A stretch of DNA of 64,000 nucleotides, from the NCBI GenBank assembly GCA_001770205.1, contig MEQL01000044.1, positions 1 to 64,000 on the forward strand, read 5' to 3'. Positions 1-64,000 of the stretch are shown in pieces; positions within the stretch are counted from its first letter, which is position 1, and the number at the start of each line of letters is the position of its first letter. Both the position numbers and the translations under genes were made by a program. A model generated the notes under the pieces. That model was not told where the DNA came from. It saw only the letters and a list, made by a program, of their open reading frames with translations, and did not search any database. Source of the DNA: Bdellovibrionales bacterium RIFOXYD12_FULL_39_22. GTDB lineage: Bacteria; Bdellovibrionota; Bacteriovoracia; Bacteriovoracales; Bacteriovoracaceae.

Positions 1-293
1 GGATCAGGCATTGGCCACGGCATAGGTTCAGGTTGCGGCATTGGAGCTGGCATTGGCCGAGGCTGTGGTTGCGGATCAGGCATTGGCCACGGCATAGGTT
101 CAGGTTGCGGCATTGGAGCTGGCATTGGACGCGGTTGTGGTTGCGGATCAGGCATTGGCCATGGCATAGGCTCAGGTTGTGGCATTGGAGCAGGCATTGG
201 CCATGGCATAGGCTCAGGTTGTGGCATTGGAGCAGGCATTGGCCGAGGTTGTGGATGTGGATTTGGTTCTGGCCTTGGACGTGGTGCGGGCCG
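1..293. repeat. Coding tandem repeat, 72-bp unit (QPQPRPMPAPMPQPEPMPWPMPDP on the minus strand)
   Basis: ggatcaggcattggcca recurs at 1, 73 and 145, followed by shorter degenerate units. Confidence 0.9.
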
Positions 294-1658
294 CCGATCT
301 TCTACACATCGATCATATTCATAACTCCAGTGCCAACCAGGAGCACAAAGGCGTTCACGATTTTGACGAACACATCGTTCAAGGTAACGATCCCACTCAT
401 ATCCGGGAGAGCAATGTTGATAATTGCGTACGCATCTATCAAATACAGGATCCCAGTGCTCATCGTATCCACATAATCTTTGGTTGCGAACACAGATACC
501 TCTGGAGTAGTCCCAGTAATAACCGTAAGCGCAGGATCTGTAGTTTGCAACACAGCGCTGCAAATAATAGTCATAGTGATAACCATAGGAGCAAGTTGTT
601 GACCAGATAGGGAGACATTCTTGACGATCCCAAGAATAGTACTCCCCAAATGAACAAGTATGTGGCATGCGCACACAACGATTTTCAAAAGCATCCCACT
701 TATAATTTAGTGGGCATCGAGGATGAGAGTTTAAAACACATTGGCCCAAAAAGTGGTCAAAGTGGTAACCCGGGCGACAAATTATAGTTGGCGGTGGACT
801 AGGATATTGAACACATTGATTAACAGAAGGTTCGTAGTAGGTTCCATCTGGACAACGAGAAGAACTATTTTGTACACAGTACCCTAAGTTTGTATCGTAA
901 TAGTAGCCACCTGGGCAATTCACAGTCTCCGTTTCTTCTGGTTTTACTACTGAAATTTGAAATTGTTTAAAAATTTCATTTCCAGTTAGCTCGTCACCAA
1001 GAGAAAGAATGAACATGTAAGTTCCAAGTTCTTCCAAACGAGGTTTTCCTACAATGCTGAAAGTTTTAAATTGCTCACTAACTAATATTGATAAATTTTC
1101 TGGAAGGCCGGAGGCGATAACACTTCCTCTAAAAGTGAAAGAGGGAATGTCTGTATCTACTAAAATATGATCGGTATAGTTTCGATTGATGACAGCATCG
1201 GACATATAGCGATCAGATTTAAAGCGAGGATGAGTTATGTTTTCATCATCTTCGGCCACAATACATAGCTCTCTTGAGGTAGTTACATTTTTTTCTGCAA
1301 TTGATGCTCTAATTACAAAGCACCATGACTCGGTAAACTGCGGTGTACCAAAGATGAGTGCCTTGTCGGCAACGGTGTCTTCGAGCTCCATTCCCTGGGG
1401 AACAAAGCTTTCAGCATCTATTGACCAGGATACATTGGAACTAATAACACCATCGTTATCGTAGAGAGATAATTCAATTTCGCTGTAAACGCCATACTGG
1501 ATTTGCAATTCGTTTTCGTTGACATTGATGGCCAAAGAGTTCTTTAGATCAGATGTCGGTTCAAAACTTGCAAATTCATCAGCGTGACTGGGTGCTGAAT
1601 AGATGCACCCTAAAGACAAAAAGACGATCAGAAGATAGAGAAACTTTTTTTTCTTCAT
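1..1658 (-). CDS. Secreted protein, truncated by the window edge: signal peptide, Ig-like region, ten C-x12-C repeats, Pro/Met-rich tandem repeats
   Basis: Translated by hand and absent from the ORF track because it runs off the edge. ATG at 1658 follows a GGAGG SD. Begins MKKKKFLYLLIVFLSLGCIYSAPSHA and the frame stays open to position 1. Confidence 0.85.
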   Translation of the reverse strand, partial: MKKKKFLYLLIVFLSLGCIYSAPSHADEFASFEPTSDLKNSLAINVNENELQIQYGVYSEIELSLYDNDGVISSNVSWSIDAESFVPQGMELEDTVADKALIFGTPQFTESWCFVIRASIAEKNVTTSRELCIVAEDDENITHPRFKSDRYMSDAVINRNYTDHILVDTDIPSFTFRGSVIASGLPENLSILVSEQFKTFSIVGKPRLEELGTYMFILSLGDELTGNEIFKQFQISVVKPEETETVNCPGGYYYDTNLGYCVQNSSSRCPDGTYYEPSVNQCVQYPSPPPTIICRPGYHFDHFLGQCVLNSHPRCPLNYKWDAFENRCVRMPHTCSFGEYYSWDRQECLPIWSTTCSYGYHYDYYLQRCVANYRSCAYGYYWDYSRGICVRNQRLCGYDEHWDPVFDRCVRNYQHCSPGYEWDRYLERCVRQNRERLCAPGWHWSYEYDRCVEDRRPAPRPRPEPNPHPQPRPMPAPMPQPEPMPWPMPAPMPQPEPMPWPMPDPQPQPRPMPAPMPQPEPMPWPMPDPQPQPRPMPAPMPQPEPMPWPMPD

Positions 1659-1933
1659 AAACCTCCCCCCGGGTTGTGTTGTTATAGTGGAGACATTTTG
1701 TATCCAGTATAGATGGTAATCCAACACCTCTAGGGCAATTAATGTGCCAATAAAACTAGAATTAAAACTAAAAAAACTTACATTTAATAAAATGAAAAAA
1801 TGGGCAGGTAAAAAGAAAAATATTTGGCAAATCTTACTTTTTTATTAACGCATCGCACGGTGCATCGAGTAGTTCGTGATGTAGACAAGATGGCCAAGAT
1901 GGCCCCTACCTGAGCGAGTTATTTTGCGCTTTA

Positions 1934-2770
1934 TTACTTTAGGCCTAAAATTTTACGAGCAGTTTTTACATCGGCCACCGGACGATTGGCCTCCTTACTT
2001 AAGCGTGCCACTCGTTCTACAAATTGGGCATTGGATTTTGCAAATTCTCCTTTGCGATAATATACGTTATCTTCAATTCCTACTCGTACATGGCCATTCA
2101 TCGCTATCGCACACATCGTCAGTGGTAGTTGGAAACGGCCAATGCCGGCCACCGACCAACTTTGCTCGGGATGAAGATTACTGGCCAGAGTAACTAGGTT
2201 GGAGATGGTTCCACTCATTCCGCCGGGAACTCCTAAAACAAAATCCATATGAAACTTGGCGGGGATAATTCCTTTGGCAAGATAACGCCAGGCAGTTTCC
2301 AGCATTCCAAAATCAAAAATTTCTAATTCAGGTAATACTCCGTTCTCAACGATAGACTTAGCAATGGACTTAATCGTCTGTTCAGAATTTTCAAAAATTC
2401 CATCGCCAAAATTCATTGTTCCCAGAGAGAGTGTGGCCATCTCGGGACGAAGCACAAGAGGTGCACAGCGCAGATCTACGGGTGTACCTGCCGCTCCTCC
2501 CGTGGAAAATTGAACAATGCAATCACAGCGTTCTTTAATTTTTTTTGAAACGAGAGCAAAGCGTTCGACACTTTGAGTCGGGAGATTATTATCATCGCGC
2601 ACATGCAGATGAATTATGGAAGCACCGGCCGCTACGGCCGCTACTGCTGATTCTACTAATTCCTCAGGATTGCGAGGAATATGTGGATAAACGGCCTCAG
2701 AAACTTCCGCTCCAATTACCGCACACGAAATGATTAAATGATTTTCTGGATTATGGTTACTCATAGGCAT
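1934..2770 (-). CDS. kce: 3-keto-5-aminohexanoate cleavage enzyme (BKACE/DUF849)
   Basis: AGASIIHLHVRD, QFSTGG, GTMNFG, PELEIFD and VRVGIEDN motifs; lysine operon context. Confidence 0.9.
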   Translation of the reverse strand: MPMSNHNPENHLIISCAVIGAEVSEAVYPHIPRNPEELVESAVAAVAAGASIIHLHVRDDNNLPTQSVERFALVSKKIKERCDCIVQFSTGGAAGTPVDLRCAPLVLRPEMATLSLGTMNFGDGIFENSEQTIKSIAKSIVENGVLPELEIFDFGMLETAWRYLAKGIIPAKFHMDFVLGVPGGMSGTISNLVTLASNLHPEQSWSVAGIGRFQLPLTMCAIAMNGHVRVGIEDNVYYRKGEFAKSNAQFVERVARLSKEANRPVADVKTARKILGLK

Positions 2771-2802
2771 TCCTTCAAATTATAAATTATAGAAAAAATC
2801 TA

Positions 2803-4068
2803 TTAAATTAGTTTTTTTATATTGTGCAGCCCCTCTTCAATCATCTCGATGGTGTAATCTAAATCTTTATCACTATGGCGATAGGCAATATATCCGTGAT
2901 GATAGGGTTGTAAAAAAACGCCACTACGAATTAGATGAGTGTAAAATGCCGGCCTTAACTTTTTATAAAGTTTTTTATCGTCCTGATTGAAGGTTATAAA
3001 AGGCATCCATGGGCCGCCGGAGAAATGGCAATCAATTTGGGAGTTAGTAATTATTTTTTCAACTTTCAAAGCAAAGCGCAATCCCTTCTCTTTTATGGCA
3101 TCTAAAATTTTATCACGTTCTAAAATTTCCAAAGTTTTAAGCGCGGCCACTTGTTCTAAACTGTTAGGATAAAAAGTAGAGCTTAAAAACACTTTGCTCA
3201 CTAACATATCCATGACCTCTGCTCGCCCGACGACGGCACTAATGGGGTAACCGTTGGCCAGTGCTTTGCCAAAGACGGAAAGATCTGGGGTTACCGAAAA
3301 CTCTTTTTGTGCTCCTCCTAAATTTACTCTAAAACCACTGCGAATCTCATCAAAAATTAATAGAGATCCATTTTTATGCGCAAGTTCTTTTAAATTTTGC
3401 AAAAAATTATTTTTTGGCATTTCCACTTCGTGCGCCAAGGGATGTCCTACAGGGGTAACAATAATTGCCGCCACTTCTTTGCTGTGAAGCTTAATGAGCG
3501 ACTCTACTTGAGCGAAATTATTATACTCAAACTCGAAAATATCTTCATAAAGTTTAGGGGGAATTCCACCTTTGACCTCCACGCACCAATCATGCCAACC
3601 ATGGTATCCACAGCGTAAAATTTTTGTTCTCTCCGTAAAACCACGAGCTATACGAATGGCCACCGACGTGGCATCGGAACCCGTTTTTACAAAGGCAGCT
3701 TTTTCGCAAGAGGGAATGAGAGATTTTAACTTTGAGGCCAATTGGTTTTGAATCTCTTGCGTAAGTGACATGCAAAATCCATTATTTTGAATATGTGCAA
3801 TGACCGCATCATCAATCTCTTTTTCTCGATGGCCTATGATGATTGGGCCGTAAGCGCAGAGCATGTCAATATACTCATTTCCATCCACATCAGTAACCCG
3901 ACCTCCCTTAGCGCTTTTAAAAAAAATAGGATATTCTCCGGGAACAAAATTATAAGGGCGTCTTATTCCGGCAACGGCCCCCGGAACCAATGTCAAAGCT
4001 TCCTCGTATAGTTTTTCAGAGCGTTCTAATTTTAATTTTGCTTTTTCACTATTTTTATTTGTTAACAT
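2803..4068 (-). CDS. kat: 3-aminobutyryl-CoA aminotransferase (PLP class III, acyl-CoA beta-transaminase)
   Basis: IFDEIRSGFR and FGKALANG PLP motifs. VPGAVAGIRRPYNFVPGEYP and YHGWHDWCVEVKGGIPPKLYED match my recollection of Cloacimonas Kat. Start moved to ATG 4068, which has an AAGGAG SD. Confidence 0.8.
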   Translation of the reverse strand: MLTNKNSEKAKLKLERSEKLYEEALTLVPGAVAGIRRPYNFVPGEYPIFFKSAKGGRVTDVDGNEYIDMLCAYGPIIIGHREKEIDDAVIAHIQNNGFCMSLTQEIQNQLASKLKSLIPSCEKAAFVKTGSDATSVAIRIARGFTERTKILRCGYHGWHDWCVEVKGGIPPKLYEDIFEFEYNNFAQVESLIKLHSKEVAAIIVTPVGHPLAHEVEMPKNNFLQNLKELAHKNGSLLIFDEIRSGFRVNLGGAQKEFSVTPDLSVFGKALANGYPISAVVGRAEVMDMLVSKVFLSSTFYPNSLEQVAALKTLEILERDKILDAIKEKGLRFALKVEKIITNSQIDCHFSGGPWMPFITFNQDDKKLYKKLRPAFYTHLIRSGVFLQPYHHGYIAYRHSDKDLDYTIEMIEEGLHNIKKLI

Positions 4069-4837
4069 GGGAGACTCCTTTGCGTTCAATAAGGGTGGTA
4101 ATTAGATAGGAAGCTACCATAGAAGGAAGTGTTCCTGGGCCAAATCCGGCATCATAACCCAATTCACAGGCCAGATCATTGGAGACTCGTGGCCCGCCGG
4201 CACAGATTAAAAAGCGTGAGCGCAATTGTTCGGCCTCTAATAGTTCTATGAATTCGGTAAAATTGCGGATGTGAGCATCTTTTTGAGTGACTGTTTGCGA
4301 CACCAAAATAGCATCAGCTTTTACTTCTAACGCTTTTTTCAGGAGAGCTTCTGGAGTTACTTGGGAACCCATATTATAGGCATCTATCTCCGGATAGCGT
4401 TCAAGGCCATAATCTCCATCGTAGCCTTTCATATTCATAATAGCGTCAATACCAACGGTATGAGCATCAGTTCCAATAGTGGCCCCTACAACAATTAGCT
4501 TACGATTAAGTTTCATCTTTATCAGATTATTAATTTCATAAAAATTCATTTTTAAAACGCTAACTTCGGTGGCCTCTACGCTATTATAATCAAGAGAGGG
4601 GATGGCCTTCCCGTAGGCCACAAAAAAAGTAAAACCATCAGTTAGTTTCTCGGCAAAAGAGATTTGCACTTCGGTAAGATTGAGTTTTTCTAAATACAGT
4701 TCTGCCGCTTTTTTTGCCTTCGCGGAAAGCTCCACGGGCAGAGTAAAGGAGACTTGTATCACTCCGTCATTTAAAGTATCTCCATATGGTTTGATCAGGT
4801 TATTAGTGGTGACATTTTCGCTAACTTGTTTATCCAT
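4055..4837 (-). CDS. kamE: Lysine 5,6-aminomutase beta subunit (AdoCbl-binding)
   Basis: KPYGDTLNDG, the DAHTVGIDAIMNMKG cobalamin/PLP motif and GYDAGFGPG. Confidence 0.93.
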   Translation of the reverse strand: MDKQVSENVTTNNLIKPYGDTLNDGVIQVSFTLPVELSAKAKKAAELYLEKLNLTEVQISFAEKLTDGFTFFVAYGKAIPSLDYNSVEATEVSVLKMNFYEINNLIKMKLNRKLIVVGATIGTDAHTVGIDAIMNMKGYDGDYGLERYPEIDAYNMGSQVTPEALLKKALEVKADAILVSQTVTQKDAHIRNFTEFIELLEAEQLRSRFLICAGGPRVSNDLACELGYDAGFGPGTLPSMVASYLITTLIERKGVSHVNK

Positions 4838-6392
4838 CGATCACCCCATCTTTTACAATGCGTTCCATAATCGGATTTGAATAGTTATTGCCTTTTTTAA
4901 ATACTCCGTCTAGGCCTTTTCCTTGATCTGGCGAACGTCTAATATTGGCAAATTTACCTGCAGCAATGGCCTTCATTAGTCCAGAGTCGCTAATTTCTTC
5001 TAAAAATTTTTCAACTTCAGACAAAACCTGATTGGCCCTTTTTTCGATAATACCATCTTTTTTAAATTCAATTTCATCTCCGAGTGATTTCGCGGTATGA
5101 AAGACATAATTGATACTCTTAAGTGCTGAGAGACGATCTTGCATCAGCGGAGTGTGGATGGCCTCAGTCAAAATTCCTGCCAGATGAATTCCCTGATGAG
5201 TTGTAATAGAGCTTAAATTAAACATTGTATCCATTACGTGAGAAAAAAAGATATCAGTGCTTTTATACTTGGTGGGAGGCATATATTTCAAGGGAGCATT
5301 CGGAAAAAGTTCCTTGGCCAGTTGTGCATGCGCTAGTTCATATAAAAAACCATTTTCTACCTTAGGATTAATTTCGAAGGCATGGCCTAGTCCCAACTGG
5401 GCGTCAGTTAGTAATGCCAATTTTCCCATGGCCTCATTAATTAATTGTGAGGCAGTAACGGTATAAGCATTTTCCACGGCGTCTGAAGTAGTAAGATAAT
5501 TATCTTCTCCCGTGTTGATAATAATTTTTGCGCGGGCGCAAATGAGGCGACTAAAATATTGATCGATAAAAGTTCGCTGACTATTGATGTCGCGAAATAG
5601 TATTCCGTACATGGAATCATTTAATAGCATATCCAAATGTTCGATGGCCGCACAACTGGCAATTTCAGACATACATAGTCCGGAAGAGTAGTTAACTAAG
5701 CGAACATAGCGCTTCATACGGGAACAGACATCATCCAATGCTTTACGCATGATTTTAAAATTTTCCTGAGTAGCAAAGGTTCCCCCAAAACCCTCAGTGG
5801 TTGCCCCATAGGGAACGTAATCAAGTAGCGACTGCGCAGTAGAACGGATAACTGCAATGATATCTGCCCCTGATTCTACCGCTGAAATTGCCTGAGTGCG
5901 GTCCTCGTAAATATTTCCAGTGGCCACAATTAGATATTTCCACGGAGATGGTGGATTTCCGAAAGTATTGCGCTTATCGTTTTTAACTAGACGGGTTTTG
6001 TCTAGTACACCAATTGCCTGTTCGCAAAGCTCGCTTTCTTTTTGTTTAATATCACCAGGAGATATTTTTTTCATTTGCTCAAGATCTAAAAGATTATCAG
6101 CAATGATTTTTGCTGTAGTTTGTGCATCACGGTTGGCCACCAGCATGGCGGCGGCAAATAGTGGAGAAATTCCGTTGTCTAGCATTTTTTTTGTCTTAAA
6201 AAAATCAACCACAACGTTTGGTAACGGGGTATTATCAGCATTAACACCATCTACCCCATAAAGCCGAAGAATGGAGCGCTCCACTGAAACAGAGGAATGT
6301 TTATCTATAAATTTTTGAATATCCTTAGCAATTTTAAATGAAAGTGCTTTGACCTGTTTAGTTTGTTTTGGATCAATTTTTAATCTGGCCAT
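4830..6392 (-). CDS. kamD: Lysine 5,6-aminomutase alpha subunit
   Basis: IVATGNIYED, ADIIAVIRSTAQSLLDYVPYGATTEGFGGTFATQENF, NYSSGLCM and KYMPPTK. Start taken at ATG 6392. Confidence 0.93.
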   Translation of the reverse strand: MARLKIDPKQTKQVKALSFKIAKDIQKFIDKHSSVSVERSILRLYGVDGVNADNTPLPNVVVDFFKTKKMLDNGISPLFAAAMLVANRDAQTTAKIIADNLLDLEQMKKISPGDIKQKESELCEQAIGVLDKTRLVKNDKRNTFGNPPSPWKYLIVATGNIYEDRTQAISAVESGADIIAVIRSTAQSLLDYVPYGATTEGFGGTFATQENFKIMRKALDDVCSRMKRYVRLVNYSSGLCMSEIASCAAIEHLDMLLNDSMYGILFRDINSQRTFIDQYFSRLICARAKIIINTGEDNYLTTSDAVENAYTVTASQLINEAMGKLALLTDAQLGLGHAFEINPKVENGFLYELAHAQLAKELFPNAPLKYMPPTKYKSTDIFFSHVMDTMFNLSSITTHQGIHLAGILTEAIHTPLMQDRLSALKSINYVFHTAKSLGDEIEFKKDGIIEKRANQVLSEVEKFLEEISDSGLMKAIAAGKFANIRRSPDQGKGLDGVFKKGNNYSNPIMERIVKDGVIDG

Positions 6393-6530
6393 AAAAATAT
6401 CTTCCCATTGCGCAGAGATGAGCATCTGCATGATGCCTGGAGTAATTTATATATTGAAATATTATCCACCGCTTTGGGCCAGTTCGTCAAAAAAATAAGA
6501 ATCACAAAAGTTGCAACGGGAGTGTAATTA

Positions 6531-8147
6531 TTAACTGTGCTTGATAATATTTTTTAGCTGTGCCCTAATATCTTCATCAAAGGGAAAGTGCAAGGCCATA
6601 TAAATGGCCTTCTGATTTTCTAAGGTACTTTTCGTGCTATCAAAATTGGTAATTTTTGTAATGGTATAAGGCATTTTTTTTGTCAGATCAATGATGCCAT
6701 CGAACTTAATTGAATCCAGTTTGTTTTCAATGTCATCAAAACTATGCTTAGAAAAGATATCGTCCATTTTATACAGATTATAAGCACTGTTTTTAAAAAG
6801 TTCCGGGTATTGAGAGGTGCAAAAAAAGATCAAGTTTTCACGGCTGAATTTATCTAGAAAGATTTTTGATAACTGGACGGCACTTATTGGATTAGTGGAG
6901 TTAAACATTTCATCAACAAAGATAAAAGATGAGGATAAATGTTTTTGGGCAAAAAAGGCCAACTCCTCTCCAAAAGAGGAGAGATGTTGCCTAAGGCTGC
7001 CAGAATTTTTTATATGGATGGCAATATTGGATGGAAAGTTTGTTTCCAATCTTTTGGCCGGAACAGGCAGACCTACTGAAGTGAGCATCAAATGAAAATA
7101 AAGGGCCTTAAGAGTAGTTGTTTTGCCAGACATATTGGGCCCATAGAGTAGATTACTCCCTTTTTCTAAATTGATGTTTAGAGGAACATGGCCGATGCCT
7201 TGAGTCGTAGTACAGTTGAGGCATGGGAGTTTTGCTTCGCAAATAGAAAGTTTTACTTCCTCGCAGATTGTTGGAAAAACCAAATCATTATTGGCCGCGG
7301 TAAAGAGGAGCAGGTAATTGTAAGTGATTTCTTTGCGATTGATGTAGATAGTTAGAAAGGCCTCATGGAATTGAAAAAGTGCTTCATTTAGCATGAACAT
7401 TTTTTTTCTCATTGAGGACTCAAAATCTGCTTGGATGCTTTTTTTCTTTTCAAGGGCCTTATCTATTTTTGCTGGCAGTAGGTAATTAATTTTATAAAAA
7501 TTAACAGAGAGTGATAGAGAGACTAGTGTGGATTTTTCAATTTTTTTTAGGCGGTGATCGTTTAAACTTATCTCTTTAGGAAAAGGGTAGGTCATTGACA
7601 AAGAAGTCTCTTTTAAAATGGCCTGCTCATATTCCACAAGTAGTTTTTCAATAAGCTTGTTTTGTTCGTTGAGATCATTTTTTATTTTTTCTTCAGATCG
7701 AGAGAGAGTAATTTTAGAAAAATCTCCAGTAGTATATTCTTTTAAAATTTTCAAAATGCGATTTAAAAGATGGCGATCGGATTGTGTTTTGGCAAAATGT
7801 ATCTCTTCGCCAATAAGCTTGAGCGATTCTGAGATATATTGCCCTAAATGAAAAATTTGATATTGATCTATAGCGCGATTTTTCCAACTCACCAAAATGT
7901 CATCTAGGTTTGGTAAAAGCTTGCAAATACTTATAACGCTGTTTAGTTCGGAGCTTCTTTTTTTAGCAATTTCAAAAAGAGAGGAGAGTTCTTTAAAGTG
8001 TGCCTTAGCATGTTCAAGTTCCATGGCCTGTAAAACTTTAAAAGGAAGTGTTGGAATATTAGTAGAAAATAGATGTAGATATTCGGAAAAACCAAGCTCC
8101 TCGTATAATGCGCTATTAATTAGTTCCTGTCTAAATTCTAACTTCAT
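6531..8147 (-). CDS. kamC: MutS-ATPase-like lysine 5,6-aminomutase reactivase subunit
   Basis: GPNMSGKTT Walker A, LSSFGEE and IFVDEMFNSTNP of MutS domain V, with no mismatch-binding domain; lies between kamB and kamD. Confidence 0.75.
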   Translation of the reverse strand: MKLEFRQELINSALYEELGFSEYLHLFSTNIPTLPFKVLQAMELEHAKAHFKELSSLFEIAKKRSSELNSVISICKLLPNLDDILVSWKNRAIDQYQIFHLGQYISESLKLIGEEIHFAKTQSDRHLLNRILKILKEYTTGDFSKITLSRSEEKIKNDLNEQNKLIEKLLVEYEQAILKETSLSMTYPFPKEISLNDHRLKKIEKSTLVSLSLSVNFYKINYLLPAKIDKALEKKKSIQADFESSMRKKMFMLNEALFQFHEAFLTIYINRKEITYNYLLLFTAANNDLVFPTICEEVKLSICEAKLPCLNCTTTQGIGHVPLNINLEKGSNLLYGPNMSGKTTTLKALYFHLMLTSVGLPVPAKRLETNFPSNIAIHIKNSGSLRQHLSSFGEELAFFAQKHLSSSFIFVDEMFNSTNPISAVQLSKIFLDKFSRENLIFFCTSQYPELFKNSAYNLYKMDDIFSKHSFDDIENKLDSIKFDGIIDLTKKMPYTITKITNFDSTKSTLENQKAIYMALHFPFDEDIRAQLKNIIKHS

Positions 8148-9102
8148 TGCAATCCTCTTGAAATAGATTATACACGGGAATATTGGGAGGGATTTTTAAA
8201 TTAATCATTTTGCTCTCTTGATTTAAAAAGATGGCCAGTACATTTACTGGATTATAGAGATAAAAACGCAGGGAAGATTCTTGTTGCTCGGAAGTGGAGA
8301 TCATTTGGTATTGAGTAAAGTTATCAATAACAACATTAATCTGAGTGGCCTTTAGGTAGGAAAAGAGTGTTTTGGTAAAGGCACCATCTAAATACAAAAA
8401 AAGTTTTTCACTGGCGTTTTCTAATGCCATACTTCTTAATTCCTCATCTAAAAAAGGGGCCAATTTTCCAGCATGAAGAATATTTTGTCCATCAATTAGT
8501 AGTGATTTTAAGGACCCGTTATGCCGGCCGATTTCCTTGGCAATGATCTCTTTTGTATTTTCTGGGCAGGCAAGAAAAGTAAGGGGATCGAGTAAGTTTT
8601 GTGCTTTTTTTAATTGCGTCGTTCGTTCACTAATGAGCAGCGAAAAATAGATACCATCAGTAATTTTTGGATTGGCAATAAATTGTCGATCGATGGATCC
8701 ATCTAAAAGAATTATCATTTTGTGATTGTATTGATGAAGCTCTTTTTTGATAAGCAAGATTTCAGAGGCCTCATTAGGGCCCTCCAGTACAATATTAAAA
8801 GAGGTAAGTGCCTTAGCAAAAATCCAATTTTTTTTAAAGCTTGGGCGGCCAAATATACCACAAGTGGCATATTTCCCAGGGTGGGAGGCCAAATGGTCGG
8901 CGGCAGTTACAAAAAAACTATCAGGGAAAATAGTGATCTGTGGTTTTTCAGATCCTTCGTAACTATCAACGCTCTCACCGTTAATTCCAATAGAGAGTAA
9001 ACATAAGACATTAGCAGTTCGTTGATGTTGACGGTAAACATAGTTTAAAGCAGTGGTTTTTCCTGCATTTTTATCAGAGCCGATAAAAGCTAATGTCTTC
9101 AT
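8131..9102 (-). CDS. kamB: Lysine 5,6-aminomutase reactivase partner subunit (P-loop)
   Basis: GSDKNAGKTT, SIGINGE and LDGSIDR motifs; overlaps kamC. Confidence 0.7.
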   Translation of the reverse strand: MKTLAFIGSDKNAGKTTALNYVYRQHQRTANVLCLLSIGINGESVDSYEGSEKPQITIFPDSFFVTAADHLASHPGKYATCGIFGRPSFKKNWIFAKALTSFNIVLEGPNEASEILLIKKELHQYNHKMIILLDGSIDRQFIANPKITDGIYFSLLISERTTQLKKAQNLLDPLTFLACPENTKEIIAKEIGRHNGSLKSLLIDGQNILHAGKLAPFLDEELRSMALENASEKLFLYLDGAFTKTLFSYLKATQINVVIDNFTQYQMISTSEQQESSLRFYLYNPVNVLAIFLNQESKMINLKIPPNIPVYNLFQEDCNEVRI

Positions 9103-9118
9103 TACAAAAAGGCGCTAC

Positions 9119-10162
9119 TTAAGCGTAAACTTTTTCAAATAGCTCACGTAGTTCTGGATGTCTATTGATAACTTCCAGCGCAATTTCATCATGGTTGGGA
9201 GCATAGCCATTGCCAACAATTAAAAGGGCGTCAGAACCAATTCCTTCCGCTCCCAATGCTGCTTTAGTGAAACTGGTGGCCATGGTGAAAAAGTAAACAG
9301 TGCTGTTAGCTAATTTTGCCGTCATGATGGATGACATCTCCGTATTCTCAACGGGTGCACAGTTGATAACAAGGTCGGCCATCTCACCACGGGTGACTTC
9401 TGAGACGGCCTTCATGCAGGCAACTGGATTGGTAGCATCCACTTGTAAAATCTCATCGCAATATCCCAGTGTACGGAGACGTTGACATCCTTTTTCGGAT
9501 GGCTGAATAGCAATTAGTTTTCCACTGTGTTTCAGAATATCGCGAGCAACGGCGCAGCAGATACTTCCTGATTTTCCACCGGCGCCAATGATGACAACAT
9601 TCATTCCTGGCCTAACTAATCGCAGTGCTTGTGCCGGTGCCCCGGCCACATCTAAGATTGCCAATGCAAGAGTCTCGGGATAGTTGGCGGGAATTTTTGC
9701 CAACACTCCTGATTCAAAAAAAACAGCATGTCCTTTAATTTTTACTTGATCACGCCCAGGAAAAACCTCAATGATTTTTTCGATTTTAAGTGGTGTCAAA
9801 GAGAGAGAGACCAGACTTGCAATTTTATCGCCGACTTTAAATTTGCGAGGGTTTGGGTGTTTATTGCCAATCTCTTTGATGGTTCCCAGGAGCATTCCAC
9901 CCGAACCCGTCACTGGGTTTTGTTGTTTGCCTCGTTCGGAAACAATTCCTAAAATAGTTTTTTTAATTCCCTCAATGTCTCCTTTAACAGATTCTTTAAT
10001 TTGGCGGAAGGAAGCTGCATCGATATTTAGAGTATCTACTTCTACTAGGATTTCGTTATCATAAATGGGAAGCGAATTATCAACTTTTTGTGCATTTTGC
10101 GGAAGGGCCCCGCTGGGGGAAATTACGCGGTGAGTTCCATATTTACATCCATTCGCTCTCAT
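9119..10162 (-). CDS. kdd: L-erythro-3,5-diaminohexanoate dehydrogenase
   Basis: GCKYGTHRVI, LNIDAASF, NPVTGSGGMLLG, LVSLSLTPL, LDVAGAPAQ and ATSFTKAALGAEG; GGAGG SD. Confidence 0.93.
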   Translation of the reverse strand: MRANGCKYGTHRVISPSGALPQNAQKVDNSLPIYDNEILVEVDTLNIDAASFRQIKESVKGDIEGIKKTILGIVSERGKQQNPVTGSGGMLLGTIKEIGNKHPNPRKFKVGDKIASLVSLSLTPLKIEKIIEVFPGRDQVKIKGHAVFFESGVLAKIPANYPETLALAILDVAGAPAQALRLVRPGMNVVIIGAGGKSGSICCAVARDILKHSGKLIAIQPSEKGCQRLRTLGYCDEILQVDATNPVACMKAVSEVTRGEMADLVINCAPVENTEMSSIMTAKLANSTVYFFTMATSFTKAALGAEGIGSDALLIVGNGYAPNHDEIALEVINRHPELRELFEKVYA

Positions 10163-10401
10163 GAAAATACCTCCAGTAAAAATTTGTTAACTGTGAAATA
10201 ACAGTAATAGAAAAAATTAAATTTAAAATTCGAGAAGTAAATCTATCATTTTTCGCTTCTAAAAGACAATTGATTAGCTGTGGCCGCCTTGAAGAGTTGG
10301 CAGAAAAAGTCAAATAAATAAAAAATAACTAGATTAAGGAGGTAGCGGAGGGTGATGATAACTTACTTAAAACAGGCAAGTGTCCAGGCCGTTTTATAAT
10401 T

Positions 10402-10428
10402 TAGGCTAAAGGGAAAAATATCCGACAA
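10402..10428 (+). promoter_or_regulatory. Possible sigma28 (FliA)-type promoter
   Basis: TAGG-N15-TCCGACAA upstream of the 10507 gene. Confidence 0.35.
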
Positions 10429-10506
10429 GAATGCTATAGAATGTAAAGATGGGTGCGATGCGTGGTTCTGCATAGTAACTGTGGGCGCACTCATCTAGGA
10501 GTTATT

Positions 10507-11346
10507 ATGAAAGCATCTGTCACCATTTTACTTTTTCTTTTTTTCTCTTTTACTCTTTTTTCCTGTGGTAGCGGAGTGGAGGAGGAATCGGCGGAAGTGC
10601 GTTTTTATACAGGAGATCTTGTTTCTGGGGATGTTAATGTGGTGCCACCGAACTACTACACTATGATTTTGTTTGCGGTTGATCGTCTTACGAATGAGCT
10701 GCGTTGGTCGGAATACATCTCCCTTCGAGGAATTTATCCCGCTGATGGAGGCAGTCCTCCTGATTACTTAGAGCGTAGTATGCCGGTTAATAGTTCGTGG
10801 ATTTTTTATCTTATTTTATGGCCTAATACGGATGCGGGAAATCCGTATCAACCGGTTTATAACAGTGTTCCCAGCAGTGCCTACTGTGCAGTTGCGCTGT
10901 TGGAGGTATCTTCCGAGTTAAACAGCGTAGATTTTTTATTAAGCAAGTCCACTTGTTTGAATGATGCTAAATTTAAAGAAATATTTCCAGCAAAAATTGG
11001 TTCAACAGAATTAAAGCGCGCAAAGTTCACAAAGATGGCCGGGGTAGCGTTATACTCGGCACGCTTTATTGTAGGGGTTAATGCGGGGCCTCTTGTTTCG
11101 GATATTACCGCAATATCGGATCCTTTGATCGAAAATTATCTAGAACGCTTTCCTTGTGTCAGTCTGCAATCATATCCCACGACCGAGACTACGATGATAT
11201 TGCCCCTGGATCATACTTTAGCGCCGATTCGGGTAATCGGATATGCAGGCGCAGAATGCGGTTTGCCGAGCATAGGGGAACTGAAGGCAGATCCAACGCC
11301 ATTGCAAGCAGATTTGAATTTTACCGATTTTATTATCTATAATTAG
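10507..11346 (+). CDS. Hypothetical lipoprotein
   Basis: ATG 10507 with an AGGAG SD; MKASVTILLFLFFSFTLFSC lipobox-like signal. Confidence 0.7.
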   Translation: MKASVTILLFLFFSFTLFSCGSGVEEESAEVRFYTGDLVSGDVNVVPPNYYTMILFAVDRLTNELRWSEYISLRGIYPADGGSPPDYLERSMPVNSSWIFYLILWPNTDAGNPYQPVYNSVPSSAYCAVALLEVSSELNSVDFLLSKSTCLNDAKFKEIFPAKIGSTELKRAKFTKMAGVALYSARFIVGVNAGPLVSDITAISDPLIENYLERFPCVSLQSYPTTETTMILPLDHTLAPIRVIGYAGAECGLPSIGELKADPTPLQADLNFTDFIIYN

Positions 11347-11383
11347 ATATCCGGTTTGACGACTTTATATATGGGGGCCTTAT

Positions 11384-12724
11384 ATGATAACTGAGAACAA
11401 AACAATAACACTTTCTTTTTCTTTGGTGGCGCTCTGCCTGTTTTTTTCAACTTCTTTTGCTGGCGAAGGGGTGGCAACTGCTATTATTGTCAAGGGTGAA
11501 GTGCGGGCACTGGATAAAAAGAATAACCAGATGTTTGTGGTGAAACCAAACGATGAATTAGAAATAGGTACAATGATTCAGACCAATGATAAAAGTTTTA
11601 TCAAGTTGCTTTTTTTGGATAAGTCGCAGATGAGTTTAGGGCCTAACAGCAAAATGGCGATAACTGCTTTTTCTAAAAATGATCCGGGAATTATTACACT
11701 CATTAATGGGAAATTGCGCTCTCAGGTAACCAAAAACTATATGGAGATAGAGGAAAAAGATAAAAGTAAACTGTTTGTAAAAACTCCCAACGCGGCCATG
11801 GGAGTTCGAGGTACAGATTTTCAAGTGGATTATTTTGCAGAAACAAAAAAGACCGCTCTAATCACTTTCTCTGGTGCGGTTGCAATGGCCAAGTTGGAGG
11901 AGGGAAGAGGTGCGTCTGAGCGAAACAATTATTCTCAAAAGATCTTAGATAAAATTTTGGCCAGCAAAGAGGCGGTCGTTGTTCGACGAGGAGAATTTTC
12001 AGGAGTTGCTCCGGAAAGGTCTGCGGCCACTCCTCCAATTAAAATTTCTCCCGCACAGTTGGAACTTTTAAAAAATGATCAACAAATGATCAATGGAGAA
12101 GTTGGTAAAAAAGAGAGTAAAGAAACTAGCTCTTTTCGTGCGCCGATTCCTCCTGGATTAAACCGAAAGCAATTTGAAAATGAGACAACAGCAGTTGATA
12201 AAAAGATTGCTGAGGAGCGTTTGGCCGTAGCAACTTTTGACAAAAAAAACGAGCATAGTAGTGTTGCAGTACCAATTCCTTCCTCTGGAGGATTTGTAGA
12301 TATGCGTTCAGGAGAATATATTCGCCCAGAGATTGTGAAAAATTCGCCTGATTTTTTTGCTAATGCTGCAACAAATTACATGGGCAGTAGTGGGCCTACC
12401 GCTGGTGAGCGAACTAATTTGATTGGAGATGTTCGTTTTCCCCGGCCCGCATCTGTTGGTGGAATTTATCCGGCGTTAATTCCCAACATTTATAGTACGA
12501 CCTACGAGGTTCGGCCTCCTGGGGAGATCTATTATGATCCAGTAATATACCCAATAGTGGCGACAGAGACAATATATGATAGAACCCTTTTTGAAGGTGA
12601 CACATATGATGGAATACTAGATTACCCTGTTGATGATGGAACTATCAACACTACACTTCCTCCGGCAGATGTCCCACCTCCCCTCATCGCACCTGTTCGC
12701 TTTCATTTCAAAATAGGTCAATAG
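11384..12724 (+). CDS. FecR-domain secreted protein
   Basis: Signal peptide; KGEV, IQT, LFLDKSQMSLGPNSKM and VKTPNAAMGVRGTDF motifs; low-complexity C-terminus. Confidence 0.85.
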   Translation: MITENKTITLSFSLVALCLFFSTSFAGEGVATAIIVKGEVRALDKKNNQMFVVKPNDELEIGTMIQTNDKSFIKLLFLDKSQMSLGPNSKMAITAFSKNDPGIITLINGKLRSQVTKNYMEIEEKDKSKLFVKTPNAAMGVRGTDFQVDYFAETKKTALITFSGAVAMAKLEEGRGASERNNYSQKILDKILASKEAVVVRRGEFSGVAPERSAATPPIKISPAQLELLKNDQQMINGEVGKKESKETSSFRAPIPPGLNRKQFENETTAVDKKIAEERLAVATFDKKNEHSSVAVPIPSSGGFVDMRSGEYIRPEIVKNSPDFFANAATNYMGSSGPTAGERTNLIGDVRFPRPASVGGIYPALIPNIYSTTYEVRPPGEIYYDPVIYPIVATETIYDRTLFEGDTYDGILDYPVDDGTINTTLPPADVPPPLIAPVRFHFKIGQ

Positions 12725-12777
12725 TTCGGTAAATTTTTTTTGATATTCAAAAAGACATTTTCATCTTACCATCAACT

Positions 12778-14466
12778 ATGTCTTTTTTTTTAGTGATCAT
12801 ATGGATGTGCTGGCCGATAATTGCGTCTGCGGAAGAGGCCAGTACTACTGCGACGACTGCCACTGCCTCTTCCGCAACAGATAAGACTGTTCTCGCCGTC
12901 GGTAGCGCCAAAGAGCGGTTGGAAGAAGCGCAACGACTATTTGCCAAAAAAGCATATGTTGAGGCCATCGAATTGGCGACGGAGATTGCAGACTCTTTGA
13001 GTGCAGACGGTAAAGTAGTTGCTGAAAAGTATTATCTTTTGGGCCTGGCCTATAGCAGAACCAATCAATATGATAAGGCAGCGGATGCTTTTTTGCAGGC
13101 ATTAAAATTGAAATACCAAACGGAAGAGATTGCGTATGAGTACGGACAAGTTCTCTATGCGATCAATAAACTAAATGATGCCATTGAAGAATTTAAAAAA
13201 TCAGCAGAGAGAAATTTTAAAGTCGATTCTTCGCTATATTATGTCGCGCATATTTATCAACTTTTAAATGACTATAAGAATGCCGGTTCATACTATTTAA
13301 AGCTGATTAAAAATGGCGGGAATGCTAATTTAATTGCGGTCTCTCATTTGCAGGTGGGCGAATTATATCTTCAATTGGGTGAACAAGAAAGAATTAGCAA
13401 AAAAGGAAAAAGGGTTCGATACAAAAAAGAGTTTGTCCAAAAAATTGTACAAACTAAAGTCTTGCCGGCGCTAGAGGAGGGATTGAAGATTGCCGATGAT
13501 CCTCAAGTGAAAATAGATATAACTAAGAGATATAAAGAGATTAAAAAATTTTATGATTTGGCAAACAACATTTTGGCCAGTGGCCGAGAGCTGCCGGAGA
13601 GTCGTTGGGAGTTATCGTTAGGCCAGCTAATAAAATATGACACCAATGTTACGGCCGCTTCGGAAGATAGCAATGCTACCGCCACGAAGTATTCATCAAT
13701 CATCTATGATACTTCTTTTGCTGGAAAATATCGCTTTCTTTTTGCTAAACGTTTATTAGTATATCCTGCGTTGGCCTTAACTTATACCAATCATGATAAT
13801 CGAAAAAGTAGTGTTATAGTCAACGACGGGTATACGATTAGTCCAGGAATACAAACTAAACTTGAACATTCACTTTTTTCTAAACTCTCCTATCTATATT
13901 TAAATTTAGACTATATGTATGAGGCCCGAGACATTAATGCTCAGGAGAAATATGAGGAGGATAGTCAAAATCTTAAAATTTCCCTAGAGGAAGAGATCAA
14001 TTATTTTAAACAAGGCAGCACAATCATAAAAAGTAACTACAAGTTTATCAATAAACACGATGATGGATATGATGGCCATGCGTTGGGATTGGGCCTCACA
14101 CAAATTCAAAAAATGTCCGGAGTAAATTTAATGGTGTATGCACTGGCCTATGATGCTTATAGTTATGATAATGATTACTATGACTATGCTTACTATGTCT
14201 TGCGAGTGAACTATATGCTAAATGGCCTGCCGTGGGGATTTTCTATGAAAATAGGTGGAGCTGTATCGGCGCTAGATACACTCAAACAATCATCAGTGCG
14301 TGGATTAGAATTTAATATAAATCCATACTTTTCTATTTCACACACTATTTGGAAAAAGATAAGTGCCACGCTTAGCTATGATTATATTTCTAATATATCA
14401 AAGGATGAAGAAAGCTATACCTATTCCAAGCATGTGGTCGGACTACAGCTACAAGCAAGCTTTTGA
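12778..14466 (+). CDS. TPR plus C-terminal beta-barrel outer-membrane protein (Slam/DUF560-like architecture)
   Basis: Signal peptide, TPRs (YYLLGLAYSRTNQYDKAADAF), YDTNV at the barrel start, aromatic strands and a terminal Phe. Confidence 0.7.
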   Translation: MSFFLVIIWMCWPIIASAEEASTTATTATASSATDKTVLAVGSAKERLEEAQRLFAKKAYVEAIELATEIADSLSADGKVVAEKYYLLGLAYSRTNQYDKAADAFLQALKLKYQTEEIAYEYGQVLYAINKLNDAIEEFKKSAERNFKVDSSLYYVAHIYQLLNDYKNAGSYYLKLIKNGGNANLIAVSHLQVGELYLQLGEQERISKKGKRVRYKKEFVQKIVQTKVLPALEEGLKIADDPQVKIDITKRYKEIKKFYDLANNILASGRELPESRWELSLGQLIKYDTNVTAASEDSNATATKYSSIIYDTSFAGKYRFLFAKRLLVYPALALTYTNHDNRKSSVIVNDGYTISPGIQTKLEHSLFSKLSYLYLNLDYMYEARDINAQEKYEEDSQNLKISLEEEINYFKQGSTIIKSNYKFINKHDDGYDGHALGLGLTQIQKMSGVNLMVYALAYDAYSYDNDYYDYAYYVLRVNYMLNGLPWGFSMKIGGAVSALDTLKQSSVRGLEFNINPYFSISHTIWKKISATLSYDYISNISKDEESYTYSKHVVGLQLQASF

Positions 14467-14487
14467 TTTCAAGGAGAGGATAAATTT

Positions 14488-14949
14488 ATGATTTTAGATA
14501 AAGTAAGCAATCTTCGTAATTATTCTAACATCCCGGAGTTGGATAAAATTTTGGATTTTATAAAACAAAACGATTTAAAAACGATTTCGGTAGGTAAGCA
14601 TATTATTGATGGAGATCGTCTTTATGCAATAGTGGAAGATTATTTTCCTCGGCCGCTTGAAGAGTGTAAATTTGAAGCTCATGAAATGTATGCAGATTTA
14701 CAGTTGGCGATAGAAGGATTGGAGAATTGTCGTGTTGCTTTTATGGAAGATGTGGGAGAGCGACTAGATTCTCCGCGAATCGGAGATGTAAATTTTTATC
14801 TGCTCAAGCATAATTATTTTTCCGAAGTGGTTTTAAGAAGTGGCGAGTTCGTTTTTTTTCCTCCCAATTATATTCATATGCCTGGCCTGGGAAATATCAA
14901 CTGCTTTAATAAAAAGATAAAAAAAATCGTTTTTAAAATTTTGATGTGA
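14488..14949 (+). CDS. YhcH/YjgK/YiaL (DUF386) family protein
   Basis: MILD, GKHIIDGD, FEAHEMYADLQ, FFPPNYIHMP and KKIVFKI motifs. Confidence 0.85.
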   Translation: MILDKVSNLRNYSNIPELDKILDFIKQNDLKTISVGKHIIDGDRLYAIVEDYFPRPLEECKFEAHEMYADLQLAIEGLENCRVAFMEDVGERLDSPRIGDVNFYLLKHNYFSEVVLRSGEFVFFPPNYIHMPGLGNINCFNKKIKKIVFKILM

Positions 14950-14956
14950 GTTGTAC

Positions 14957-15331
14957 TTATTTGTGGATATCGGGAATAATTGCGGCCAGATCAGAACATG
15001 CCTTGGCATCTTCACCTTGGCGAGCAAGCTCAACAAAAGATCTGATGAGGTCAATGAATTTAAGACTAAGATCAATGGCCTTCGGCTCATCACCATTTTG
15101 GATTAGATCTTCCATTTTATGTAATGCCTCTGCTAGTTTTTTTAAATCAACTGCATGGGCACTGCCTTTCATCGAATGCAAAATGCGCTTATAGTTTTTT
15201 ACATCTTCACTTTTTGCGGACTTTGATTCAAGATTCATTAATATTTTTTCGCATTCATCAAGTGAATCCTCTGCTTCGGCAAAAAACTCTTCTTTGAGCG
15301 TTTCTAAAAATTCTTGATCTTCGTTGTTCAT
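14957..15331 (-). CDS. Stand-alone Hpt (CheA P1-like) protein
   Basis: FFAEAEDSL, RILHSMKGSA and LHKMED motifs. Confidence 0.85.
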   Translation of the reverse strand: MNNEDQEFLETLKEEFFAEAEDSLDECEKILMNLESKSAKSEDVKNYKRILHSMKGSAHAVDLKKLAEALHKMEDLIQNGDEPKAIDLSLKFIDLIRSFVELARQGEDAKACSDLAAIIPDIHK

Positions 15332-16572
15332 TGTTTTGTATCCTTGCTATTGTTTGTATAAATAGGAAAGGTTAAGAAAAATTCTGTCTTGCCTGGTTCG
15401 CTTTGGCAGGAAATAGTGCCATTACACTCTTTTAGGTAGCTGCGAACCAAGCTCATTCCTAGGCCAGTGCCTTTATTGGGGGCCTTGGTTGTAAAAAAGG
15501 GATCATAGATTTTGTCCATAATCTCTTTAGGTATTCCGCGTCCACTGTCGCGAATGGTGGCCAAAATTTTTTGATTATCATCAATCAATTCCGTGGAAAT
15601 ATCTAAGGTTTTTACAGGAGAGGTTTCCATGGCATCAATAGCATTATTGATTAAATTGAGAAAAATTTGTTCGTATACAGTACGAAACCCAAATAACTTA
15701 TAGTCTCCTGAAAAAAATTGTTCAGAAACGGTAATATTATTTGAAATAACAAGGCCGCCATAAAAGTCGCGTAAATCAGAAAGGAGTTGATTTATGTCTA
15801 TGGTGGCACGTTCCGAATCAGAAATTTTTTCGTTGCGAGCAAAGGCCTTTAGGTGTTTTACAATGCTCATGATGCGGTTGACAGCATTATCTATACTGGT
15901 ATTTATCTTATCAACACGCGTCTTATCAAATTCCTCTTTATCTAAGATGGCCTTTAGTCGACTATTGTAGGATTTAATGATTGTTAGCGGATTATTAATT
16001 TCATGGGCCATGCCGGCACCCATGGTTCCCAGTGATGCCATTTTAGATGCTTGCACTAAATCGGTCTGCATTTGTTGAAGCTGCGTATGTGTTTTACTTA
16101 GTTCTGCCAATTTGTGCTCTAAAATTTGATTTTTTTCTAACAGTTCGTTAAAAAGATTTTGATTTTCTTTTTCGATAAGAGATTGATACTCATAGAGCAA
16201 AATTAAATTCTGACAACGCAATTTTAGCTCTTCCTGGCGATATGGCTTATTTAAAAACTCACTGGCCCCTAGTTGTAATGATTTAAAAAAAATATTTTCA
16301 TCCTCAATGGTAGTAAGCAAAATAAAGGGAATCTTTTTTAGTTTGTCATTGAGTTTTATGGCCTCTAGAAGCTGGATACCATCCCAGTTGGGCATCTGAT
16401 AATCGGAAATGACCAGATGATAGCGCTCACTATTTTTTTGCAATTCTTCATACGCTAAAACGCCATCTTCCTTCCAAACTACGTTGTGGCCTAACTTTTG
16501 TAAAACATATTGCAACTTTTTTGCTTGAACAGGAATATCTTCAACTATTAGGATTGAATATTTGTCTAGCAT
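15328..16572 (-). CDS. Cytoplasmic hybrid kinase (REC-HisKA-HATPase)
   Basis: ILIVED and ISDYQMP receiver; AHEINNPL, NLINNAIDA, DSGRGI and PFFTTK-GTGLG kinase boxes. Confidence 0.92.
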   Translation of the reverse strand: MLDKYSILIVEDIPVQAKKLQYVLQKLGHNVVWKEDGVLAYEELQKNSERYHLVISDYQMPNWDGIQLLEAIKLNDKLKKIPFILLTTIEDENIFFKSLQLGASEFLNKPYRQEELKLRCQNLILLYEYQSLIEKENQNLFNELLEKNQILEHKLAELSKTHTQLQQMQTDLVQASKMASLGTMGAGMAHEINNPLTIIKSYNSRLKAILDKEEFDKTRVDKINTSIDNAVNRIMSIVKHLKAFARNEKISDSERATIDINQLLSDLRDFYGGLVISNNITVSEQFFSGDYKLFGFRTVYEQIFLNLINNAIDAMETSPVKTLDISTELIDDNQKILATIRDSGRGIPKEIMDKIYDPFFTTKAPNKGTGLGMSLVRSYLKECNGTISCQSEPGKTEFFLTFPIYTNNSKDTKQ

Positions 16573-16593
16573 ATTCTACCTCGTGGACGGTTA

Positions 16594-17337
16594 CTAAAAG
16601 AAAAAGGTGGCACCATACTTAAGTCCTTTGCGGACAACAGTGTTTTTGAGGCCATCTTTGGATAAATCAGTAGTCTCCTCAAACCATTTTCCATATAAGC
16701 GGATAAATCCAGACTCTATAAAAAGTCCCGCCTCCCAGGTAGATCCTTCTACTGAAAAATTCTTGGAGGAGGTATCTTGAAAAATAAGCTTGTAACCACC
16801 ATCTACCCCCATAAAACCAATGAGGTATAGAGTAAGATTGCTATCTAGAAAATTATTTTTTGCTAAACCTAATTCTTGTTCACCACTAAACTCTTTAGAC
16901 TGCATGCCATATTTAATTGTTAGGTTGGTCCCTTGTGCCGATCTTCCCAGTAAGCGTAGTGCGAGGGCCGCATCCCAATAGGTGAATTTTTCGTCTGCTT
17001 GAAGGTAGCTTCCTTCTAATCCCAGAATGGAAAAATACATACCAAAACGTCCTCCGCTCTGGGAAAATTCCTTTTTTTGAGTTTCGCTATCTAATTTATA
17101 ATCATATTTTCCAAAAATTCCGCTGAGAAAAAATTCAAATTTAGTGGCCGAGCTATTAAGGGCAAGCCATTGATCCATTAAACGCATCTCTCGTTTGGTG
17201 GCCATCCAATCTGCTAGATTCCACCCTTTGTTTTTTTTTGCTTCCTGTTTTTTTTGAATAACTACGTAGACATCATCGGCCAGAGAAATTTGTCCAAGAA
17301 AGGTAAGTAGCGCAATAAAGGGGAGAATGTGTTTCAT
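16594..17337 (-). CDS. Hypothetical outer-membrane beta-barrel protein
   Basis: Signal peptide, alternating amphipathic strands and a terminal FFF. Confidence 0.6.
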   Translation of the reverse strand: MKHILPFIALLTFLGQISLADDVYVVIQKKQEAKKNKGWNLADWMATKREMRLMDQWLALNSSATKFEFFLSGIFGKYDYKLDSETQKKEFSQSGGRFGMYFSILGLEGSYLQADEKFTYWDAALALRLLGRSAQGTNLTIKYGMQSKEFSGEQELGLAKNNFLDSNLTLYLIGFMGVDGGYKLIFQDTSSKNFSVEGSTWEAGLFIESGFIRLYGKWFEETTDLSKDGLKNTVVRKGLKYGATFFF

Positions 17338-17422
17338 AAAATTTCCTAAGGATTTTCTGGTGTATAACTTTCAGTTTATGTTATTGTATTATATTCTCTC
17401 TTCACAAGGAAGTGTTGATTCC

Positions 17423-19495
17423 ATGAAAAATAAGCATAGCAAAAGAATAGTTCGCAAAGGGATGTGTGAGGATGAAGCTCAAGATATTCCACTGATTATA
17501 AAAAATGATCCATACTTGGCACCACTTACTGATGCGATCAAGTATAAGATTGGCCACTGGAAAGAAACAGAGGCGCGCCTAACTGGTGGAGATAGTTTAA
17601 TTGATTTTGCCAATGGCCATCGATACTTTGGATTACGCAAAAGCTTAAGTGAAGATGTCTGGTATTTGCGAGAGTGGGCACCTAATGCATATGCGATTTT
17701 TTTGATTGGTGATTTTAATGGCTGGCACGAAAGCATTGAGTATAAAATGCAGCGGATCAGTGATGGTGGCAATTGGGAGTTGAAAATTGGAGGCGATAAA
17801 ATTAAACATCTCGATCGTTATCGCCTAAAGATTTATTGGGATGGCGGAATGGGGGAGCGTATTCCCACTTATGCCAACTACGTGACGCAAGATACGGCCA
17901 CTAAGGGATTTAACGGAACGGTTTGGCATCCTGATTCTTCTTATCGATTTGTTAATCAATCACCTGTTTTTGAAGATGCCCCGGTGATTTATGAGTCACA
18001 TGTGGGAATGAGTAGTACAGAATATAAAGTTTCCAGCTATAATGAGTTTGCCGCCAATATTTTGCCGCGCGTGGTGGAATCTGGTTACAATGTCCTACAG
18101 ATTATGGCCATTCAAGAGCACCCTTACTATGGTTCTTTTGGGTATCAAGTTTCTAATTTTTTTGCCCCTTCTTCTCGCTTCGGTACCCCCGATGATTTGA
18201 AAGCACTTATTGATAAGGCCCATGGATATGGCCTTAAAGTTATCATGGATATCGTCCATTCTCATGCTGTAAAAAATGAAGTGGAAGGATTGGGCCGTTT
18301 TGATGGAACTACTCATCAATTTTTTCATGGTGGGGGAAAGGGAGATCATCCGGCCTGGGATACTAAATGCTTTGATTATGGTAAGGATGAGGTAATTCAT
18401 TTTTTACTCTCAAATTGCAAATATTGGATGGAAGAGTTTCGCTTTGATGGTTTTCGCTTTGATGGTGTCACCAGCATGCTTTATCATCATCACGGATTAG
18501 GAAAGGCCTTTTTAAATTATCATGACTACTTTAATCATGAAGTGGATCTTCCGGCCGTGACTTATTTAACTCTGGCCAATCGTCTGATTCATCAGATTAA
18601 GCATGATGCAATTACGATTGCAGAAGATGTTAGTGGAATGCCTGGGATTGGAGTACTTCCCGAGCATGGCGGATTGGGGTTTGATTTTCGTCTGGGCATG
18701 GGATTGCCAGATTTTTGGATCTCTCTTTTAAAGGGAAGTTCTGATGATCAGTGGAATATGGACTCTTTATGGGGGGTATTAACTAATTTTCGGCAAGATG
18801 AAAAAACAGTTTTTTATACCGAGTCGCATGATCAAGCACTAGTAGGGGATAAAACCATAATTTTTTGGCTTTCCGATAAAGAGATGTATACCAATATGTC
18901 GATCTTTAATCGCAATTTGGCGGTAGATCGGGGAATTGCTTTGCATAAAATGATTCGACTTATTACCATTGCCGCTGGCCGCGGTGGATATTTGAATTTT
19001 ATGGGGAATGAATTTGGCCATCCGGAGTGGATTGATTTTCCGCGAGAAGGCAATGGTTGGTCATACAAGTATGCCAGACGCCAGTGGCATTTAGTGGATG
19101 ATGGGAATCTTTGCTATAAATTTTTAGGGCAATTTGATCGTGAGATGGTGAATTTTATTCGTGACTATCGCTTGTTAGATGCTGATCGTCCCGAGTTGTT
19201 ACATTCACACTGTGATGATCATGTGATTGCTTTTACCCGAGGCAGTGGGGTGATTTTTGTTTTTAATTTCCATCCATCTAAAGCGTTATATGATTATAAG
19301 ATTAAGGTGACAGAAGGAGAGTATATTCAGCTTTTCAATAGTGATAGTTTTCGCTTTGGAGGTTATGAAAATATTCGAGAAAATCAAATCCATCATACTC
19401 ATAAAAATGGCAAGGCCCAAAAGGGAGATGCCGCCACCAATTATTTGTCCCTTTATCTTCCTCCTCGAACTGCGCAAGTACTTAAAAAATTGTGA
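17423..19495 (+). CDS. glgB: 1,4-alpha-glucan branching enzyme, GH13_8 (eukaryote/Bacteroidota type)
   Basis: REWAPNA, YESHVGMSS, MAIQEHPYYGSFGYQV, FRFDGVTSMLY, AEDVSGMP, ESHDQALVGDKT and FMGNEFGHPEWIDFPR. Start uncertain (17423 or 17462). Confidence 0.92.
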   Translation: MKNKHSKRIVRKGMCEDEAQDIPLIIKNDPYLAPLTDAIKYKIGHWKETEARLTGGDSLIDFANGHRYFGLRKSLSEDVWYLREWAPNAYAIFLIGDFNGWHESIEYKMQRISDGGNWELKIGGDKIKHLDRYRLKIYWDGGMGERIPTYANYVTQDTATKGFNGTVWHPDSSYRFVNQSPVFEDAPVIYESHVGMSSTEYKVSSYNEFAANILPRVVESGYNVLQIMAIQEHPYYGSFGYQVSNFFAPSSRFGTPDDLKALIDKAHGYGLKVIMDIVHSHAVKNEVEGLGRFDGTTHQFFHGGGKGDHPAWDTKCFDYGKDEVIHFLLSNCKYWMEEFRFDGFRFDGVTSMLYHHHGLGKAFLNYHDYFNHEVDLPAVTYLTLANRLIHQIKHDAITIAEDVSGMPGIGVLPEHGGLGFDFRLGMGLPDFWISLLKGSSDDQWNMDSLWGVLTNFRQDEKTVFYTESHDQALVGDKTIIFWLSDKEMYTNMSIFNRNLAVDRGIALHKMIRLITIAAGRGGYLNFMGNEFGHPEWIDFPREGNGWSYKYARRQWHLVDDGNLCYKFLGQFDREMVNFIRDYRLLDADRPELLHSHCDDHVIAFTRGSGVIFVFNFHPSKALYDYKIKVTEGEYIQLFNSDSFRFGGYENIRENQIHHTHKNGKAQKGDAATNYLSLYLPPRTAQVLKKL

Positions 19496-19531
19496 TTATT
19501 TGAAAAAACGCATAATGGCCGAACAAAAAGC

Positions 19532-19558
19532 TAAAGTTTTCTTAAAAACTGCCGTTAA
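19532..19558 (+). promoter_or_regulatory. Sigma28 (FliA)-type promoter
   Basis: TAAAGTTT-N11-GCCGTTAA, one mismatch from the enterobacterial consensus TAAAGTTT-N11-GCCGATAA. Confidence 0.65.
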
Positions 19559-19588
19559 GTTCTCTGCCAGAATACAAAGGAGAGTTCT

Positions 19589-19768
19589 ATGAAGAAAAAG
19601 AACCTTTTGGCCTTTATGGTTTTACTGCTGTTAAATGTTTCCTGTTCAAGTTCTCAGCTTCAACAGAGGGATGTCGCGGCCACCAATGCTGCCTCAGACT
19701 CGGAGCAAACTCCGCAGCAAAAGTGGGACAGTTATTTGGAGAACAAGCACCGTCAACATCTTGAGTAA
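19589..19768 (+). CDS. Small 59-aa lipoprotein (not in the ORF track)
   Basis: AAGGAG SD; MKKKNLLAFMVLLLLNVSC lipobox; TAA at 19766-19768; has its own promoter and a downstream hairpin. Confidence 0.75.
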   Translation: MKKKNLLAFMVLLLLNVSCSSSQLQQRDVAATNAASDSEQTPQQKWDSYLENKHRQHLE

Positions 19769-19797
19769 GTAAGCTCGCATGCGTAGTTTTGGCATCT

Positions 19798-19850
19798 GGC
19801 CTCCGGCCCGTTTAGGATAAAACTTAAAGCGGCCCGGAGGCCCTCTTATT
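19798..19850 (+). terminator. Hairpin, probable intrinsic terminator
   Basis: ggcctccgg...ccggaggcc stem followed by ctcttattt. Confidence 0.6.
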
Positions 19851-19930
19851 TCAATTCAATTTTAGACTTGCCATCCAATCTGGTTGTCTGATCTAATAGT
19901 TCAACTAAAACTAAATGGAGGATAAAAATA

Positions 19931-20995
19931 ATGAAAGTTTTGTTGAGCGTAATGTTTTTGTTTGTTATTTCATCAACTCTTTGGGCCGAAGAAAAGAAGC
20001 CCGCTGACGGCGAGAAAAAAGATACGACAGTAGCACTTCGGGGAGAAAAAATTCCGGCGGCAGGTTATAAGGTCTATTTTACTGAGGATAAAAAAGAGTA
20101 TTTGCAATTTTCAGGCTATATGCGTCTGTATTATCATCCAGAGACTCGTAGTAAATTGACTATGCCATATTTCCGTTTTTTGGTTGATGGACGTACTTCA
20201 GATAACTGGTCTTTTCATTCACGAATGGATTATGCCCAAAAGAGTTTTATGAGTGTAGGAACCAAACATGCTGACTTGGATGAAGGAAAAGCAACTGGCC
20301 ATCCGGGGGTTTATTGGGCGCGTGCATATGGAACTTATCATTATTCTGACAAAATAACTTTTGACTTTGGACGAGTTATTGACCAAGTCTATCGTTATGA
20401 CTTATTAAAATTGCCGGCAGTAAATGTTGATTTAGGAGCAGGAGCAACTGCTAAAGTTGGAGATATTGGAATCCGAGCGGTGATGCTCTACAAGCAGCCA
20501 AATACTGTCTATACCAACAATAAAAAAGAAGACGTCGAAGAGTATTTGGCCAATGCTCGTGCCGGATATACTTATAAAATTTCAGAAAAAGTTTCTTTAG
20601 AGTTTGGTTTAGCGGCCGGAGCAAATAGTCCTCAACATGCAGCTAAGTTTTTTCAACTGATTCCAGATATTACTTTTACGGCCAATGATTTTTATCTTTT
20701 AGATCTTTGTCTATTAAAGCAAGATACGCCAATAACTGGGCCGGCCACTAATACTACTGAAAACTATATTGAGGCAGGTTATACCATAATTGAACCATTT
20801 ACTGTCGATGCATATCTTCGTACTACCATTGTATCCTCCACGACAACTCATGATCCAGGAATTGATGTGGTTTATAAATGGGGGCCAGAAATTACTTTTG
20901 TCGGAAATGCTGAGCTATCTGATTTGGCAAATAAAGAGAAAAAGGATTTTTTTGATCGCATGAGCTATACTGCTTATGTCGAGTATATGTTTTAA
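19931..20995 (+). CDS. Porin-like outer-membrane protein
   Basis: Signal peptide; LQFSGYMRLYY, FRFLVDG and ITFDFGR strands; terminal YVEYMF. Confidence 0.65.
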   Translation: MKVLLSVMFLFVISSTLWAEEKKPADGEKKDTTVALRGEKIPAAGYKVYFTEDKKEYLQFSGYMRLYYHPETRSKLTMPYFRFLVDGRTSDNWSFHSRMDYAQKSFMSVGTKHADLDEGKATGHPGVYWARAYGTYHYSDKITFDFGRVIDQVYRYDLLKLPAVNVDLGAGATAKVGDIGIRAVMLYKQPNTVYTNNKKEDVEEYLANARAGYTYKISEKVSLEFGLAAGANSPQHAAKFFQLIPDITFTANDFYLLDLCLLKQDTPITGPATNTTENYIEAGYTIIEPFTVDAYLRTTIVSSTTTHDPGIDVVYKWGPEITFVGNAELSDLANKEKKDFFDRMSYTAYVEYMF

Positions 20996-21028
20996 CTAAA
21001 ATTCTCTTAAATTCTCTTAAATCGCACT

Positions 21029-21055
21029 TAACTACCTGCCCCATAATGCCGAGAG
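21029..21055 (+). promoter_or_regulatory. Possible sigma28-type promoter
   Basis: TAAC-N15-GCCGAGAG just upstream of ATG 21062. Confidence 0.4.
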
Positions 21056-21061
21056 ACTATT

Positions 21062-22984
21062 ATGGGGCAGTTTTTTTTTCTTTGGGCCATTTTACTATTT
21101 TTTTCAGAAATACCAGTTGTCGGTGCGGACGACTATGTTGATTTTTTCACCAAATTAAAAGAGGAAAAGAGTGAAACTTTTGGCAGCGAAGCATTTATTA
21201 TCATTGGACAGGGGGCCAAATATGAAAATGAACTGGCCCAAGGTAGTGGCCTGTCGTCCAGTGAAGTGATTTATTTAAAAAAAGAGCTAGTAAAGCTGCG
21301 CACAAGATATCTGCTTATACTGTTAAGTAAAAATGGGGCAATTCCTAAAAACTATGAGGAAGGTAAAATCCTTTCATCTGAACGCGCTTGGGAGATTCAA
21401 GAGGCCTCGGGATTACCGGCGGTAATGGCCATTTTAGTTCCTCCGGCAACTATGAAGTTACATGGATTCAGAGTGCAAAATAATGGTTCTGCCAAAATAA
21501 ATCCAGGGGGATTATTGAAAGGCGCAGAGGCCTTTCGACAGTATGAGTTTCGAGTTGGCCTACCGGTAAAAAACAAACTCTACCTTACTGTTAGGGAGCA
21601 GCCTTTTGGAAAGACCTATGATTCTTCTCGGACGATGGAAAAGGAGATAACTTTTTTTCCAAAAGTACGTTTGCCAGGGGTGCGTGAAAGTAAAGAGGGT
21701 CAAGTAGAAGTTTTTTTACCAACGGGGGAGAGTGTCTTTTTTGATAAAAATTCTGGAGAAATTATTGAAGGGGCCTTGAGTGAGCTGCCCATGGATTACA
21801 CTAGTGATCCTAAAAAGCGTCAATATCCAAGGGTAAAATATGAGGGATCTGGCCTGGTGATAGTAAGTGCCCAGCGTGGTGATAGTCCTCGTCATCAAGA
21901 TTGTAAAATTAAAGGAGGAACGACGGAGATTTTATATCCCAGCAAGTATAAAAATCCTTGCTCAATCTCTCGTGCACAGTTATGGGATCAAAAAATCAAT
22001 AGGGAAAGTAGGACGAAAGATGAATTTCCTTTTTTATTTGAGGATGAATTGAAATTTTATTCTTTTGTAGAAGAAAAGTGTGGATGGGATTTGCAAGAAT
22101 TAAAAAGTATTTCGCAGTCTATGCCAGCAGTTGCGGAAAAAATATTGCAGACTGGCCCTGTTCTGCCCTCCCAGCAAGATGTGCAAAAGTCTACACCTGG
22201 GGATAAAAAAATAGAAAAAGTCATAACGCCGGAGACAGAGAATAATTGTCTAGATGTAGTTAAAGATTATTTTAGTGATAGCGCCAATAAAGATGAGATT
22301 GCTAAATATCTGCAAATTCAAGGCAAGATAACTTTGCATCGCCTGGCGTGGAGTTTTTTAAAAATGAGCGCAGAAAACAATAATAATCTAGAGGAAACGA
22401 TCATTGGACTTTTAAAAAAGCGCAATCCAGCACTGCATCAGCAATTTATCGAGGCCCCATCCAAACGAGAAATTTTTCAGAATTCTATGGCCGTAATAAT
22501 TACAGAAATGGCCCGTGAAAATAAAGAGCATTATCCAGAGGAGTCTAATGGCCCTTATCGTTTGAAATATAGTGACATGAAGATGCTAGAAATGCTCTCT
22601 TTTGCGCAAAATAAATTCGGCATAGATAAAAGTGGAGTGATGAATTTTTTTAGCATGATTGCTTCTTCCTATCGAGGGGAACGTTTGGGCAAGAAAAAAA
22701 TAGCGGCCATGCATACCGCCAATATTATAAAGCAACTGGAAGAAAGCAAAGCAGAGGTGGAAAAAGAAATAGAAGCGGTTTTGCAAAAGAGTGGTTGCGC
22801 CAAAAAGATATCAGAAATTAGCTGTCAAAATCTGGAAATTGGTAGTAGCAATGCGAGTGTAGAGTCAAAAATTGCAGATAGTAAAAAGGCCGTAGGCTTA
22901 ATTTTTCAGGATTTTTTTAGTCAAGAAGAAGAATTGAAAGAAACTTTCAAGTGGGGAGAAATTCTCCTTCATGTAGTGAAATAA
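21062..22984 (+). CDS. Hypothetical secreted protein
   Basis: 640-aa ORF with a hydrophobic N-terminus and no recognised domain. Confidence 0.6.
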   Translation: MGQFFFLWAILLFFSEIPVVGADDYVDFFTKLKEEKSETFGSEAFIIIGQGAKYENELAQGSGLSSSEVIYLKKELVKLRTRYLLILLSKNGAIPKNYEEGKILSSERAWEIQEASGLPAVMAILVPPATMKLHGFRVQNNGSAKINPGGLLKGAEAFRQYEFRVGLPVKNKLYLTVREQPFGKTYDSSRTMEKEITFFPKVRLPGVRESKEGQVEVFLPTGESVFFDKNSGEIIEGALSELPMDYTSDPKKRQYPRVKYEGSGLVIVSAQRGDSPRHQDCKIKGGTTEILYPSKYKNPCSISRAQLWDQKINRESRTKDEFPFLFEDELKFYSFVEEKCGWDLQELKSISQSMPAVAEKILQTGPVLPSQQDVQKSTPGDKKIEKVITPETENNCLDVVKDYFSDSANKDEIAKYLQIQGKITLHRLAWSFLKMSAENNNNLEETIIGLLKKRNPALHQQFIEAPSKREIFQNSMAVIITEMARENKEHYPEESNGPYRLKYSDMKMLEMLSFAQNKFGIDKSGVMNFFSMIASSYRGERLGKKKIAAMHTANIIKQLEESKAEVEKEIEAVLQKSGCAKKISEISCQNLEIGSSNASVESKIADSKKAVGLIFQDFFSQEEELKETFKWGEILLHVVK

Positions 22985-22996
22985 TAAAATAATAAG

Positions 22997-24361
22997 TTAC
23001 ATATCCATAAGTGGTGAGCGGAAAATAATTTCTGGCGCATTATCCAGTGCCCCGATAATTTCTAATCCAAATCCAGATGTTTGATTAACAATAATTTTTT
23101 TTCTTACTACTCCATTGTCATAAAAGCTGTGATAGTTAAGCGATAATGCAAAGGGGCCATATAATAACTTATTATATAAAACGGAATCTTCCGTTGCTAA
23201 TGTGGAAAACACTTCTTGTTCATTAGTTACCACTACCTTAATGGAAAAACTTAAAAAGGTTGGCCTTGTGATTGGCCCGTCATCATCTTCATTTCTTTGA
23301 GGTATTTCTATGACACCGAGCTGTTTTTTTGGGCCATAAAAAGTATCTGCTGTCTCTATATTGATTCGGTCCATTTTTATATCAAAGAAAATGCATTTTG
23401 CTTCTTGAGCAGAAACTTGTAAAAAAGTGCGAAGAGTTTTCATTTTTTTTTCACTAAATAAGTCGCTGTTGTCAATTGGACTACAAGTCATCCACTGAAA
23501 GTCATGGGGGAGAAAGATTCCAATTTTGGCCTTATTGGCCTCTTCAGCGTTAACCTCTCCCATCACGGCATCCGGATATATTGTTTGCATCATCTCGAAT
23601 ACCGCGCGACTAACCCCGTTATTGGGCATATTAGCATTCATAATACTGCTGGGTTTTACATCATGAGTTACACCTAAAACATGGCCCCATTCATGTTTTA
23701 AGATACCTAAAAAGATTTTTTGATATTTCCAAATTATCTCTATCTTTTCATCTCCTTTAACGCGCATTTTGCCTGAGTCAGGAGAGAAGTATATAAAACC
23801 TTTTGCTCGTAGTTTTTTTTCATCGTATTGCGTTCTAACTGCCAGAGCAACCTTGTCTCGAGGATTAATCTCCATTTCTTGTAGTTTTCGTTGTTGATAG
23901 GTTTCGAGCACTCCAAATTGAAAGGCAATATCTAATTCCGGATCTGCACAATCTCGCCGAACTAGCTCTTCGGTGGCAATTTCAATAAGTGGGAAGTTGG
24001 TATGCTCATCACTTTTATAACGCTCGCTAGGATCTATATCTCGCCAGAAAAAGGCATGATGCGCGGCAAATTCATTTTTCCACGCTTGAAAGGAGAGTTT
24101 TATTAATAGTTCGGCAGTGGCCGGATCAGAAGAAAAAGTTTGCCGATCCATCTTTATGCAATACTTGATAGTGTTGTCTTCTGGATAGTTGCCGAATTTA
24201 AAAAACCATGGGTTATTGGAATTAGTATAGGTATCACCACCGGCCCCTACCCAGCCACCACCATCACTACTGCCGGAGGCATCATTACTGGCCAGGAGAG
24301 AGCTTCCGGAAATAAGAGTAAAAAATAAAAGCAGTAAAGGTAAAATGGAGGCATATGACAT
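22997..24361 (-). CDS. Secreted metzincin (matrixin-like) zinc metalloprotease
   Basis: HEWGHVLGVTH zinc motif plus SIM Met-turn; signal peptide then GGGWVGAGGD; ATG 24361 with an AAGGAG SD. Confidence 0.8.
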   Translation of the reverse strand: MSYASILPLLLLFFTLISGSSLLASNDASGSSDGGGWVGAGGDTYTNSNNPWFFKFGNYPEDNTIKYCIKMDRQTFSSDPATAELLIKLSFQAWKNEFAAHHAFFWRDIDPSERYKSDEHTNFPLIEIATEELVRRDCADPELDIAFQFGVLETYQQRKLQEMEINPRDKVALAVRTQYDEKKLRAKGFIYFSPDSGKMRVKGDEKIEIIWKYQKIFLGILKHEWGHVLGVTHDVKPSSIMNANMPNNGVSRAVFEMMQTIYPDAVMGEVNAEEANKAKIGIFLPHDFQWMTCSPIDNSDLFSEKKMKTLRTFLQVSAQEAKCIFFDIKMDRINIETADTFYGPKKQLGVIEIPQRNEDDDGPITRPTFLSFSIKVVVTNEQEVFSTLATEDSVLYNKLLYGPFALSLNYHSFYDNGVVRKKIIVNQTSGFGLEIIGALDNAPEIIFRSPLMDM

Positions 24362-24520
24362 AGATCTCTCCTTGGGCAATTTAAAAATGAATGGATCTAT
24401 TTACCATATTTAGGGATTGAGAAAGAGTTTTTTCTTATCTGTTTACATTTTTACATAGTTAATAAATAGATGGGGGGGGGGCGTCATTTCTCATTGAAGT
24501 CAGCATCAATATCAAATAGT

Positions 24521-24572
24521 AAAAAAGCTAGTTATCGATCTAATATTTTGAAGAAAAAGATCGATAACTAGC
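24521..24572 (-). terminator. Intrinsic terminator of the 24603-25169 gene
   Basis: Perfect 15-bp inverted repeat gctagttatcgatct / agatcgataactagc, followed by T6 on the minus strand. Confidence 0.8.
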
Positions 24573-24602
24573 AACAATGGGCCTGCGTTTATTTACGCAT
24601 TT

Positions 24603-25169
24603 TTATATTTTTGTATAACTATAGGCCAGATCAATTCGTACTTCTGGAATATCTCCTATTACGGCAATGGTCGATTTTAGAGAATAATGCAATTCTTCTC
24701 CGTTATCTGATAATTCCATTGATCCTTGTGCTTGCATCGAAGCATGTGTATTCGCTATGGAAGTAATACTGGCCATGGTGAATTGCAATTTATCTCCAGT
24801 AGCGTTGAAGGCATATACGCTGCTGGCGTCTATAGCAAAGTTGTCAACAAGTGAAGTGGTGCCCACACTATGAATGTTTCCAATGGTAAAATTACTAACA
24901 TCGGATGCCAGCTGTTCTTCTCCCGCTAATGTCCAGGTTTTTAATGTTTTACAACCAACTTGTTCAATAACGATTATCTCGTTGCTGCCTGCTTCATTCT
25001 TTTTCCATTTTCCACTAAAATCGCGACATTTGTTAGGGGCCTTTGGGGTTGAAGCTTGGGCCTTGAGTGCCGGCAGAACACTCATTGGGGATAGGATTGA
25101 TCCAGCGAAGATTTTTCCTGATAGTGCCACTAATACTCCACATGCTACTAATTCTTTTACAATACTCAT
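24603..25169 (-). CDS. Hypothetical secreted beta-rich protein
   Basis: AAGGAG SD, signal-like N-terminus and CRDFSGKW motif. Confidence 0.7.
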   Translation of the reverse strand: MSIVKELVACGVLVALSGKIFAGSILSPMSVLPALKAQASTPKAPNKCRDFSGKWKKNEAGSNEIIVIEQVGCKTLKTWTLAGEEQLASDVSNFTIGNIHSVGTTSLVDNFAIDASSVYAFNATGDKLQFTMASITSIANTHASMQAQGSMELSDNGEELHYSLKSTIAVIGDIPEVRIDLAYSYTKI

Positions 25170-25307
25170 AAAAATTCTCCTTCTATTTATTTTTGAACCT
25201 TGATTGGTTCGATGAAGGCATCTTCACATAAAAGTGGCGCTGTATATATAATATATAAATATAAAATTGCTCTTGAATATACTTAAAGTATATAATATAT
25301 AGATATT

Positions 25308-26159
25308 ATGAATATTTATAAATACTTAGATTATAGAAAGTTTTTGGCAGAATTTTTAAAAAAGCATAATTTTTCTCAGAGAAAAGTGGCCAATGCTACA
25401 AATATTCATGTCGCTTATTTTTCGCGAGTACTAAAAGGTGAAATGGGCGCCAATTTTTCGGAAGATCAGTTGTATGCCATTTGCCAGGAGATAAACTTAA
25501 TCAAAGAGGAGGAGATGAGTTATCTTTTTTTACTGTTGCAGTATGAAAGAGGCGGAAATAATAAATACAAGCAGCACCTCAAAAAAAAGATAATTGAAAT
25601 TCGTCAGGAAAAGCTTTCTATTAAGGGGCGTATTGATGGAGAAGAGTCCGCTGGGGAGAGAATTTTTGCCATTGATGAGAAGATTGAACTCAAATATAAA
25701 TACTTTCAAAAATGGTACTATACAGAAATTTATCTTCTGCTTTCTATTGAGCTATATCGTAAAAATTTAAATCTCATTTCTTCCAAGCTGCATTTGCCAA
25801 TGGAGCTTGTTATGGCCGTGATTGCTGATTTGGAGGAAATGGGCCTAGTTGAGCGTATGGGGAGTGAAATAAAGTATATTCAGAAAGTGATTCATATGGG
25901 TGAGCATCATTTTTTAGCGACCAATCATCATGTAAATTGGCGAATGCGTGCGCTTGATCATATTGCCAAAACCTCCGGGGTTGACACCTCTTTGGTGCCC
26001 AGCAGTGGTTGGCATTTTACGGTAGGAATTTCAACCAACAAAGAAACTATTTTAGAAATTGATAAGCGCTTTAAAGATTTTGTACATGAAATTTATCTCC
26101 TTACTCGCAATAGTAAGGAAAGTGAGGAGACTTACCATATTTGTATTGATCTGTTCTAA
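25308..26159 (+). CDS. TIGR02147/DUF4423 family HTH protein
   Basis: MNIYKYLDYRKFL, HTH (SQRKVA...YFSRVLKG), YFQKWYY, LEEMGLV and a terminal IDLF. Confidence 0.8.
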   Translation: MNIYKYLDYRKFLAEFLKKHNFSQRKVANATNIHVAYFSRVLKGEMGANFSEDQLYAICQEINLIKEEEMSYLFLLLQYERGGNNKYKQHLKKKIIEIRQEKLSIKGRIDGEESAGERIFAIDEKIELKYKYFQKWYYTEIYLLLSIELYRKNLNLISSKLHLPMELVMAVIADLEEMGLVERMGSEIKYIQKVIHMGEHHFLATNHHVNWRMRALDHIAKTSGVDTSLVPSSGWHFTVGISTNKETILEIDKRFKDFVHEIYLLTRNSKESEETYHICIDLF

Positions 26160-26189
26160 AGGAGATAAAAGCTTGGTGGAGAAAGAGAG

Positions 26190-27086
26190 TTAACCTTTTA
26201 TTCCGCCGCTGGTAAGGCCTGAAATAATATATTTATGGATAGATAAAAAGAGGGCAGAGATAGGAATTGCTCCAACGATACAGGCAGCGGCAAATTGCCC
26301 CCATCGACTGGAAAAAGCTTCCGAAATAAAAATTTGAATTCCTACCGCCAGGGTAAACTTATCTTGAGACTTTAAAAGAATAGAAGGAAGAATAAAATCG
26401 GAAAAGGTTCCGATAAAGGCCAGTAGTCCCACTACGGCCAGAATAGGGGCGCTCAAGGGGAGAACAATGCGATAGAAGGCCTGAAAGCGACTGCAGCCAT
26501 CCATAATGGCCGACTCTTCAATCGATTTTGGAATGGTATCAAAGTACCCCTTGATCAACCAAATATTGAAGGGGGTTCCTCCCAGGTAGACTAAAATTAG
26601 GCCCCAATGAGTGTCTGTCCCTAAAAAAGGAAGATAGTCGCCGATAAAATTAAGCATTAAATAGAATGCCACCATTCCCATGATACTGGGAAACATTTGA
26701 GTAACCATCAGTACGAGCAAAGAAGTTTTTCTTCCCTGAAAGGAAAAGCGGGAGAGAGCATAGGCACTGGTGGTAGAGAGCAGTAGAATTAAAAAAGCAG
26801 TTATCAGTGAAACTTTTATGCTGTTAAAAAGCCAACGCATAATAGGGAAGCTGGAAACAATAATTTCTCCAGTGCTGGAATCTTTATAGGGAATACCTAA
26901 AATATATTTCCAGTGGTCTAGTGAAAAGTGGGAGGGAATAAGAGGACTACCGATTCCACCGGTCGGGTTGAGTGAAATGGAGATTATGTATAAAACAGGA
27001 AATAAAATTATAAGCAGTAGTGCAATTAGAAAAAGGTGTCGTGCTAATATCTCAATCTGTTTTTTATCAAAAACTTTTTTTTCCAT
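26190..27086 (-). CDS. malG: Maltose/maltodextrin ABC permease
   Basis: WLFNSIKV, QMFP, IKGYFDTIPKSIEESAIMDG (EAA motif) and GLTSGGIKG. Confidence 0.9.
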   Translation of the reverse strand: MEKKVFDKKQIEILARHLFLIALLLIILFPVLYIISISLNPTGGIGSPLIPSHFSLDHWKYILGIPYKDSSTGEIIVSSFPIMRWLFNSIKVSLITAFLILLLSTTSAYALSRFSFQGRKTSLLVLMVTQMFPSIMGMVAFYLMLNFIGDYLPFLGTDTHWGLILVYLGGTPFNIWLIKGYFDTIPKSIEESAIMDGCSRFQAFYRIVLPLSAPILAVVGLLAFIGTFSDFILPSILLKSQDKFTLAVGIQIFISEAFSSRWGQFAAACIVGAIPISALFLSIHKYIISGLTSGGIKG

Positions 27087-27098
27087 ACTACCTCAGCG

Positions 27099-28631
27099 CT
27101 ATCTGCGCTCTTCTTTAAAAATTCCCGAGGCCTTAAAATTGGCCAGTGTAACGGCCGTGATAATGAAAAAAATCATTATCGCAATGCTACTGGCCATACC
27201 AAAATGTTGGCCCATGCCACCTTCGAAGGCCAATTTATAGGTGTAGGAAATTAATATATCCGTTTCTCCGGCCGCGGTAGTTGCGCCGGCAATGGGTGGC
27301 CCGCCACCGGTTAGTAGATATATGCCAACAAAATTATTAAAGTTGAAGGCAAAAGAACCAACCAAAAAAGGGGCGATGGCAGAAAAAATCATAGGAAGAG
27401 TAATTGATTTAAAAGTTGCAAAACGGCCAGCACCGTCCATCTTGGCCGCTTCATAAACACTTTCGGGAACAGATTGTAAAATTCCCGTGGTAACCAAAAA
27501 CATATAAGGAAAACCTAGCCACAAATTAACCATCAGACAGCTTACTTTTGCCCAAAGGGGATCTCCCAACCAATTTATCTTATCTGTGATACCAGCAAAG
27601 GCCAGCATTTCATTGATGATTCCAAAATCTTTATTCAACATTCCCTTAAAAACCAACATGGAGATAAAAAAGGGAATAGAGTAGGGAATGATGAGCAATA
27701 CGCGATAGACTGCCCGCAAGGCCAGTTTTTTGCTGTTAACAACAAGTGCCAGTAACATGCCCAGGCAGAAGGAGGTAAAAACACTTAATAAGGCCCAGAG
27801 GAAGGTCCAAATAAAAATTTGAATAAAAGGGCCGCGTAATCCTTGATCATTTAGTAAATTTTTGAAGTTACTAATGCCAACAGAGACATAAAATCCGGGA
27901 ACTAAGTGTTCTTTGTTATCAGAGGTATAAAATCCTGTTTGATAGTTAGGAGTATATACTTTATTGGTAATAAGATCTTTCAAGGCCTCGCTATTTTCCA
28001 TGGGAGCATAACGATAAATAAGTGGTGCCAAGAGATTGGTGCGAAAATATTTAACGATGGATCCGCTTGGTAAAATAAAATCAATCAAGGCCAGCTCATT
28101 TCGTAAATTGTAAATATCTCCTCGAGAAAGTGGCGTTTTGTTGGCGGCAATGGCCTGGTTGGCCACTGTTTCAGCGAGGTTAATATTTTGCGCCTTGCCA
28201 GTTAATACAAAGGCGGTACTCCATTTACCTTCTATTTCTAGAAGATAGCTTTCGGTAGAACTATCTTTGGCAAGAGTATATTGAAAAGTAGAGGGGGTAT
28301 TTTCGCTGGAGGGAGGAACATATACTTCGTTAGTCAAAATTTCGTACACCTGTTTTTGGGAGAGAAAGTGGCCGGTGCTTAGATTGGTAAATCCGATATA
28401 GACTGTAAAAATGATGGGAATTACCATGAATAAAGAAAAAGTTAAAAGGCCAGGGTACATAAATCGGAAAGGGTAGGCCTTGGGATTTATAAAAATAATT
28501 CCAGTTAAAACGATGACTACTAGTGAGATCACTCCGATTAATAAGTGTCCGCCATTGAAAAACATTGTGCAAAGATAAATACCTGCGAAATAGAGAATGG
28601 ATAAAATAGACCAAAGGATTGCTTTAACCAT
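27099..28631 (-). CDS. malF: Maltose/maltodextrin ABC permease with P2 loop
   Basis: FTVYIGFTN, a large periplasmic loop, NLWLGFPYM, YEAAKMDGA, FAFNFNNF and AGETDILISYTY. Confidence 0.9.
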   Translation of the reverse strand: MVKAILWSILSILYFAGIYLCTMFFNGGHLLIGVISLVVIVLTGIIFINPKAYPFRFMYPGLLTFSLFMVIPIIFTVYIGFTNLSTGHFLSQKQVYEILTNEVYVPPSSENTPSTFQYTLAKDSSTESYLLEIEGKWSTAFVLTGKAQNINLAETVANQAIAANKTPLSRGDIYNLRNELALIDFILPSGSIVKYFRTNLLAPLIYRYAPMENSEALKDLITNKVYTPNYQTGFYTSDNKEHLVPGFYVSVGISNFKNLLNDQGLRGPFIQIFIWTFLWALLSVFTSFCLGMLLALVVNSKKLALRAVYRVLLIIPYSIPFFISMLVFKGMLNKDFGIINEMLAFAGITDKINWLGDPLWAKVSCLMVNLWLGFPYMFLVTTGILQSVPESVYEAAKMDGAGRFATFKSITLPMIFSAIAPFLVGSFAFNFNNFVGIYLLTGGGPPIAGATTAAGETDILISYTYKLAFEGGMGQHFGMASSIAIMIFFIITAVTLANFKASGIFKEERR

Positions 28632-30123
28632 TAGGATTTTTTCTCCCACAATCGAGGGTAATATGTCTGAAGGTATTCAGATCGTCCTGTTTTAGCATAT
28701 CCCATGTGAAACGCCAAAGCCAGTTGTTCTCAGGAGTGCCGGGACGATTGAAGCGTGCTTCGCTGCCTAGTCCCATAATATCTTGGATGGGGGTTATGGA
28801 AGTATCGGCACGAGAGTACATGGCCAGACGAATTAGATCCCAGTTGATCCAGTGGAGAGTGTTAGTTTGTAGATAAGCGTGCGTGAAGCTTTTTTCCAGA
28901 GTGTTTGGTAGTCCCCAAAAATATCCCACAGAGGTATCGTTATCATGAGTGGCAGTATATATTACACAATTTTCTCGAATATTGTGTGGAAGATGGGCAT
29001 TTTGATCCCCAGAGCCAAAGGCCATTTGTAATACGGCCATACCGGGAAGATTAAAGCGATCACGCAGGTGACGAACTTCTGGAGTAATTGTTCCTAAATC
29101 CTCCACAATAATGGGGAGATCTCCCATGCGATGAAAGAGTGTTTCAAAAAGATGGTGGCCGGGAGTATATGACCACCAACCGTGAATAGCGTTGGGCGCG
29201 GCACTATGCACTTCCCAAATTGCTTCAAAGCCACGAAAATGGTCCAGGCGAATAATATCACAATATTTTAGCATAAATTCGATGCGAGAGATCCACCATG
29301 AAAAGCCATCGAATTCCATAATGTGCCAGTTGTAGTTGGGATTTCCCCATTTTTGTCCAACGGCACTGAAAATATCTGGGGCCGCCCCCACTTCAATATC
29401 ATAGTTGCCATTGATATCAATTTTAAACCACTGGGGGTTTTTCCAAATGTCCATGCTATGGTGGGCCAAAAAGATGGGAATATCCCCTACAATTTTAATC
29501 CCATTTTGATTGGCGTATTGTTTTAATTCATTCCATTGGCGAAAAAAGAGAAATTGTAAAAATTTATAAAAGCGAATTTGATCACCATATTTATTTTCAA
29601 AGAGCTCTAATGCAAAGGAGTTGCGATTTTTTAAAGTCTCAGGCCACTTAGTCCAGTTAGTTTTATAAAATTTAGAAATAACTTGAAACAAGGCCAGATC
29701 ATGTAGCCATTTTTTTTCTTCAACTTCAAAGCGAGAAAATTCCTGATTGAGCTTGGTATTTTTCTTAAAACGCAAGTAGGCCCGCTTTAATAAAGAGATT
29801 TTATATTTTTCCGTTGCCACGAAATCGACTTTGTGAGGATTGAAGTTAGGAACTTGAGCGATATCTTCTTGGGCCAAAAGGCCCATCTCAAATAATTTAT
29901 CAGGGGCAATTAAAAGGTGATATCCGCCAAATGCCGAAATTCCAGAGTAGGGGCATCCATTGGGATCGGCCACTCCGAAAGGTAAAATTTGCCAATAGGT
30001 TTGATGATTATTTTTTAGAGTATCGATAAATTTATAAGCGTTATTCCCCATATCTCCAATACCGTATTGAGAGGGGAGGGCCGTGATATGTACTAAAACT
30101 CCTGATCTTCTTGGAAATTTCAT
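28624..30123 (-). CDS. malQ: 4-alpha-glucanotransferase (amylomaltase, GH77)
   Basis: RRSGVLVHITALP, WQILP, GDIPIF, GQKWGNP, RLDHFRGF, EDLG and YTATHDNDT. Confidence 0.93.
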   Translation of the reverse strand: MKFPRRSGVLVHITALPSQYGIGDMGNNAYKFIDTLKNNHQTYWQILPFGVADPNGCPYSGISAFGGYHLLIAPDKLFEMGLLAQEDIAQVPNFNPHKVDFVATEKYKISLLKRAYLRFKKNTKLNQEFSRFEVEEKKWLHDLALFQVISKFYKTNWTKWPETLKNRNSFALELFENKYGDQIRFYKFLQFLFFRQWNELKQYANQNGIKIVGDIPIFLAHHSMDIWKNPQWFKIDINGNYDIEVGAAPDIFSAVGQKWGNPNYNWHIMEFDGFSWWISRIEFMLKYCDIIRLDHFRGFEAIWEVHSAAPNAIHGWWSYTPGHHLFETLFHRMGDLPIIVEDLGTITPEVRHLRDRFNLPGMAVLQMAFGSGDQNAHLPHNIRENCVIYTATHDNDTSVGYFWGLPNTLEKSFTHAYLQTNTLHWINWDLIRLAMYSRADTSITPIQDIMGLGSEARFNRPGTPENNWLWRFTWDMLKQDDLNTFRHITLDCGRKNPNG

Positions 30124-30161
30124 TGCAATTTTTATCCTGTTTGATTCCGAATGAAGGACGT

Positions 30162-33026
30162 TTATTCTTTTGAAACGAGAGTATACTTGAAATCACGTAG
30201 ATTAAAAAGAAATTTATATTTTCCCTTAGATAAATTGACTCGAACGTTGGCCATTCCTGGTTGGTAAGAGAGTTGGCCGGATGAAGATGTTTTCTGTTGA
30301 TTAATCAAGTTGGCGCTTGCCTGGCCAATTTCTATTTGCCAATCTGCCGATGCTAGCTTGAACTCATAATCGCCGGCCGATGATACTTCGAAATCTACCG
30401 AATACAACTCTCCACGCGAGGAACTAGTCTGTAGACGGAATTCTTCTTGTGTCTGCCAGTTGTTAAAAGTGCCACGCAAGTAAAGAGGGGTATTAATAGT
30501 GCCATCTCGCGATTTAACAAAAATCGAAATTGAGGGGCCTTTGCTTCTTATTTGATTATTTTTGCCACTCTCATAACTAATTATATTGGTGAATTGGTTG
30601 CTTGCTCCTCCGTAAATCATGGATGAAGAGTTGATTAATTCGGTCCACCATCCATTTATTGAAGGAAAGTTAATCCAAACCCCACATTGATCATATCCAA
30701 AGTTGGCCACTACAAAGTAGTCACGATCGCCAGAAGTTAGTTGATAAGTTAGGATAGAGTTATAGTGAATTGCGGAGTTGAAGGCATTTGCTTTATTAAT
30801 TTCAGGGTTTTCAATGCGAAAGCGAATCATCTGTTTAAAGAAGTTGTAATATCCCGCAAATAGCGCCTGTTCTTCTGCCGTCAAAAAAGATAGACGCTGA
30901 TCACTACTTGGGTTGAGAAATTCCCAAGGCATTTTATGTGATCCCACGTAGCGGTTGATGTCGACATTTTTGCTTGGGAAAGCGTTACCCTGCTTAGCAT
31001 CGACATATTGCCATTCATTTTCAATATTGATGTCGTTGGCCATTTCTTCACCCTGAAAAAAAAGAATGGCCCCAGGTTTGGTAAAGAGCACCCCATAGGC
31101 CAATTTTCCTAGGGCATGAGTAAAGTCATTATGAACGGCACGAAAGTTTACGGTAGTATTGGAAGGGTCTTCTAAAGGGCGAACTCGTAAAAAAGAGTTA
31201 TTACCGTCCCATTCGTAGGCACTATAGTCTGAGACAATACGAACAATGGGATTTTTATTTCCAATAAAATCATGACTGCCCAAATAGTTTACCGTAGTAA
31301 TCGGCAGACCGAAGTTAAGTTCGTGGCCATTCTCCCAATGATTGCTATAGCCGATTATTGAACTGGCCAGCGGGGTCAAATTTACGCTGCGATTTTTTTG
31401 GCGATAAGAAGATAGTTCAAATTCAAAAAAGTTTTTAAATTTATCGTTCCATTGCGAATCAAATCCCATCCCCCCCTTGCCTAGCGCAGTGGTGGCCCAA
31501 ATGTTATTTGGAAGTTCTTCCGCAGAAAGATAAATGGAAGGATGTACCACTTTAAGAAGGTAATTTAGTTCTTGTAAAAAGCGATAGGCATTCTCATCAT
31601 TACGATAGATATACTTGATCATATCAAAACGGAGGCCATCAAGGTGGTAGTCGGCCACCTGTGAGATTATAGAATCTGCTATCCATTTACGTACCATTAT
31701 CATTTCATAGCGCGGGCGAGGCCCCCAGTCTGTGTTGCCATCAAAAAATTTAGAACGTGCCACGGTTTGGGAGAGTGGATCACGAATTAATGCGTTATTG
31801 ATATGATTGATCACGATATCAAAAATTATGCGAAGTCCGCGCGCATGAGCATTATCAACAAGATTTTTTAATTCATCTTCGCTACCGTAATTGGGTTGGG
31901 TTAGGGTTAATGAATCAAGCGCATAGCCCCAGGAGGCATAGAAACGATTTTCATTAAGAGGAAGAAATTCGATGGCCGTTACACCCAGATCATCGAGGTA
32001 ATCCAATCTAGTATTTACATCATTGTAGGTTCCGGGAAGATATGAATTATTTTTCTTCTGTGGATTGAAAGTGAGCGTCCATAGTTGATAGATGATCCAA
32101 TTATTATAGTCAGATAAATTGGGGGGCAGCATTACATAGTCATAATTCCATCGGTAGTTTGAATTTATAGAGACGATGGCCCGCGGATTGATGTAACCGT
32201 TGTGTTGTCCACCTTTGGCATCGTATTCGATTTTACGGGCCATTGGATCAATCTTTGTTGGGCTTACGATATTTCCGTTGGCAACTTCAATTTGCTCATA
32301 CTTTCCGTTTTTTACAAATTGATAGTGATAGCGGTGACCTAATTGAGAGTTGGGGACATAAAGCGAGTGCAGACGGCGAGGATTGTTTAGTTCGGCATTG
32401 GCGGCCAAAAGGAGAGGATTTTCTGAAGAATTATGCAAAAAAAGATGCACCTCTTGGGCATATGGCTCCCATATCTTATAGTAGACTCCACCGTTAATTA
32501 CGGCCGTTGCCCCCATTGGCCCTAAGTGAATCCATTTGCTGTCGTCCATCGTGCGCAATAGACGATTAAAGGGTACGAGTGAGTTTTCAACTTCAGTAAA
32601 AAAGTAAGGCCCATTTCCACTATAGTCGTCAAAGCGGATAACGTATTTTATATCGGCGGCATTATTTAAATCCAATCCCTCTGCGCGAGCACCAAACCAG
32701 CAGTAATCTTCTAGGGGGAGGCCATATAAAATTCCCCATTCTGTCGATAGATTTTTGGTAGATAATCGAGTAAAGGTGAAATTTTTTCCACTAGCAGTTA
32801 CAATAGTGGCCTCTTTGATGGAATTACAAACAGATTTATGTAGCCTAAAGCGTTGAACAAAACCATCGTCAATCAATTTTAAATAGTAACTGGAATCGTC
32901 AGTGTAAAAGGCAGTTTTCCAATCAACTTCGGCAGTGGCGAAATTTAAAATTGCAGAAAAAATAAACAATGCGGTAAGTGTAATAACTCGACGGATGGTG
33001 GGGAGTAAGATTTTTTGTTGGCCCAT
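30162..33026 (-). CDS. Secreted multidomain GH13 alpha-glucan hydrolase (CBM48-like, catalytic and C-terminal carbohydrate-binding-like domains)
   Basis: LGVTAIEFLP, WGY, DIVINH, GLRFDM, AEE, SHD and FQGEE motifs; PLYLRGTFNNW...YEFKLASADW C-terminal module; signal-like N-terminus. Confidence 0.8.
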   Translation of the reverse strand: MGQQKILLPTIRRVITLTALFIFSAILNFATAEVDWKTAFYTDDSSYYLKLIDDGFVQRFRLHKSVCNSIKEATIVTASGKNFTFTRLSTKNLSTEWGILYGLPLEDYCWFGARAEGLDLNNAADIKYVIRFDDYSGNGPYFFTEVENSLVPFNRLLRTMDDSKWIHLGPMGATAVINGGVYYKIWEPYAQEVHLFLHNSSENPLLLAANAELNNPRRLHSLYVPNSQLGHRYHYQFVKNGKYEQIEVANGNIVSPTKIDPMARKIEYDAKGGQHNGYINPRAIVSINSNYRWNYDYVMLPPNLSDYNNWIIYQLWTLTFNPQKKNNSYLPGTYNDVNTRLDYLDDLGVTAIEFLPLNENRFYASWGYALDSLTLTQPNYGSEDELKNLVDNAHARGLRIIFDIVINHINNALIRDPLSQTVARSKFFDGNTDWGPRPRYEMIMVRKWIADSIISQVADYHLDGLRFDMIKYIYRNDENAYRFLQELNYLLKVVHPSIYLSAEELPNNIWATTALGKGGMGFDSQWNDKFKNFFEFELSSYRQKNRSVNLTPLASSIIGYSNHWENGHELNFGLPITTVNYLGSHDFIGNKNPIVRIVSDYSAYEWDGNNSFLRVRPLEDPSNTTVNFRAVHNDFTHALGKLAYGVLFTKPGAILFFQGEEMANDINIENEWQYVDAKQGNAFPSKNVDINRYVGSHKMPWEFLNPSSDQRLSFLTAEEQALFAGYYNFFKQMIRFRIENPEINKANAFNSAIHYNSILTYQLTSGDRDYFVVANFGYDQCGVWINFPSINGWWTELINSSSMIYGGASNQFTNIISYESGKNNQIRSKGPSISIFVKSRDGTINTPLYLRGTFNNWQTQEEFRLQTSSSRGELYSVDFEVSSAGDYEFKLASADWQIEIGQASANLINQQKTSSSGQLSYQPGMANVRVNLSKGKYKFLFNLRDFKYTLVSKE

Positions 33027-33197
33027 TCAACTTTCCTACAGCACACAAGATAAGAACAAATGTAATGAAAAAAATGCCACCGATATTATCCATTGGACTT
33101 TTTATAGATGTCATCAAAATATTATACTCATTTAATCTTTTAATGAAGATGTTAGAAGATGTAAGAAAGCGAGGGCAGTTTATGGATGTTTTTTTTC

Positions 33198-34394
33198 TTA
33201 TTGCGCCTTGGCCACTGCGCTATAAATCTGCTGGCGTGCAACTTTTAACGCTTCTTCTGGGGTAGATTGGCCACTTACAATCAGATTTAGTGCAGATCCC
33301 ATTGATCCCCACACCGCACCCATTTGCGGAACATTCGGCATGGGGATACCGTTTTCTGCACTCTTCATGAAATTTAATAGATCAGGATCATCTTTGGAGA
33401 GTTGAGCAATGGCATCACTGCGACTAGGGCCGCGAGGATCATTTTTATATAAACTGACAATTCCTTCAAAAGAGACCAGATAGTTTTCAATGAATTCTTT
33501 GGCCAATTCGCGATTAGCACTAGATCTTCGCACTATAAAACCATGCGAGCCAACAAAGGGGCGGGCCACCATGCCGTTGAGTGACGGAATCGGAGCGATA
33601 CCGTATTTGATATTGCTTTTTCGCATGTCAGAAAGAGACCAGGGGCCATCTATAGTGGCCGCCAATGATCCGGCCTTCATTTTATCAAAAGCTATGCTGC
33701 GATCAGTGGAAGGAGGAATGATTCCCTCTTTAACCAGATAGCTAATAAATTTTGCTCCGGCCAAGGTGCCGGGGTTGTCTAGACCGATATCGGTAACATC
33801 TAAAGAACCGGATCGATCCTTAAAGATGTATCCACCATTGGAGGCCAAAATGGGAAAGGAAAAGAAAAAATTATTTAAGTCATAAAGGAATCCATATTGA
33901 TTTTTTCCGTTGTTGTTAATCTCTTTTGCTAGTTTGGCCAGTGCTTCTAAGGAAGTAGGAACATTGGGGAGTAGCGCTTTATTATAAATTAAGGCCACCG
34001 CCTCTAAATCGTAGGGGTAGCCAAAGAGTTTACCATTATAGGTGAACGCATTTAGGGCAACAGGTAGAAATTGGTTTTTTAAAGAGGGAGGCAGAGTAAT
34101 TGGTTCAATTAGCCCTGATTCTGCCAGCTCCCCTATTACGTCATGGGCCCAACAAAGAATGTCCGGCCCTTTGCTTGTTAGTGCCGCAGTTTTGAATTGT
34201 GTGGTTAGATCCTTGTTTAAAACATTAACTTCTACTTTTGTCTGATACTCTTTTTCAAACTGCGCGGCCATGGATAGGATGGCCTTCTTTACGTTTTCGT
34301 TAGAGGTCCAGATCGATAGTGTTTTTTCCAAAGCGCAAAGAGGTGTTACGTAAAGCATCACCGCTGGTAAAATGAGGGATAGTAGCTTTTTCAT
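33198..34394 (-). CDS. malE: Maltose/maltodextrin-binding protein
   Basis: GPDILCWAHD, EAVALIYNK, IDGPW, PFVG, AKEFIENYL and MPNVPQMGAVW. Confidence 0.9.
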   Translation of the reverse strand: MKKLLSLILPAVMLYVTPLCALEKTLSIWTSNENVKKAILSMAAQFEKEYQTKVEVNVLNKDLTTQFKTAALTSKGPDILCWAHDVIGELAESGLIEPITLPPSLKNQFLPVALNAFTYNGKLFGYPYDLEAVALIYNKALLPNVPTSLEALAKLAKEINNNGKNQYGFLYDLNNFFFSFPILASNGGYIFKDRSGSLDVTDIGLDNPGTLAGAKFISYLVKEGIIPPSTDRSIAFDKMKAGSLAATIDGPWSLSDMRKSNIKYGIAPIPSLNGMVARPFVGSHGFIVRRSSANRELAKEFIENYLVSFEGIVSLYKNDPRGPSRSDAIAQLSKDDPDLLNFMKSAENGIPMPNVPQMGAVWGSMGSALNLIVSGQSTPEEALKVARQQIYSAVAKAQ

Positions 34395-34397
34395 TGG

Positions 34398-35441
34398 TTA
34401 CTCCAGATTTTTAGTTAAAAGTAAAATGGCCGCGCCAATGACTCCGGCGGAGTCTCCTAGCTTATGCTGATAAATAAGAGGTTTCGATTGAGGAAGAAAG
34501 GTGGAATCCCATAACCTTTTTTGTCCTTCATTATAAAGTAGTGGTTGATTGCTAACGCCACCTCCCAATACAAAGTAGTCAGGATCAAAAATGGAGGTCA
34601 GGTTACGTAAAAAAATTGCCAGATTGTTGAGGTAAAAATCACGAACTTCCTGAGCGACAGTTGAAACATTGTCGGAAAAAATTTCTGCGGATTTGGCCTT
34701 GATATTGGATCTTTCAAAATAGATGGCCTCCATGGCCGGGCCAGAAAGATATTGTTCCGCACAGCCAAAGTTTCCACAATAACATTTTTGGCCGCCAGGA
34801 ACAAGCGTAGTGTGTCCAACTTCACCACCACCCCCAAAGCGTCCGGAGAGAATTTTTCCATCAACGATAATTCCTCCGCCAACTCCTGTACCTAAAATAA
34901 TACCAATGCCAACTTGCTGAGAAATTTTTAGGCCAGAATGGGCGTAAAAATCATGGCCTACTCCACACATCACTTCAGAAAGCGCAAAACAGGAAGCATC
35001 ATTTTCTAAGTGAATACGGGGAGTGCTTGCAAGAAGCTGACAGAGATCATAGGTAAAATTTTGATTAATAAAAATTTGAGAGTTGCCATTTAACATGATC
35101 TGTTTTTCTGGGTCAATAGTACCAGGCATGCCGGCGCCAATTCCGAGTAAATCATCTATTTGTAGAGAAGTTTGCTCGCAAAGCGACTTGATAAGGCCTG
35201 CAATATCTTTCATTACCGGCATATATCCGCGATCGCGTTCGGTGGGGATGCGTTTTCTGATGATAATTTCTCCCCATAGCTTGTCGTTAGTCTTTAAAAA
35301 TTCGGAAGGGATAGGGAAATAAGACCGGCCATGAGAAGAGAGGGTATTTTTTGTGTCAGAGGATATTTTAATGATTACCCCTTCTACTTTTGTTCCACCA
35401 ATATCTAATCCCAATAAAAATTTTTCTTGCCCTTTTTTCAT
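34398..35441 (-). CDS. ROK family sugar kinase
   Basis: GLDIGGTK, ENDASCFALSE, ILGTGVGGG, GEVGH and CYCGNFGCAE; no HTH. Confidence 0.88.
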   Translation of the reverse strand: MKKGQEKFLLGLDIGGTKVEGVIIKISSDTKNTLSSHGRSYFPIPSEFLKTNDKLWGEIIIRKRIPTERDRGYMPVMKDIAGLIKSLCEQTSLQIDDLLGIGAGMPGTIDPEKQIMLNGNSQIFINQNFTYDLCQLLASTPRIHLENDASCFALSEVMCGVGHDFYAHSGLKISQQVGIGIILGTGVGGGIIVDGKILSGRFGGGGEVGHTTLVPGGQKCYCGNFGCAEQYLSGPAMEAIYFERSNIKAKSAEIFSDNVSTVAQEVRDFYLNNLAIFLRNLTSIFDPDYFVLGGGVSNQPLLYNEGQKRLWDSTFLPQSKPLIYQHKLGDSAGVIGAAILLLTKNLE

Positions 35442-35651
35442 GAAACAACCCTCGGATGGCCTTATTTTGTGATTGCAAAATTGCTGACTATTTAAACAGG
35501 TTAATGGGTGGTTGCCAATATCAAAGTTGCAAGATATTCTTTTTTTGAAAAAGTAAATGCCACAGTAGAAAGTTGGCCCACAAGAACTAATCTGATGGAT
35601 TTGCGACTAGTTGCATATAATGTGAAGTGAATATTTTAGGGAGAGGACAAA

Positions 35652-36503
35652 ATGAAAATTTATTGGTGGGTGATAATGATGTTTTTCGTGACGACACTGT
35701 CGTTTAGTTTTTATGGCGCTGAAGGGGGAGAAAAAAAAGAGAGTAGTTCAGTAGTCGGCAACTATTATCTGAAATTTTCTTCAGGATATGCGGTTACCTC
35801 GTGGGAAAATTCGCCTATAACGGTGGATCAAAAATATTTGGCTCCCCCCATATTTCGACTAGATCTAGGTGGGGTGGCCGAGATTTATGAGTTTCGCTAC
35901 AGCGCTGGATATGTGCGTGGAATGGGCGCTATTATCTCCAGCGATCAGATGCTTCATATGAATTTAAAGATCGTTACCCTTGCTGCTGGGGGGGAAATAG
36001 TTTGGCCTACCGCTAGTGATGAAAGTAAGCTTAAAGATACTCAATATTATCGTGGTTCTTTGGGGTTTGTGGGGAGAGTCACTGTTGATTTATTGCTGGC
36101 AGATATTTATGCGGAGTATCGCCAGCGCACTCTTTCTGATACGCCACTAATTAAAATTGAAGGAATTGAAACAAGTATTGGCCACGAGTATGATCGCTTC
36201 ACCAAATTGGGAGCAACTTTCTCGTTACTGGGTTTAAAAGCGTTGGGAGAGGTTACTTGGATTAAATTGGGCAATACCGCCATTTTATCTAAGGAGTTTT
36301 CAACAACATTGCCAGAAGATGATATCTTTCGCATCACTTTAGGGGGAGGGTTATCTATTGGCAGAATAGAATTATTAATTAAATATCAGCGACTGTTGGA
36401 TATTGAAGATGAAGTGGCATATTTATATCAATCCACGCATCTATCTCCAGATTATCTTATGTCTAAAAATACTATTTTTGTGGAGGCAGTATGGAAATTT
36501 TAA
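35652..36503 (+). CDS. Hypothetical outer-membrane protein
   Basis: Signal peptide, beta-strand pattern and a terminal VEAVWKF. Confidence 0.6.
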   Translation: MKIYWWVIMMFFVTTLSFSFYGAEGGEKKESSSVVGNYYLKFSSGYAVTSWENSPITVDQKYLAPPIFRLDLGGVAEIYEFRYSAGYVRGMGAIISSDQMLHMNLKIVTLAAGGEIVWPTASDESKLKDTQYYRGSLGFVGRVTVDLLLADIYAEYRQRTLSDTPLIKIEGIETSIGHEYDRFTKLGATFSLLGLKALGEVTWIKLGNTAILSKEFSTTLPEDDIFRITLGGGLSIGRIELLIKYQRLLDIEDEVAYLYQSTHLSPDYLMSKNTIFVEAVWKF

Positions 36504-37363
36504 AAAAAGCTAGCAAGGCCCTGTTTTTTGCACTAATCCCACTACTTTTTACCACTTGTGGAGAAGAGACCATTGAGGTGGTGATAAAAATTAGAGTGGA
36601 TACTTTTATTAGTTCGGATTCGACGGCCAATCATGCATCTTTGAATTATTTGAGTGTGGATAAAACTGCAGAGCGAGAAGATCGGATTATTTTAAAATTG
36701 CCAACCACGGAAGAGGACTTTGATGAAGATAGTGAGTTAGATAAATGTTTTGAAGAGTTAAATGATAATCCGCTTGAGGTCACTTTTTCCATGTTCTGTG
36801 CAATTTATTTTATGCCATTGAAGGTTTTAACGGAGGTTCTAACCACCTGCGATTCGGCGATCTTGCAACCAGAAAATCTCTCTTCTGCAATATTAGTCTT
36901 AAATACGACGGATAGTAGTGCGGTGGCCTCCGGGGCGCTATCGATTAACTTATTATCAAGGCCTTGGTTTCATACCACTAATTGGACCTATGCCCATCCC
37001 TTTTCTGCCAAAGGAAGGTGGACTTCCGCTGGTGGCGATATTGATACCACTATTACTTTTGAGAATAACTGCACTGGTTTAAGTACGGGGTCTTGTGCGG
37101 CCGGAGAGATTAAATTTGAGGTAACTGATTATTTTAAAACCTTGATCCAAGATGATGAAAGCTTGCATTTTGGAATGTTGATTAAATCAACCGGGGATCA
37201 GAATTTGGCGAATATTCATTCCGCACAAACTTCGACAGAGTTAGGCCCACGGATTGTGGCCCAGTATACGGGTGATTGCTCGGATGGAAAAAAATCATTG
37301 CCGAAGGTTTACTATTTGGGCACACCGATCAGAAACCTTGAACAAGGCCGTAGTCAAAAGTAG
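36491..37363 (+). CDS. Lipoprotein with a DNRLRE-like domain
   Basis: LLFTTC lipobox-like signal; DTFISS, RIILKL, SSAILVL, PW..TTNW, WTSAGGD, FEVTDY and GPRIV pattern. Confidence 0.6.
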   Translation: MEILKKASKALFFALIPLLFTTCGEETIEVVIKIRVDTFISSDSTANHASLNYLSVDKTAEREDRIILKLPTTEEDFDEDSELDKCFEELNDNPLEVTFSMFCAIYFMPLKVLTEVLTTCDSAILQPENLSSAILVLNTTDSSAVASGALSINLLSRPWFHTTNWTYAHPFSAKGRWTSAGGDIDTTITFENNCTGLSTGSCAAGEIKFEVTDYFKTLIQDDESLHFGMLIKSTGDQNLANIHSAQTSTELGPRIVAQYTGDCSDGKKSLPKVYYLGTPIRNLEQGRSQK

Positions 37364-37373
37364 GATACCACTT

Positions 37374-37946
37374 ATGTTAGATTTTGATTCAATTTGGTCT
37401 TATGTTTTTCGCCGCAAGGAGAGCGAGGATAGTCAGGCACTGCGTGTTTTGGGGAGGGCCCTGGTTTTTGATGATCTATCTCGTTCTGATTTAAAAAAAA
37501 TATATCGCATTATTCATAAACGGGTTTATAAAAATGGTGAGATTGTTTTTACTGCTGGTGATCCGGGAGTGGGGATGTATGTTGTTTGGGAAGGTAATGT
37601 GGCGGTGGTGGTAACGGATGTTGATTCTGGTAGTGAGCAAGTTGTGGCACATCTGGGAGCAGGACAATCCTTTGGCGATGTTGCACTTTTTAGTAATTCA
37701 CAGCGCACGGCCACGATTAAGGCCATGTCGCCTACAATTTTGTTGGGATTTTGTCGGCCGGATTTAATGAATTTTATAAATAGTAATCCCATTTTGGGTA
37801 ATAAAATATTAATTAGATTGCTTACATTGGCCGGCAGTCGTTTGGACATTACTAATCAACAATTAAGCGAGGCCAAGAAAAAATTGACAGAGCAAAAGGC
37901 CCTGCTGGCATCACACGGCAGAGCAAAGGAAGAGTCTGGTGTATAG
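37374..37946 (+). CDS. Stand-alone cyclic-nucleotide-binding protein (no HTH)
   Basis: GEIVFTAGDPGVGMYVVWEGNV and FGDVALFSNSQRTATIKA. Start moved to ATG 37374. Confidence 0.85.
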   Translation: MLDFDSIWSYVFRRKESEDSQALRVLGRALVFDDLSRSDLKKIYRIIHKRVYKNGEIVFTAGDPGVGMYVVWEGNVAVVVTDVDSGSEQVVAHLGAGQSFGDVALFSNSQRTATIKAMSPTILLGFCRPDLMNFINSNPILGNKILIRLLTLAGSRLDITNQQLSEAKKKLTEQKALLASHGRAKEESGV

Positions 37947-38997
37947 CAGTGGCCTACCTTCTAATTTTTGGATTAAGTTGATTTTTTACTCTTTAATCTT
38001 TTTGATTATTTCCTTTGTTGTTTATGCTCTGAATATTTTAGTTATACCCATTACCATTGGTTTCTTATTGGCCTTTTTATTAGGGCCTTTGGTGGGCCGT
38101 TTGGAAAGTTATGAGATTTCTCGTAGTGCTAGTATATCGTTAGTATTTGGAATAATTTTTTCCGTGTTAGGCGCATTAGTGGTGATTTTTTCACCGCTGG
38201 CCATTGAGGAAATACAGGATTTTAAGGCCAATCAAGAAAAATATAAAGAGATTGTGGTAAAAAAATATGGAGAACTAAAATTGCGTGCAGAGGCCTCTTT
38301 TCCTAACTTGATGCCTTGGAGTAAGTTGGAAGATTATCTGGCCGAACAATCGATGGAGTCTTCAGCTGGACACTTTGCGGAAGTTGCTAAGGTAGTGGCC
38401 GCTTCGGCAGAAACGGCGCTTAGTTTTATTATTATTATTCCGTTGGTAGCAATATTCTCTTTGAAAGATGGACATCTGTTTAAAAAGTGGTTAATCGGTT
38501 TTGTTCCTAATCGCTATTTTGAATTAACTAATGAGATAATTCATAATATCAACTATCAAACTGGGGCCTTTATTCGAGGACAAATTCTCGATTCCATTAT
38601 AAATTCGGTAGTAGTTTCGGCACTGCTTTTTATTGTGGGCCTGCCTTATTACATTTTCATTGGAGTCTTTGCAGGCATTGCTAATGCTATTCCGTTTGTG
38701 GGGCCCATCACTGCCGGTATTATTGGTGTACTGATTTCCATTATTACGGGTGCCTCGACACCATGGATTGTCGCACTTGTTTTTTTAGGTGCTCATCTTT
38801 TAGATGTGATGGTAATTTATCCCAAAACAGTGGGCCATAGCCTTAAGCTTCACGAGTTAGTGGTTATTTTGGGAATAATTTTAGGTGGCCATTTGGGAGG
38901 AATAGTTGGAATGTTGATTATTATCCCCATAATTGGCATTCTTTTTAGCACTACTGCCATAATGTTTAGATTGCTTAAGGGATACAATATTATTTAA
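37939..38997 (+). CDS. AI-2E family (PerM/TqsA) transporter
   Basis: LAFLLGPLV, FIRGQILD, GIANAIPFVGP, IYPKTVG and GGIVGMLIIIP. Confidence 0.88.
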   Translation: MYSSGLPSNFWIKLIFYSLIFLIISFVVYALNILVIPITIGFLLAFLLGPLVGRLESYEISRSASISLVFGIIFSVLGALVVIFSPLAIEEIQDFKANQEKYKEIVVKKYGELKLRAEASFPNLMPWSKLEDYLAEQSMESSAGHFAEVAKVVAASAETALSFIIIIPLVAIFSLKDGHLFKKWLIGFVPNRYFELTNEIIHNINYQTGAFIRGQILDSIINSVVVSALLFIVGLPYYIFIGVFAGIANAIPFVGPITAGIIGVLISIITGASTPWIVALVFLGAHLLDVMVIYPKTVGHSLKLHELVVILGIILGGHLGGIVGMLIIIPIIGILFSTTAIMFRLLKGYNII

Positions 38998-40208
38998 ATT
39001 CCATCTTCTTCTAAGAGTTCATCCAGGTGAAAATATTTTTTTCCACTTTTGCTGTGAACAAGTTCATATTCTCCCTTTTCGGTACTTACTACACCTGTTT
39101 CGGTATCGCGCAGGCCTCCGTTATCATCTTTGCTATTGTTGAAAAATTTGTACTTAACTTTGTTAATTCCTGTGACGTAAAAATTAATATACAACTTATA
39201 CTCTTTTGGACTGTTTTCGATTTTTCCCGCAATACTGGGGTGAACTTTTACCACTAATTCTTGAATATCTGGGTTAAGAGAACCAAAGGGGCTGGGTGTT
39301 TGGTAGTATTCTAAATAAGGAAAATGAAAACCATTGTAGGTGTAAGGTGGACGGGCATCTTCTAATGAAAAGCCAAAGCCCTTGCCAATTTTTATTAAAA
39401 AGCCTCTATGCGTGGTGTTGTAGGGTAAATCAAATATTCCCTTGATTTCCAAACGATAGTGCTCTTTTTTTATAAGCTCGCTTAGATCCTTTAGTATTTT
39501 TTCTTTTGCCGCAAAATCGGCACTGGCCTTGAAGTTTTGAAGTTTTAAGGGAGTATTATAGCGATCTTCTAAATTGTAGGCACCAACGACATCAAGTCCT
39601 AGATATTTGTAAAGATCCAAGGCGTTGCCTGTGCGTATATTTTTTACTAAAACATCGTATTTTTTAAAATCATCTTTTGCCGCTTGGATTTTTGCTAGCT
39701 CTTCAGGTGTTTTGGCAATATTTCGGGCCGCTTTGAAATTGAGTTTTGCAGTTAGTTCTTCGATTTTATTTTGGCGTTGGCAGTATGCTAGATTTCGCAC
39801 CACTTTGTCGTAGTTGAGGGCCTCTTTAGAAAAATTGCGCACAAAAGTATCTGCCTCTTTTTCAAAATTATAACAGTCTGTCAGAAGCGGTTGAAGTTTT
39901 TCAATCCAAAATTTTGCAGGATCCTCTTTTAGTATATTCTCTATTTCCAGATTTTTATCTTCTACCTCTTTTTTGGCAGCAGCTATTTCCAAATCTTTGG
40001 CAGCTAGCGCATTGTTTATTGCGTTGACTTGTTCCTTCATTTTTTCATTTTCAGTGTCACAATTTCCTTTTTCTGCTTTTAGAATCAGTAATTTTGCTTG
40101 AGCAGATTGCAGCTCTTTTTTTAGCTCTTTTGGATCATCACAGCCACTAAGGAACATAAAAAAAATAATCGAGATGGTAGTAAGTAAGGTTACTTTTGAT
40201 GTTGTCAT
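38994..40208 (-). CDS. Hypothetical lipoprotein with an N-terminal coiled coil
   Basis: FLSGC lipobox followed by a heptad-rich segment. Confidence 0.7.
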   Translation of the reverse strand: MTTSKVTLLTTISIIFFMFLSGCDDPKELKKELQSAQAKLLILKAEKGNCDTENEKMKEQVNAINNALAAKDLEIAAAKKEVEDKNLEIENILKEDPAKFWIEKLQPLLTDCYNFEKEADTFVRNFSKEALNYDKVVRNLAYCQRQNKIEELTAKLNFKAARNIAKTPEELAKIQAAKDDFKKYDVLVKNIRTGNALDLYKYLGLDVVGAYNLEDRYNTPLKLQNFKASADFAAKEKILKDLSELIKKEHYRLEIKGIFDLPYNTTHRGFLIKIGKGFGFSLEDARPPYTYNGFHFPYLEYYQTPSPFGSLNPDIQELVVKVHPSIAGKIENSPKEYKLYINFYVTGINKVKYKFFNNSKDDNGGLRDTETGVVSTEKGEYELVHSKSGKKYFHLDELLEEDGI

Positions 40209-40217
40209 ATTTGTTTC

Positions 40218-40646
40218 CTATAAAAAAATTTGTCCTATTTTTTCCGCCAGAGTATCAATATGAAATGGCTTGGCCATATAGGTATTTGCTCCCGCATTAA
40301 TGGCCTTGGAGATGTTGCCCTTTTCTACTTCGGCAGTGACCATGATGAAAGGAATTTTTTCAAAACGCTCATCAATACGCAATTTCATCAATAGTTTAAA
40401 ACCACTCATGCCAAACATATTCCAATCCGAGATAATAAGACCGAAAGGCCGTTTATTTTCTAGAGCACTAACAATTTTATTGAAAGCCTCTTTTCCATCC
40501 TGGGCCTCTTCAATATCTGAAAAGCCGAAGATGGTTAGAAAGTTGCGTATAATTCTGCGCATAGTGAGAGTGTCATCGACTACAATAATTTTTAAATTTT
40601 TATCCACATGCGCAGTTAGCGAAATGGCCTTCTCATAATTTTCCAA
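40218..40646 (-). CDS. CheY-like single-domain response regulator
   Basis: IIVVDD..TMRRII, IISDWNM, PFIMVTAE and YMAKPF. Confidence 0.85.
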   Translation of the reverse strand: MENYEKAISLTAHVDKNLKIIVVDDTLTMRRIIRNFLTIFGFSDIEEAQDGKEAFNKIVSALENKRPFGLIISDWNMFGMSGFKLLMKLRIDERFEKIPFIMVTAEVEKGNISKAINAGANTYMAKPFHIDTLAEKIGQIFL

Positions 40647-40780
40647 TTATATTATCCTTTGTCGAAAATATTTTATTGCATGCTAGAATTTTAACATAGG
40701 CCATTGCATAATACAGAGGGAATTTTTGCTTTTAAAGGAATTTAACCAAAGTGGTCGGCCATTTGCTTGAGGATGTTGCT

Positions 40781-43411
40781 ATGAAAAAATTGAGTTCTTA
40801 TGAGATTCGCGAAAAGTTTTTGGAATTTTTTCAGGAGATGGATCATTTAAAGATTTCTTCTTCTTCCATAATTCCCAAAAATGATAATACTTTACTTTTT
40901 ATAAATTCCGGGATGGCCCCACTAAAGCGTTATTTTTTGGGACAAGAGACTCCTCCGAAACCTCGTCTTTGTAATGTTCAGCCATGTATTCGCACCAAAG
41001 ATATTGATGACGTGGGAGATCGTCATCACCTTACTATTTTTGAGATGCTGGGAAGTTGGTCTATTGGAGATTATTACAAAGAAAAGGCCGTGGCCTTGGC
41101 CTATGATTTATTGGTTAATCGCTTGGGGTTTGATTCCAATCGTCTTTATGCCTCGGTCTATCGTGGTAATCCCAAACTTAATTTGCCGGCCGATGAGGTA
41201 TCTGCCAAGGCCTGGGAGAAGGCCGGTATAAAAAAAGAGCACATTGTTCGTTTGGGTGAGGATAATTTCTGGGGTCCGGCAGGAGATAGTGGGCCGTGCG
41301 GGCCTTGCACGGAAGTTTTTTATGATACAGGCGAGCAATTCGGCCCGGCCTATTTGCCAGGTGGAGAATTTGATACGACTAAGCGCTACATTGAGATATG
41401 GAACGCTGGGGTTTTTATGGAATTTAATAAAAGCAAGGAAGGGGAGTTTACTTCGTTGCCTTTAAAAAGTGTTGACACGGGAGCAGGATTGGAACGCTTG
41501 GCCATGATCATAAATGGGCATGAGTCAGTTTATGAAACAGATCTTTTGGCCCCTATCTTGAAGATTGTGCAAGAGCGTTATGGCGTAGAAATTCGCAAGG
41601 CCCGCATGATTACAGATCACATGCGGGCGGCAGTATTTATTTTGGCGGAGGGAGTAAATTGTAGTAATGAAGGGCAAGGATATATTCCTAGACGACTTAT
41701 TCGCAAGGTAGTGTCAGCACTAGTTAGTAGTAAAGTTTCTGATTTAAATTTGGGCCCGGTGGTAGATAAAATCATTGAAATTTTATCGCCAGTTTATCTG
41801 CATCTTAAAAACAAGCTGGATTTGGTTAAATATAATATTGGCCAAGAGGTGAAAGATTTTTATCCTGTAATTACTAATGGACTAGAGAGAATTGAAAAAG
41901 AGGTTGGACAGTTGGCCGGGAAGAAGTTTTTTTCTGGGAAAGTGGTTTGTGATTTGATGACGACCCATGGACTTCCTTTTGATGTTATTCAAAGTGATTT
42001 GAAGTATCGTGATATTGAAATTAATATGGACGAATTTGATCACGCCTACGAAGAACACAAAAAAATTTCTCGGGTTATAAAACGTGGGGATTCCAATTTG
42101 GGAGGATCTTCGTTGGATAATTTGCTAAAAGACCTTCCGCCCACGGATTTTGCTGGATATGAACAAGATCAACTTAAAGGTAAGATTACTCAAATTATTG
42201 TGGATGGAGCTTTTGTCTCTACCGTCGGGCCAGAAACTCCGGCCATTATCATTACCGATAAAACTTCTTTTTATGGAGAGTCGGGCGGCCAGGTGGGAGA
42301 CTGTGGAGTTATTTCTTCTAACGGTGCTCAGTTTCTAGTGGAGGATACGGGCAAGGAAAGAAATATATATCTGCATTATGGGAAGATGAAGGCCGGGAAG
42401 ATGAGTGTCGGCCACAGTTGTGAATTAGCGGTAGACGTAAAAAATAGAAATGCGATTAAGCGCAACCATTCGGCCACTCATCTTTTGCATGCGGCCTTGC
42501 ATAAAGTAGTGGGTATTCATGCCTTGCAAAAAGGTTCACATGTAACTGCTGATCGTTTGCGTTTTGATTTTAGTAACAATACTCAAGTCAGTTATGAGCA
42601 ACTAAAAGAGATTGAGCGACAAGTGAATGGTTTGATTTGTGCTAATATAAAACGCACTACCAATGTCATGGATTATGATAAGGCAGTGGCCTCTGGTGCC
42701 ATGGCATTGTTCGGAGAAAATTACACACAGAAAGTTCGAGTGGTTGCCCTCGGTGATAGTTCCATAGAGCTTTGCGGTGGAACACATGTTGATTACAGTG
42801 GAGAGATTGGGACTTTTTTAATTACTCAAGAAACTAGCGTTGCCAAAGGAGTTCGGCGTATTGAGGCCGTTACCGGTAGTGCGGCCATTGCATATCTGCA
42901 AGAGCAGCAATTGATGTTAAAAAACAGCGCAGATTTTTTGAAGGTGGGAGTGGATAAAGTTTTTGAGCAAGTTCAGATTTTAAAAAAACGATTAAGTGAG
43001 CAAACGAAACAAAATAACGACAGACGGAGTTTGACGTTAGAGGTAAGGCGAGAAGAGTTAGTTAAAATAAAAAATTTATTCTTTAAATTGGTTGAAGGGA
43101 AAATAGAGGAAGGAGTTTCCCTAAAAGAAATTGGTGATCAGATGATGGATAAAAAAGATGCCGATTTGCTTTGTTTACTTACGACAGATGATAAGGCGCT
43201 AAAAGTTTTTGTTTGGTCTGGGCAAAACAGTGTTGCTAAAGTTTTTGCTAATGAATTATTAGTTGAAATGTTAAGGCCGGTGGGTGGTAAGGGGGGCGGC
43301 CGGGCATCTTTTGCGCAGGGAGGAACATCTCAAGAGACGACAGAGAGCACAAATTTAATTTTTAAATTGGCCAAGACGGAAATTGCGACATGGATTGAGC
43401 GAAAGCTGTAA
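40781..43411 (+). CDS. alaS: Alanine--tRNA ligase (divergent)
   Basis: LLFINSGMAP, QPCIRT, FEMLG, GPCGPCTE and DTGAGLER; editing HSATH and ELCGGTH; GVRRIEA; DHHA1 GGKGGG. Start at ATG 40781. Confidence 0.93.
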   Translation: MKKLSSYEIREKFLEFFQEMDHLKISSSSIIPKNDNTLLFINSGMAPLKRYFLGQETPPKPRLCNVQPCIRTKDIDDVGDRHHLTIFEMLGSWSIGDYYKEKAVALAYDLLVNRLGFDSNRLYASVYRGNPKLNLPADEVSAKAWEKAGIKKEHIVRLGEDNFWGPAGDSGPCGPCTEVFYDTGEQFGPAYLPGGEFDTTKRYIEIWNAGVFMEFNKSKEGEFTSLPLKSVDTGAGLERLAMIINGHESVYETDLLAPILKIVQERYGVEIRKARMITDHMRAAVFILAEGVNCSNEGQGYIPRRLIRKVVSALVSSKVSDLNLGPVVDKIIEILSPVYLHLKNKLDLVKYNIGQEVKDFYPVITNGLERIEKEVGQLAGKKFFSGKVVCDLMTTHGLPFDVIQSDLKYRDIEINMDEFDHAYEEHKKISRVIKRGDSNLGGSSLDNLLKDLPPTDFAGYEQDQLKGKITQIIVDGAFVSTVGPETPAIIITDKTSFYGESGGQVGDCGVISSNGAQFLVEDTGKERNIYLHYGKMKAGKMSVGHSCELAVDVKNRNAIKRNHSATHLLHAALHKVVGIHALQKGSHVTADRLRFDFSNNTQVSYEQLKEIERQVNGLICANIKRTTNVMDYDKAVASGAMALFGENYTQKVRVVALGDSSIELCGGTHVDYSGEIGTFLITQETSVAKGVRRIEAVTGSAAIAYLQEQQLMLKNSADFLKVGVDKVFEQVQILKKRLSEQTKQNNDRRSLTLEVRREELVKIKNLFFKLVEGKIEEGVSLKEIGDQMMDKKDADLLCLLTTDDKALKVFVWSGQNSVAKVFANELLVEMLRPVGGKGGGRASFAQGGTSQETTESTNLIFKLAKTEIATWIERKL

Positions 43412-43423
43412 ATTACCTACAAA

Positions 43424-46400
43424 TTATGTTAGTTCTTTCCAGAAAAAGATGTAATCAAGCGCGTGTTTAAATGCTAACTGTTTCAGATTGGCATGTCCAG
43501 CATGTCCGCCATCAATGTTTTCATAATAATAAAATTGGTGGTGAAGCTCTTCAAGTTTTGCCGCAAATTTTCTAGCATGTCCCGGATGTACGCGATCATC
43601 TTTGGTAGAAGTATTTAAAAATATAGTTGGATATTTTTTGTTCGGAGGCAGATCCTTTTCAACACAGTGATAGGGGGAGATCTTGCGAATATACTCTCCA
43701 TCTTTTTCATCATCAGGATTTCCATATTCAGCAATCCAGCTATGTCCGGCCAACAGTTTATGATAACGTCGCATATCGAGCAGGGGCACTGCACAGTTTA
43801 TTGCGGCAAATAAGTCCGGGCGTTGAGTGTAGCAAACGCCCATGAGAAGGCCACCATTGCTTCCTCCCCATGCTCCGAGGTGACGGGGCGATGTGATTTT
43901 TTTTGCAAACAAGTCTTGAGCTATCGCAAAAAAATCTTCGTAGGTTTTATAACGATTTTCTTTAAGGGCACACTGATGCCATGTTGGGCCATATTCTCCA
44001 CCTCCGCGAATATTGGCCAGAACATAAACTCCACCTTTTTCTAACCAGGCAATGCCTTCAACATTTGAAAATTCAGGACACAAAGATACTTCAAAACCGC
44101 CGTAGCCATAGAGGATCGTGGGAGTATTACCATTAAAGACTAACCCTTTCTTGTGAACTAGAAAATATGGAATGGCAGTGTCATCAAAGCTTTTGACAAA
44201 ATATTGGTGGACTTCAATGTTCTTGTAATCAAAAAATGCAGGCTGGATTTTTACAACTGAAAAAGTTTCTACACCTGTCCCGAAATAATAGGAGGGCGGT
44301 GTATTAAAGGATGAATACATCACAAAAAAATTATCATTAGTGGCATCTGTGGTGAGTGCTTCGAGACTACCTTCGGAAGGAAGTTTAAGGTGGTGGCTTT
44401 GCCACGCAGATGAACTTTTTGTATAAAAATATAGATTCCCTTTGATATTTTCATTGATAATTACAAAAATCCCATTTTTGCTAATGGCCGTTGTGTGAAT
44501 CGAGCTGTTTTTTGCTGGCCGCAAAATTAATTCAATTGTTTTAGTTTGAAAGTCGTAGTGCAATAAATCACCTTGACAGAATTCTCTCCAGTTTTCTTTG
44601 ATTGTTACAAATAATGATGTGAGTGTGTGGCCTAAGTAGTCACACATTTGGGGTAAATCAATTTGTTCTGTTTTTGATGTCTCCTCGTTAAAGAGGAAAA
44701 ATTCTGAATGATAAAAGTCTATATTTCGCATCAAAATTATTTTATGCTCGGGGTTATTTGGTAAATAGAAGCTTCTTTGGAAAGCGAAGGTATCATTTTT
44801 TGAAATTTCAAAGACTGTTTTAGCGGAGGATAGTGTGCTGTTGCGCTTCCAGCGGCGGATAGTGCGAGGATATCCAGAAGCGGTTAAGGTTCCTTCTCCA
44901 AAATCGCGAGAGATAAGTATTGTATCATCATCTAACCAGACGGCCGAACCTTTGGATTTTGGTAAAACAAGGCCATCCGGCACAAATTGCAATTTAGTAA
45001 GATCAAATTCGCGTATTATATTTGCGTCGCAACCACCTGGAGACATGTAAATCAGAGCACGTTTTTGATTTGGGGAAATAGTAAAACCTTTTGGCACCCA
45101 TTTGATTTTTTCGATGTTGGAAAGTTGATCAAAGTCAATTACTGTTTCCCAGTTTGAATTATTTTTTTTGTATTCTTCGAGAGTAGTTCGTCGGAGAAGT
45201 CCCTGAGTATGCTCATCATCATACCAGGTGTTATATAAATATTCTCCATTCATATAGACGTAAGGAATTTTCTCCTTGGACTCTAGAATTTTAAGAATAT
45301 CGCTCTCTAATTTTGCAAATTCAGGGTGAGAGGTTAGTGGTTTTAGTGTGGTTTGATTTTTTTCTTTTACCCATGATATTGAGTCCTCAGATAAAACTTC
45401 TTCGAGCCAAAGATATTTATCATCTTGTTTTTTGATTACATTCATAATTTGCTCCACGGCCTTTTGGGTATTAAGATGATCCACCGTGGCCATTGGGGAT
45501 TTTACCGTTTTTTTGTAGTTTAAGTCGTAATAATTAACCATCATATCATCTAAAAATTTTTGATATTCGCCGTTATCAATGAATGCGTAAAGCATATTAG
45601 TTCGGGCAGGGCCTAGGCGTTTGGCGATATAGGAAATTTGTTCTCGTACTTGCGCAGTTGCCTCTTGGTTTTTGAAATACTCCTTTTCTAGGCGGGCCAG
45701 ACGCAATGCCAGTGGACATTCGAGAAGAATGTGATGCTCTTCTTCGAGTGCATCGAAAATAGCGGGGGGGATGGAAAATTTTCCAATGCGCTTGCTCTCT
45801 TTTTCTGAGAGAAAAACTGGCAGACGATCTTTGAATGGTAAAATTTGCAGAAAAAGATTGGTTTCAAACATCTGTTGATTGATGGGCATGGCGATCCCTT
45901 TTAGTTTAAAGCGAACTTCGCCAAAAACGGAGGAGGCGTGGCCAGCGGCACGTTCAATATGCAAAACGGGAAAAGTTGGATGGTTCTCTTCTAAGTATTC
46001 TAGAATTTCAGACTTGCCACAACCAGTTTTTCCGGAAAGAGAGATGATCTTAAATTTTGTCTCGTACATGTAGTGGTGTACAAGGCGACGAAACTCTTTT
46101 TGTCCTCCGGCAAGTTGGATAGCGTCAAAATTATTTTTTTGCAAAAGGTTAGTTGAATAGCGACTTCTTCCGCCACCTCGCCAACAAAAAACGATGATTT
46201 TCTTTTTACCATTATCAGAGCTTCGCGCGACTTGTTTTAAAAAATCAGATTCTTTTAGAGTGGCCAGGTGATAGGCGTAGTTGATCGCTTTTGCTTTTGA
46301 TACTTTGCTATAGATCAGTCCAACATCATGGCGTTCTTTATCGGTTAGAATGGGAATATTAATTGCGTATGGAATTGGGGTCTCGCTAAACTCGCGCTGG

Positions 46401-46582
46401 GATCGGACATCAATGATCACATAGTTGTTGGCACCATTTTTAACTATATCGAGAAAGGGGAGTAAATCTATTTGAGGGACTTTAGGGGCAATTTCTTTTA
46501 GCGAAACAGTTGAGAGGCATAACTGCTCAAGGAGAGCAGCAAGGTTAGCAACTTCTTGTGATTGATCATTTATCTTTTTCAT
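43424..46582 (-). CDS. Fusion of tRNA 2-selenouridine synthase (MnmH/SelU)-like and prolyl oligopeptidase (S9A) domains
   Basis: N-half has IDVRS..EF, ER..VG..Y, FCWRGGGRS, GKTGCGKS, ESKRIG, IAKRLG and YYD. C-half has DDKYLWLEE, a beta-propeller, YGYGGF, NIRGGGEYG, GGSNGG, DDRVHP and GGH. No stop between the halves. Confidence 0.85.
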   Translation of the reverse strand: MKKINDQSQEVANLAALLEQLCLSTVSLKEIAPKVPQIDLLPFLDIVKNGANNYVIIDVRSQREFSETPIPYAINIPILTDKERHDVGLIYSKVSKAKAINYAYHLATLKESDFLKQVARSSDNGKKKIIVFCWRGGGRSRYSTNLLQKNNFDAIQLAGGQKEFRRLVHHYMYETKFKIISLSGKTGCGKSEILEYLEENHPTFPVLHIERAAGHASSVFGEVRFKLKGIAMPINQQMFETNLFLQILPFKDRLPVFLSEKESKRIGKFSIPPAIFDALEEEHHILLECPLALRLARLEKEYFKNQEATAQVREQISYIAKRLGPARTNMLYAFIDNGEYQKFLDDMMVNYYDLNYKKTVKSPMATVDHLNTQKAVEQIMNVIKKQDDKYLWLEEVLSEDSISWVKEKNQTTLKPLTSHPEFAKLESDILKILESKEKIPYVYMNGEYLYNTWYDDEHTQGLLRRTTLEEYKKNNSNWETVIDFDQLSNIEKIKWVPKGFTISPNQKRALIYMSPGGCDANIIREFDLTKLQFVPDGLVLPKSKGSAVWLDDDTILISRDFGEGTLTASGYPRTIRRWKRNSTLSSAKTVFEISKNDTFAFQRSFYLPNNPEHKIILMRNIDFYHSEFFLFNEETSKTEQIDLPQMCDYLGHTLTSLFVTIKENWREFCQGDLLHYDFQTKTIELILRPAKNSSIHTTAISKNGIFVIINENIKGNLYFYTKSSSAWQSHHLKLPSEGSLEALTTDATNDNFFVMYSSFNTPPSYYFGTGVETFSVVKIQPAFFDYKNIEVHQYFVKSFDDTAIPYFLVHKKGLVFNGNTPTILYGYGGFEVSLCPEFSNVEGIAWLEKGGVYVLANIRGGGEYGPTWHQCALKENRYKTYEDFFAIAQDLFAKKITSPRHLGAWGGSNGGLLMGVCYTQRPDLFAAINCAVPLLDMRRYHKLLAGHSWIAEYGNPDDEKDGEYIRKISPYHCVEKDLPPNKKYPTIFLNTSTKDDRVHPGHARKFAAKLEELHHQFYYYENIDGGHAGHANLKQLAFKHALDYIFFWKELT

Positions 46583-46895
46583 TAGGTGATAATTTGTATC
46601 ATAGTTAAGGGGAAGACGGCCATAATTGAGAACAGATAGCTGGAACAATGTTAAGAGGGCCAAAGCTAGAGGCCCTAGCAAAGAAAAACGTCAGTCTAGG
46701 AAAGCAGAAATTATTTTCCTGTAAAAATTTCAAAAATATAGCTTCGATTGAAATTTTTGGTTATCATTCAAGTAGTAATTAACCGGGCCCGGCACACTCA
46801 AGTGATGAATACACTCAATAGTTCTGGGCCGATATCACTGATTGTATCGAGTTTTGAGACGATATTGTCAGTATAAAAAAAGGGAGGGGGGGGGG

Positions 46896-47348
46896 ATGAA
46901 GCTTATTATTATTTTAAATTTTTTTGTTATTACGTTGCTGGGCTCAATTTTTAGTTTTGCGGCCCTAGGGGCCGATTCGGTCATTTGCAGAAACGATGAT
47001 GCTGAAGAACATGGAGATAATGCGTGTGATTACTACATGATTTCTGGAAGAACAGATGATTTTAGCGGTCTACAGCTATCAACTTACAATCAGACTGCCG
47101 GCCGTACCTGCTGGTTAGTAAATCTTTTTAGCGACGCAACAGTAGTTGATCTAAAGGATGATGTGATTAAGTTGGAAGGGGTTTCTTCTAGCTCGAATGG
47201 TTGGAATAGGTCTACATATACTTATGCTGATCTCAAGTTGGACATGACTACCGGCGAAGGGATATTGTTGACTAAGGAAGGTAAAAGGCCAGAGGTACTT
47301 ATGATGTCTTGGAAAGAAGAGCGTTTGTCAAATTGTCGACGAGAATAG
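46896..47348 (+). CDS. Hypothetical secreted protein
   Basis: ATG 46896 after a G-rich SD; signal peptide; four Cys. Confidence 0.7.
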   Translation: MKLIIILNFFVITLLGSIFSFAALGADSVICRNDDAEEHGDNACDYYMISGRTDDFSGLQLSTYNQTAGRTCWLVNLFSDATVVDLKDDVIKLEGVSSSSNGWNRSTYTYADLKLDMTTGEGILLTKEGKRPEVLMMSWKEERLSNCRRE

Positions 47349-47456
47349 ATATTTTGCTTAATTAATTGATGTTGGGTGGTCGGATCCTAATTTAATTGTT
47401 CCGGTTTCGATGGATCCTTTTCTTAAATAATTACACTAAAAAAAACAGAGCCTTGG

Positions 47457-47536
47457 TGGGTATTTAAACATCTCATTAAATACCCATTAAATACCCATTA
47501 TTTTGTTTGACGCTGCCAAAATCAACATATTATCAT
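47457..47536 (+). promoter_or_regulatory. gdh promoter region: three copies of an 11-mer plus a sigma70-like promoter
   Basis: TGGGTATTTAA at 47457 is inverted relative to TTAAATACCCA at 47476 and 47487; TTGACG at 47507 and TATCAT at 47531. Confidence 0.5.
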
Positions 47537-47588
47537 TACCGGTATTCTTTTTTACTAACCGTAATAACTCTTACAAAAGGAAGGTTCT

Positions 47589-48872
47589 ATGGCCGGTTCA
47601 TTTAATCCGTTCGAAATGGCGCAGAAGCAATTTGATAAAGTTGCCAAGCAAATTGAAATTGATGATGCGACAAAAGATCTACTTCGCAATCCGATGCGTG
47701 AGTACCACTTCAACATTCCCGTAAAAATGGATGATGGTACAGTTAAAGTTTTTAGAGGATTTCGCGTTCAACATAATGACGCTCGAGGCCCAGGTAAGGG
47801 AGGAATTCGTTTTCATCCAGACGAAACCGTAGATACCGTGAGAGCACTATCTATGTGGATGACTTGGAAATGTTCACTTTTAGATCTTCCACTCGGAGGA
47901 AGTAAAGGTGGGGTTATTTGTGATCCACATAATCTTTCCAATCGTGAGCAAGAAAATATTTGCCGAGGATGGGTTCGACAAGTGGCGCGCAATATTGGGC
48001 CACTACAAGATGTTCCTGCTCCGGATATTATGACAAACGGTGCTCATATGTTGTGGATGCTAGATGAGTATGAAACGATTATGGGCGGAAAATTTCCAGG
48101 ACTCATTACTGGTAAACCTGTAGGCATGGGTGGATCTTTGGGAAGAACTGAGGCCACTGGATACGGCGTAGTTTACGTTGTGCGGGAAGCACTAAAAGAG
48201 TTAGGAATACAGGCCAATAAAACACAAGCTGCCTTCCAAGGTTTTGGAAATGTTTCTCAATATGCTATTAGAAAATATCAGGAATTAGGTGGTAAAGCTA
48301 TTTGTGTTTCTTCTTGGTCACAAGCTGATCAGAAGGCGTTTACGATTAAAAATAATGCCGGTATTGATGTTGATTCACTTCTATCTATCACTGATAGATT
48401 TGGTGGAATCAATCCACAAAAGGCCAAAGAACTTGGAAATGAGGTTCTTCCAGGAGATGCTTGGATTGAGCAAGATGTCGACATACTTTTCCCATGTGCC
48501 TTGGAAAATCAGATCACTGAAAAAAATGTTACCAAGATTAAATCGCGGGTACGTTTAATTGCAGAAGGTGCCAATGGCCCAACTACTCCAGAGGCCGATA
48601 AAGTAATTCATGAGAGAGGAATTTATTTGCTTCCAGATTTTCTGGCCAATGCTGGTGGAGTGACCTGCAGTTATTTTGAGCAAGTTCAATCTAATATGAA
48701 TTATTATTGGACTAAGGAAGAAGTTTTGGAAAAATTAGACCAGAAGATGACTCATGCTTATCATGAAGTGCATAAATTAGCACAAAAGCGTAAAGTCTAT
48801 ATGCGTGATGCTGCCTATATGATTGCTATTAATCGCGTAGCACAAGCATCGAAAGAGCGTGGCTGGGTTTAG
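47589..48872 (+). CDS. gdhA: Glutamate dehydrogenase (Glu/Leu/Phe/Val family)
   Basis: GFRVQHNDARGPGKGGIRF, MTWK, GGSKGG, DVPAPD, ITGKP..GGSLGR.EATG, QGFGNV, EGANGP and ANAGGV..SYFE. Confidence 0.92.
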   Translation: MAGSFNPFEMAQKQFDKVAKQIEIDDATKDLLRNPMREYHFNIPVKMDDGTVKVFRGFRVQHNDARGPGKGGIRFHPDETVDTVRALSMWMTWKCSLLDLPLGGSKGGVICDPHNLSNREQENICRGWVRQVARNIGPLQDVPAPDIMTNGAHMLWMLDEYETIMGGKFPGLITGKPVGMGGSLGRTEATGYGVVYVVREALKELGIQANKTQAAFQGFGNVSQYAIRKYQELGGKAICVSSWSQADQKAFTIKNNAGIDVDSLLSITDRFGGINPQKAKELGNEVLPGDAWIEQDVDILFPCALENQITEKNVTKIKSRVRLIAEGANGPTTPEADKVIHERGIYLLPDFLANAGGVTCSYFEQVQSNMNYYWTKEEVLEKLDQKMTHAYHEVHKLAQKRKVYMRDAAYMIAINRVAQASKERGWV

Positions 48873-48892
48873 TTAATTGCGAAGTCGTTGAG

Positions 48893-48925
48893 GGGAGGGG
48901 GAGGATACTCCTTCCTCCCATTTTG
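48893..48925 (+). terminator. Probable terminator after gdhA
   Basis: gggaggggagga-tac-tccttcctccc hairpin followed by attttg, between convergent genes. Confidence 0.6.
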
Positions 48926-48938
48926 TATTAAGGAACTC

Positions 48939-49379
48939 TTATCTGCTAAATGGTGAAAAGATTTTGTTCCAGTGGTCTAGCTGGTAGATGCAGTTATCCA
49001 TCACTTCTTTTAGTATTTTTGCATCAAATGGTTTTAGCAATAGAAAGCGAGCGTCATCGTAGTAGGCCGAAGAGGCCAAAGAGAAAGATTTATCTCCTGT
49101 CGCAAAAATTAAAAACGGTTTTTTATCTTTAATTTCAAAATATTTGATCAGAGTATCTCCTGATTTTTTTGGCATATGGATATCGGTAATTAAAACACTA
49201 ATATCTTTTTCAGAAAAAATTTTGGCCGCTTGATCGGGGTCTTGGTAGCTATGGATAGTGATTACTTCTTTAGGAAAAAGGTGTTCAAGTATTTGAGTCG
49301 TAGAATCTAAGACTATTTCGTCGTCATCAATTAGCACAATGTTATAGGGGCGATGATTCATGCGAAGACTCCTTGTCAC
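48939..49379 (-). CDS. Single-domain response regulator
   Basis: IVLIDDD, LITDIHMP, ATG and LLKPF motifs. Confidence 0.85.
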   Translation of the reverse strand: MTRSLRMNHRPYNIVLIDDDEIVLDSTTQILEHLFPKEVITIHSYQDPDQAAKIFSEKDISVLITDIHMPKKSGDTLIKYFEIKDKKPFLIFATGDKSFSLASSAYYDDARFLLLKPFDAKILKEVMDNCIYQLDHWNKIFSPFSR

Positions 49380-49520
49380 GGTAGTGTTAATTATATAGCG
49401 GTAAAGAAAATCTAATCAATAGGAAAAAAGAAGAATATATATTAACGAAATAAATCGGGTATAAAAAATTGCATATATTTAATTTGCATTTGTTTAATAA
49501 GGAATTATGATTGTCTTGTT

Positions 49521-52500
49521 ATGACACACTCTTCTCACAGTGATATCCCAAAATTTTCGGATAATTTTTTTAATTCGCAGGAGTTATTTTGTCGTATTGG
49601 ACAGGGAGCGATTGGTGGGAAGGCCGCCGGCCTTTTCAATGTAAAGAGCTCCTTTGTAGAACGCGCCAGTGGATATAAAAACTCAACAGTTTCTTTGCAT
49701 TTCCCGAAGACGGCAGTAATAACAACTGACTTTTTTGATCTTTTTTTAAAAGAAAACAATTTGTACAAGGTGGCATATTCAAATACCTCAGATAGCTATA
49801 TTGCTCATGAATTTCAAAGGGCCGGTTTGCATCCGAAGTTGGTGGAGGCCCTAAAATCGATAGTTAGACAGACCAGCGTACCACTGGCAATTCGCTCTTC
49901 ATCGATCAGTGAAGATGCGACGGATCGTCCATTCGCGGGCGTCTTTAATACTAAGATGATTCCGAATAATCCTAAGGATGATGAGCGATTTAAAAAGTTA
50001 TTAGAGGCCATCAAATTTGTCTATGCTTCAACTTTTTTTAAAAGGGCCAAGGATTATTATCAAGCACTAAAACGAGAAGCTAGTGATGAAAAAATGGCGG
50101 TGATTATTCAACCTTGTGTTGGTAATAGTTATGGCGATTATTTTTATCCAGAAATTTCAGGAGTGGTGCGCTCGAGTAATTTTTATCCCACGGGAAGTCT
50201 ACGGCCATCAGACGGGGTGGCAAATTTGGCCTTTGGATTGGGCAAAACTATTGTTGATGGTGGAATCGCTTGGATCTATTCTCCGCAAATTCCTTCCGCC
50301 CCGGCACCCTTTAATTCTACAAAGGAGTTGCTAGATAACACCCAGACAAAATTTTGGGCCATAAATTTATTTCAGCATCAAGAATATAATCCTAGTTCGG
50401 AGACGGAGTTTATTGTCAATGAAGATATTATTGATGCAGGAGACAATGATCTCTTTCCTATTTTGGCCTCGACTTATGACACTATGTCGGACAGAGTGGT
50501 GATGGGGACTCCTATCGATGGGCCTCGAGTGATTGATTTTGCTCCTATTTTAAAATTAGAAATGGTGCGACTAAATGAAGCGATTAAAGCAGTTATGGGA
50601 ATTTGCGAAGAGCGACTTAATTCGTCGGTGGAGATTGAGTTTGCTGTAGAGTTTGATAAAAACAAAAAAAATCATGCTCGTTTTTATCTGTTACAGGTGC
50701 GCCAAATGTCTCTTTCTTTTGAGACGATAGCAGTGGAAGAGAGTGAGTTATATGATGGAAATAATCTGGTGGCCTCGCGTACGGTGCATGGCAATGGACT
50801 TATAAGTGATATTTGTGATGTGGTCTACGTGCGGCCAGACAAGTTTGATCTCAAATATACTCAACAAATTGCCAAAGAATTAGAGTCGATAAATAGTGAT
50901 TTTATTAAAGAGAGGAAAAAATATCTTTTGATTGGACTGGGACGTTGGGGAAGTTCTGATCCATTACTGGGAATTCCGGTTAAGTGGGCGCAGATTTCGC
51001 AGGCCCGAGCTATTGTTGAAACTACTCAGCCTGGTATGTTTGTAGAGATGAGTCAGGGGACACATTTTTTTCATAATATAACAAGTTCTCACGTTTTTTA
51101 TTTTTCGGTGGAGTATTTTGATAAGTATAAAATCGATTGGGATTGGCTGGATCATCGAGTGGAGATTACTGAAACTCAATTTGTCAAACATGTGTCACTA
51201 GATAGGCCGCTGTATATTAAAGTTGATGGCCGGACCCAACGAGGAGTAATACAGAAATTTTTCATTGATAGGACTATTAAAGAAAAAGATGAGATCTCTC
51301 AAAAAGAACGGCGCAAGGAATTAAAGTGTATTTATGAAGTAGAAAAGCTTTTAGGGCCAAGCTCAAAATCGATGGATGAGGTGTTGGCCAAAGTGGCAGA
51401 GGCGATGCGCAGTGGTTGGATGTATCCAGAAGAGTGTGTTGTCCAAATTAATTATCAGAATATGCAAATAGGGAGTAGCAATTTTTGCAGTACTTCTTGG
51501 TGTTTACAAAATGAACTAGTGGCCTCAGGGCGTAAAGTTGGAGAGATAAAAGTTTGTTATCTAAAAGAACTTCCGGCCACCGATGTTGGGCCGTTTTTAA
51601 ATGAGGAAGTTAAGCTACTAGAAAATATTGGCAATTTATTGGCCGCCTATTTAGATAAATATGAAGGCGTTGCGGGTGATGATAAACAGAAAAAAGGGGC
51701 AAAAACGGCCAATTGGAAAATGGCCTTGGAGATGATTTCAAAAAGTGACGCAAAGTTATTGATGCTAGTAACCAAAAAGATGCTCTATCAGCTTTGTCTT
51801 AGTAATAATGCCAAGGCACAGGCCTTGCTAGAACAATTTGATAAAGATGCCGAAGAGAAAAGTAATGAAAGTTTTGGAGATGCTAATGTTCCACTGAAAA
51901 AAAAGGGCCATTTTGATGTAATAGATTTACGCGATGAGATCTTTGAAATTGCCACCAGTTTTTTTTCGGATCATGAAATTTTTTCCTTCTTAGATGCTTG
52001 GAGTCAGCAGCATAATGCTAATTTTTTAGTGGATATTTTAAGTAACCAACAGTCTTCAATGTCTGATATTATTAACGCCATTTCTCGCTATTTGCATATT
52101 TATCAAAATACCAAAAATCTTCCCGGGCCTACTAAAAGACAATTGCTTGTTTCTCTGATTGGCCGATTTATTACCACTAGTCCGGAATATATTCGAGTGG
52201 CCAAAAACTTTTTTGAAATTGAAGATTTTTTAGAGATACTTCATTTTGTAATAACTCCTACTCGTGGACATGGAACTATTGGCGGTAAAGGTGCTGGTAT
52301 GTTCTTGGCCTATAAAATTTTAAGTAAAGAGAGTAGTGGTGATTTTGGGACGCTAAAAATTCCAAAAACTTGGTATCTTTCTACGGATGCTTTTGACAAT
52401 TTTATTCACCACAATAATTTAGGTGATCTCTTTGAGCAAAAATATCGCCCAATTGATCAGATCAGACAGGAACATCCGCATATTGTTCAACTCTTTAAAA

Positions 52501-54473
52501 GTTCACCTTTTTCTAGCGATATTATCAAAGGATTGACAAAGGCCTTAGAAGATTTAGGCGACCTTCCTCTTGTTGTTAGGAGTTCTTCTATTTTAGAAGA
52601 TAGTTTTACCGCCTCCTTTGCCGGAAAATATAAGAGTCTTTTTTTGGCCAATCAGGGAAGTCGAGACCAGCGCCTGTCAGCACTGATGGATGCTATTGCA
52701 GAGATCTATGCTTCAACATTTGCACCAGATCCAATCTCTTATCGCAGCGAACGCAATCTCTTAGATGTAAAAGAGTCGATGGGAATTATGATTCAAGCGG
52801 TGGTCGGCCAGAAAGTACATGATTATTACTTCCCCTCTTTGGCCGGAGTAATGTTTTCGAATAATGAATTTCGTTGGTCTAAGCGCATCAAAAGAGATGA
52901 TGGCCTATTGCGAATTGTACCAGGCCTTGGTACTAGGGCCGTAGATCGGGTTAGCGATGATTATCCAATCCTCATAGCTCCTGGACAACCAGGGTTACGC
53001 GTTAATATTTCGGTGGAAGAGGTGGCGCGTTATTCTCCTAAAAAGATTGATTTGATTAATCTAAAAAAGGGGACCTTTGAGACGCATGATGTTTATAAAA
53101 TTTTAAAAGAACTAGGTTATGACTATCCTAAACTTAAACAAATTGTCTCAATCTACGATCGAACTCGCATCTATCGTCCGGCGGGAGTAGATTTGGATAT
53201 TGAAAATAGAGAGATGGTGGTAACTTTTGAAGGACTGTTTTCAGATACCAACTTTATTGCGCAAATGAAGCAATATATTAATCAGTTAAAAGAAGTTTTT
53301 GAGTTTCCAGTGGATGTTGAATTTGCTCATGATGGGAATGATTTTTATCTGTTGCAATGTCGGCCACAAATAAATGGCCAAGACAGTAGGTCGATCCCCA
53401 TTCCTAAAAATATTTCAAAGGAGCGCACACTATTTTCCGCCAATAAATTTATCTCTAACGGAGCGATTCCAGATATAACTCATATCGTCTATGTTGATCC
53501 GCAGTCCTATTCCAAAGTGGCCAGCATTGATGATTTAATTCGGGTAGGAGAGGCGATTGGACTATTAAATAAAATTTTGCCGAAGCGCCGATTTATACTA
53601 ATGGGGCCTGGGCGCTGGGGAAGTCGAGGTGATATTAAGTTGGGAGTACGTACTTCTTATTCTGATCTTAACAATACGGCCGTGCTTATTGAGATCGCCA
53701 GGAAGAAAGGAAATTATACTCCAGAGTTATCTTTTGGAACGCACTTTTTTCAGGATTTGGTCGAGTCCTCCATTCGCTATATTCCTCTTTATCCGGATGA
53801 TGAAGAAGTTGATTTTAATAATGATTTTTTTCAAAATGCCACCAACCTTTTGGCCGATTTGGCCCCCAATTATCAGGATCTGAGTGCAGTTGTTAGAGTT
53901 ATTGATGTTGGCCAAAACAGCGAAGGAAAAATTTTACGAATAGTAATGAGTTCAGAAGAAGATAGGGCCTTAGGTTTTTTAACTTACGCAGATGATTTAA
54001 CCGGACACATGGAGGAAGCACCTCCTTCTCCTGCGGGGCCGCCGATATCTGCCAGTAATTTCTCCACCTCCACGGTTTTTAACGTGGCCAAGGGTAATAT
54101 TTATGAGCGTAGCAGATGGAATTGGCGCATGTATATGGCCTTGGAGCTTTCTAAGCAATTAGATCGAGAACGTTTTGGAGTAGTTGATCTATATCTAATT
54201 GGAAGTGTGAAAACGGAAACGTTTGATGCGGAAAGCGATATTGATTTATTAGTTCATTTTGCGGGAGATGAACATCAACTTTGCTCACTATCTCATTGGT
54301 TGGAGGGATGGAGTCGTTGTCTGGGAGTGATGAATTATCTCTATTCTGGATATCGCCGTGAAGAGCTTTTAGATGTCAAGATTGTGACCGATGCTAATAT
54401 TGAAGAGAAGTATAAATATGCAGTTAAAATTGGGGCGGCAACTGATTCGGCCTTAAAGTTAGGGGGTAAATAG
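49521..54473 (+). CDS. 1650-aa protein: two PPDK_N (PEP-synthase-like ATP-grasp) modules, a GAF-like linker and a C-terminal Pol-beta-type nucleotidyltransferase
   Basis: IGGK, RSSS..ED...FAG, M.V/IIQ, GLG...V, EFA, LLQ.R, G.GRWGS and GTHFF each occur twice. C-terminal IGSV...SDIDLLV. No pyruvate-binding TIM barrel. Confidence 0.82.
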   Translation: MTHSSHSDIPKFSDNFFNSQELFCRIGQGAIGGKAAGLFNVKSSFVERASGYKNSTVSLHFPKTAVITTDFFDLFLKENNLYKVAYSNTSDSYIAHEFQRAGLHPKLVEALKSIVRQTSVPLAIRSSSISEDATDRPFAGVFNTKMIPNNPKDDERFKKLLEAIKFVYASTFFKRAKDYYQALKREASDEKMAVIIQPCVGNSYGDYFYPEISGVVRSSNFYPTGSLRPSDGVANLAFGLGKTIVDGGIAWIYSPQIPSAPAPFNSTKELLDNTQTKFWAINLFQHQEYNPSSETEFIVNEDIIDAGDNDLFPILASTYDTMSDRVVMGTPIDGPRVIDFAPILKLEMVRLNEAIKAVMGICEERLNSSVEIEFAVEFDKNKKNHARFYLLQVRQMSLSFETIAVEESELYDGNNLVASRTVHGNGLISDICDVVYVRPDKFDLKYTQQIAKELESINSDFIKERKKYLLIGLGRWGSSDPLLGIPVKWAQISQARAIVETTQPGMFVEMSQGTHFFHNITSSHVFYFSVEYFDKYKIDWDWLDHRVEITETQFVKHVSLDRPLYIKVDGRTQRGVIQKFFIDRTIKEKDEISQKERRKELKCIYEVEKLLGPSSKSMDEVLAKVAEAMRSGWMYPEECVVQINYQNMQIGSSNFCSTSWCLQNELVASGRKVGEIKVCYLKELPATDVGPFLNEEVKLLENIGNLLAAYLDKYEGVAGDDKQKKGAKTANWKMALEMISKSDAKLLMLVTKKMLYQLCLSNNAKAQALLEQFDKDAEEKSNESFGDANVPLKKKGHFDVIDLRDEIFEIATSFFSDHEIFSFLDAWSQQHNANFLVDILSNQQSSMSDIINAISRYLHIYQNTKNLPGPTKRQLLVSLIGRFITTSPEYIRVAKNFFEIEDFLEILHFVITPTRGHGTIGGKGAGMFLAYKILSKESSGDFGTLKIPKTWYLSTDAFDNFIHHNNLGDLFEQKYRPIDQIRQEHPHIVQLFKSSPFSSDIIKGLTKALEDLGDLPLVVRSSSILEDSFTASFAGKYKSLFLANQGSRDQRLSALMDAIAEIYASTFAPDPISYRSERNLLDVKESMGIMIQAVVGQKVHDYYFPSLAGVMFSNNEFRWSKRIKRDDGLLRIVPGLGTRAVDRVSDDYPILIAPGQPGLRVNISVEEVARYSPKKIDLINLKKGTFETHDVYKILKELGYDYPKLKQIVSIYDRTRIYRPAGVDLDIENREMVVTFEGLFSDTNFIAQMKQYINQLKEVFEFPVDVEFAHDGNDFYLLQCRPQINGQDSRSIPIPKNISKERTLFSANKFISNGAIPDITHIVYVDPQSYSKVASIDDLIRVGEAIGLLNKILPKRRFILMGPGRWGSRGDIKLGVRTSYSDLNNTAVLIEIARKKGNYTPELSFGTHFFQDLVESSIRYIPLYPDDEEVDFNNDFFQNATNLLADLAPNYQDLSAVVRVIDVGQNSEGKILRIVMSSEEDRALGFLTYADDLTGHMEEAPPSPAGPPISASNFSTSTVFNVAKGNIYERSRWNWRMYMALELSKQLDRERFGVVDLYLIGSVKTETFDAESDIDLLVHFAGDEHQLCSLSHWLEGWSRCLGVMNYLYSGYRREELLDVKIVTDANIEEKYKYAVKIGAATDSALKLGGK

Positions 54474-54605
54474 CTTACGGTTGTTTGATAAATCTACTTA
54501 ATCTGGCGTTGTATAATTTACAAAATTATTCTATTTAGTTGCATTGAGTCTAAAGTTTTAGTACTTTTCACTTCACAAAATTAACCACCGAAGGAGGATG
54601 GCATT

Positions 54606-55013
54606 ATGAAATCATTATTTTTAATTTTTGGACTTATGATTTTTTCTTTTTCTCTTTTTGCAGAAGGCGAACTAAGTAGTAGTCAGAGTATCTATGAGGC
54701 CTTGGATGTGGAAGCGATTCAAGTTAATCCGGGGATTAATGGTGTCTATCGTTTAGAAAAGGGAGTGGGTGGACTTTATTGCGCAAAATCTAAAGTGGTT
54801 TCTCCGAATGCTGAGGATGAATATTTTTGTGATTTATTGGTGGAAGAAATGGATGCAGAAGCAATTTATAATGCTCTTTTAGTAGAAGAGGTGGCCGATG
54901 AACCGATGAGGTTCGGGGCCATGAGATTTTTTAAATCAGTGGGCGAATTGGTTTGTCTTAAATCAAAGATTGTCTATCCTGGGTCCAAATTTGAATATAG
55001 CTGTACTTTATAA
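54606..55013 (+). CDS. Secreted protein made of two ~52-aa repeats
   Basis: Signal peptide; IY.AL.VE...K.VG.L.C.KSK.V.P...EY.C.L occurs twice. Confidence 0.75.
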   Translation: MKSLFLIFGLMIFSFSLFAEGELSSSQSIYEALDVEAIQVNPGINGVYRLEKGVGGLYCAKSKVVSPNAEDEYFCDLLVEEMDAEAIYNALLVEEVADEPMRFGAMRFFKSVGELVCLKSKIVYPGSKFEYSCTL

Positions 55014-55054
55014 TATAATGCAATAAATGGCAGCAAGTGTAGTAAGTAAGAAGG

Positions 55055-55078
55055 GTAACAGGGAAAACTCCCTGTTAC
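55055..55078. terminator. Hairpin between convergent genes
   Basis: gtaacaggga-aaac-tccctgttac perfect 10-bp stem. Confidence 0.6.
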
Positions 55079-56409
55079 TTAGTTAACACTTCTTTTACTC
55101 TTTCTTCAATGCGCTCCGAATCAGAGAGCGCATTTTTTTCTCCGGATGTATTTGATTGTTGGCGAGTGGCATTCAAAATTGCCTTGATGGTGCCTTCATC
55201 ACATTCTTTGATCATTTCGCAAACAGATCCCATTCCCTTGGCCACCTTGCCGTTAACGAAGGTGTCAAGAACCGAACCTTTAAGTTCGCCGGATAGGCGT
55301 TGCTCCAAAATTAGTTGCGCCATTTCTCCTTGAGTTTTAAATTGATCCATTTTTAGAAGTAAAAATTCACCATCATCATATTTATTGTGCGCCTTTTCTA
55401 TTGCCTCTGTTACTTCTTTATCTTTTGATTCAAGATAGATCACAGATGCTACCACTTTTTTTTCTTCCTCCGTTAATTCATCAACTTTTCCGGAGGTCTC
55501 GGCGAGCTTATTCTTTTTTTCTGAGAAGTTATTTAGACGATATCCTTCCATTTTTTTGTTAGCAATGTATTGGTCAATTTTTCGTTGAACATCAGGAGGT
55601 AGCTTTTTAAGTGCCTCTTCGGCGGAGGCAATGGCGGCATTACGCGCAATTACGGAAGAAGAAATTTTAGCTTCTAGCTCCCCCTGGACCTTTGTATATT
55701 TTTTTTGGTTTTCTTTAATTTTTTCTGTCCGATCTACAAACTGTTGTTTTAATTTTTTGACTTCCTCGGCATCAAGGTGTTTTGTTAATTGGCTCCAGTT
55801 GGGTTCAACTCCACTGGCAATGTCTTCGCGAGCAACTTTTGCGGCCTCAATTTTTTCAGGAGTTTTTTTCTCTAGTTTTTCATTCTTTTGCAGTTTCTCA
55901 TTGACCTCGACAATGGCGTCAAGGGAGGCCATGGATTGTTGTCGTAATTTTTTTTCTTCATTTATGGCAACATCTGTGGCCTGGGCCTGGGCATCGATTG
56001 CTGCCTCAAGATCGGCAATTGTTTGGTTTTGAGTATCACGCACAGATTTTAATTCAAAAAAGAGCTTTCTAATCTTTGCATCTTGTATCAAAGTTGGATT
56101 GGCCTCCAAATGTCTTAATAATCCTTTTTCCAATTTGGCGTTATATTCTTCTTCATCTTTTTCATTGCAGAAAATGCAAGATGGTGAGGAGTCGCCAAGT
56201 TCTGTATCCCATGGACAGCTAAATACATTGGCACAAGTTTCATAACCTTCATCGGTATCAGAGGTAGATTTCTTACAACTGGTTGGATCTTTTTTGTATT
56301 CACAGATATCACTGAAGTGTTTTTTTACGCTGTAGGCGCTGACGGAAAAAGCAAATGCCGAAGAGATGGTTAGGGTTGCTAGTAAAATGGTGATCAATAC
56401 TTTTTTCAT
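55075..56409 (-). CDS. Secreted coiled-coil protein with a Cys-rich N-terminal domain
   Basis: GGAGGAG SD, signal peptide, six Cys early in the mature chain, then a long Lys/Glu helical region. Confidence 0.75.
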   Translation of the reverse strand: MKKVLITILLATLTISSAFAFSVSAYSVKKHFSDICEYKKDPTSCKKSTSDTDEGYETCANVFSCPWDTELGDSSPSCIFCNEKDEEEYNAKLEKGLLRHLEANPTLIQDAKIRKLFFELKSVRDTQNQTIADLEAAIDAQAQATDVAINEEKKLRQQSMASLDAIVEVNEKLQKNEKLEKKTPEKIEAAKVAREDIASGVEPNWSQLTKHLDAEEVKKLKQQFVDRTEKIKENQKKYTKVQGELEAKISSSVIARNAAIASAEEALKKLPPDVQRKIDQYIANKKMEGYRLNNFSEKKNKLAETSGKVDELTEEEKKVVASVIYLESKDKEVTEAIEKAHNKYDDGEFLLLKMDQFKTQGEMAQLILEQRLSGELKGSVLDTFVNGKVAKGMGSVCEMIKECDEGTIKAILNATRQQSNTSGEKNALSDSERIEERVKEVLTK

Positions 56410-56452
56410 CAAACTCCTCCAGTTAATCTTTAATGTAATTCACACAGTGAGC

Positions 56453-56479
56453 TTATCGAGTATTTATAAAAAAACTTAA
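56453..56479 (-). promoter_or_regulatory. Possible sigma28-type promoter
   Basis: TTAAGTTT-N11-CTCGATAA on the minus strand, upstream of ATG 56409. Confidence 0.5.
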
Positions 56480-56512
56480 GAGCTGGCCGCAGCGAGGGAG
56501 TTTTTTGGTCAA

Positions 56513-57793
56513 CTATCGTCGTCTTCTATTTTTATTTCGATGGAAGTTGTTCTGTTTTGGTGGATTGCTGGTGTTATTTGTTAACACCGCAGGCCCGGTG
56601 GGAGGAGGCGTTTTTGGTTGTGGGGGGAGGGGAGTGGTAGTAATAGTGGATGGCGTTTTTTCTTCAGGAGCATTTTCATCCTCAAGAGATTCTCCACTGT
56701 TTGTTGCTTGGAGCATGGCCAAATCAATTTTGCTGCCGATAAGCGTCTTTGTCTCATTCATAATATGTTCAAAACGCTCCGGAAATTTCCAATCAGTAGG
56801 CAGTGGTAGTTTTATATCGTATTGAGAGAGAGCATAGCGACGTAAATTCCCTTTGTCGGTTAGCATTTCAAACTCTTCTCGCAGGACGTGTAGTTTTGTA
56901 ACTTTTCCTATATCTCCGTTGGCAACTTTGATAAAACTTCCCTCTCTTGGGAGAAAGTTTCGCTTATGTGTGTAGACTTCATTTTCAAAACGAATGCAGC
57001 ATTTAACTTGGCCGCAGACCCCATTTATTTTGGTGGGCACAATGGCCAGATTTTGATTTTTGGCCATCTTAATATTTACCGTTCCATAATTTTTTAAAAA
57101 TGAAGAGCAACAATTTTGTCGGCCGCAAGGGCCGATAGAACCCAGTGCCGCGCTTCGATCTCGTACCGATATTTGACGCAATTCAATGCGCATTTTAAGT
57201 TCGGCCACCAAATCTTTTACTAAATTTCTAAAATCCACACGATCAGGAGCATTAAAATAGAAGACGGCCTTTTTGCCAAACTGAATAAATTCTACGTGGG
57301 TTAAAACCATATCCAAATTATATTTTTCAATGAGGCCTAAGCAAATATTTTCCGCTCTCTTTTCCTGGTGCAAAAGTTCCTGTTTTTTGGCGATATCCTC
57401 TTCGGTAGCAATTTTAGAGATGGTGTGAACAGGAAGCATTCCCTTATGGAACTTGGCCTCATAAGGGAATGAATTTATATAACCAATATCCATCCCTCGA
57501 TCACTCATGGCCATTACTTTTTGCCCATAAGAGAAAATTTGATTACCAATTAAAAAAGGGAATGCACGAGCGTTTCCTGGGAAGCGTACTTTTACAAAGC
57601 GCAATAGTTGGCCATCTTGGAATTTATGTTCCTCATCTTCTTTGCCATCATTTGTCGTTTTTTCGTTATTTGCATTAAGATCATTAGAAAAATCAGGAGA
57701 AGGTGTTGTTGGTTGCTCTGTGACTTCCGAATCAGTAGCGGGAGTGCTCAGAGCAAGAGGTTCATCATTAGATACTAAATCGTTATTGGCCAT
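56513..57793 (-). CDS. ricT: PSP1/RicT (YaaT) family Fe-S regulatory protein
   Basis: FYFNAPDRVDFRNLVKDL, RIELRQI, GPCGRQNCC, IKMAKNQ and KINGVCGQVKCCIRFE; disordered termini. Confidence 0.85.
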   Translation of the reverse strand: MANNDLVSNDEPLALSTPATDSEVTEQPTTPSPDFSNDLNANNEKTTNDGKEDEEHKFQDGQLLRFVKVRFPGNARAFPFLIGNQIFSYGQKVMAMSDRGMDIGYINSFPYEAKFHKGMLPVHTISKIATEEDIAKKQELLHQEKRAENICLGLIEKYNLDMVLTHVEFIQFGKKAVFYFNAPDRVDFRNLVKDLVAELKMRIELRQISVRDRSAALGSIGPCGRQNCCSSFLKNYGTVNIKMAKNQNLAIVPTKINGVCGQVKCCIRFENEVYTHKRNFLPREGSFIKVANGDIGKVTKLHVLREEFEMLTDKGNLRRYALSQYDIKLPLPTDWKFPERFEHIMNETKTLIGSKIDLAMLQATNSGESLEDENAPEEKTPSTITTTPLPPQPKTPPPTGPAVLTNNTSNPPKQNNFHRNKNRRRR

Positions 57794-57833
57794 ATTGGAT
57801 ATCCATTATAGTCATAACCGAAAAGGAGTGTCA

Positions 57834-58691
57834 TCATTTAGTTACAAAGGTATTGGCCAGTAAACTAAACATTCGTTCATTGGCCATATTGTTAAAAAAT
57901 TGAGAGCGATAAAACCAGTTAAGTTCAAGTAGTAGGCCATTTTTGCTTTGGTAGTCAGAGATACGGCCGATTTCATAATCACAAAGAAGTTCAAGGATTA
58001 GTTGTTGTATTTCTGCTTTCTCTTTTACCGCCTCCAAAAGAGGGGCCATTTTTTTATAGTTTTTTAGATAATCCAAAAGAGGGGCCCGAACTTTTTCTGA
58101 AAGGAGTTTATATTTTGGAAGGGATAATAATTTTTCTATTTGTGTTGCTGGATTTTCTACTTGAAGGGAAGGAAGCGCCATTTTTTCTTTTGAAAGCTGG
58201 CCGGGAATTAATAATTTGATGGCCCTACTTTCGATTGTTGGCAGCAGGGGGCGCATAGTAGGATTTATAAAAAAAATAGAAGACATCTCGCCCGGCCTTT
58301 CTAGCACCTTCAACAATTTATTCGCGATAGATTTATTTATCAAATGAGCATCAAAAAGGATGATGAAGCGATAATTTAATTCGGTAGGGCGAAAATTTTG
58401 GAATTTGAATATTTCTCCAAAGCTGTAATCGTTTTGGTTATATTCTTTGTCCTCGGAATTTTTTTTAAACATCAAAATATCTTGATGGCCAGCGGCCAGA
58501 AGGTTGGAGGCGGCCTGCGATGAGATTTTTTTATTTTCCGCAATAATGCTGGTAAGGAGATTATTAATCCATTGATCAAGTACGGTGGCGATATTTTCGC
58601 CATATTGTTGCATAGAATTTAAAATATAAAAATTGGCCAATCTCTTGGAATAGTATTTTTGCACTATTATTTCGTAGATATTTGGTTTCAT
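57834..58691 (-). CDS. holB: Degenerate DNA polymerase III delta-prime-like protein
   Basis: HQDI, DAHLI, ANKLLKVLERP and LLPTIESR; tmk-holB-ricT synteny; no Walker A or Zn finger. Confidence 0.6.
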   Translation of the reverse strand: MKPNIYEIIVQKYYSKRLANFYILNSMQQYGENIATVLDQWINNLLTSIIAENKKISSQAASNLLAAGHQDILMFKKNSEDKEYNQNDYSFGEIFKFQNFRPTELNYRFIILFDAHLINKSIANKLLKVLERPGEMSSIFFINPTMRPLLPTIESRAIKLLIPGQLSKEKMALPSLQVENPATQIEKLLSLPKYKLLSEKVRAPLLDYLKNYKKMAPLLEAVKEKAEIQQLILELLCDYEIGRISDYQSKNGLLLELNWFYRSQFFNNMANERMFSLLANTFVTK

Positions 58692-59398
58692 AATTTATGA
58701 GGCCAGTTAATATGTTGCAGATGTTTAATTATTTGTCCAAATACCAAAGAAACCTCTTGTTCTCCATCAATTGTTTTGATTCTTTGGGGGAAAAGTTGGG
58801 CCGCCTGCTCATACCCTTCAATTATCTTTTTATAAAAATCTACCTTCTCGGCCTCGAAGTAATCTTTTTTGCTATTACGTAGTTCCTGACGTCGAAAGGA
58901 TGTTTCTAAATTTATTTTTACATAGAAAGTAAAATGGGGAAGAACATTCAAGGGCGGATATTTATGGATATCCAAAATGGTGGCAACTCCCAAATTTCTG
59001 GCCACTCCCTGATAGGATATGGAGCTATCTATGAAACGGTCACAGATTACAATCTGTCGATCTTGCGACAAGAGGGGAAGAATTTTTTCCGCCAGAAGTT
59101 GAGCGCGAGAAGAGGCAAATAAATAGGCCTCGGCAATAGGGGGAATAGGAAATTGAGAAGATAAAATTGCCTGACGCAGTTGTTCTCCAAAAATAGTTCC
59201 CCCAGGTTCGCGAACAATGGTTACGGCAAATCCTTTTTTTAAAAAGTAATCCTTAAGGCCGGTGATGTGAGTAGATTTTCCGCAGGCCTCAATTCCTTCT
59301 AGGGAGATAAAATGGGATGTGGGGTTTTTGGTTTCTGTAAAATGTTGCAAAATTTCCATACTACTTTTTAGCACAGATAATTTAGGATGGGCAATCAA
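58688..59398 (-). CDS. tmk: Thymidylate kinase
   Basis: FISLEGIEACGKST, REPGGT, LFASSRAQ and CDRFIDSSISYQG. Confidence 0.93.
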   Translation of the reverse strand: MIAHPKLSVLKSSMEILQHFTETKNPTSHFISLEGIEACGKSTHITGLKDYFLKKGFAVTIVREPGGTIFGEQLRQAILSSQFPIPPIAEAYLFASSRAQLLAEKILPLLSQDRQIVICDRFIDSSISYQGVARNLGVATILDIHKYPPLNVLPHFTFYVKINLETSFRRQELRNSKKDYFEAEKVDFYKKIIEGYEQAAQLFPQRIKTIDGEQEVSLVFGQIIKHLQHINWPHKL

Positions 59399-59401
59399 AG
59401 A

Positions 59402-60700
59402 TCAGAGGCCCTCTTCTTCTTCATCAAAAAGATCTTGTTCGGTAGAAGTTGGGTCGTCTAAATTGATGGGTTCTGGCCGCAATAACTTGGCGTTAGGATC
59501 ATCGCTGTTTTCCTCCGGAGCACTTTCACTTTCACTGGGTTCTTCACTGTAGTTGTTGATTGGTTGAAGCTCTTCAGCGGGCATGCCATTATCTGCTAGG
59601 TCTGGCCCCTCAGGCATGGCCGGGTCATCAACCATTCCGGCCTCACCAACATCTTTAGAATGGTTGGTGGGATCATCACGAAGTTTTTTGCTTGAGCGGT
59701 AGGCCTTAGATTTGCTAAATGGAGTTTGACCGCGTGTTGGCCGACGAGTCACCACTTTTCGAGCACGGCCATTGGATTTTGTTGGTAGAGGAGAAACTTG
59801 ATTGCTGCTAGGAGATTCTAAGGCCTCAACATTTGAATTCATGGAGTCATTGGCCTCTTGATTAGGACGATAGACGTTACCACTGTTGCTAGATTTTCTG
59901 GTTGAGAGGACATCTTTTTTAGGTGCTTGCGTCGCATAAATGGCCAGTAAAATAAAGGAGCCTAAAATTACCAGCGAAAGCGCTAAATATGAAGAGAACT
60001 CTTTTTTAGGAGAGATTATGGGCCCTAAGCTAGTTTCTTCTTCAGTAACTTTATGATTTGTGCGCTCTTCACTTTTTTGAGGAGTGCTTTTTCTTGTCAC
60101 TTCATCTTTGCTGCTTTTATTCCCAAGAACTACGAGTCCAGCAATGGCATCGCTAGTATCATCGATGCGATGCATGGCCTGGGTGTCTTCATCGTATTGT
60201 GTGTCCGTTGAGGTTGATTGCGGAATGGAGGGAAGTTCATTGGCACTTTCTCCTCCGCGACGATCCAATTCTTTAATTTGAAAAATTTTAACCCATTTAT
60301 TGGAGTCGTTTACGCTAATGAGATCGGTATATAGTAACTTTTGAGCTTGCAGGCGGTCTAAAATATCGTAGTAATTAAATGGCCCCTTTTTTTGGCCATG
60401 TTCGAGTAAGTAGAAATTGGCCTTGGACATTGTAGTGCTTGGCAGTTCGATAGTCGCCGAAAAAGTCATGGATTGTTTTTTCTTTAACGCTGCGTTAGAG
60501 GCCAAGGCCCCCCACTCTGTTGATCCATAAGTTCGCATAAGAACTTGTGTTGGTATGGTATGACTAATTCGATAATCTAGGATGTCATCAAGTAAAAATA
60601 ACCCTAAACTTTTTCCCTCGTGTTGGAGCTCCACAATATCTTTGCGGCCAGCAAGCTCTTGAGGGTTGACATTTTTTAGAGCAATATCTTTTAGATCCAT
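59402..60700 (-). CDS. GYF_2 (DUF4339)-domain bitopic membrane protein
   Basis: FYLLEHGQKKGPF...W..I..IKEL motif; one transmembrane helix; acidic disordered C-terminus. Confidence 0.65.
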   Translation of the reverse strand: MDLKDIALKNVNPQELAGRKDIVELQHEGKSLGLFLLDDILDYRISHTIPTQVLMRTYGSTEWGALASNAALKKKQSMTFSATIELPSTTMSKANFYLLEHGQKKGPFNYYDILDRLQAQKLLYTDLISVNDSNKWVKIFQIKELDRRGGESANELPSIPQSTSTDTQYDEDTQAMHRIDDTSDAIAGLVVLGNKSSKDEVTRKSTPQKSEERTNHKVTEEETSLGPIISPKKEFSSYLALSLVILGSFILLAIYATQAPKKDVLSTRKSSNSGNVYRPNQEANDSMNSNVEALESPSSNQVSPLPTKSNGRARKVVTRRPTRGQTPFSKSKAYRSSKKLRDDPTNHSKDVGEAGMVDDPAMPEGPDLADNGMPAEELQPINNYSEEPSESESAPEENSDDPNAKLLRPEPINLDDPTSTEQDLFDEEEEGL

Positions 60701-60856
60701 AGGTCAACTTCAGAGGTTAAAGGGTTAACTTTTAATACTCAATCTCTTGTTTATGTCTCTCTTTCGGTTAAAGTTAAAAAATTTATTAATCAAAATTACA
60801 CAGTTAGCAAGAAAAGAAAAAAAATTCCGCAACAATTGACCAACAAGGTTTGTTAG

Positions 60857-62521
60857 TTATTCATCATTGGCAGAAGAAAAATAGCGAACCATTTTAGTGA
60901 AAAAACTCTCTTTTTCATTGGCGCGTATTCTATCTAATCCAATGATTTTTCCATTCCGTCCATGTTGCGTACGTGCTTTTTTATTTCTTGGCCGTATGGG
61001 CCCGTTGATTTTTGAAGAAGAAAGTTCCTCCTTTTTTTGAGTGGAAGGAGAAGAGGAGGCCATCTCTTGGCCTAAATTGGCACTGTCGTTGAGCAAAGAG
61101 GTGGAAATGGTGTAGTCCGGGGATTGTAGTTTAAGGACCGGGACAATGATAACTTTTACGTCATTTAAATTTTCAATTTGCAGTAGATTGTCACGTAAAT
61201 CATTTAGGATGAAGGAGGCAACTTCGATGGGGGCCTCTACGCGAATAACTTCTTCATCGCGAGCAGTGGCCTTTTGGGCCACGACTCGTAAAATTGAGAT
61301 TGCTAGTGATTCCAGATCGCGAATATATCCCTGTCCATTACAGCGAGGACAGGTGGTGTGACTGGATTCGGCGAGAGAAGTTCCCAATCTTTGTCGAGAA
61401 ATTTCCATTAGTCCAAAAGGAGATATGTTGGAAATTTGAATACGAGCACGATCATCTTTAGATAAATCTCGAATAAGCTGCTGAACTTTGCGATTATGAT
61501 TGCCATCTTGCATGTCGATAAAATCAATTACAATCAGGCCTCCGATATCGCGAATTTTTATTTGACGAATAATTTCATAGCCGGCCTCGAGATTGGTTTT
61601 TAGGGCCGTATCTTCAATATTCCTACCTTGGTGAGAATGTTTCGAGTTTATATCAATGGTGGTCATTGCTTCGGTATGATCGATGACAATGGCGCCACCA
61701 GACTTGAGAGCGACTTCACGCTTAAAGGCAGATTCGATCTGCTCTTCGATTTTGTAGACGGTAAAAATTCCTTCGTTGTCTTCGTAGAGTTTAATTTTAT
61801 CCACATAGTGAGGCATGGTGCTTTTTACAAAATGGCGCGCTTCATGAAAAGTTTGCTTGTTATCTACGAGGACGGCATCTATGTCATCTTGCAAATAATC
61901 TCGTAATGCTCTAATTACCACATTGCTTTCTTTAAAAATTAATTTTGGCCGATTAGTTGCCTCTATTTGTTCTTGAATAGTTGACCAAAGATTTTTTAGA
62001 TAAGTTAGATCATTTTTTAAAATATCTAAATTGCGATCAATGCAAGAGGTGCGGACGATTAACCCACTACCTTCTGGAACATCTAACTGTTCGGTTATCT
62101 CTTTTAGACGACTTCGCTCTTCTCCTTGAATTTTTCGAGAGATGCCAATTTTATTATTGGAGATGGGCATGAAGACCAAATATTTTCCTGGTAATCCGAT
62201 ATTGGTAGTCAGATAAGCACCTTTGGTGCCGCGTTCATCTTTTTGTATTTGAATAACCAATTTCTGATGTGGCCTAACTTTTTCATTTGGATAGATGCGG
62301 CGAATATCATCAAGAGGTATGAAACCGCGCTTATCTTTGCCGTAGTCAACGAAGGCAGCATTAAGAGCATGGGCAATATTTTCAATTATTCCGATATAAA
62401 TGTTAGACTTGTTATCTTCGTTGTATCGTGACTCCATCTGAAAATCTACAAGATAGTTGTCGTTGACCATGGCCACTCGAATCTCTTCTTGCTGAGTGGC
62501 ATTTATTAAAATATGCTTCAT
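60857..62521 (-). CDS. rne: Ribonuclease E/G family endoribonuclease (short RNase E)
   Basis: ILINATQQEEIRVA, NIYIG, AAFVDYG, GISRKI, IDINS, RDIGGLIVIDFIDM, EISRQR and CPRCNGQG. Confidence 0.9.
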   Translation of the reverse strand: MKHILINATQQEEIRVAMVNDNYLVDFQMESRYNEDNKSNIYIGIIENIAHALNAAFVDYGKDKRGFIPLDDIRRIYPNEKVRPHQKLVIQIQKDERGTKGAYLTTNIGLPGKYLVFMPISNNKIGISRKIQGEERSRLKEITEQLDVPEGSGLIVRTSCIDRNLDILKNDLTYLKNLWSTIQEQIEATNRPKLIFKESNVVIRALRDYLQDDIDAVLVDNKQTFHEARHFVKSTMPHYVDKIKLYEDNEGIFTVYKIEEQIESAFKREVALKSGGAIVIDHTEAMTTIDINSKHSHQGRNIEDTALKTNLEAGYEIIRQIKIRDIGGLIVIDFIDMQDGNHNRKVQQLIRDLSKDDRARIQISNISPFGLMEISRQRLGTSLAESSHTTCPRCNGQGYIRDLESLAISILRVVAQKATARDEEVIRVEAPIEVASFILNDLRDNLLQIENLNDVKVIIVPVLKLQSPDYTISTSLLNDSANLGQEMASSSPSTQKKEELSSSKINGPIRPRNKKARTQHGRNGKIIGLDRIRANEKESFFTKMVRYFSSANDE

Positions 62522-62661
62522 AATTTTCCCGTTATCGTACTAATCTATTATCCTACTATTTTGTTTCTGCGTGGGATTTATCTCTTTTTTGTAGTACTCA
62601 GACCTTACCAGAATTGCCTTCATTTTACAAACAACCTTTATGAAGTTACATTATTATTAAT

Positions 62662-63153
62662 ATGCAAAACAAAAATAAACAAAAAAATAAAGATAGATCC
62701 ATTTTTGAAATTGTAGGTAAGCGTGAACGAGATATTCGCCAAACAATTGTTAATGCGGAGGCGATGAAGGATTTTGGAGATGTTTTTGGAAAAAAAATTT
62801 TAATTGTAGATGATGATCAAGCTTTCACTGATTTTGTCGTTCATAGTTTAAAAAGTTTTGGCCTTTTTGAAGTCAAGAGCGCCTCCGATGCGGGATGGGG
62901 AATTAAGAAATTTATTGATGAAGTCCCAGATCTTTTAATTATCGATATTTTTTTACCACAGACAGATGGACTAAAGTTGGCCAAGGCCATGTTGGCCCTT
63001 TATGAGAGAGAGTTTCCTATTTTATTTGTCTCGGCCAATAAAAGTTTTGGGCGAGAAATTGAAGAAAGTGGTTTTGCTGCTAAGTATAAGTTTTTGGCAA
63101 AACCAATTAATAAAGAGTTATTGAAAGAATATGTTACCGAACTCCTAAGATAG
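62662..63153 (+). CDS. Response regulator (REC only)
   Basis: ILIVDDD, PDLLIIDIFLP, FVSA and AKP motifs. Start uncertain. Confidence 0.85.
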   Translation: MQNKNKQKNKDRSIFEIVGKRERDIRQTIVNAEAMKDFGDVFGKKILIVDDDQAFTDFVVHSLKSFGLFEVKSASDAGWGIKKFIDEVPDLLIIDIFLPQTDGLKLAKAMLALYEREFPILFVSANKSFGREIEESGFAAKYKFLAKPINKELLKEYVTELLR

Positions 63154-63163
63154 TGAGTGTCTG

Positions 63164-63847
63164 ATGTCGATTAAAGGCCGTGATATTTTAATGATAGATG
63201 ATGATCCCTCTATCACCGCGCTTGTTGGAAAAGTGTTAGAAAATGTCGGTCTGCTTTTTCGAATTGCCACTGGATTAGAGCAAGCGTTCTATTCGCTCAG
63301 AGTACAGATCCCACATTTGATAATTTTAGATTTAATGTTAGGCAATGAAGAGAGTGGACTAACTTTTTTAGAAAGACGAAGATTAGATCCTCAATTAAAT
63401 GCTATTCCAGTTATAATTTTGAGTGCAGTGAAAGAAAAAAAAGTGGTTAATCGGGCACTATCTTATGAAGGGGTCGATTATTTACTAAAACCTCTGAATG
63501 CAAAGTTATTGCTACAACGAGTTCGTAAAAATTTATTAGGGGTGGCCGCCAAGCGAGTTGTTTTTGCTGATGAAGATCGGCCAGCGGTCTTGGCCCAAAT
63601 TGATGGACAAGTTGAATCAATCAATGAAGTATCTTGTACGGTATTGGCCGGTATGAAAATGCAAGTGGACGCACCAGTTAAGATTAAATCTAGTTTTTTT
63701 GAAAACTTTTTTGGTGATAATGTACAATTTATCACAATGGGGCAGAGTGAATTTGTTGAAGATGGGCAGTTTCGGGCCAGAATATTATTTCGTGGAATTA
63801 CTGAAGAACAGGCGAGGAAAATAAGGTTAGCAAAGTGGAAGAAGTAA
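63164..63847 (+). CDS. Response regulator with a C-terminal PilZ-like beta domain
   Basis: REC motifs (IDDD, LDLML, LSA, LKP), followed by VESINEVSC and F.GITEE. Confidence 0.7.
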   Translation: MSIKGRDILMIDDDPSITALVGKVLENVGLLFRIATGLEQAFYSLRVQIPHLIILDLMLGNEESGLTFLERRRLDPQLNAIPVIILSAVKEKKVVNRALSYEGVDYLLKPLNAKLLLQRVRKNLLGVAAKRVVFADEDRPAVLAQIDGQVESINEVSCTVLAGMKMQVDAPVKIKSSFFENFFGDNVQFITMGQSEFVEDGQFRARILFRGITEEQARKIRLAKWKK

Positions 63848-64000
63848 AGAGTGAAAAAATATTTATTATCTCCATTGATGATGATGTCGATTTTAATTTG
63901 TTATTATCAAATAGGTTAAAAAATCATGGGATTAAAATTATAACCACTTCTACGGCCATCGAATTTGCTGATACCTTAAAAAGTAATCCCACTCCTGATC
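63835..64000 (+). CDS. Response regulator, partial (runs off the window)
   Basis: Hand translation from GTG 63835: MEEVKSEKIFIISIDDDVDFNLLLSNRLKNHGIKIITTSTAIEFADTLKSNPTPD. Confidence 0.75.
   Translation, partial: MEEVKSEKIFIISIDDDVDFNLLLSNRLKNHGIKIITTSTAIEFADTLKSNPTPD

Follow-up and report, generated by a model that had tools for sequence, protein, structure and literature searches.

An in-frame fusion of a tRNA 2-selenouridine synthase and a prolyl oligopeptidase in an uncultured Bdellovibrionales bacterium

The tRNA 2-selenouridine synthase MnmH (also SelU or YbbB), as described in E. coli and Salmonella, is built of a rhodanese domain carrying a Cys in a CxRGG loop, followed by a Walker A P-loop domain. 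In the Salmonella enzyme, C97 is essential for selenation and K155 for geranylation (PMC4830565). Prolyl oligopeptidases (POPs) of the S9A family, including bacterial enzymes (4hvt, 2bkl, 3iuj and 1yr2) and porcine POP (1h2w), share an N-terminal segment, a beta-propeller and an alpha/beta-hydrolase domain bearing a Ser-Asp-His triad. Both arrangements recur in the gene described here, through which an uncultured groundwater bacterium, Bdellovibrionales bacterium RIFOXYD12_FULL_39_22, encodes a complete tRNA selenium-modifying enzyme and a complete proline-specific peptidase. The gene lies in the 64,000-nt stretch of contig MEQL01000044.1 that was analyzed (hereafter, the window). On balance, we favor as likely that two complete, otherwise independent genes were genuinely fused end to end, probably recently and in this lineage alone. 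The architecture is new, but it comes without sign of new biology.

The fused gene and its sequence support

The original prediction, made from the DNA letters, placed a fusion of complete MnmH and POP parts at positions 43424-46582 without stating a strand. The ORF search confirmed these coordinates and assigned them to the minus strand, where a single frame runs stop-free from its ATG for 1052 aa, and Pfam and NCBIfam matches to this frame corroborated both the fusion and the completeness of its parts. The longest version of the frame (43424..46681, minus strand, 1085 aa) opens with a TTG codon, but the alignment of 17 stand-alone relatives, whose starts coincide with the ATG at 46582, supports this ATG as the start. 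Along the fused protein, Pfam recognizes a rhodanese domain followed by the N-terminal and catalytic S9 peptidase domains (Table 1), and the catalytic and motif residues all fall in columns that are invariant among aligned relatives. A full-length structure model presented a mean pLDDT of 90.3 and a pTM of 0.71, the sole drop, to 79, being at residues 381-390. The neighboring genes in the window encode alaS, glutamate dehydrogenase, response regulators and transporters. G+C content and GC3 are 0.408 and 0.39 in the MnmH half and 0.386 and 0.334 in the POP half, with a genomic G+C of 0.392; so small a difference gives too little ground for proposing a foreign origin of either half. Between positions 43200 and 47000, scans for terminators (3 sites versus 3.3 expected by chance) and promoters (9 versus 9.2) did not depart from chance level, and Rfam, run in evalue mode, returned just two sub-threshold chance matches.

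The A6 homopolymer that sits exactly at the join raises the question of a sequencing or assembly artefact, whether through a miscounted A run or through the chimeric joining of two genes. Support at this point, which the original prediction had singled out for checking, was assessed on Logan contigs from four runs, which are assembled contigs and not raw reads; eight out of ten runs are flagged as a possible source of the DNA. Two of the run contigs (84.5 kb and 10.3 kb) cover the whole gene with 0 differences. The join is also crossed by the X9 contig (45302-45480), whose run does not carry this flag; X10, the other unflagged run among those compared, reaches only the flanks of the join. Homology continues unbroken through the A run on both sides, and changing the run to 5 or 7 A leaves the POP frame without a start codon for 57 codons, restoring no pair of normal genes. 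Even though contig assemblies supply all of this evidence and a common source is possible for most runs, the agreement between separate per-run assemblies makes an artefact extremely improbable.

Table 1. Features of the fused gene. Positions are those of the window; residues are numbered from the ATG at 46582.
Feature	Position	Strand	Basis and remarks
Whole fused CDS	43424..46582	-	1052 codons plus stop codon at 43424-43426; identical in run assemblies
MnmH/SelU module, residues 1-385 (tRNA 2-selenouridine synthase, AGHASSVFG subfamily)	45428..46582	-	NCBIfam; identity to P0128
N-terminal extension, ~50 aa	46433..46582	-	Alignments A2 and A3; common to the subfamily, absent from canonical MnmH
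Rhodanese domain, residues 51-165	46088..46432	-	Pfam PF00581; Cys133 codon 46184-46186, in FCWRGG
Walker A / P-loop GKTGCGKS, residues 184-191 (K190)	46010..46033	-	Alignments A2 and A3
Subfamily signature HIERAAGHASSVFG, residues 208-221	45920..45961	-	Alignment A2
Join: A6 run 45428-45433 (codons K384-K385) and Q386 (45425-45427)	45425..45433	-	Alignments
Internal start candidate: GGAG 45452-45455, 6-nt spacer, ATG of M380 45443-45445	45443..45455	-	Strict SD
S9A prolyl oligopeptidase module, residues 386-1052	43427..45427	-	Pfam PF02897, PF00326
Peptidase_S9_N match (N-terminal segment and beta-propeller), residues 384-766	44285..45433	-	Pfam, 111.7 bits, cut-off 24
Peptidase_S9 catalytic alpha/beta-hydrolase match, residues 844-1047	43442..44053	-	Pfam, 149.7 bits, cut-off 22.6
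Triad codons	S908 43859-43861; D995/D996 43595-43600; H1027 43502-43504	-	Invariant columns in alignment A1

The MnmH module and the selenium genes of the genome

Both MnmH equivalog models of NCBIfam match residues 51-385 of the fused protein above their cut-offs, with 273.8 bits for NF008750 (cut-off 241) and 246.3 bits for TIGR03167 (cut-off 219.75). The nearest relative of this module is P0128, a stand-alone protein that terminates at its own stop and presents 64% identity over 99% of its length; a pattern search for its locus, a 2675-nt contig, in metagenome and genome contigs returned no match encoding a P0128 relative. The N-terminal extension is modeled as three helices (residues 8-21, 28-31 and 40-48). 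The predicted catalytic Cys, C133, is invariant in 19/19 aligned sequences, and G184, T186, G187, G189 and K190 of the Walker A motif are invariant in alignments A2 and A3. C133 and K190 correspond to C97 and K155 of the Salmonella enzyme.

The fusion lacks the canonical DLEGLAxHRGS motif. At the positions where the canonical MnmH rows of alignment A2 read DLEGLAxHRGSxxG, it reads HIERAAGHASSVFG, with the Arg replaced by Ala, with E210, A213, S218 and G221 kept, and with a nearly invariant H215. What had been read as a changed motif of the fusion turned out to be conserved as the signature of an entire subfamily of stand-alone proteins (384-418 aa, consensus PVLHLEEAAGHASSVFG in alignment A3), in which at least 17 stand-alone relatives share the variant and conserve it; being common to the whole subfamily, the variant is therefore a subtype marker and not decay. 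By their source labels, proteins of this AGHASSVFG subfamily come from Spirochaetota, Desulfobacterales, Lentisphaeraceae and Bacteriovoracaceae. The generic CWRGGxRS pattern, used via alignments A2 and A3, gave at least 600 matches, with one subfamily locus among the matches listed, and a motif-based DNA scan yielded 87 loci, 6 of which encode MnmH, one of them (L360) belonging again to a genome of the same family discussed below (G056). A literature search found no assayed member of the subfamily. It is on this account, and because the Arg of HRGS is replaced by Ala, that selenouridine synthesis by this MnmH subtype is something we infer.

The genome, which is 94.6% complete, encodes a true selD on contig C42 (390.6 bits, cut-off 125), and all four of its selD-family matches lie on contigs other than that of the fusion. 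The reported absence of selD consequently holds within the window but not for the genome. A trmU/mnmA gene (429.3 bits) and tRNA-Glu(UUC), tRNA-Lys(UUU) and tRNA-Gln(UUG) are likewise present. Searches of the same genome found no second mnmH, no selA, no selB match over the cut-off, no YqeB/YqeC and no tRNA-Sec among its 37 tRNAs. The N-terminal module would hence be the only MnmH of the organism, fed selenophosphate by the separately encoded SelD, and, as family and genome content suggest, would most likely turn (c)mnm5s2U34 into its 2-seleno form in tRNA-Glu, tRNA-Lys and tRNA-Gln. Since searches of this genome, which has selD and mnmA, yielded neither another MnmH nor any other known selenium trait, this half is probably needed.

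The lack of the canonical motif, the lack of a Shine-Dalgarno (SD) sequence at the main start and a selD gene that is not adjacent, unlike in most mnmH loci of the family, could also be taken to indicate that the fusion is decaying, with one half, most likely MnmH, as a dead passenger of a gene in which only the POP matters. Besides the conservation of the motif variant in stand-alone relatives, the scores above curated equivalog cut-offs and the genomic context just outlined, the state of the sequence makes this highly improbable. All 35 columns that are invariant across canonical and subfamily MnmH, C133 and K190 included, are kept in the fusion, as are all 55 columns invariant within the subfamily, and the MnmH half lies on average just 0.7 identity points further than its sister P0128 from 16 outgroups, which reveals no rate acceleration.

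The peptidase module, the join and the internal start

The POP half is 54-57% identical to stand-alone relatives of 660-661 aa (source label Bacteriovorax sp.). Its best solved relative is 4hvt, a 'post-proline cleaving enzyme' that the 673-aa part matches with 402 bits across its residues 13-669, followed by 7vgb, 2bkl, 3iuj and 1h2w. Beta strands span residues 443-826 of the structure model, and the triad is complete, with S908 in GGSNGG, D995/D996 in DDR and H1027 in GGH; which of the two Asp residues is catalytic we presume from porcine POP. The POP part begins exactly where the stand-alone relatives do ('MEDKYLWLEE'), so no signal peptide is expected on it. An intact triad and the lack of a signal peptide had both been predicted, and the alignments agree with both. 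Identity to two clear outgroups differs by +1.3 and -0.9 points, again revealing no rate acceleration. Oligopeptidase B was rejected as an identity for this half (NF007511, 124.3 bits versus a cut-off of 1313). Among ORFs of at least 110 aa within ~10 kb, no RiPP-type gene is evident, the genes there being housekeeping or regulatory. Judging by family membership, the C-terminal module would be an ordinary cytosolic S9A POP that trims short peptides after proline.

At the join, the final residue of P0128 and the initial Met of the stand-alone POPs fall in one and the same column, that of Q386, leaving zero linker. The two modules would be connected by a hinge of ~4 residues, probably acting independently on one polypeptide, with the fusion itself probably having little or no effect on fitness.

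The sequence around the join also lends itself to a different account, in which the locus is an operon in disguise that makes mainly separate proteins, with full-length fusion as a minor product. Free POP would be translated from the GGAG and ATG at M380, and slippage by -1 within the A6 run would perhaps release free MnmH. Of the 15 internal ATGs of the ORF, M380 alone is preceded by a strict SD, a feature found at 3.9% of the 14116 internal ATGs of the genome, and the NCBI call of the same sequence (P0126, 673 aa) starts at this codon. The main ATG, in turn, has no SD, and the POP might therefore be made mostly on its own. In the -1 frame a TGA lies two codons past the A6 run, and adding one extra A to the run makes the MnmH frame stop after codon 387, at the natural length of an MnmH. 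Against this account, the GGAG is contributed by the Val-Glu codons within a KAVEQ stretch; the stand-alone P0146 has this stretch too, so the GGAG may be due to chance. Given that a strict SD precedes the first ATG in just ~31% of long ORFs of this genome, its absence at M1 carries little weight. At 39% G+C, stops out of frame and AAA-AAA Lys pairs occur often, the promoter-like sites stand at chance level, and a frameshift-stimulating RNA structure after the A run is unsupported (z = -0.94, with 38 of 200 shuffles folding as well). We accordingly regard an operon in disguise as unlikely, although some free POP may also arise from the in-frame ATG of M380 with its own GGAG.

Occurrence elsewhere, gene linkage and known systems

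Searches for a second fusion covered 5.8 billion protein clusters and ~240 related genomes. Among the best 120 full-length matches, only the cluster of the window protein carries MnmH domains, and of the four proteins of 578-1841 aa that match the MnmH part, the other three have no peptidase. No fused MnmH-POP frame was detected in 40 relatives or in 200 genomes of the family. A junction-spanning HMMER search likewise returned no match to both halves among the best 150 matches listed; the library is clustered at 50% identity and the window protein is not a representative in it, so this negative is weak support, since fused minor cluster members could be hidden. The five members of the window protein's own cluster are the same sequence under different start calls, and the existence of just one strain-level sequence means that there is no sign of selection keeping the fusion. 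The claim that no such fusion is known thus stands for the clusters and genomes searched.

Gene linkage bears on whether the two activities are coupled. The join is in-frame and seamless, both halves are intact and the whole-chain model is confident, as would be expected of an adaptive bifunctional enzyme in which selection maintains this MnmH subtype together with an oligopeptidase for a shared task, for instance in peptide or selenium metabolism or in tethering the peptidase to tRNA. In G056, a genome of the same family, a gene for the same MnmH subtype, with selD upstream, runs 17 nt into the M13 oligopeptidase gene that follows and is translationally coupled to it, and in L226, a partial metagenome locus, a serpin gene lies upstream of a subtype mnmH. 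Against this, none of the 94 other mnmH loci holds a POP. Peptidases of any kind are likewise missing next to mnmH in 5 Spirochaetota loci with the same subtype and in 11 loci of this bacterial family with canonical mnmH; in the latter, mnmH is usually partnered by selD, which lies immediately upstream in 7/11. The window neighbors are of the mixed kind listed above, the literature search listed no publication naming both enzymes, and a second fusion was not found. An adaptive bifunctional enzyme is consequently quite unlikely, and the proposed link between S/Se/prenyl chemistry and peptide processing is not supported by these counts. 'Rosetta stone' evidence would consist of the same partners fused or adjacent in independent lineages; the lone exception to its absence here, G056 with its M13 gene, is of another kind.

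The G056 overlap could nevertheless hint at a non-random link between MnmH and peptidases. Carried further, it would make the join no accident: in this family of predatory bacteria, the subtype would be tied to cytosolic oligopeptidases, through an S9 POP fusion here and M13 coupling in another genus, and the locus would behave in a dnaX-like manner. By analogy, 0-frame reading would give the fusion, slippage to -1 within the A6 run free MnmH, and the SD and ATG at M380 free POP, so that the ratio of tethered to free enzyme would be set at translation. We consider this scenario very unlikely.

The recent end-to-end fusion of independent genes remains the reading that we favor. The join was found nowhere else, and it therefore looks like a recent evolutionary accident and not a new pathway. 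Of the two alternatives in the original prediction, the recent loss of a stop codon, taken here as loss of the boundary between two genes, agrees best with the zero linker, the stand-alone nearest relatives and the single strain-level sequence. If this reading is correct, the gene constitutes a clean natural example of the birth of a multidomain protein, with two unrelated enzymes welded without a linker and caught before spread or decay. On the same reading, the fusion says nothing about function here, and it would also serve as a warning against predicting function from 'guilt by fusion'. Two by-products are possibly more useful than the fusion itself. One is the separate MnmH subfamily marked by the N-terminal extension and the AGHASSVFG signature. 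The other is a genome whose only recognized selenium use passes through the fused protein, which therefore provides a simple system for asking about selenouridine synthesis by the fusion.

Compared with known systems, the fusion shares with the MnmH of E. coli and Salmonella its domain order, its key Cys and Lys and the presence of selD and mnmA in the same genome. It is only 26-31% identical to aligned canonical members, belongs to a subfamily with a ~50-aa N-terminal extension, AGHASSVFG in place of HRGSxxG and an insertion after the signature, and is joined to a peptidase instead of being adjacent to selD. The selD-mnmH operon of the same bacterial family, present also in G056, contains the same pathway genes that the fusion's genome carries on different contigs. 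The only other MnmH found fused to a second recognized enzyme domain is P0122, a single metagenome protein of 698 aa with an MnmH-SelD architecture. That fusion is functionally sensible because SelD donates MnmH's own substrate, whereas nothing known ties the POP partner in the window to selenium or tRNA. Relative to bacterial S9A POPs, the peptidase half retains the full fold and triad but lacks a separate start where POPs usually have one, the initial Met being replaced by Q386, which continues the MnmH. The POP-family macrocyclases PCY1, GmPOPB and OphP (5o3u, 5uw3, 5n4c and the 7zb0 series) share the S9A fold, with 154-190 bits over the catalytic half, but are far more distant from the POP half than the hydrolytic POPs.

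Architecture and continuity of the open frame

The in-frame joining of MnmH/SelU to an S9A prolyl oligopeptidase (POP) described in the original prediction, which left the strand (minus) unstated, was confirmed by the open frame and by Pfam and NCBIfam matches. Residues 51-385 pass both NCBIfam equivalog models for MnmH, NF008750 (273.8 versus a cut-off of 241) and TIGR03167 (246.3 versus a cut-off of 219.75), and the five members of the 90% protein cluster of the fusion are one sequence with differing start calls (1085, 1085, 1079, 1052 and 673 aa).

Coordinates of the fusion frame, its domains and related loci
Feature	Location	Strand	Basis or remark
Single open frame, longest TTG start	window 43424..46681	-	1085 codons
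Same frame from ATG at 46582	window 43424..46582	-	1052 aa
Rhodanese	residues 51-165		Pfam
Peptidase_S9_N	residues 384-766		Pfam
Peptidase_S9	residues 844-1047		Pfam
Subfamily signature	window 45920-45961	-	alignment
N-terminal extension	window 46433-46582	-	alignment
selD - mnmH (subtype) - M13 peptidase, apparent operon	L121 (G056:C11) 558-4679	-	
trmU/mnmA-like frames L362 and L363	G000:C35:115041-116150 and 117462-118520		

Alignments of ten POP and nineteen MnmH sequences place the end of MnmH and the start of POP at Q386 of the fusion. The initial Met of seven stand-alone POP relatives (660-661 aa, starting M[ET]DKYLWLE) aligns with this residue, and the final residue of P0128, the nearest stand-alone MnmH relative (384 aa, 64% identical), falls in the same column, which indicates that two complete genes were joined end to start with zero linker. 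The remaining members of the MnmH subfamily end within a few residues of Q386. A full-chain AlphaFold2 model built with 34 sequences (mean pLDDT 90.3, pTM 0.71) predicts that the last MnmH helix (372-386) is followed by a loop of about 4 residues and then by the first POP helices, with pLDDT dropping only to 79 in block 381-390.

The fusion stretch occurs in 10 public runs from 7 studies, labeled as groundwater or soil metagenomes, eight of which are a possible source of the window DNA. The read-support check proposed for the junction was performed on per-run assembled contigs of four runs, rather than on raw reads, and revealed no difference. Contigs of 84.5 kb and 10.3 kb each cover the entire gene with 0 differences, and the two compared runs without a possible-source flag contribute short, exactly matching pieces, one of which (X9, 45302-45480) bridges the MnmH-POP join. 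A run of six A (A6) sits precisely at the join. Were this run to contain 5 or 7 A, no ATG, GTG or TTG would occur in the POP frame for 57 codons, reaching inside the conserved N-terminus, and a homopolymer miscount therefore cannot yield two normal genes.

It is possible that the same frame also yields separate MnmH and POP products, through initiation at M380 and a -1 slip at the A6 run that would terminate MnmH after codon 387. The in-frame ATG of M380, which is the start of the 673-aa NCBI protein, follows a GGAG after a 6-nt spacer and is the only one of the 15 internal ATGs of the fusion with a strict SD, a feature found at 3.9% of the 14116 internal ATGs across the genome. No SD precedes the main ATG, but a strict SD occurs before the first ATG in only 31% of 1612 long ORFs of the genome. 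This GGAG, however, arises from the Val-Glu codons within KAVEQ, a stretch that also occurs in a stand-alone relative, and may therefore be a coincidence, and no stimulatory RNA structure was found after the A6 run.

Stand-alone relatives, some of them labeled Bacteriovorax sp., share 54-57% identity with the POP half, whose triad (S908, D995/D996 and H1027) occupies invariant alignment columns. Among solved relatives of this half, the highest score belongs to 4hvt, a 'post-proline cleaving enzyme' (402 bits, near full length); oligopeptidase B was rejected as its identity with NCBIfam. Comparison with two clear outgroups (+1.3 and -0.9 points) revealed no acceleration, the other six comparisons being invalid because the protein P0005 is not a true sister. 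In a related genome, a POP homolog up to 55% identical (L014, G008:C12:4057-5837) contains many stop codons and is apparently a pseudogene.

The MnmH subfamily and its selenium context

The motif HIERAAGHASSVFG (residues 208-221), originally taken to be degenerate, turned out to be a conserved signature common to an entire subfamily of stand-alone MnmH proteins of 384-418 aa, with consensus PVLHLEEAAGHASSVFG. Whereas canonical MnmH presents HRGSxxG, the subfamily (P0128-P0172) presents AGHASSVFG, with Ala in place of Arg. The members of this distinct subfamily, with source labels Desulfobacterales, Spirochaetota, Bacteriovoracaceae and Lentisphaeraceae, are, like the fusion, extended at the N-terminus by about 50 aa. 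The fusion retains all 35 columns invariant across canonical and subfamily MnmH and all 55 invariant within the subfamily, including C133 and K190, the counterparts of Salmonella MnmH C97 and K155, which are required for selenation and geranylation, respectively (PMC4830565). On average, the MnmH half lies 0.7 identity points further from 16 outgroups than P0128 and, judged by these sequence distances, evolves no faster than this sister.

As the original prediction had proposed, selD was looked up across the genome (3.95 Mb in 62 contigs, 94.6% complete); a true selD is present, on a contig other than that of the fusion, as are mnmA and the tRNA-Glu(UUC), tRNA-Lys(UUU) and tRNA-Gln(UUG) genes. 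No second mnmH was found in this incomplete genome, nor were selA, YqeB or YqeC; selB gave no match above the cut-off, and tRNA-Sec is absent among the 37 tRNAs. Within the limits of genome completeness, selenouridine would be the only recognized selenium trait and the fusion its only synthase, which is an argument for use of the N-terminal module. Immediately upstream of the true mnmA (429 bits) is another trmU/mnmA-like frame, whose 178 bits fall below the cut-off.

Gene neighborhoods and distribution of the architecture

The suggested functional link between MnmH and the peptidase, through tRNA or peptide S/Se/prenyl chemistry, found no backing in gene neighborhoods, as tblastn with the POP part gave no match in 94 other mnmH loci (80 with flanks of up to 6 kb and 14 with 1.5 kb). 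Subfamily neighborhoods were covered at 7 loci outside the window. The subtype mnmH adjoins a convergent CBS-pair gene in all five Spirochaetota loci (L274, L288, L309, L348 and L284), three of which have beta-oxidation genes (FadB-like and thiolase) nearby and none a peptidase gene beside it. Among 11 canonical mnmH loci from the window organism's own family, with two near-duplicates excluded, selD lies directly upstream in seven and no neighborhood contains a peptidase. In the Bacteriovoracaceae genome G056, the subtype mnmH (46% identical to that of the fusion) lies downstream of selD, and its end is overlapped by 17 nt by the gene for a 660-aa M13 (neprilysin/PepO-type) peptidase; in one partial metagenome locus, a serpin lies upstream of the subtype mnmH. 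We read both arrangements as chance, with the functional link staying slightly open.

Sulfur- or selenium-handling genes accompany canonical mnmH in some family loci, with a TusA-domain protein and a class-V (NifS-like) aminotransferase downstream at L107 (G081:C11, 2523-3916) and a YeeE-type 'sulphur transport' gene downstream at L101 and L106, whereas the fusion gene has no such neighbors. Around the fusion gene lie a convergent alaS, a small ORF of no assigned family, and genes for glutamate dehydrogenase, response regulators and transporters. The window also encodes a 1650-aa ORF (49521-54470, plus strand) with two stretches of PPDK_N (pyruvate phosphate dikinase AMP/ATP-binding; 919-1293), a weak nucleotidyltransferase match near the C-terminus and about 900 unassigned initial residues.

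The original statement that no such fusion was known was borne out by cluster, length-filtered, relative and family-genome searches, which gave no second case. With the full-length query against 5.8 billion clusters, MnmH domains occurred only in the fusion's own cluster among the best 120 of 7793 matches. The MnmH part matched four of 5586 candidate proteins of 578-1841 aa: the fusion's own cluster, P0122, in which MnmH is joined to SelD, and two of about 610 aa whose N-terminal extensions have no assignment. No frame with both halves was present in 40 relatives or 200 same-family genomes, a set that includes none of the window's own genus and in which MnmH frames reach at most 418 aa. When 1.84 billion representatives were searched by HMMER with a query that spans the junction, none of the best 150 matched both halves, a result that lends weak support because the fusion protein is not itself a representative there. 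Our literature searches listed no paper naming both MnmH/SelU and POP enzymes, and those directed at MnmH/SelU or at POP from Bdellovibrio-like bacteria brought up no such fusion; the accessible text of one review names fusions of SelD and none of SelU (PMC9312934). The MnmH-like proteins P0123 and P0124 (about 610 aa) and P0226 (548 aa) carry 125-195 residues ahead of the rhodanese without a Pfam match.

The fusion is real and seamless, has so far been found only here and unites two complete enzymes, an MnmH whose subtype is little known and a POP; its architecture is new, and its MnmH and POP parts are not. Most likely it arose recently in a single lineage and makes no functional difference. 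Among the matches returned, the only other MnmH joined to a second recognized enzyme domain is P0122, a 698-aa protein from one metagenome contig that combines N-terminal rhodanese and P-loop regions with AIRS/AIRS_C domains at 403-697.

Follow-up and report, generated by a model that had tools for sequence, protein, structure and literature searches.

The 1650-aa protein encoded next to the glutamate dehydrogenase (GDH) gene gdhA in the 64,000-nucleotide stretch of DNA analysed here (the window) is a lineage-specific fusion of two non-GDH genes belonging to a widespread, uncharacterised gene module. Since this module adjoins gdh in hundreds of species, it is probably part of a control system for GDH, a central enzyme of nitrogen metabolism. 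A literature search found no paper on this protein family. The features concerned are the following.

47589..48872, + strand: gdhA, 427-aa hexameric-type GDH of the module-linked clade (ELFV_dehydrog 2.7e-77, ELFV_dehydrog_N 5.9e-54)
48892..48917, + strand: terminator-like hairpin, 10-pair stem with 6 G-C pairs and T-rich tail (consensus match only)
48939..49361, - strand: stand-alone receiver (REC) gene, likely ATG start at 49361 (140 aa); GTG at 49379 in the ORF list
49521..54473, + strand: fused 1650-aa gene (P0001), stop-free ORF, contigs with 0 differences
49608..50723, + strand: module 1 ATP-grasp (PPDK_N; PF01326 1.3e-34, genome scan)
50709..51263, + strand: module 1 GRWGS/GTHFF domain, aa 397-581 (His515 codon 51063-51065)
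51264..51266, + strand: fusion junction, ATT codon (Ile582), start of the 1069-aa P0005 in one gene call
51285..51683, + strand: GAF-fold sensor domain, aa 589-721 (model m7335f185fec3, pLDDT 85; invariant KELxCxY)
51711..52253, + strand: all-helical linker, aa 731-911 (helices at model residues 147-327)
52275..53402, + strand: module 2 ATP-grasp (PPDK_N; PF01326 2.5e-61, Pfam best stretch aa 919-1293)
53403..53993, + strand: module 2 GRWGS/GTHFF domain, aa 1295-1491 (His1408 codon 53742-53744)
54090..54470, + strand: minimal (MNT-type) Pol-beta nucleotidyltransferase (NTase), aa 1524-1650 (NTP_transf_2 4.7e-07)

Linkage to gdh, which the first-pass annotation had mentioned, proved to be real and very strong. 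In 70 of 80 related loci, drawn from many phyla, the module has a gdh gene next to it, directly upstream on the same strand in 68 and divergently oriented in 2; among the 10 loci without one, 7 offer less than 700 nt of sequence upstream. Relatives are encoded in the genomes of at least 591 species. The module-linked gdh genes are 54-77% identical across phyla, and the gdhA of the window is 54-75% identical to 62 full-length representatives (alignment A6, mean column identity 80%). Its nearest solved structures are archaeal-type GDHs (1euz, 1.9e-130; 1gtm), and it is the sole PF00208 match above cut-off, and the only true GDH, of its genome. GDHs in other genomes of the same taxonomic family are just 38-42% identical, as against 61-66% for the housekeeping protein PSP1, and a search of 60 other genera of that family did not turn up the module. 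It seems that the module arrived in this genome together with its own type of GDH.

A second pairing is found on another contig (C40), where a gene with an N-terminal REC domain followed by PPDK_N and GTHFF domains shares 8 nt with a degenerate GDH-like gene, whose catalytic GGxKGG motif has been lost. This pairing recurs in 10 further loci, and both ELFV-family genes of the genome thus adjoin a GTHFF-type gene. In 18 of 53 loci the ORF next downstream is a Metallophos gene, possibly for a reversing enzyme; none was found beside the fused gene of the window or elsewhere in this genome. In the window, gdhA adjoins the fused gene with a lone receiver gene between them, as initially noticed; the hairpin and the opposite-strand gene that follow gdhA indicate that co-transcription has been lost here.

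The motifs reported earlier for the fused protein were all located exactly as given: IGGK at aa 31 and 920, GRWGS at aa 474 and 1364, GTHFF at aa 513 (His515) and 1406 (His1408), ERRKELKCIY at aa 596, GPFLNEE at 690, GS at 1561 and DIDL at 1573. The order of sensor, ATP-grasp, His-bearing domain and NTase also held up, in Pfam and fold matches. Pfam reports PPDK_N twice (2.7e-95) and NTP_transf_2 at 1549-1585, and the two modules are paralogous (aa 1-600 versus 880-1500: 27% identity over 555 columns, E 1e-40). Both protein families keep the ATP-grasp hallmarks GGK and RSSS-ED without exception; in module 1, GGK, RSSS..ED, E371/E373 and Q392/R394 are invariant in a 31-sequence family alignment (A5). 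The segment described as GAF-like is a GAF domain by its predicted fold, with Pfam silent on it even at E<=10. Its best match (VIA) is 3cit (Z 13.6, rmsd 2.0, 123 residues), followed by DosP 9bgv (Z 13.4), the NifA GAF 8jrc (Z 11.9) and the PtsP GAF 3trc (Z 11.7), and GAF domains make up nearly all of the best 50 fold matches (Foldseek probability 1.0). The helical linker has neither a Pfam match nor a listed fold match. In the NTase, GS (G1561, S1562), the DxD pair (D1573, D1575) and a third Asp (D1618) are invariant in alignment A1. The comparison with GlnE and GlnD made in the first-pass annotation does not extend to domain type: the best fold matches (2rff, Z 7.9; 1wot, Z 7.6; MNT antitoxin 8xeh, Z 7.6; Foldseek probability 0.99-1.0) point to the minimal MNT type, and neither Pfam nor NCBIfam reports a GlnE or GlnD family on the fused protein.

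Between the ATP-grasp domains and what follows them lie the two His-bearing domains, which align with each other (A7) and are found in 2466 cluster representatives (E<=1e-3). G474, R475, W476, G477 and S478, together with G513, H515, F516 and F517, are invariant in A5, and 51 sequences from three paralogous families all share GRxG, E and S-G-x-H-F-F. Seventeen members of unusual length were checked; in every one PPDK_N precedes the His domain and ends where it starts, the only other families present being Response_reg and DUF5752. A model of the module 2 domain (m73731fa866ad, pLDDT 86) places the His at the N-terminus of a helix (124-132). By predicted fold alone, the domain weakly resembles a phosphohistidine swivel domain: its best matches are the PPDK phosphoryl-carrier domain 2fm4 (Z 5.6, 115 aligned), RPH 756-867 (Z 5.3) and the C-terminal domain of pyruvate kinase 2e28 (Z 5.2), within a range (Z 5.0-5.6) rated by the tool as common by chance. 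Such swivel-type matches are 3 of the 7 that cover the domain, the remainder including a DRTGG protein, a cellulase and a phosphotriesterase. Profile comparison was blank: aa 401-600 have no Pfam match, a scan of the whole genome with PF00391 (PEP-utilizers) left P0001 unmatched at E<=1, hhalign returned a probability of 0.1 when A2 was compared with 19 canonical swivel domains, and a profile search of PDB sequences matched NTases and nothing for the His domain. The proposal that the GTHFF His is a phospho-carrier thus draws support from its invariance, its position at a helix N-terminus and the location of the domain directly after PPDK_N, and is weakened by a swivel similarity confined to the fold level. 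As far as the conserved residues tell, the invariant Arg, Glu and Ser near the His could equally form an active site of another kind.

From the anatomy, the conserved residues, the linkage and the distribution of split and fused forms, we infer the following catalytic and regulatory steps. The GAF domain would bind a small metabolite reporting nitrogen, carbon or redox state and so gate a dikinase-type reaction, in which each ATP-grasp domain would load a phosphoryl group from ATP onto His515 or His1408, the His domain taking the place of the canonical swivel. The loaded enzyme, with the MNT-type NTase, might then modify GDH covalently by phosphorylation, nucleotidylation or both, or form a complex with it, and the activity of GDH would be set by this modification or complex. 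This full regulatory reading, with GDH as the target, is put forward tentatively, its chances being somewhat below even. Gene linkage alone would show the same pattern if a metabolite or a signalling partner, and not GDH, were the target.

A metabolite is the target if the dikinase-like modules and NTase phosphorylate or nucleotidylate, or both, a compound linked to the breakdown of glutamate, or if they produce a signalling nucleotide; GDH would then be a pathway neighbour. ATP-grasp/His chemistry acts on non-pyruvate substrates in RPH, glucan water dikinase, PigC/RedH and the two-subunit phenol-type dikinases, and the best partial NCBIfam matches are to PEP synthase, PigC, RedH and RPH, each of which acts on small molecules and each far below its cut-off. 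MNT-fold relatives include the aminoglycoside nucleotidyltransferases ANT(4') and AadA, and a substrate site could be built from the additional invariant residues of the His domain (Arg, Glu and Ser). RPH performs this chemistry without a pyruvate barrel (PMC4844700). However, no domain likely to bind a substrate was identified, the protein having nothing besides its catalytic parts but a GAF sensor fold and a helical linker; GAF input, and REC input in the paralogue, are typical of regulators; and the pairing of the paralogue with a GDH-like protein lacking GGxKGG fits protein-protein regulation better than membership of one pathway. We regard a small-molecule substrate as unlikely, yet worth serious attention.

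The signalling partner could be the adjacent receiver protein, to which a non-canonical histidine kinase would pass the phosphoryl group, with gene expression or another process as output and gdh co-regulated. The receiver gene is well formed (Response_reg 3.4e-15, 56.6 bits, cut-off 30.2), has AAGGAG 7 nt ahead of its ATG, carries all acceptor-site residues (the DD pair, the acceptor Asp in LITDIHMP, Thr in FATGD and Lys in LLKPF) and lies divergently, 141 bp upstream of the fused gene. REC domains are also joined to proteins of the third paralogous family (C40 gene, L072, P0276, P0317), and VadK has been described as a PPDK-derived histidine kinase (PMC13400623). On the other hand, tblastn at E 1e-5 gave no REC homologue in any of the 80 related loci, which places it outside the conserved module, and the gene appears to be peculiar to this genome. 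The N-terminal REC of the paralogue occupies the usual place of an input and not of an acceptor, and the NTase would be left without a role. Phosphotransfer to the receiver is accordingly considered rather improbable.

Returning to the module proposed to act on GDH, its two genes are normally separate, as previously suggested: large stand-alone families exist of about 580 aa (PPDK_N) and about 1060 aa (GAF, helical linker, PPDK_N, MNT-type NTase). Of 56 loci with both genes, 55 have them side by side and unfused, and fusion occurs in 1 of 80 related loci. In a tree of 22 fused and 35 unfused proteins the state changes 7 times, at least 4 of these changes being forced by well-supported branches. 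The earlier description as a giant double dikinase therefore applies to this genome, but to a rare and repeatedly arisen form of a system in which stand-alone genes are the norm. The two halves most likely act as one complex, which would explain their repeated fusion.

Could the fusion itself be an artefact of assembly or sequencing, or could the 1069-aa product be made separately from an internal start? The ATT of Ile582 is indeed taken as the start of P0005 in a protein collection (N-terminus MDRTIKEK, equal to P0001 from aa 582 on), and it is preceded, at a distance of about 17 nt, by sequence containing GGAG. Against this, the 1650-aa frame first reported is open throughout, with no in-frame stop at the junction, and contigs from two public runs (X1, X8), possibly the source data of the assembly, cover all 6885 bases with 0 differences. 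The module 1/GAF junction (51263/51264) also lies within a contig of 171 bases from another study (X9), again with 0 differences. A fused length (1523-1655 aa) is found in 21 of the 120 protein clusters listed, another locus (L023) is fused in its DNA, and P0004 (1639 aa) is 65% identical to P0001 with identical architecture. An artefact is thus very improbable, although internal initiation may occur alongside the full-length product. An ordinary, duplicated PEP synthase or pyruvate phosphate dikinase, despite the PPDK_N matches and the name "pyruvate, water dikinase" in some sources, has a negligible probability, since the PEP-utilizers_C barrel (absent by Pfam, as first noted) and the PF00391 swivel are missing, the NCBIfam PEP synthase models reach 98-111 bits where 598-883 are required, and the genome already has three canonical swivel-bearing PPDK_N enzymes (two on C10, one on C41).

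Several known systems share parts of this design. EI-Ntr (PtsP) likewise has an N-terminal GAF domain, ahead of a phosphotransfer part that autophosphorylates on His, and is tied to nitrogen metabolism, the GAF domain of the E. coli protein responding to glutamine and 2-oxoglutarate; unlike the fused protein, it uses PEP and not ATP, has a canonical swivel and barrel, passes the phosphoryl group to NPr and lacks ATP-grasp and NTase domains. GlnE (ATase) and GlnD (UTase), reversible covalent modifiers of glutamine synthetase and PII, respectively, combine a Pol-beta NTase with nitrogen assimilation and provide the concept for nucleotidylation of GDH, whereas the NTase here, of about 125 aa, is of the minimal type seen in 2rff, 1wot and the MNT antitoxins, which AMPylate HEPN toxins. 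Two-subunit dikinases, such as phenylphosphate synthase and, reportedly, the AcvAB acetovanillone system, also split function over adjacent gene products, showing that PPDK_N proteins can act as parts of hetero-complexes, but phosphorylate phenolic small molecules with canonical swivel domains and have no GDH link, GAF or NTase. RPH, PEP synthase and PPDK share the arrangement of PPDK_N with the GGK Lys and RSS, then a small His domain, and Lys22 of RPH, which the GGK Lys matches by motif, is essential (PMC4844700). The RPH fold match (756-867) coincides largely with its swivel (767-865), alongside the match to the PPDK phosphoryl-carrier domain. The fused protein has neither a rifampin-binding domain nor a PEP/pyruvate barrel, and it has S-x-G-[ST]-H-F-F in place of the swivel-type T-S-H-A-A, with a GRWG loop in addition. 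In Mycobacterium tuberculosis, VadK (Rv1127c) is described as a PPDK reduced to ATP-binding and His domains, which autophosphorylates on His422 and binds enzymes of the methylcitrate cycle, thereby tuning flux (PMC13400623). By that account it keeps a PPDK-type His domain, whereas similarity to PF00391 is undetectable here, and it is presented without GAF, NTase or paralogous partner and tied to the methylcitrate cycle, not GDH. It shares with the fused protein a PPDK_N-type ATP-binding domain and a His domain without a PEP/pyruvate barrel and, of the known systems, comes nearest in function to a reduced dikinase with control over a central metabolic enzyme.

The gene studied here (49521..54473, +) consists of a single uninterrupted reading frame of 1650 codons, as the first-pass annotation had described it, with gdhA and a lone receiver gene upstream. 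The features of this region are as follows.

43424-46681, minus strand: unusually long 1085-aa prolyl-oligopeptidase (S9); rhodanese domain at the N-terminus, weak AAA-like stretch
46842-47348, plus strand: ORF of 168 aa, no Pfam, NCBIfam or PADLOC match
47589-48872, plus strand: gdhA
48892-48917: terminator-like hairpin directly 3' of gdhA
48939-49379, minus strand: lone receiver gene
49521-54473, plus strand: fused gene, 1650 aa
54606-55013, plus strand: ORF of 135 aa, no Pfam, NCBIfam or PADLOC match
55075-56412, minus strand: ORF of 445 aa, no Pfam, NCBIfam or PADLOC match
59402-60700, minus strand: ORF of 432 aa, no Pfam or NCBIfam match

The motifs named in that annotation lie where it had placed them, i.e. 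IGGK at residues 31 and 920, GRWGS at 474 and 1364, GTHFF at 513 and 1406 (giving His515 and His1408), ERRKELKCIY at 596 and GPFLNEE at 690 in the GAF-like segment, and GS at 1561 and DIDL at 1573 in the nucleotidyltransferase (NTase). Modules 1 and 2 are paralogous, as had been claimed (residues 1-600 against 880-1500, 27% identity, E 1e-40). Over their whole length, residues 1-581 share about 50% identity with a very large family of stand-alone ~580-aa proteins (7980 of 8000 candidates at E<=1e-3). For residues 582-1650 the identity is about 48%, to a family of ~1060-aa proteins that is just as large; an alignment of 36 of these sequences has a mean column identity of 65%. PPDK_N (PF01326) matches two stretches of the fused protein (whole-protein Pfam E 2.7e-95; 2.5e-61 and 1.3e-34 for the two stretches in the genome scan). 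GGK and RSSS-ED are invariant in both ATP-grasp domains across the family alignments, and both domains are apparently intact.

The segment following module 1 had been termed GAF-like, which is right at the level of fold only, because no Pfam GAF model matches: residues 581-900 hit no Pfam family at E<=10. A model of residues 585-913, folded with 50 homologues (pLDDT 85), has a GAF fold at residues 589-721, best matched by 3cit (Z 13.6, rmsd 2.0, 123 residues aligned). The search gave 61 chains at Z>=8, nearly all of the top 50 rows being GAF domains, and those of NifA, Nlh1/2, DosP and PtsP are the next fold matches (Foldseek probability 1.0). The Cys of the KELxCxY motif in this domain is invariant, and an all-helical region follows in the model (residues 731-911).

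The C-terminal model (residues 1284-1650, 57 homologues, pLDDT 86) includes a disordered linker and a minimal nucleotidyltransferase. NTP_transf_2 is matched at 1549-1585 (30.6 bits against a cut-off of 21 in Pfam), the fold resembles 2rff (Z 7.9), 1wot (Z 7.6) and the MNT antitoxin 8xeh (Z 7.6), and G1561, S1562, D1573, D1575 and D1618 are invariant in 36 sequences. Foldseek gave no match to the C-terminal model at E<=1e-3, its rows being NTases and scattered large proteins. Judged by its GS and DxD motifs, third carboxylate and modelled fold, the domain is an intact, minimal Pol-beta NTase of the MNT type. No HEPN family occurs among the hits of a general Pfam scan of the fused gene and its neighbours, and no GlnE or GlnD family from Pfam or NCBIfam matches the fused protein at E<=0.01. 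A reading as a defence system was considered and rejected; PADLOC matches the NTase only, to the candidate family PDC-S09. Beyond the NTase the protein ends in a tail (54422-54470, residues 1634-1650) with the motif A-x-K-I-x-A-x-T-D-x-A, invariant in 36 sequences from many phyla, which could be a docking or self-modification site.

Directly after each PPDK_N stretch lies a domain of about 190 aa without a Pfam family, which carries His515 in module 1 and His1408 in module 2. Across 51 aligned sequences of three paralogous families (the ~580-aa, ~1060-aa and REC-bearing types), an Asn, a Leu, G-R-x-G, a Glu and S-x-G-x-H-F-F are invariant. A profile of this domain matches 2466 cluster representatives at E<=1e-3 among 1.84 billion, 790 of them at E<=1e-30. 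Among the best 150 of the 2466 matches, 17 members of odd length were checked; all 17 have PPDK_N, ending where the His domain begins, their Pfam families are PPDK_N, Response_reg and DUF5752 only, and none is a fusion of the His domain with glutamate dehydrogenase (GDH).

In the C-terminal model the His of this domain stands at the start of a helix. Seven fold rows fall on the domain, with Z values in the range that is common by chance according to the fold-search tool: three are swivel-type (the PPDK phosphoryl-carrier domain 2fm4, Z 5.6 over 115 residues; RPH 756-867, Z 5.3; the C-terminal domain of pyruvate kinase 2e28, Z 5.2), the fourth is an RraA-like protein (Z 5.1), and three are unrelated folds. 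RraA has a swivelling beta/beta/alpha fold. The swivel domain of RPH comprises residues 767-865, according to its description (PMC4844700). PF00391, the canonical swivel family, does not match the fused gene at E<=1; three other genes of the genome do match it (1e-24 to 3e-13). An hhalign comparison of the alignment of His domain and NTase with 19 canonical swivel domains gave a probability of 0.1, and the profile of the same alignment found nucleotidyltransferases only among PDB sequences, with nothing on the His domain. A phmmer search of the PDB with the whole protein returned RPH and PEPS ATP-grasp matches only (best E 1.1e-05), and the ESM Atlas clusters found with the His domain, unnamed or named 'putative PEP synthase', look like fragments of the same family. 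The His domain occupies the place of a swivel domain and, going by the model, may share its fold; by sequence it is a family distinct from the canonical swivel domain. By analogy we infer that it acts as a phospho-carrier, and the GRWGS/GTHFF domain may represent a new class of such carriers in the dikinase superfamily.

The link to GDH proposed in the first-pass annotation holds well beyond this genome. Scanning one genome per species, at least 591 genomes with a relative were found, and the best 80 loci were kept. Their phylum labels, taken from the titles of records of metagenome-assembled genomes, include Acidobacteriota, Zixibacteria, Planctomycetota, Calditrichia, Ignavibacteria, Bacteroidota, Gemmatimonadota, Myxococcota, Chloroflexota, Bacillota, Cloacimonadota, Fermentibacteria, Eisenbacteria, Krumholzibacteria and others. 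By tblastn, gdh adjoins the module in 70 of these 80 loci, directly upstream on the same strand in 68 and divergently in two, and the linked genes are 54-77% identical to gdhA of the window. Seven of the ten remaining loci have less than 700 nt of upstream DNA and one (L056) has 1.1 kb; L071 and L078 are truly without gdh. The order gdh, ~580-aa gene, ~1060-aa gene is found in 56 of the 80, and gdh is followed directly by the ~1060-aa gene in 18. Module-linked GDHs are of the ordinary hexameric type of about 420 aa, with the archaeal-type 1euz and 1gtm as closest solved structures; in 63 sequences the mean column identity is 80%, GG..GG is invariant, and K70 and K106 are at least 90% conserved. 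In gdhA of the window, both ELFV domains and the catalytic Lys motifs are present (Pfam, alignment). Complex prediction for these GDHs against the His domain plus NTase scored 0.00 and 0.00, which is uninformative.

Downstream of the module, where 54 of 99 candidate ORFs were run through Pfam, a calcineurin-like phosphoesterase is the first ORF in 18 of the 53 loci with enough downstream DNA, mostly in convergent orientation. Pfam detects none beside the window gene, and a module-type Metallophos query (from L080, which has a module-linked metallophosphoesterase at 13150-14007) found no counterpart in the 94.6% complete genome, in a search run without a positive control. In L027, L036 and L085, of which one is labelled Melioribacteraceae and one Bacteroidetes, the ~1060-aa gene is followed first by hisG (ATP phosphoribosyltransferase), not by a phosphoesterase.

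That two normally separate paralogues are fused here, as had been suggested, is supported by an open-frame test, in which both parts share one frame in only one of the 80 loci (L023, labelled Ignavibacteriae). Fused lengths of 1523-1655 aa are found in 21 of the best 120 protein clusters. A tree was built from the ~1060-aa part of 22 fused sequences (these 21 and the window protein) and of 35 unfused ones; on it the label 'fused' needs 7 changes, with at least 4 forced by well-supported branches. This count of events may be somewhat overstated, because 'unfused' was judged from called length and at least one such call, the window's own P0005, starts internally on the fused ORF, at an ATT codon. 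None of 500 label shuffles scored as low as the observed tree, on which the window protein and its homologue P0004 form a long-branched pair of their own. Recurrent fusion of neighbouring genes is a classical sign that their products act together, and its recurrence here is independent genetic evidence for two enzymes working as one complex. Within 51240-51266, a GGAG-containing stretch precedes by about 17 nt the ATT codon that starts one 1069-aa gene call; it may be the relic ribosome-binding site of a downstream gene that used to be separate, or may still serve an internal start.

The genome studied here departs from the common arrangement. The usual operon is broken, since the hairpin, the opposite-strand receiver gene and an AT-rich 141-bp spacer, in this order, separate gdh from the fused gene. 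A search of 60 other genera of the family returned nothing at E<=1e-60 for the ~1060-aa part. For the ~580-aa part, 150 genomes sampled from the phylum gave nothing at the level of an orthologue; eight of them have only a paralogue of ~930-1040 aa, 36-41% identical. Across five complete genomes of the family, identity is 61-66% for the housekeeping protein PSP1 but only 38-42% for the best GDH. In these partial genome samples, the module and its GDH type thus look to have been laterally acquired together. Composition argues neither for nor against transfer, as the GC content across the module (0.36-0.41) falls in the range of its flanks (0.35-0.45). Homologues of the S9 peptidase (37-40% identical) occur at the same position upstream of gdh in L036, L041, L051 and L084, labelled Melioribacter or Bacteroidota (L036 only 'uncultured bacterium'), so that synteny may extend past the module.

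A second pairing was found on contig C40 of the same genome (locus L131). A gene for 978 aa (1486-4422, -) with a REC-like N-terminus, PPDK_N and GPGRWGS...QGTHFF overlaps by 8 nt a 399-aa GDH-like gene (294-1493, -; ELFV_dehydrog_N E 6e-10). In a weak collinear alignment (E 0.032), LPWASSFCAV of this partner stands in place of the GDH motif LPLGGSKGGV, for which reason it looks like a catalytically degenerate GDH homologue without GGxKGG, perhaps a pseudo-enzyme partner. Apart from gdhA, this gene alone in the genome matches ELFV_dehydrog_N, so that both ELFV-family genes lie beside a GTHFF-type PPDK_N gene. The REC-type paralogue has a GDH-like neighbour again in L020, L039, L058, L059, L072, L074 and L086, and also in L124 and L129, which belong to the phylum of the window; in L009 it stands without a detected GDH-like neighbour. 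Several loci with the REC-type pair are Acidobacteriota. The recurring pair independently backs a direct functional tie linking this enzyme family to proteins with the GDH fold.

GDH stands at the junction of carbon and nitrogen metabolism, and its post-translational control in bacteria is, to our knowledge, poorly understood compared with that of glutamine synthetase. The module unites a sensor domain and a nucleotidyltransferase with ATP-grasp/His chemistry, and as it travels with one GDH type through many phyla it makes a strong candidate for a GDH control system or an unknown GDH-coupled reaction. From the analogies with RPH, PPDK and PEP synthase and with VadK, we propose that a ligand bound by the GAF domain would gate loading of the His, and that the loaded complex, with the NTase, would act on GDH, a proposal to which we give a little less than an even chance. 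It is tempting to go further and picture an undescribed covalent GDH switch in at least 591 species, the counterpart of GlnE and glutamine synthetase, in which the GAF domain would read a nitrogen, carbon or redox metabolite, the two swivel-less dikinase modules would load a new type of phospho-His domain, the NTase would mark GDH with nucleotide and/or phosphate, and the often associated metallophosphoesterase would erase the mark. This complete scheme is rather unlikely; if true, the fused protein would be a single-chain version of the whole GDH-writer complex. As one polypeptide it may be simpler to produce and work with than two separate proteins, and the genome offers a natural test case, the module's GDH being its only true one (the only PF00208 match above cut-off, at 94.6% completeness). 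Four points are new here: the fusion into a single chain, which arose recurrently; the breaking of the operon, with a receiver gene; the apparent co-acquisition with the sole GDH; and the second pairing, with a seemingly degenerate GDH-like protein.

Linkage to one GDH type would also suit a small-molecule dikinase/NTase reaction coupled to glutamate catabolism, which we consider rather improbable. Phosphotransfer to receiver proteins would have a candidate target in the product of the neighbouring gene (Response_reg, 56.6 bits against a cut-off of 30.2), whose translation contains the acidic pair, acceptor Asp, Thr and Lys; no homologue of this receiver occurs in the 80 related loci, and the idea is somewhat less probable still. 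That the fusion is artefactual or unused is very improbable. Contigs from two public DNA runs, possibly the source data of the assembly, cover all 6885 bases with 0 differences; a 171-base contig from a further study bridges the junction (51263/51264), again with 0 differences, and P0004 (1639 aa, 65% identical) has the same fused build. From these contigs and this homologue, the single ORF is not an assembly slip. The chance of an ordinary PEP synthase is negligible: the pyruvate barrel reported missing is indeed absent (no PEP-utilizers_C for the fused gene in Pfam at E<=0.01), and NCBIfam PEP synthase models reach 98-111 bits against cut-offs of 598-883.

The NCBIfam models for PEP synthase, PigC, RedH and RPH match the fused protein in its ATP-grasp parts only (68-111 bits against 598-1350). 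It shares PPDK_N with PEP synthase and PPDK, but has neither the PF00391 swivel domain with its T-S-H motif nor the C-terminal TIM barrel; the RPH model NF041857 reaches 68.4 bits against a cut-off of 999, through the ATP-grasp part alone (941-1112). Since two of the three features that define PEP synthase/PPDK fail and the RPH models are not reached, the fused protein, as judged by these profiles, is a member of neither family. A literature search, thin on subscription journals, returned no paper on the family or its link to GDH. RPH, PPDK and PEP synthase hold ATP in the ATP-grasp domain, where its beta-phosphate is attacked by a His that then carries the phosphate to a second site (PMC4844700). 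The first half-reaction of the fused protein probably works in the same way. VadK, a PPDK reduced to the ATP-binding and His domains, autophosphorylates on His422 and binds enzymes of the methylcitrate cycle (PMC13400623). ATP-binding and His domains without a barrel are common to VadK-like kinases and the fused protein by architecture only, as their His domains belong to different sequence families; VadK is its nearest functional analogue. In nitrogen control, the nearest conceptual analogues are EI-Ntr, which combines GAF and phospho-His, and GlnE and GlnD, which are NTase modifiers.
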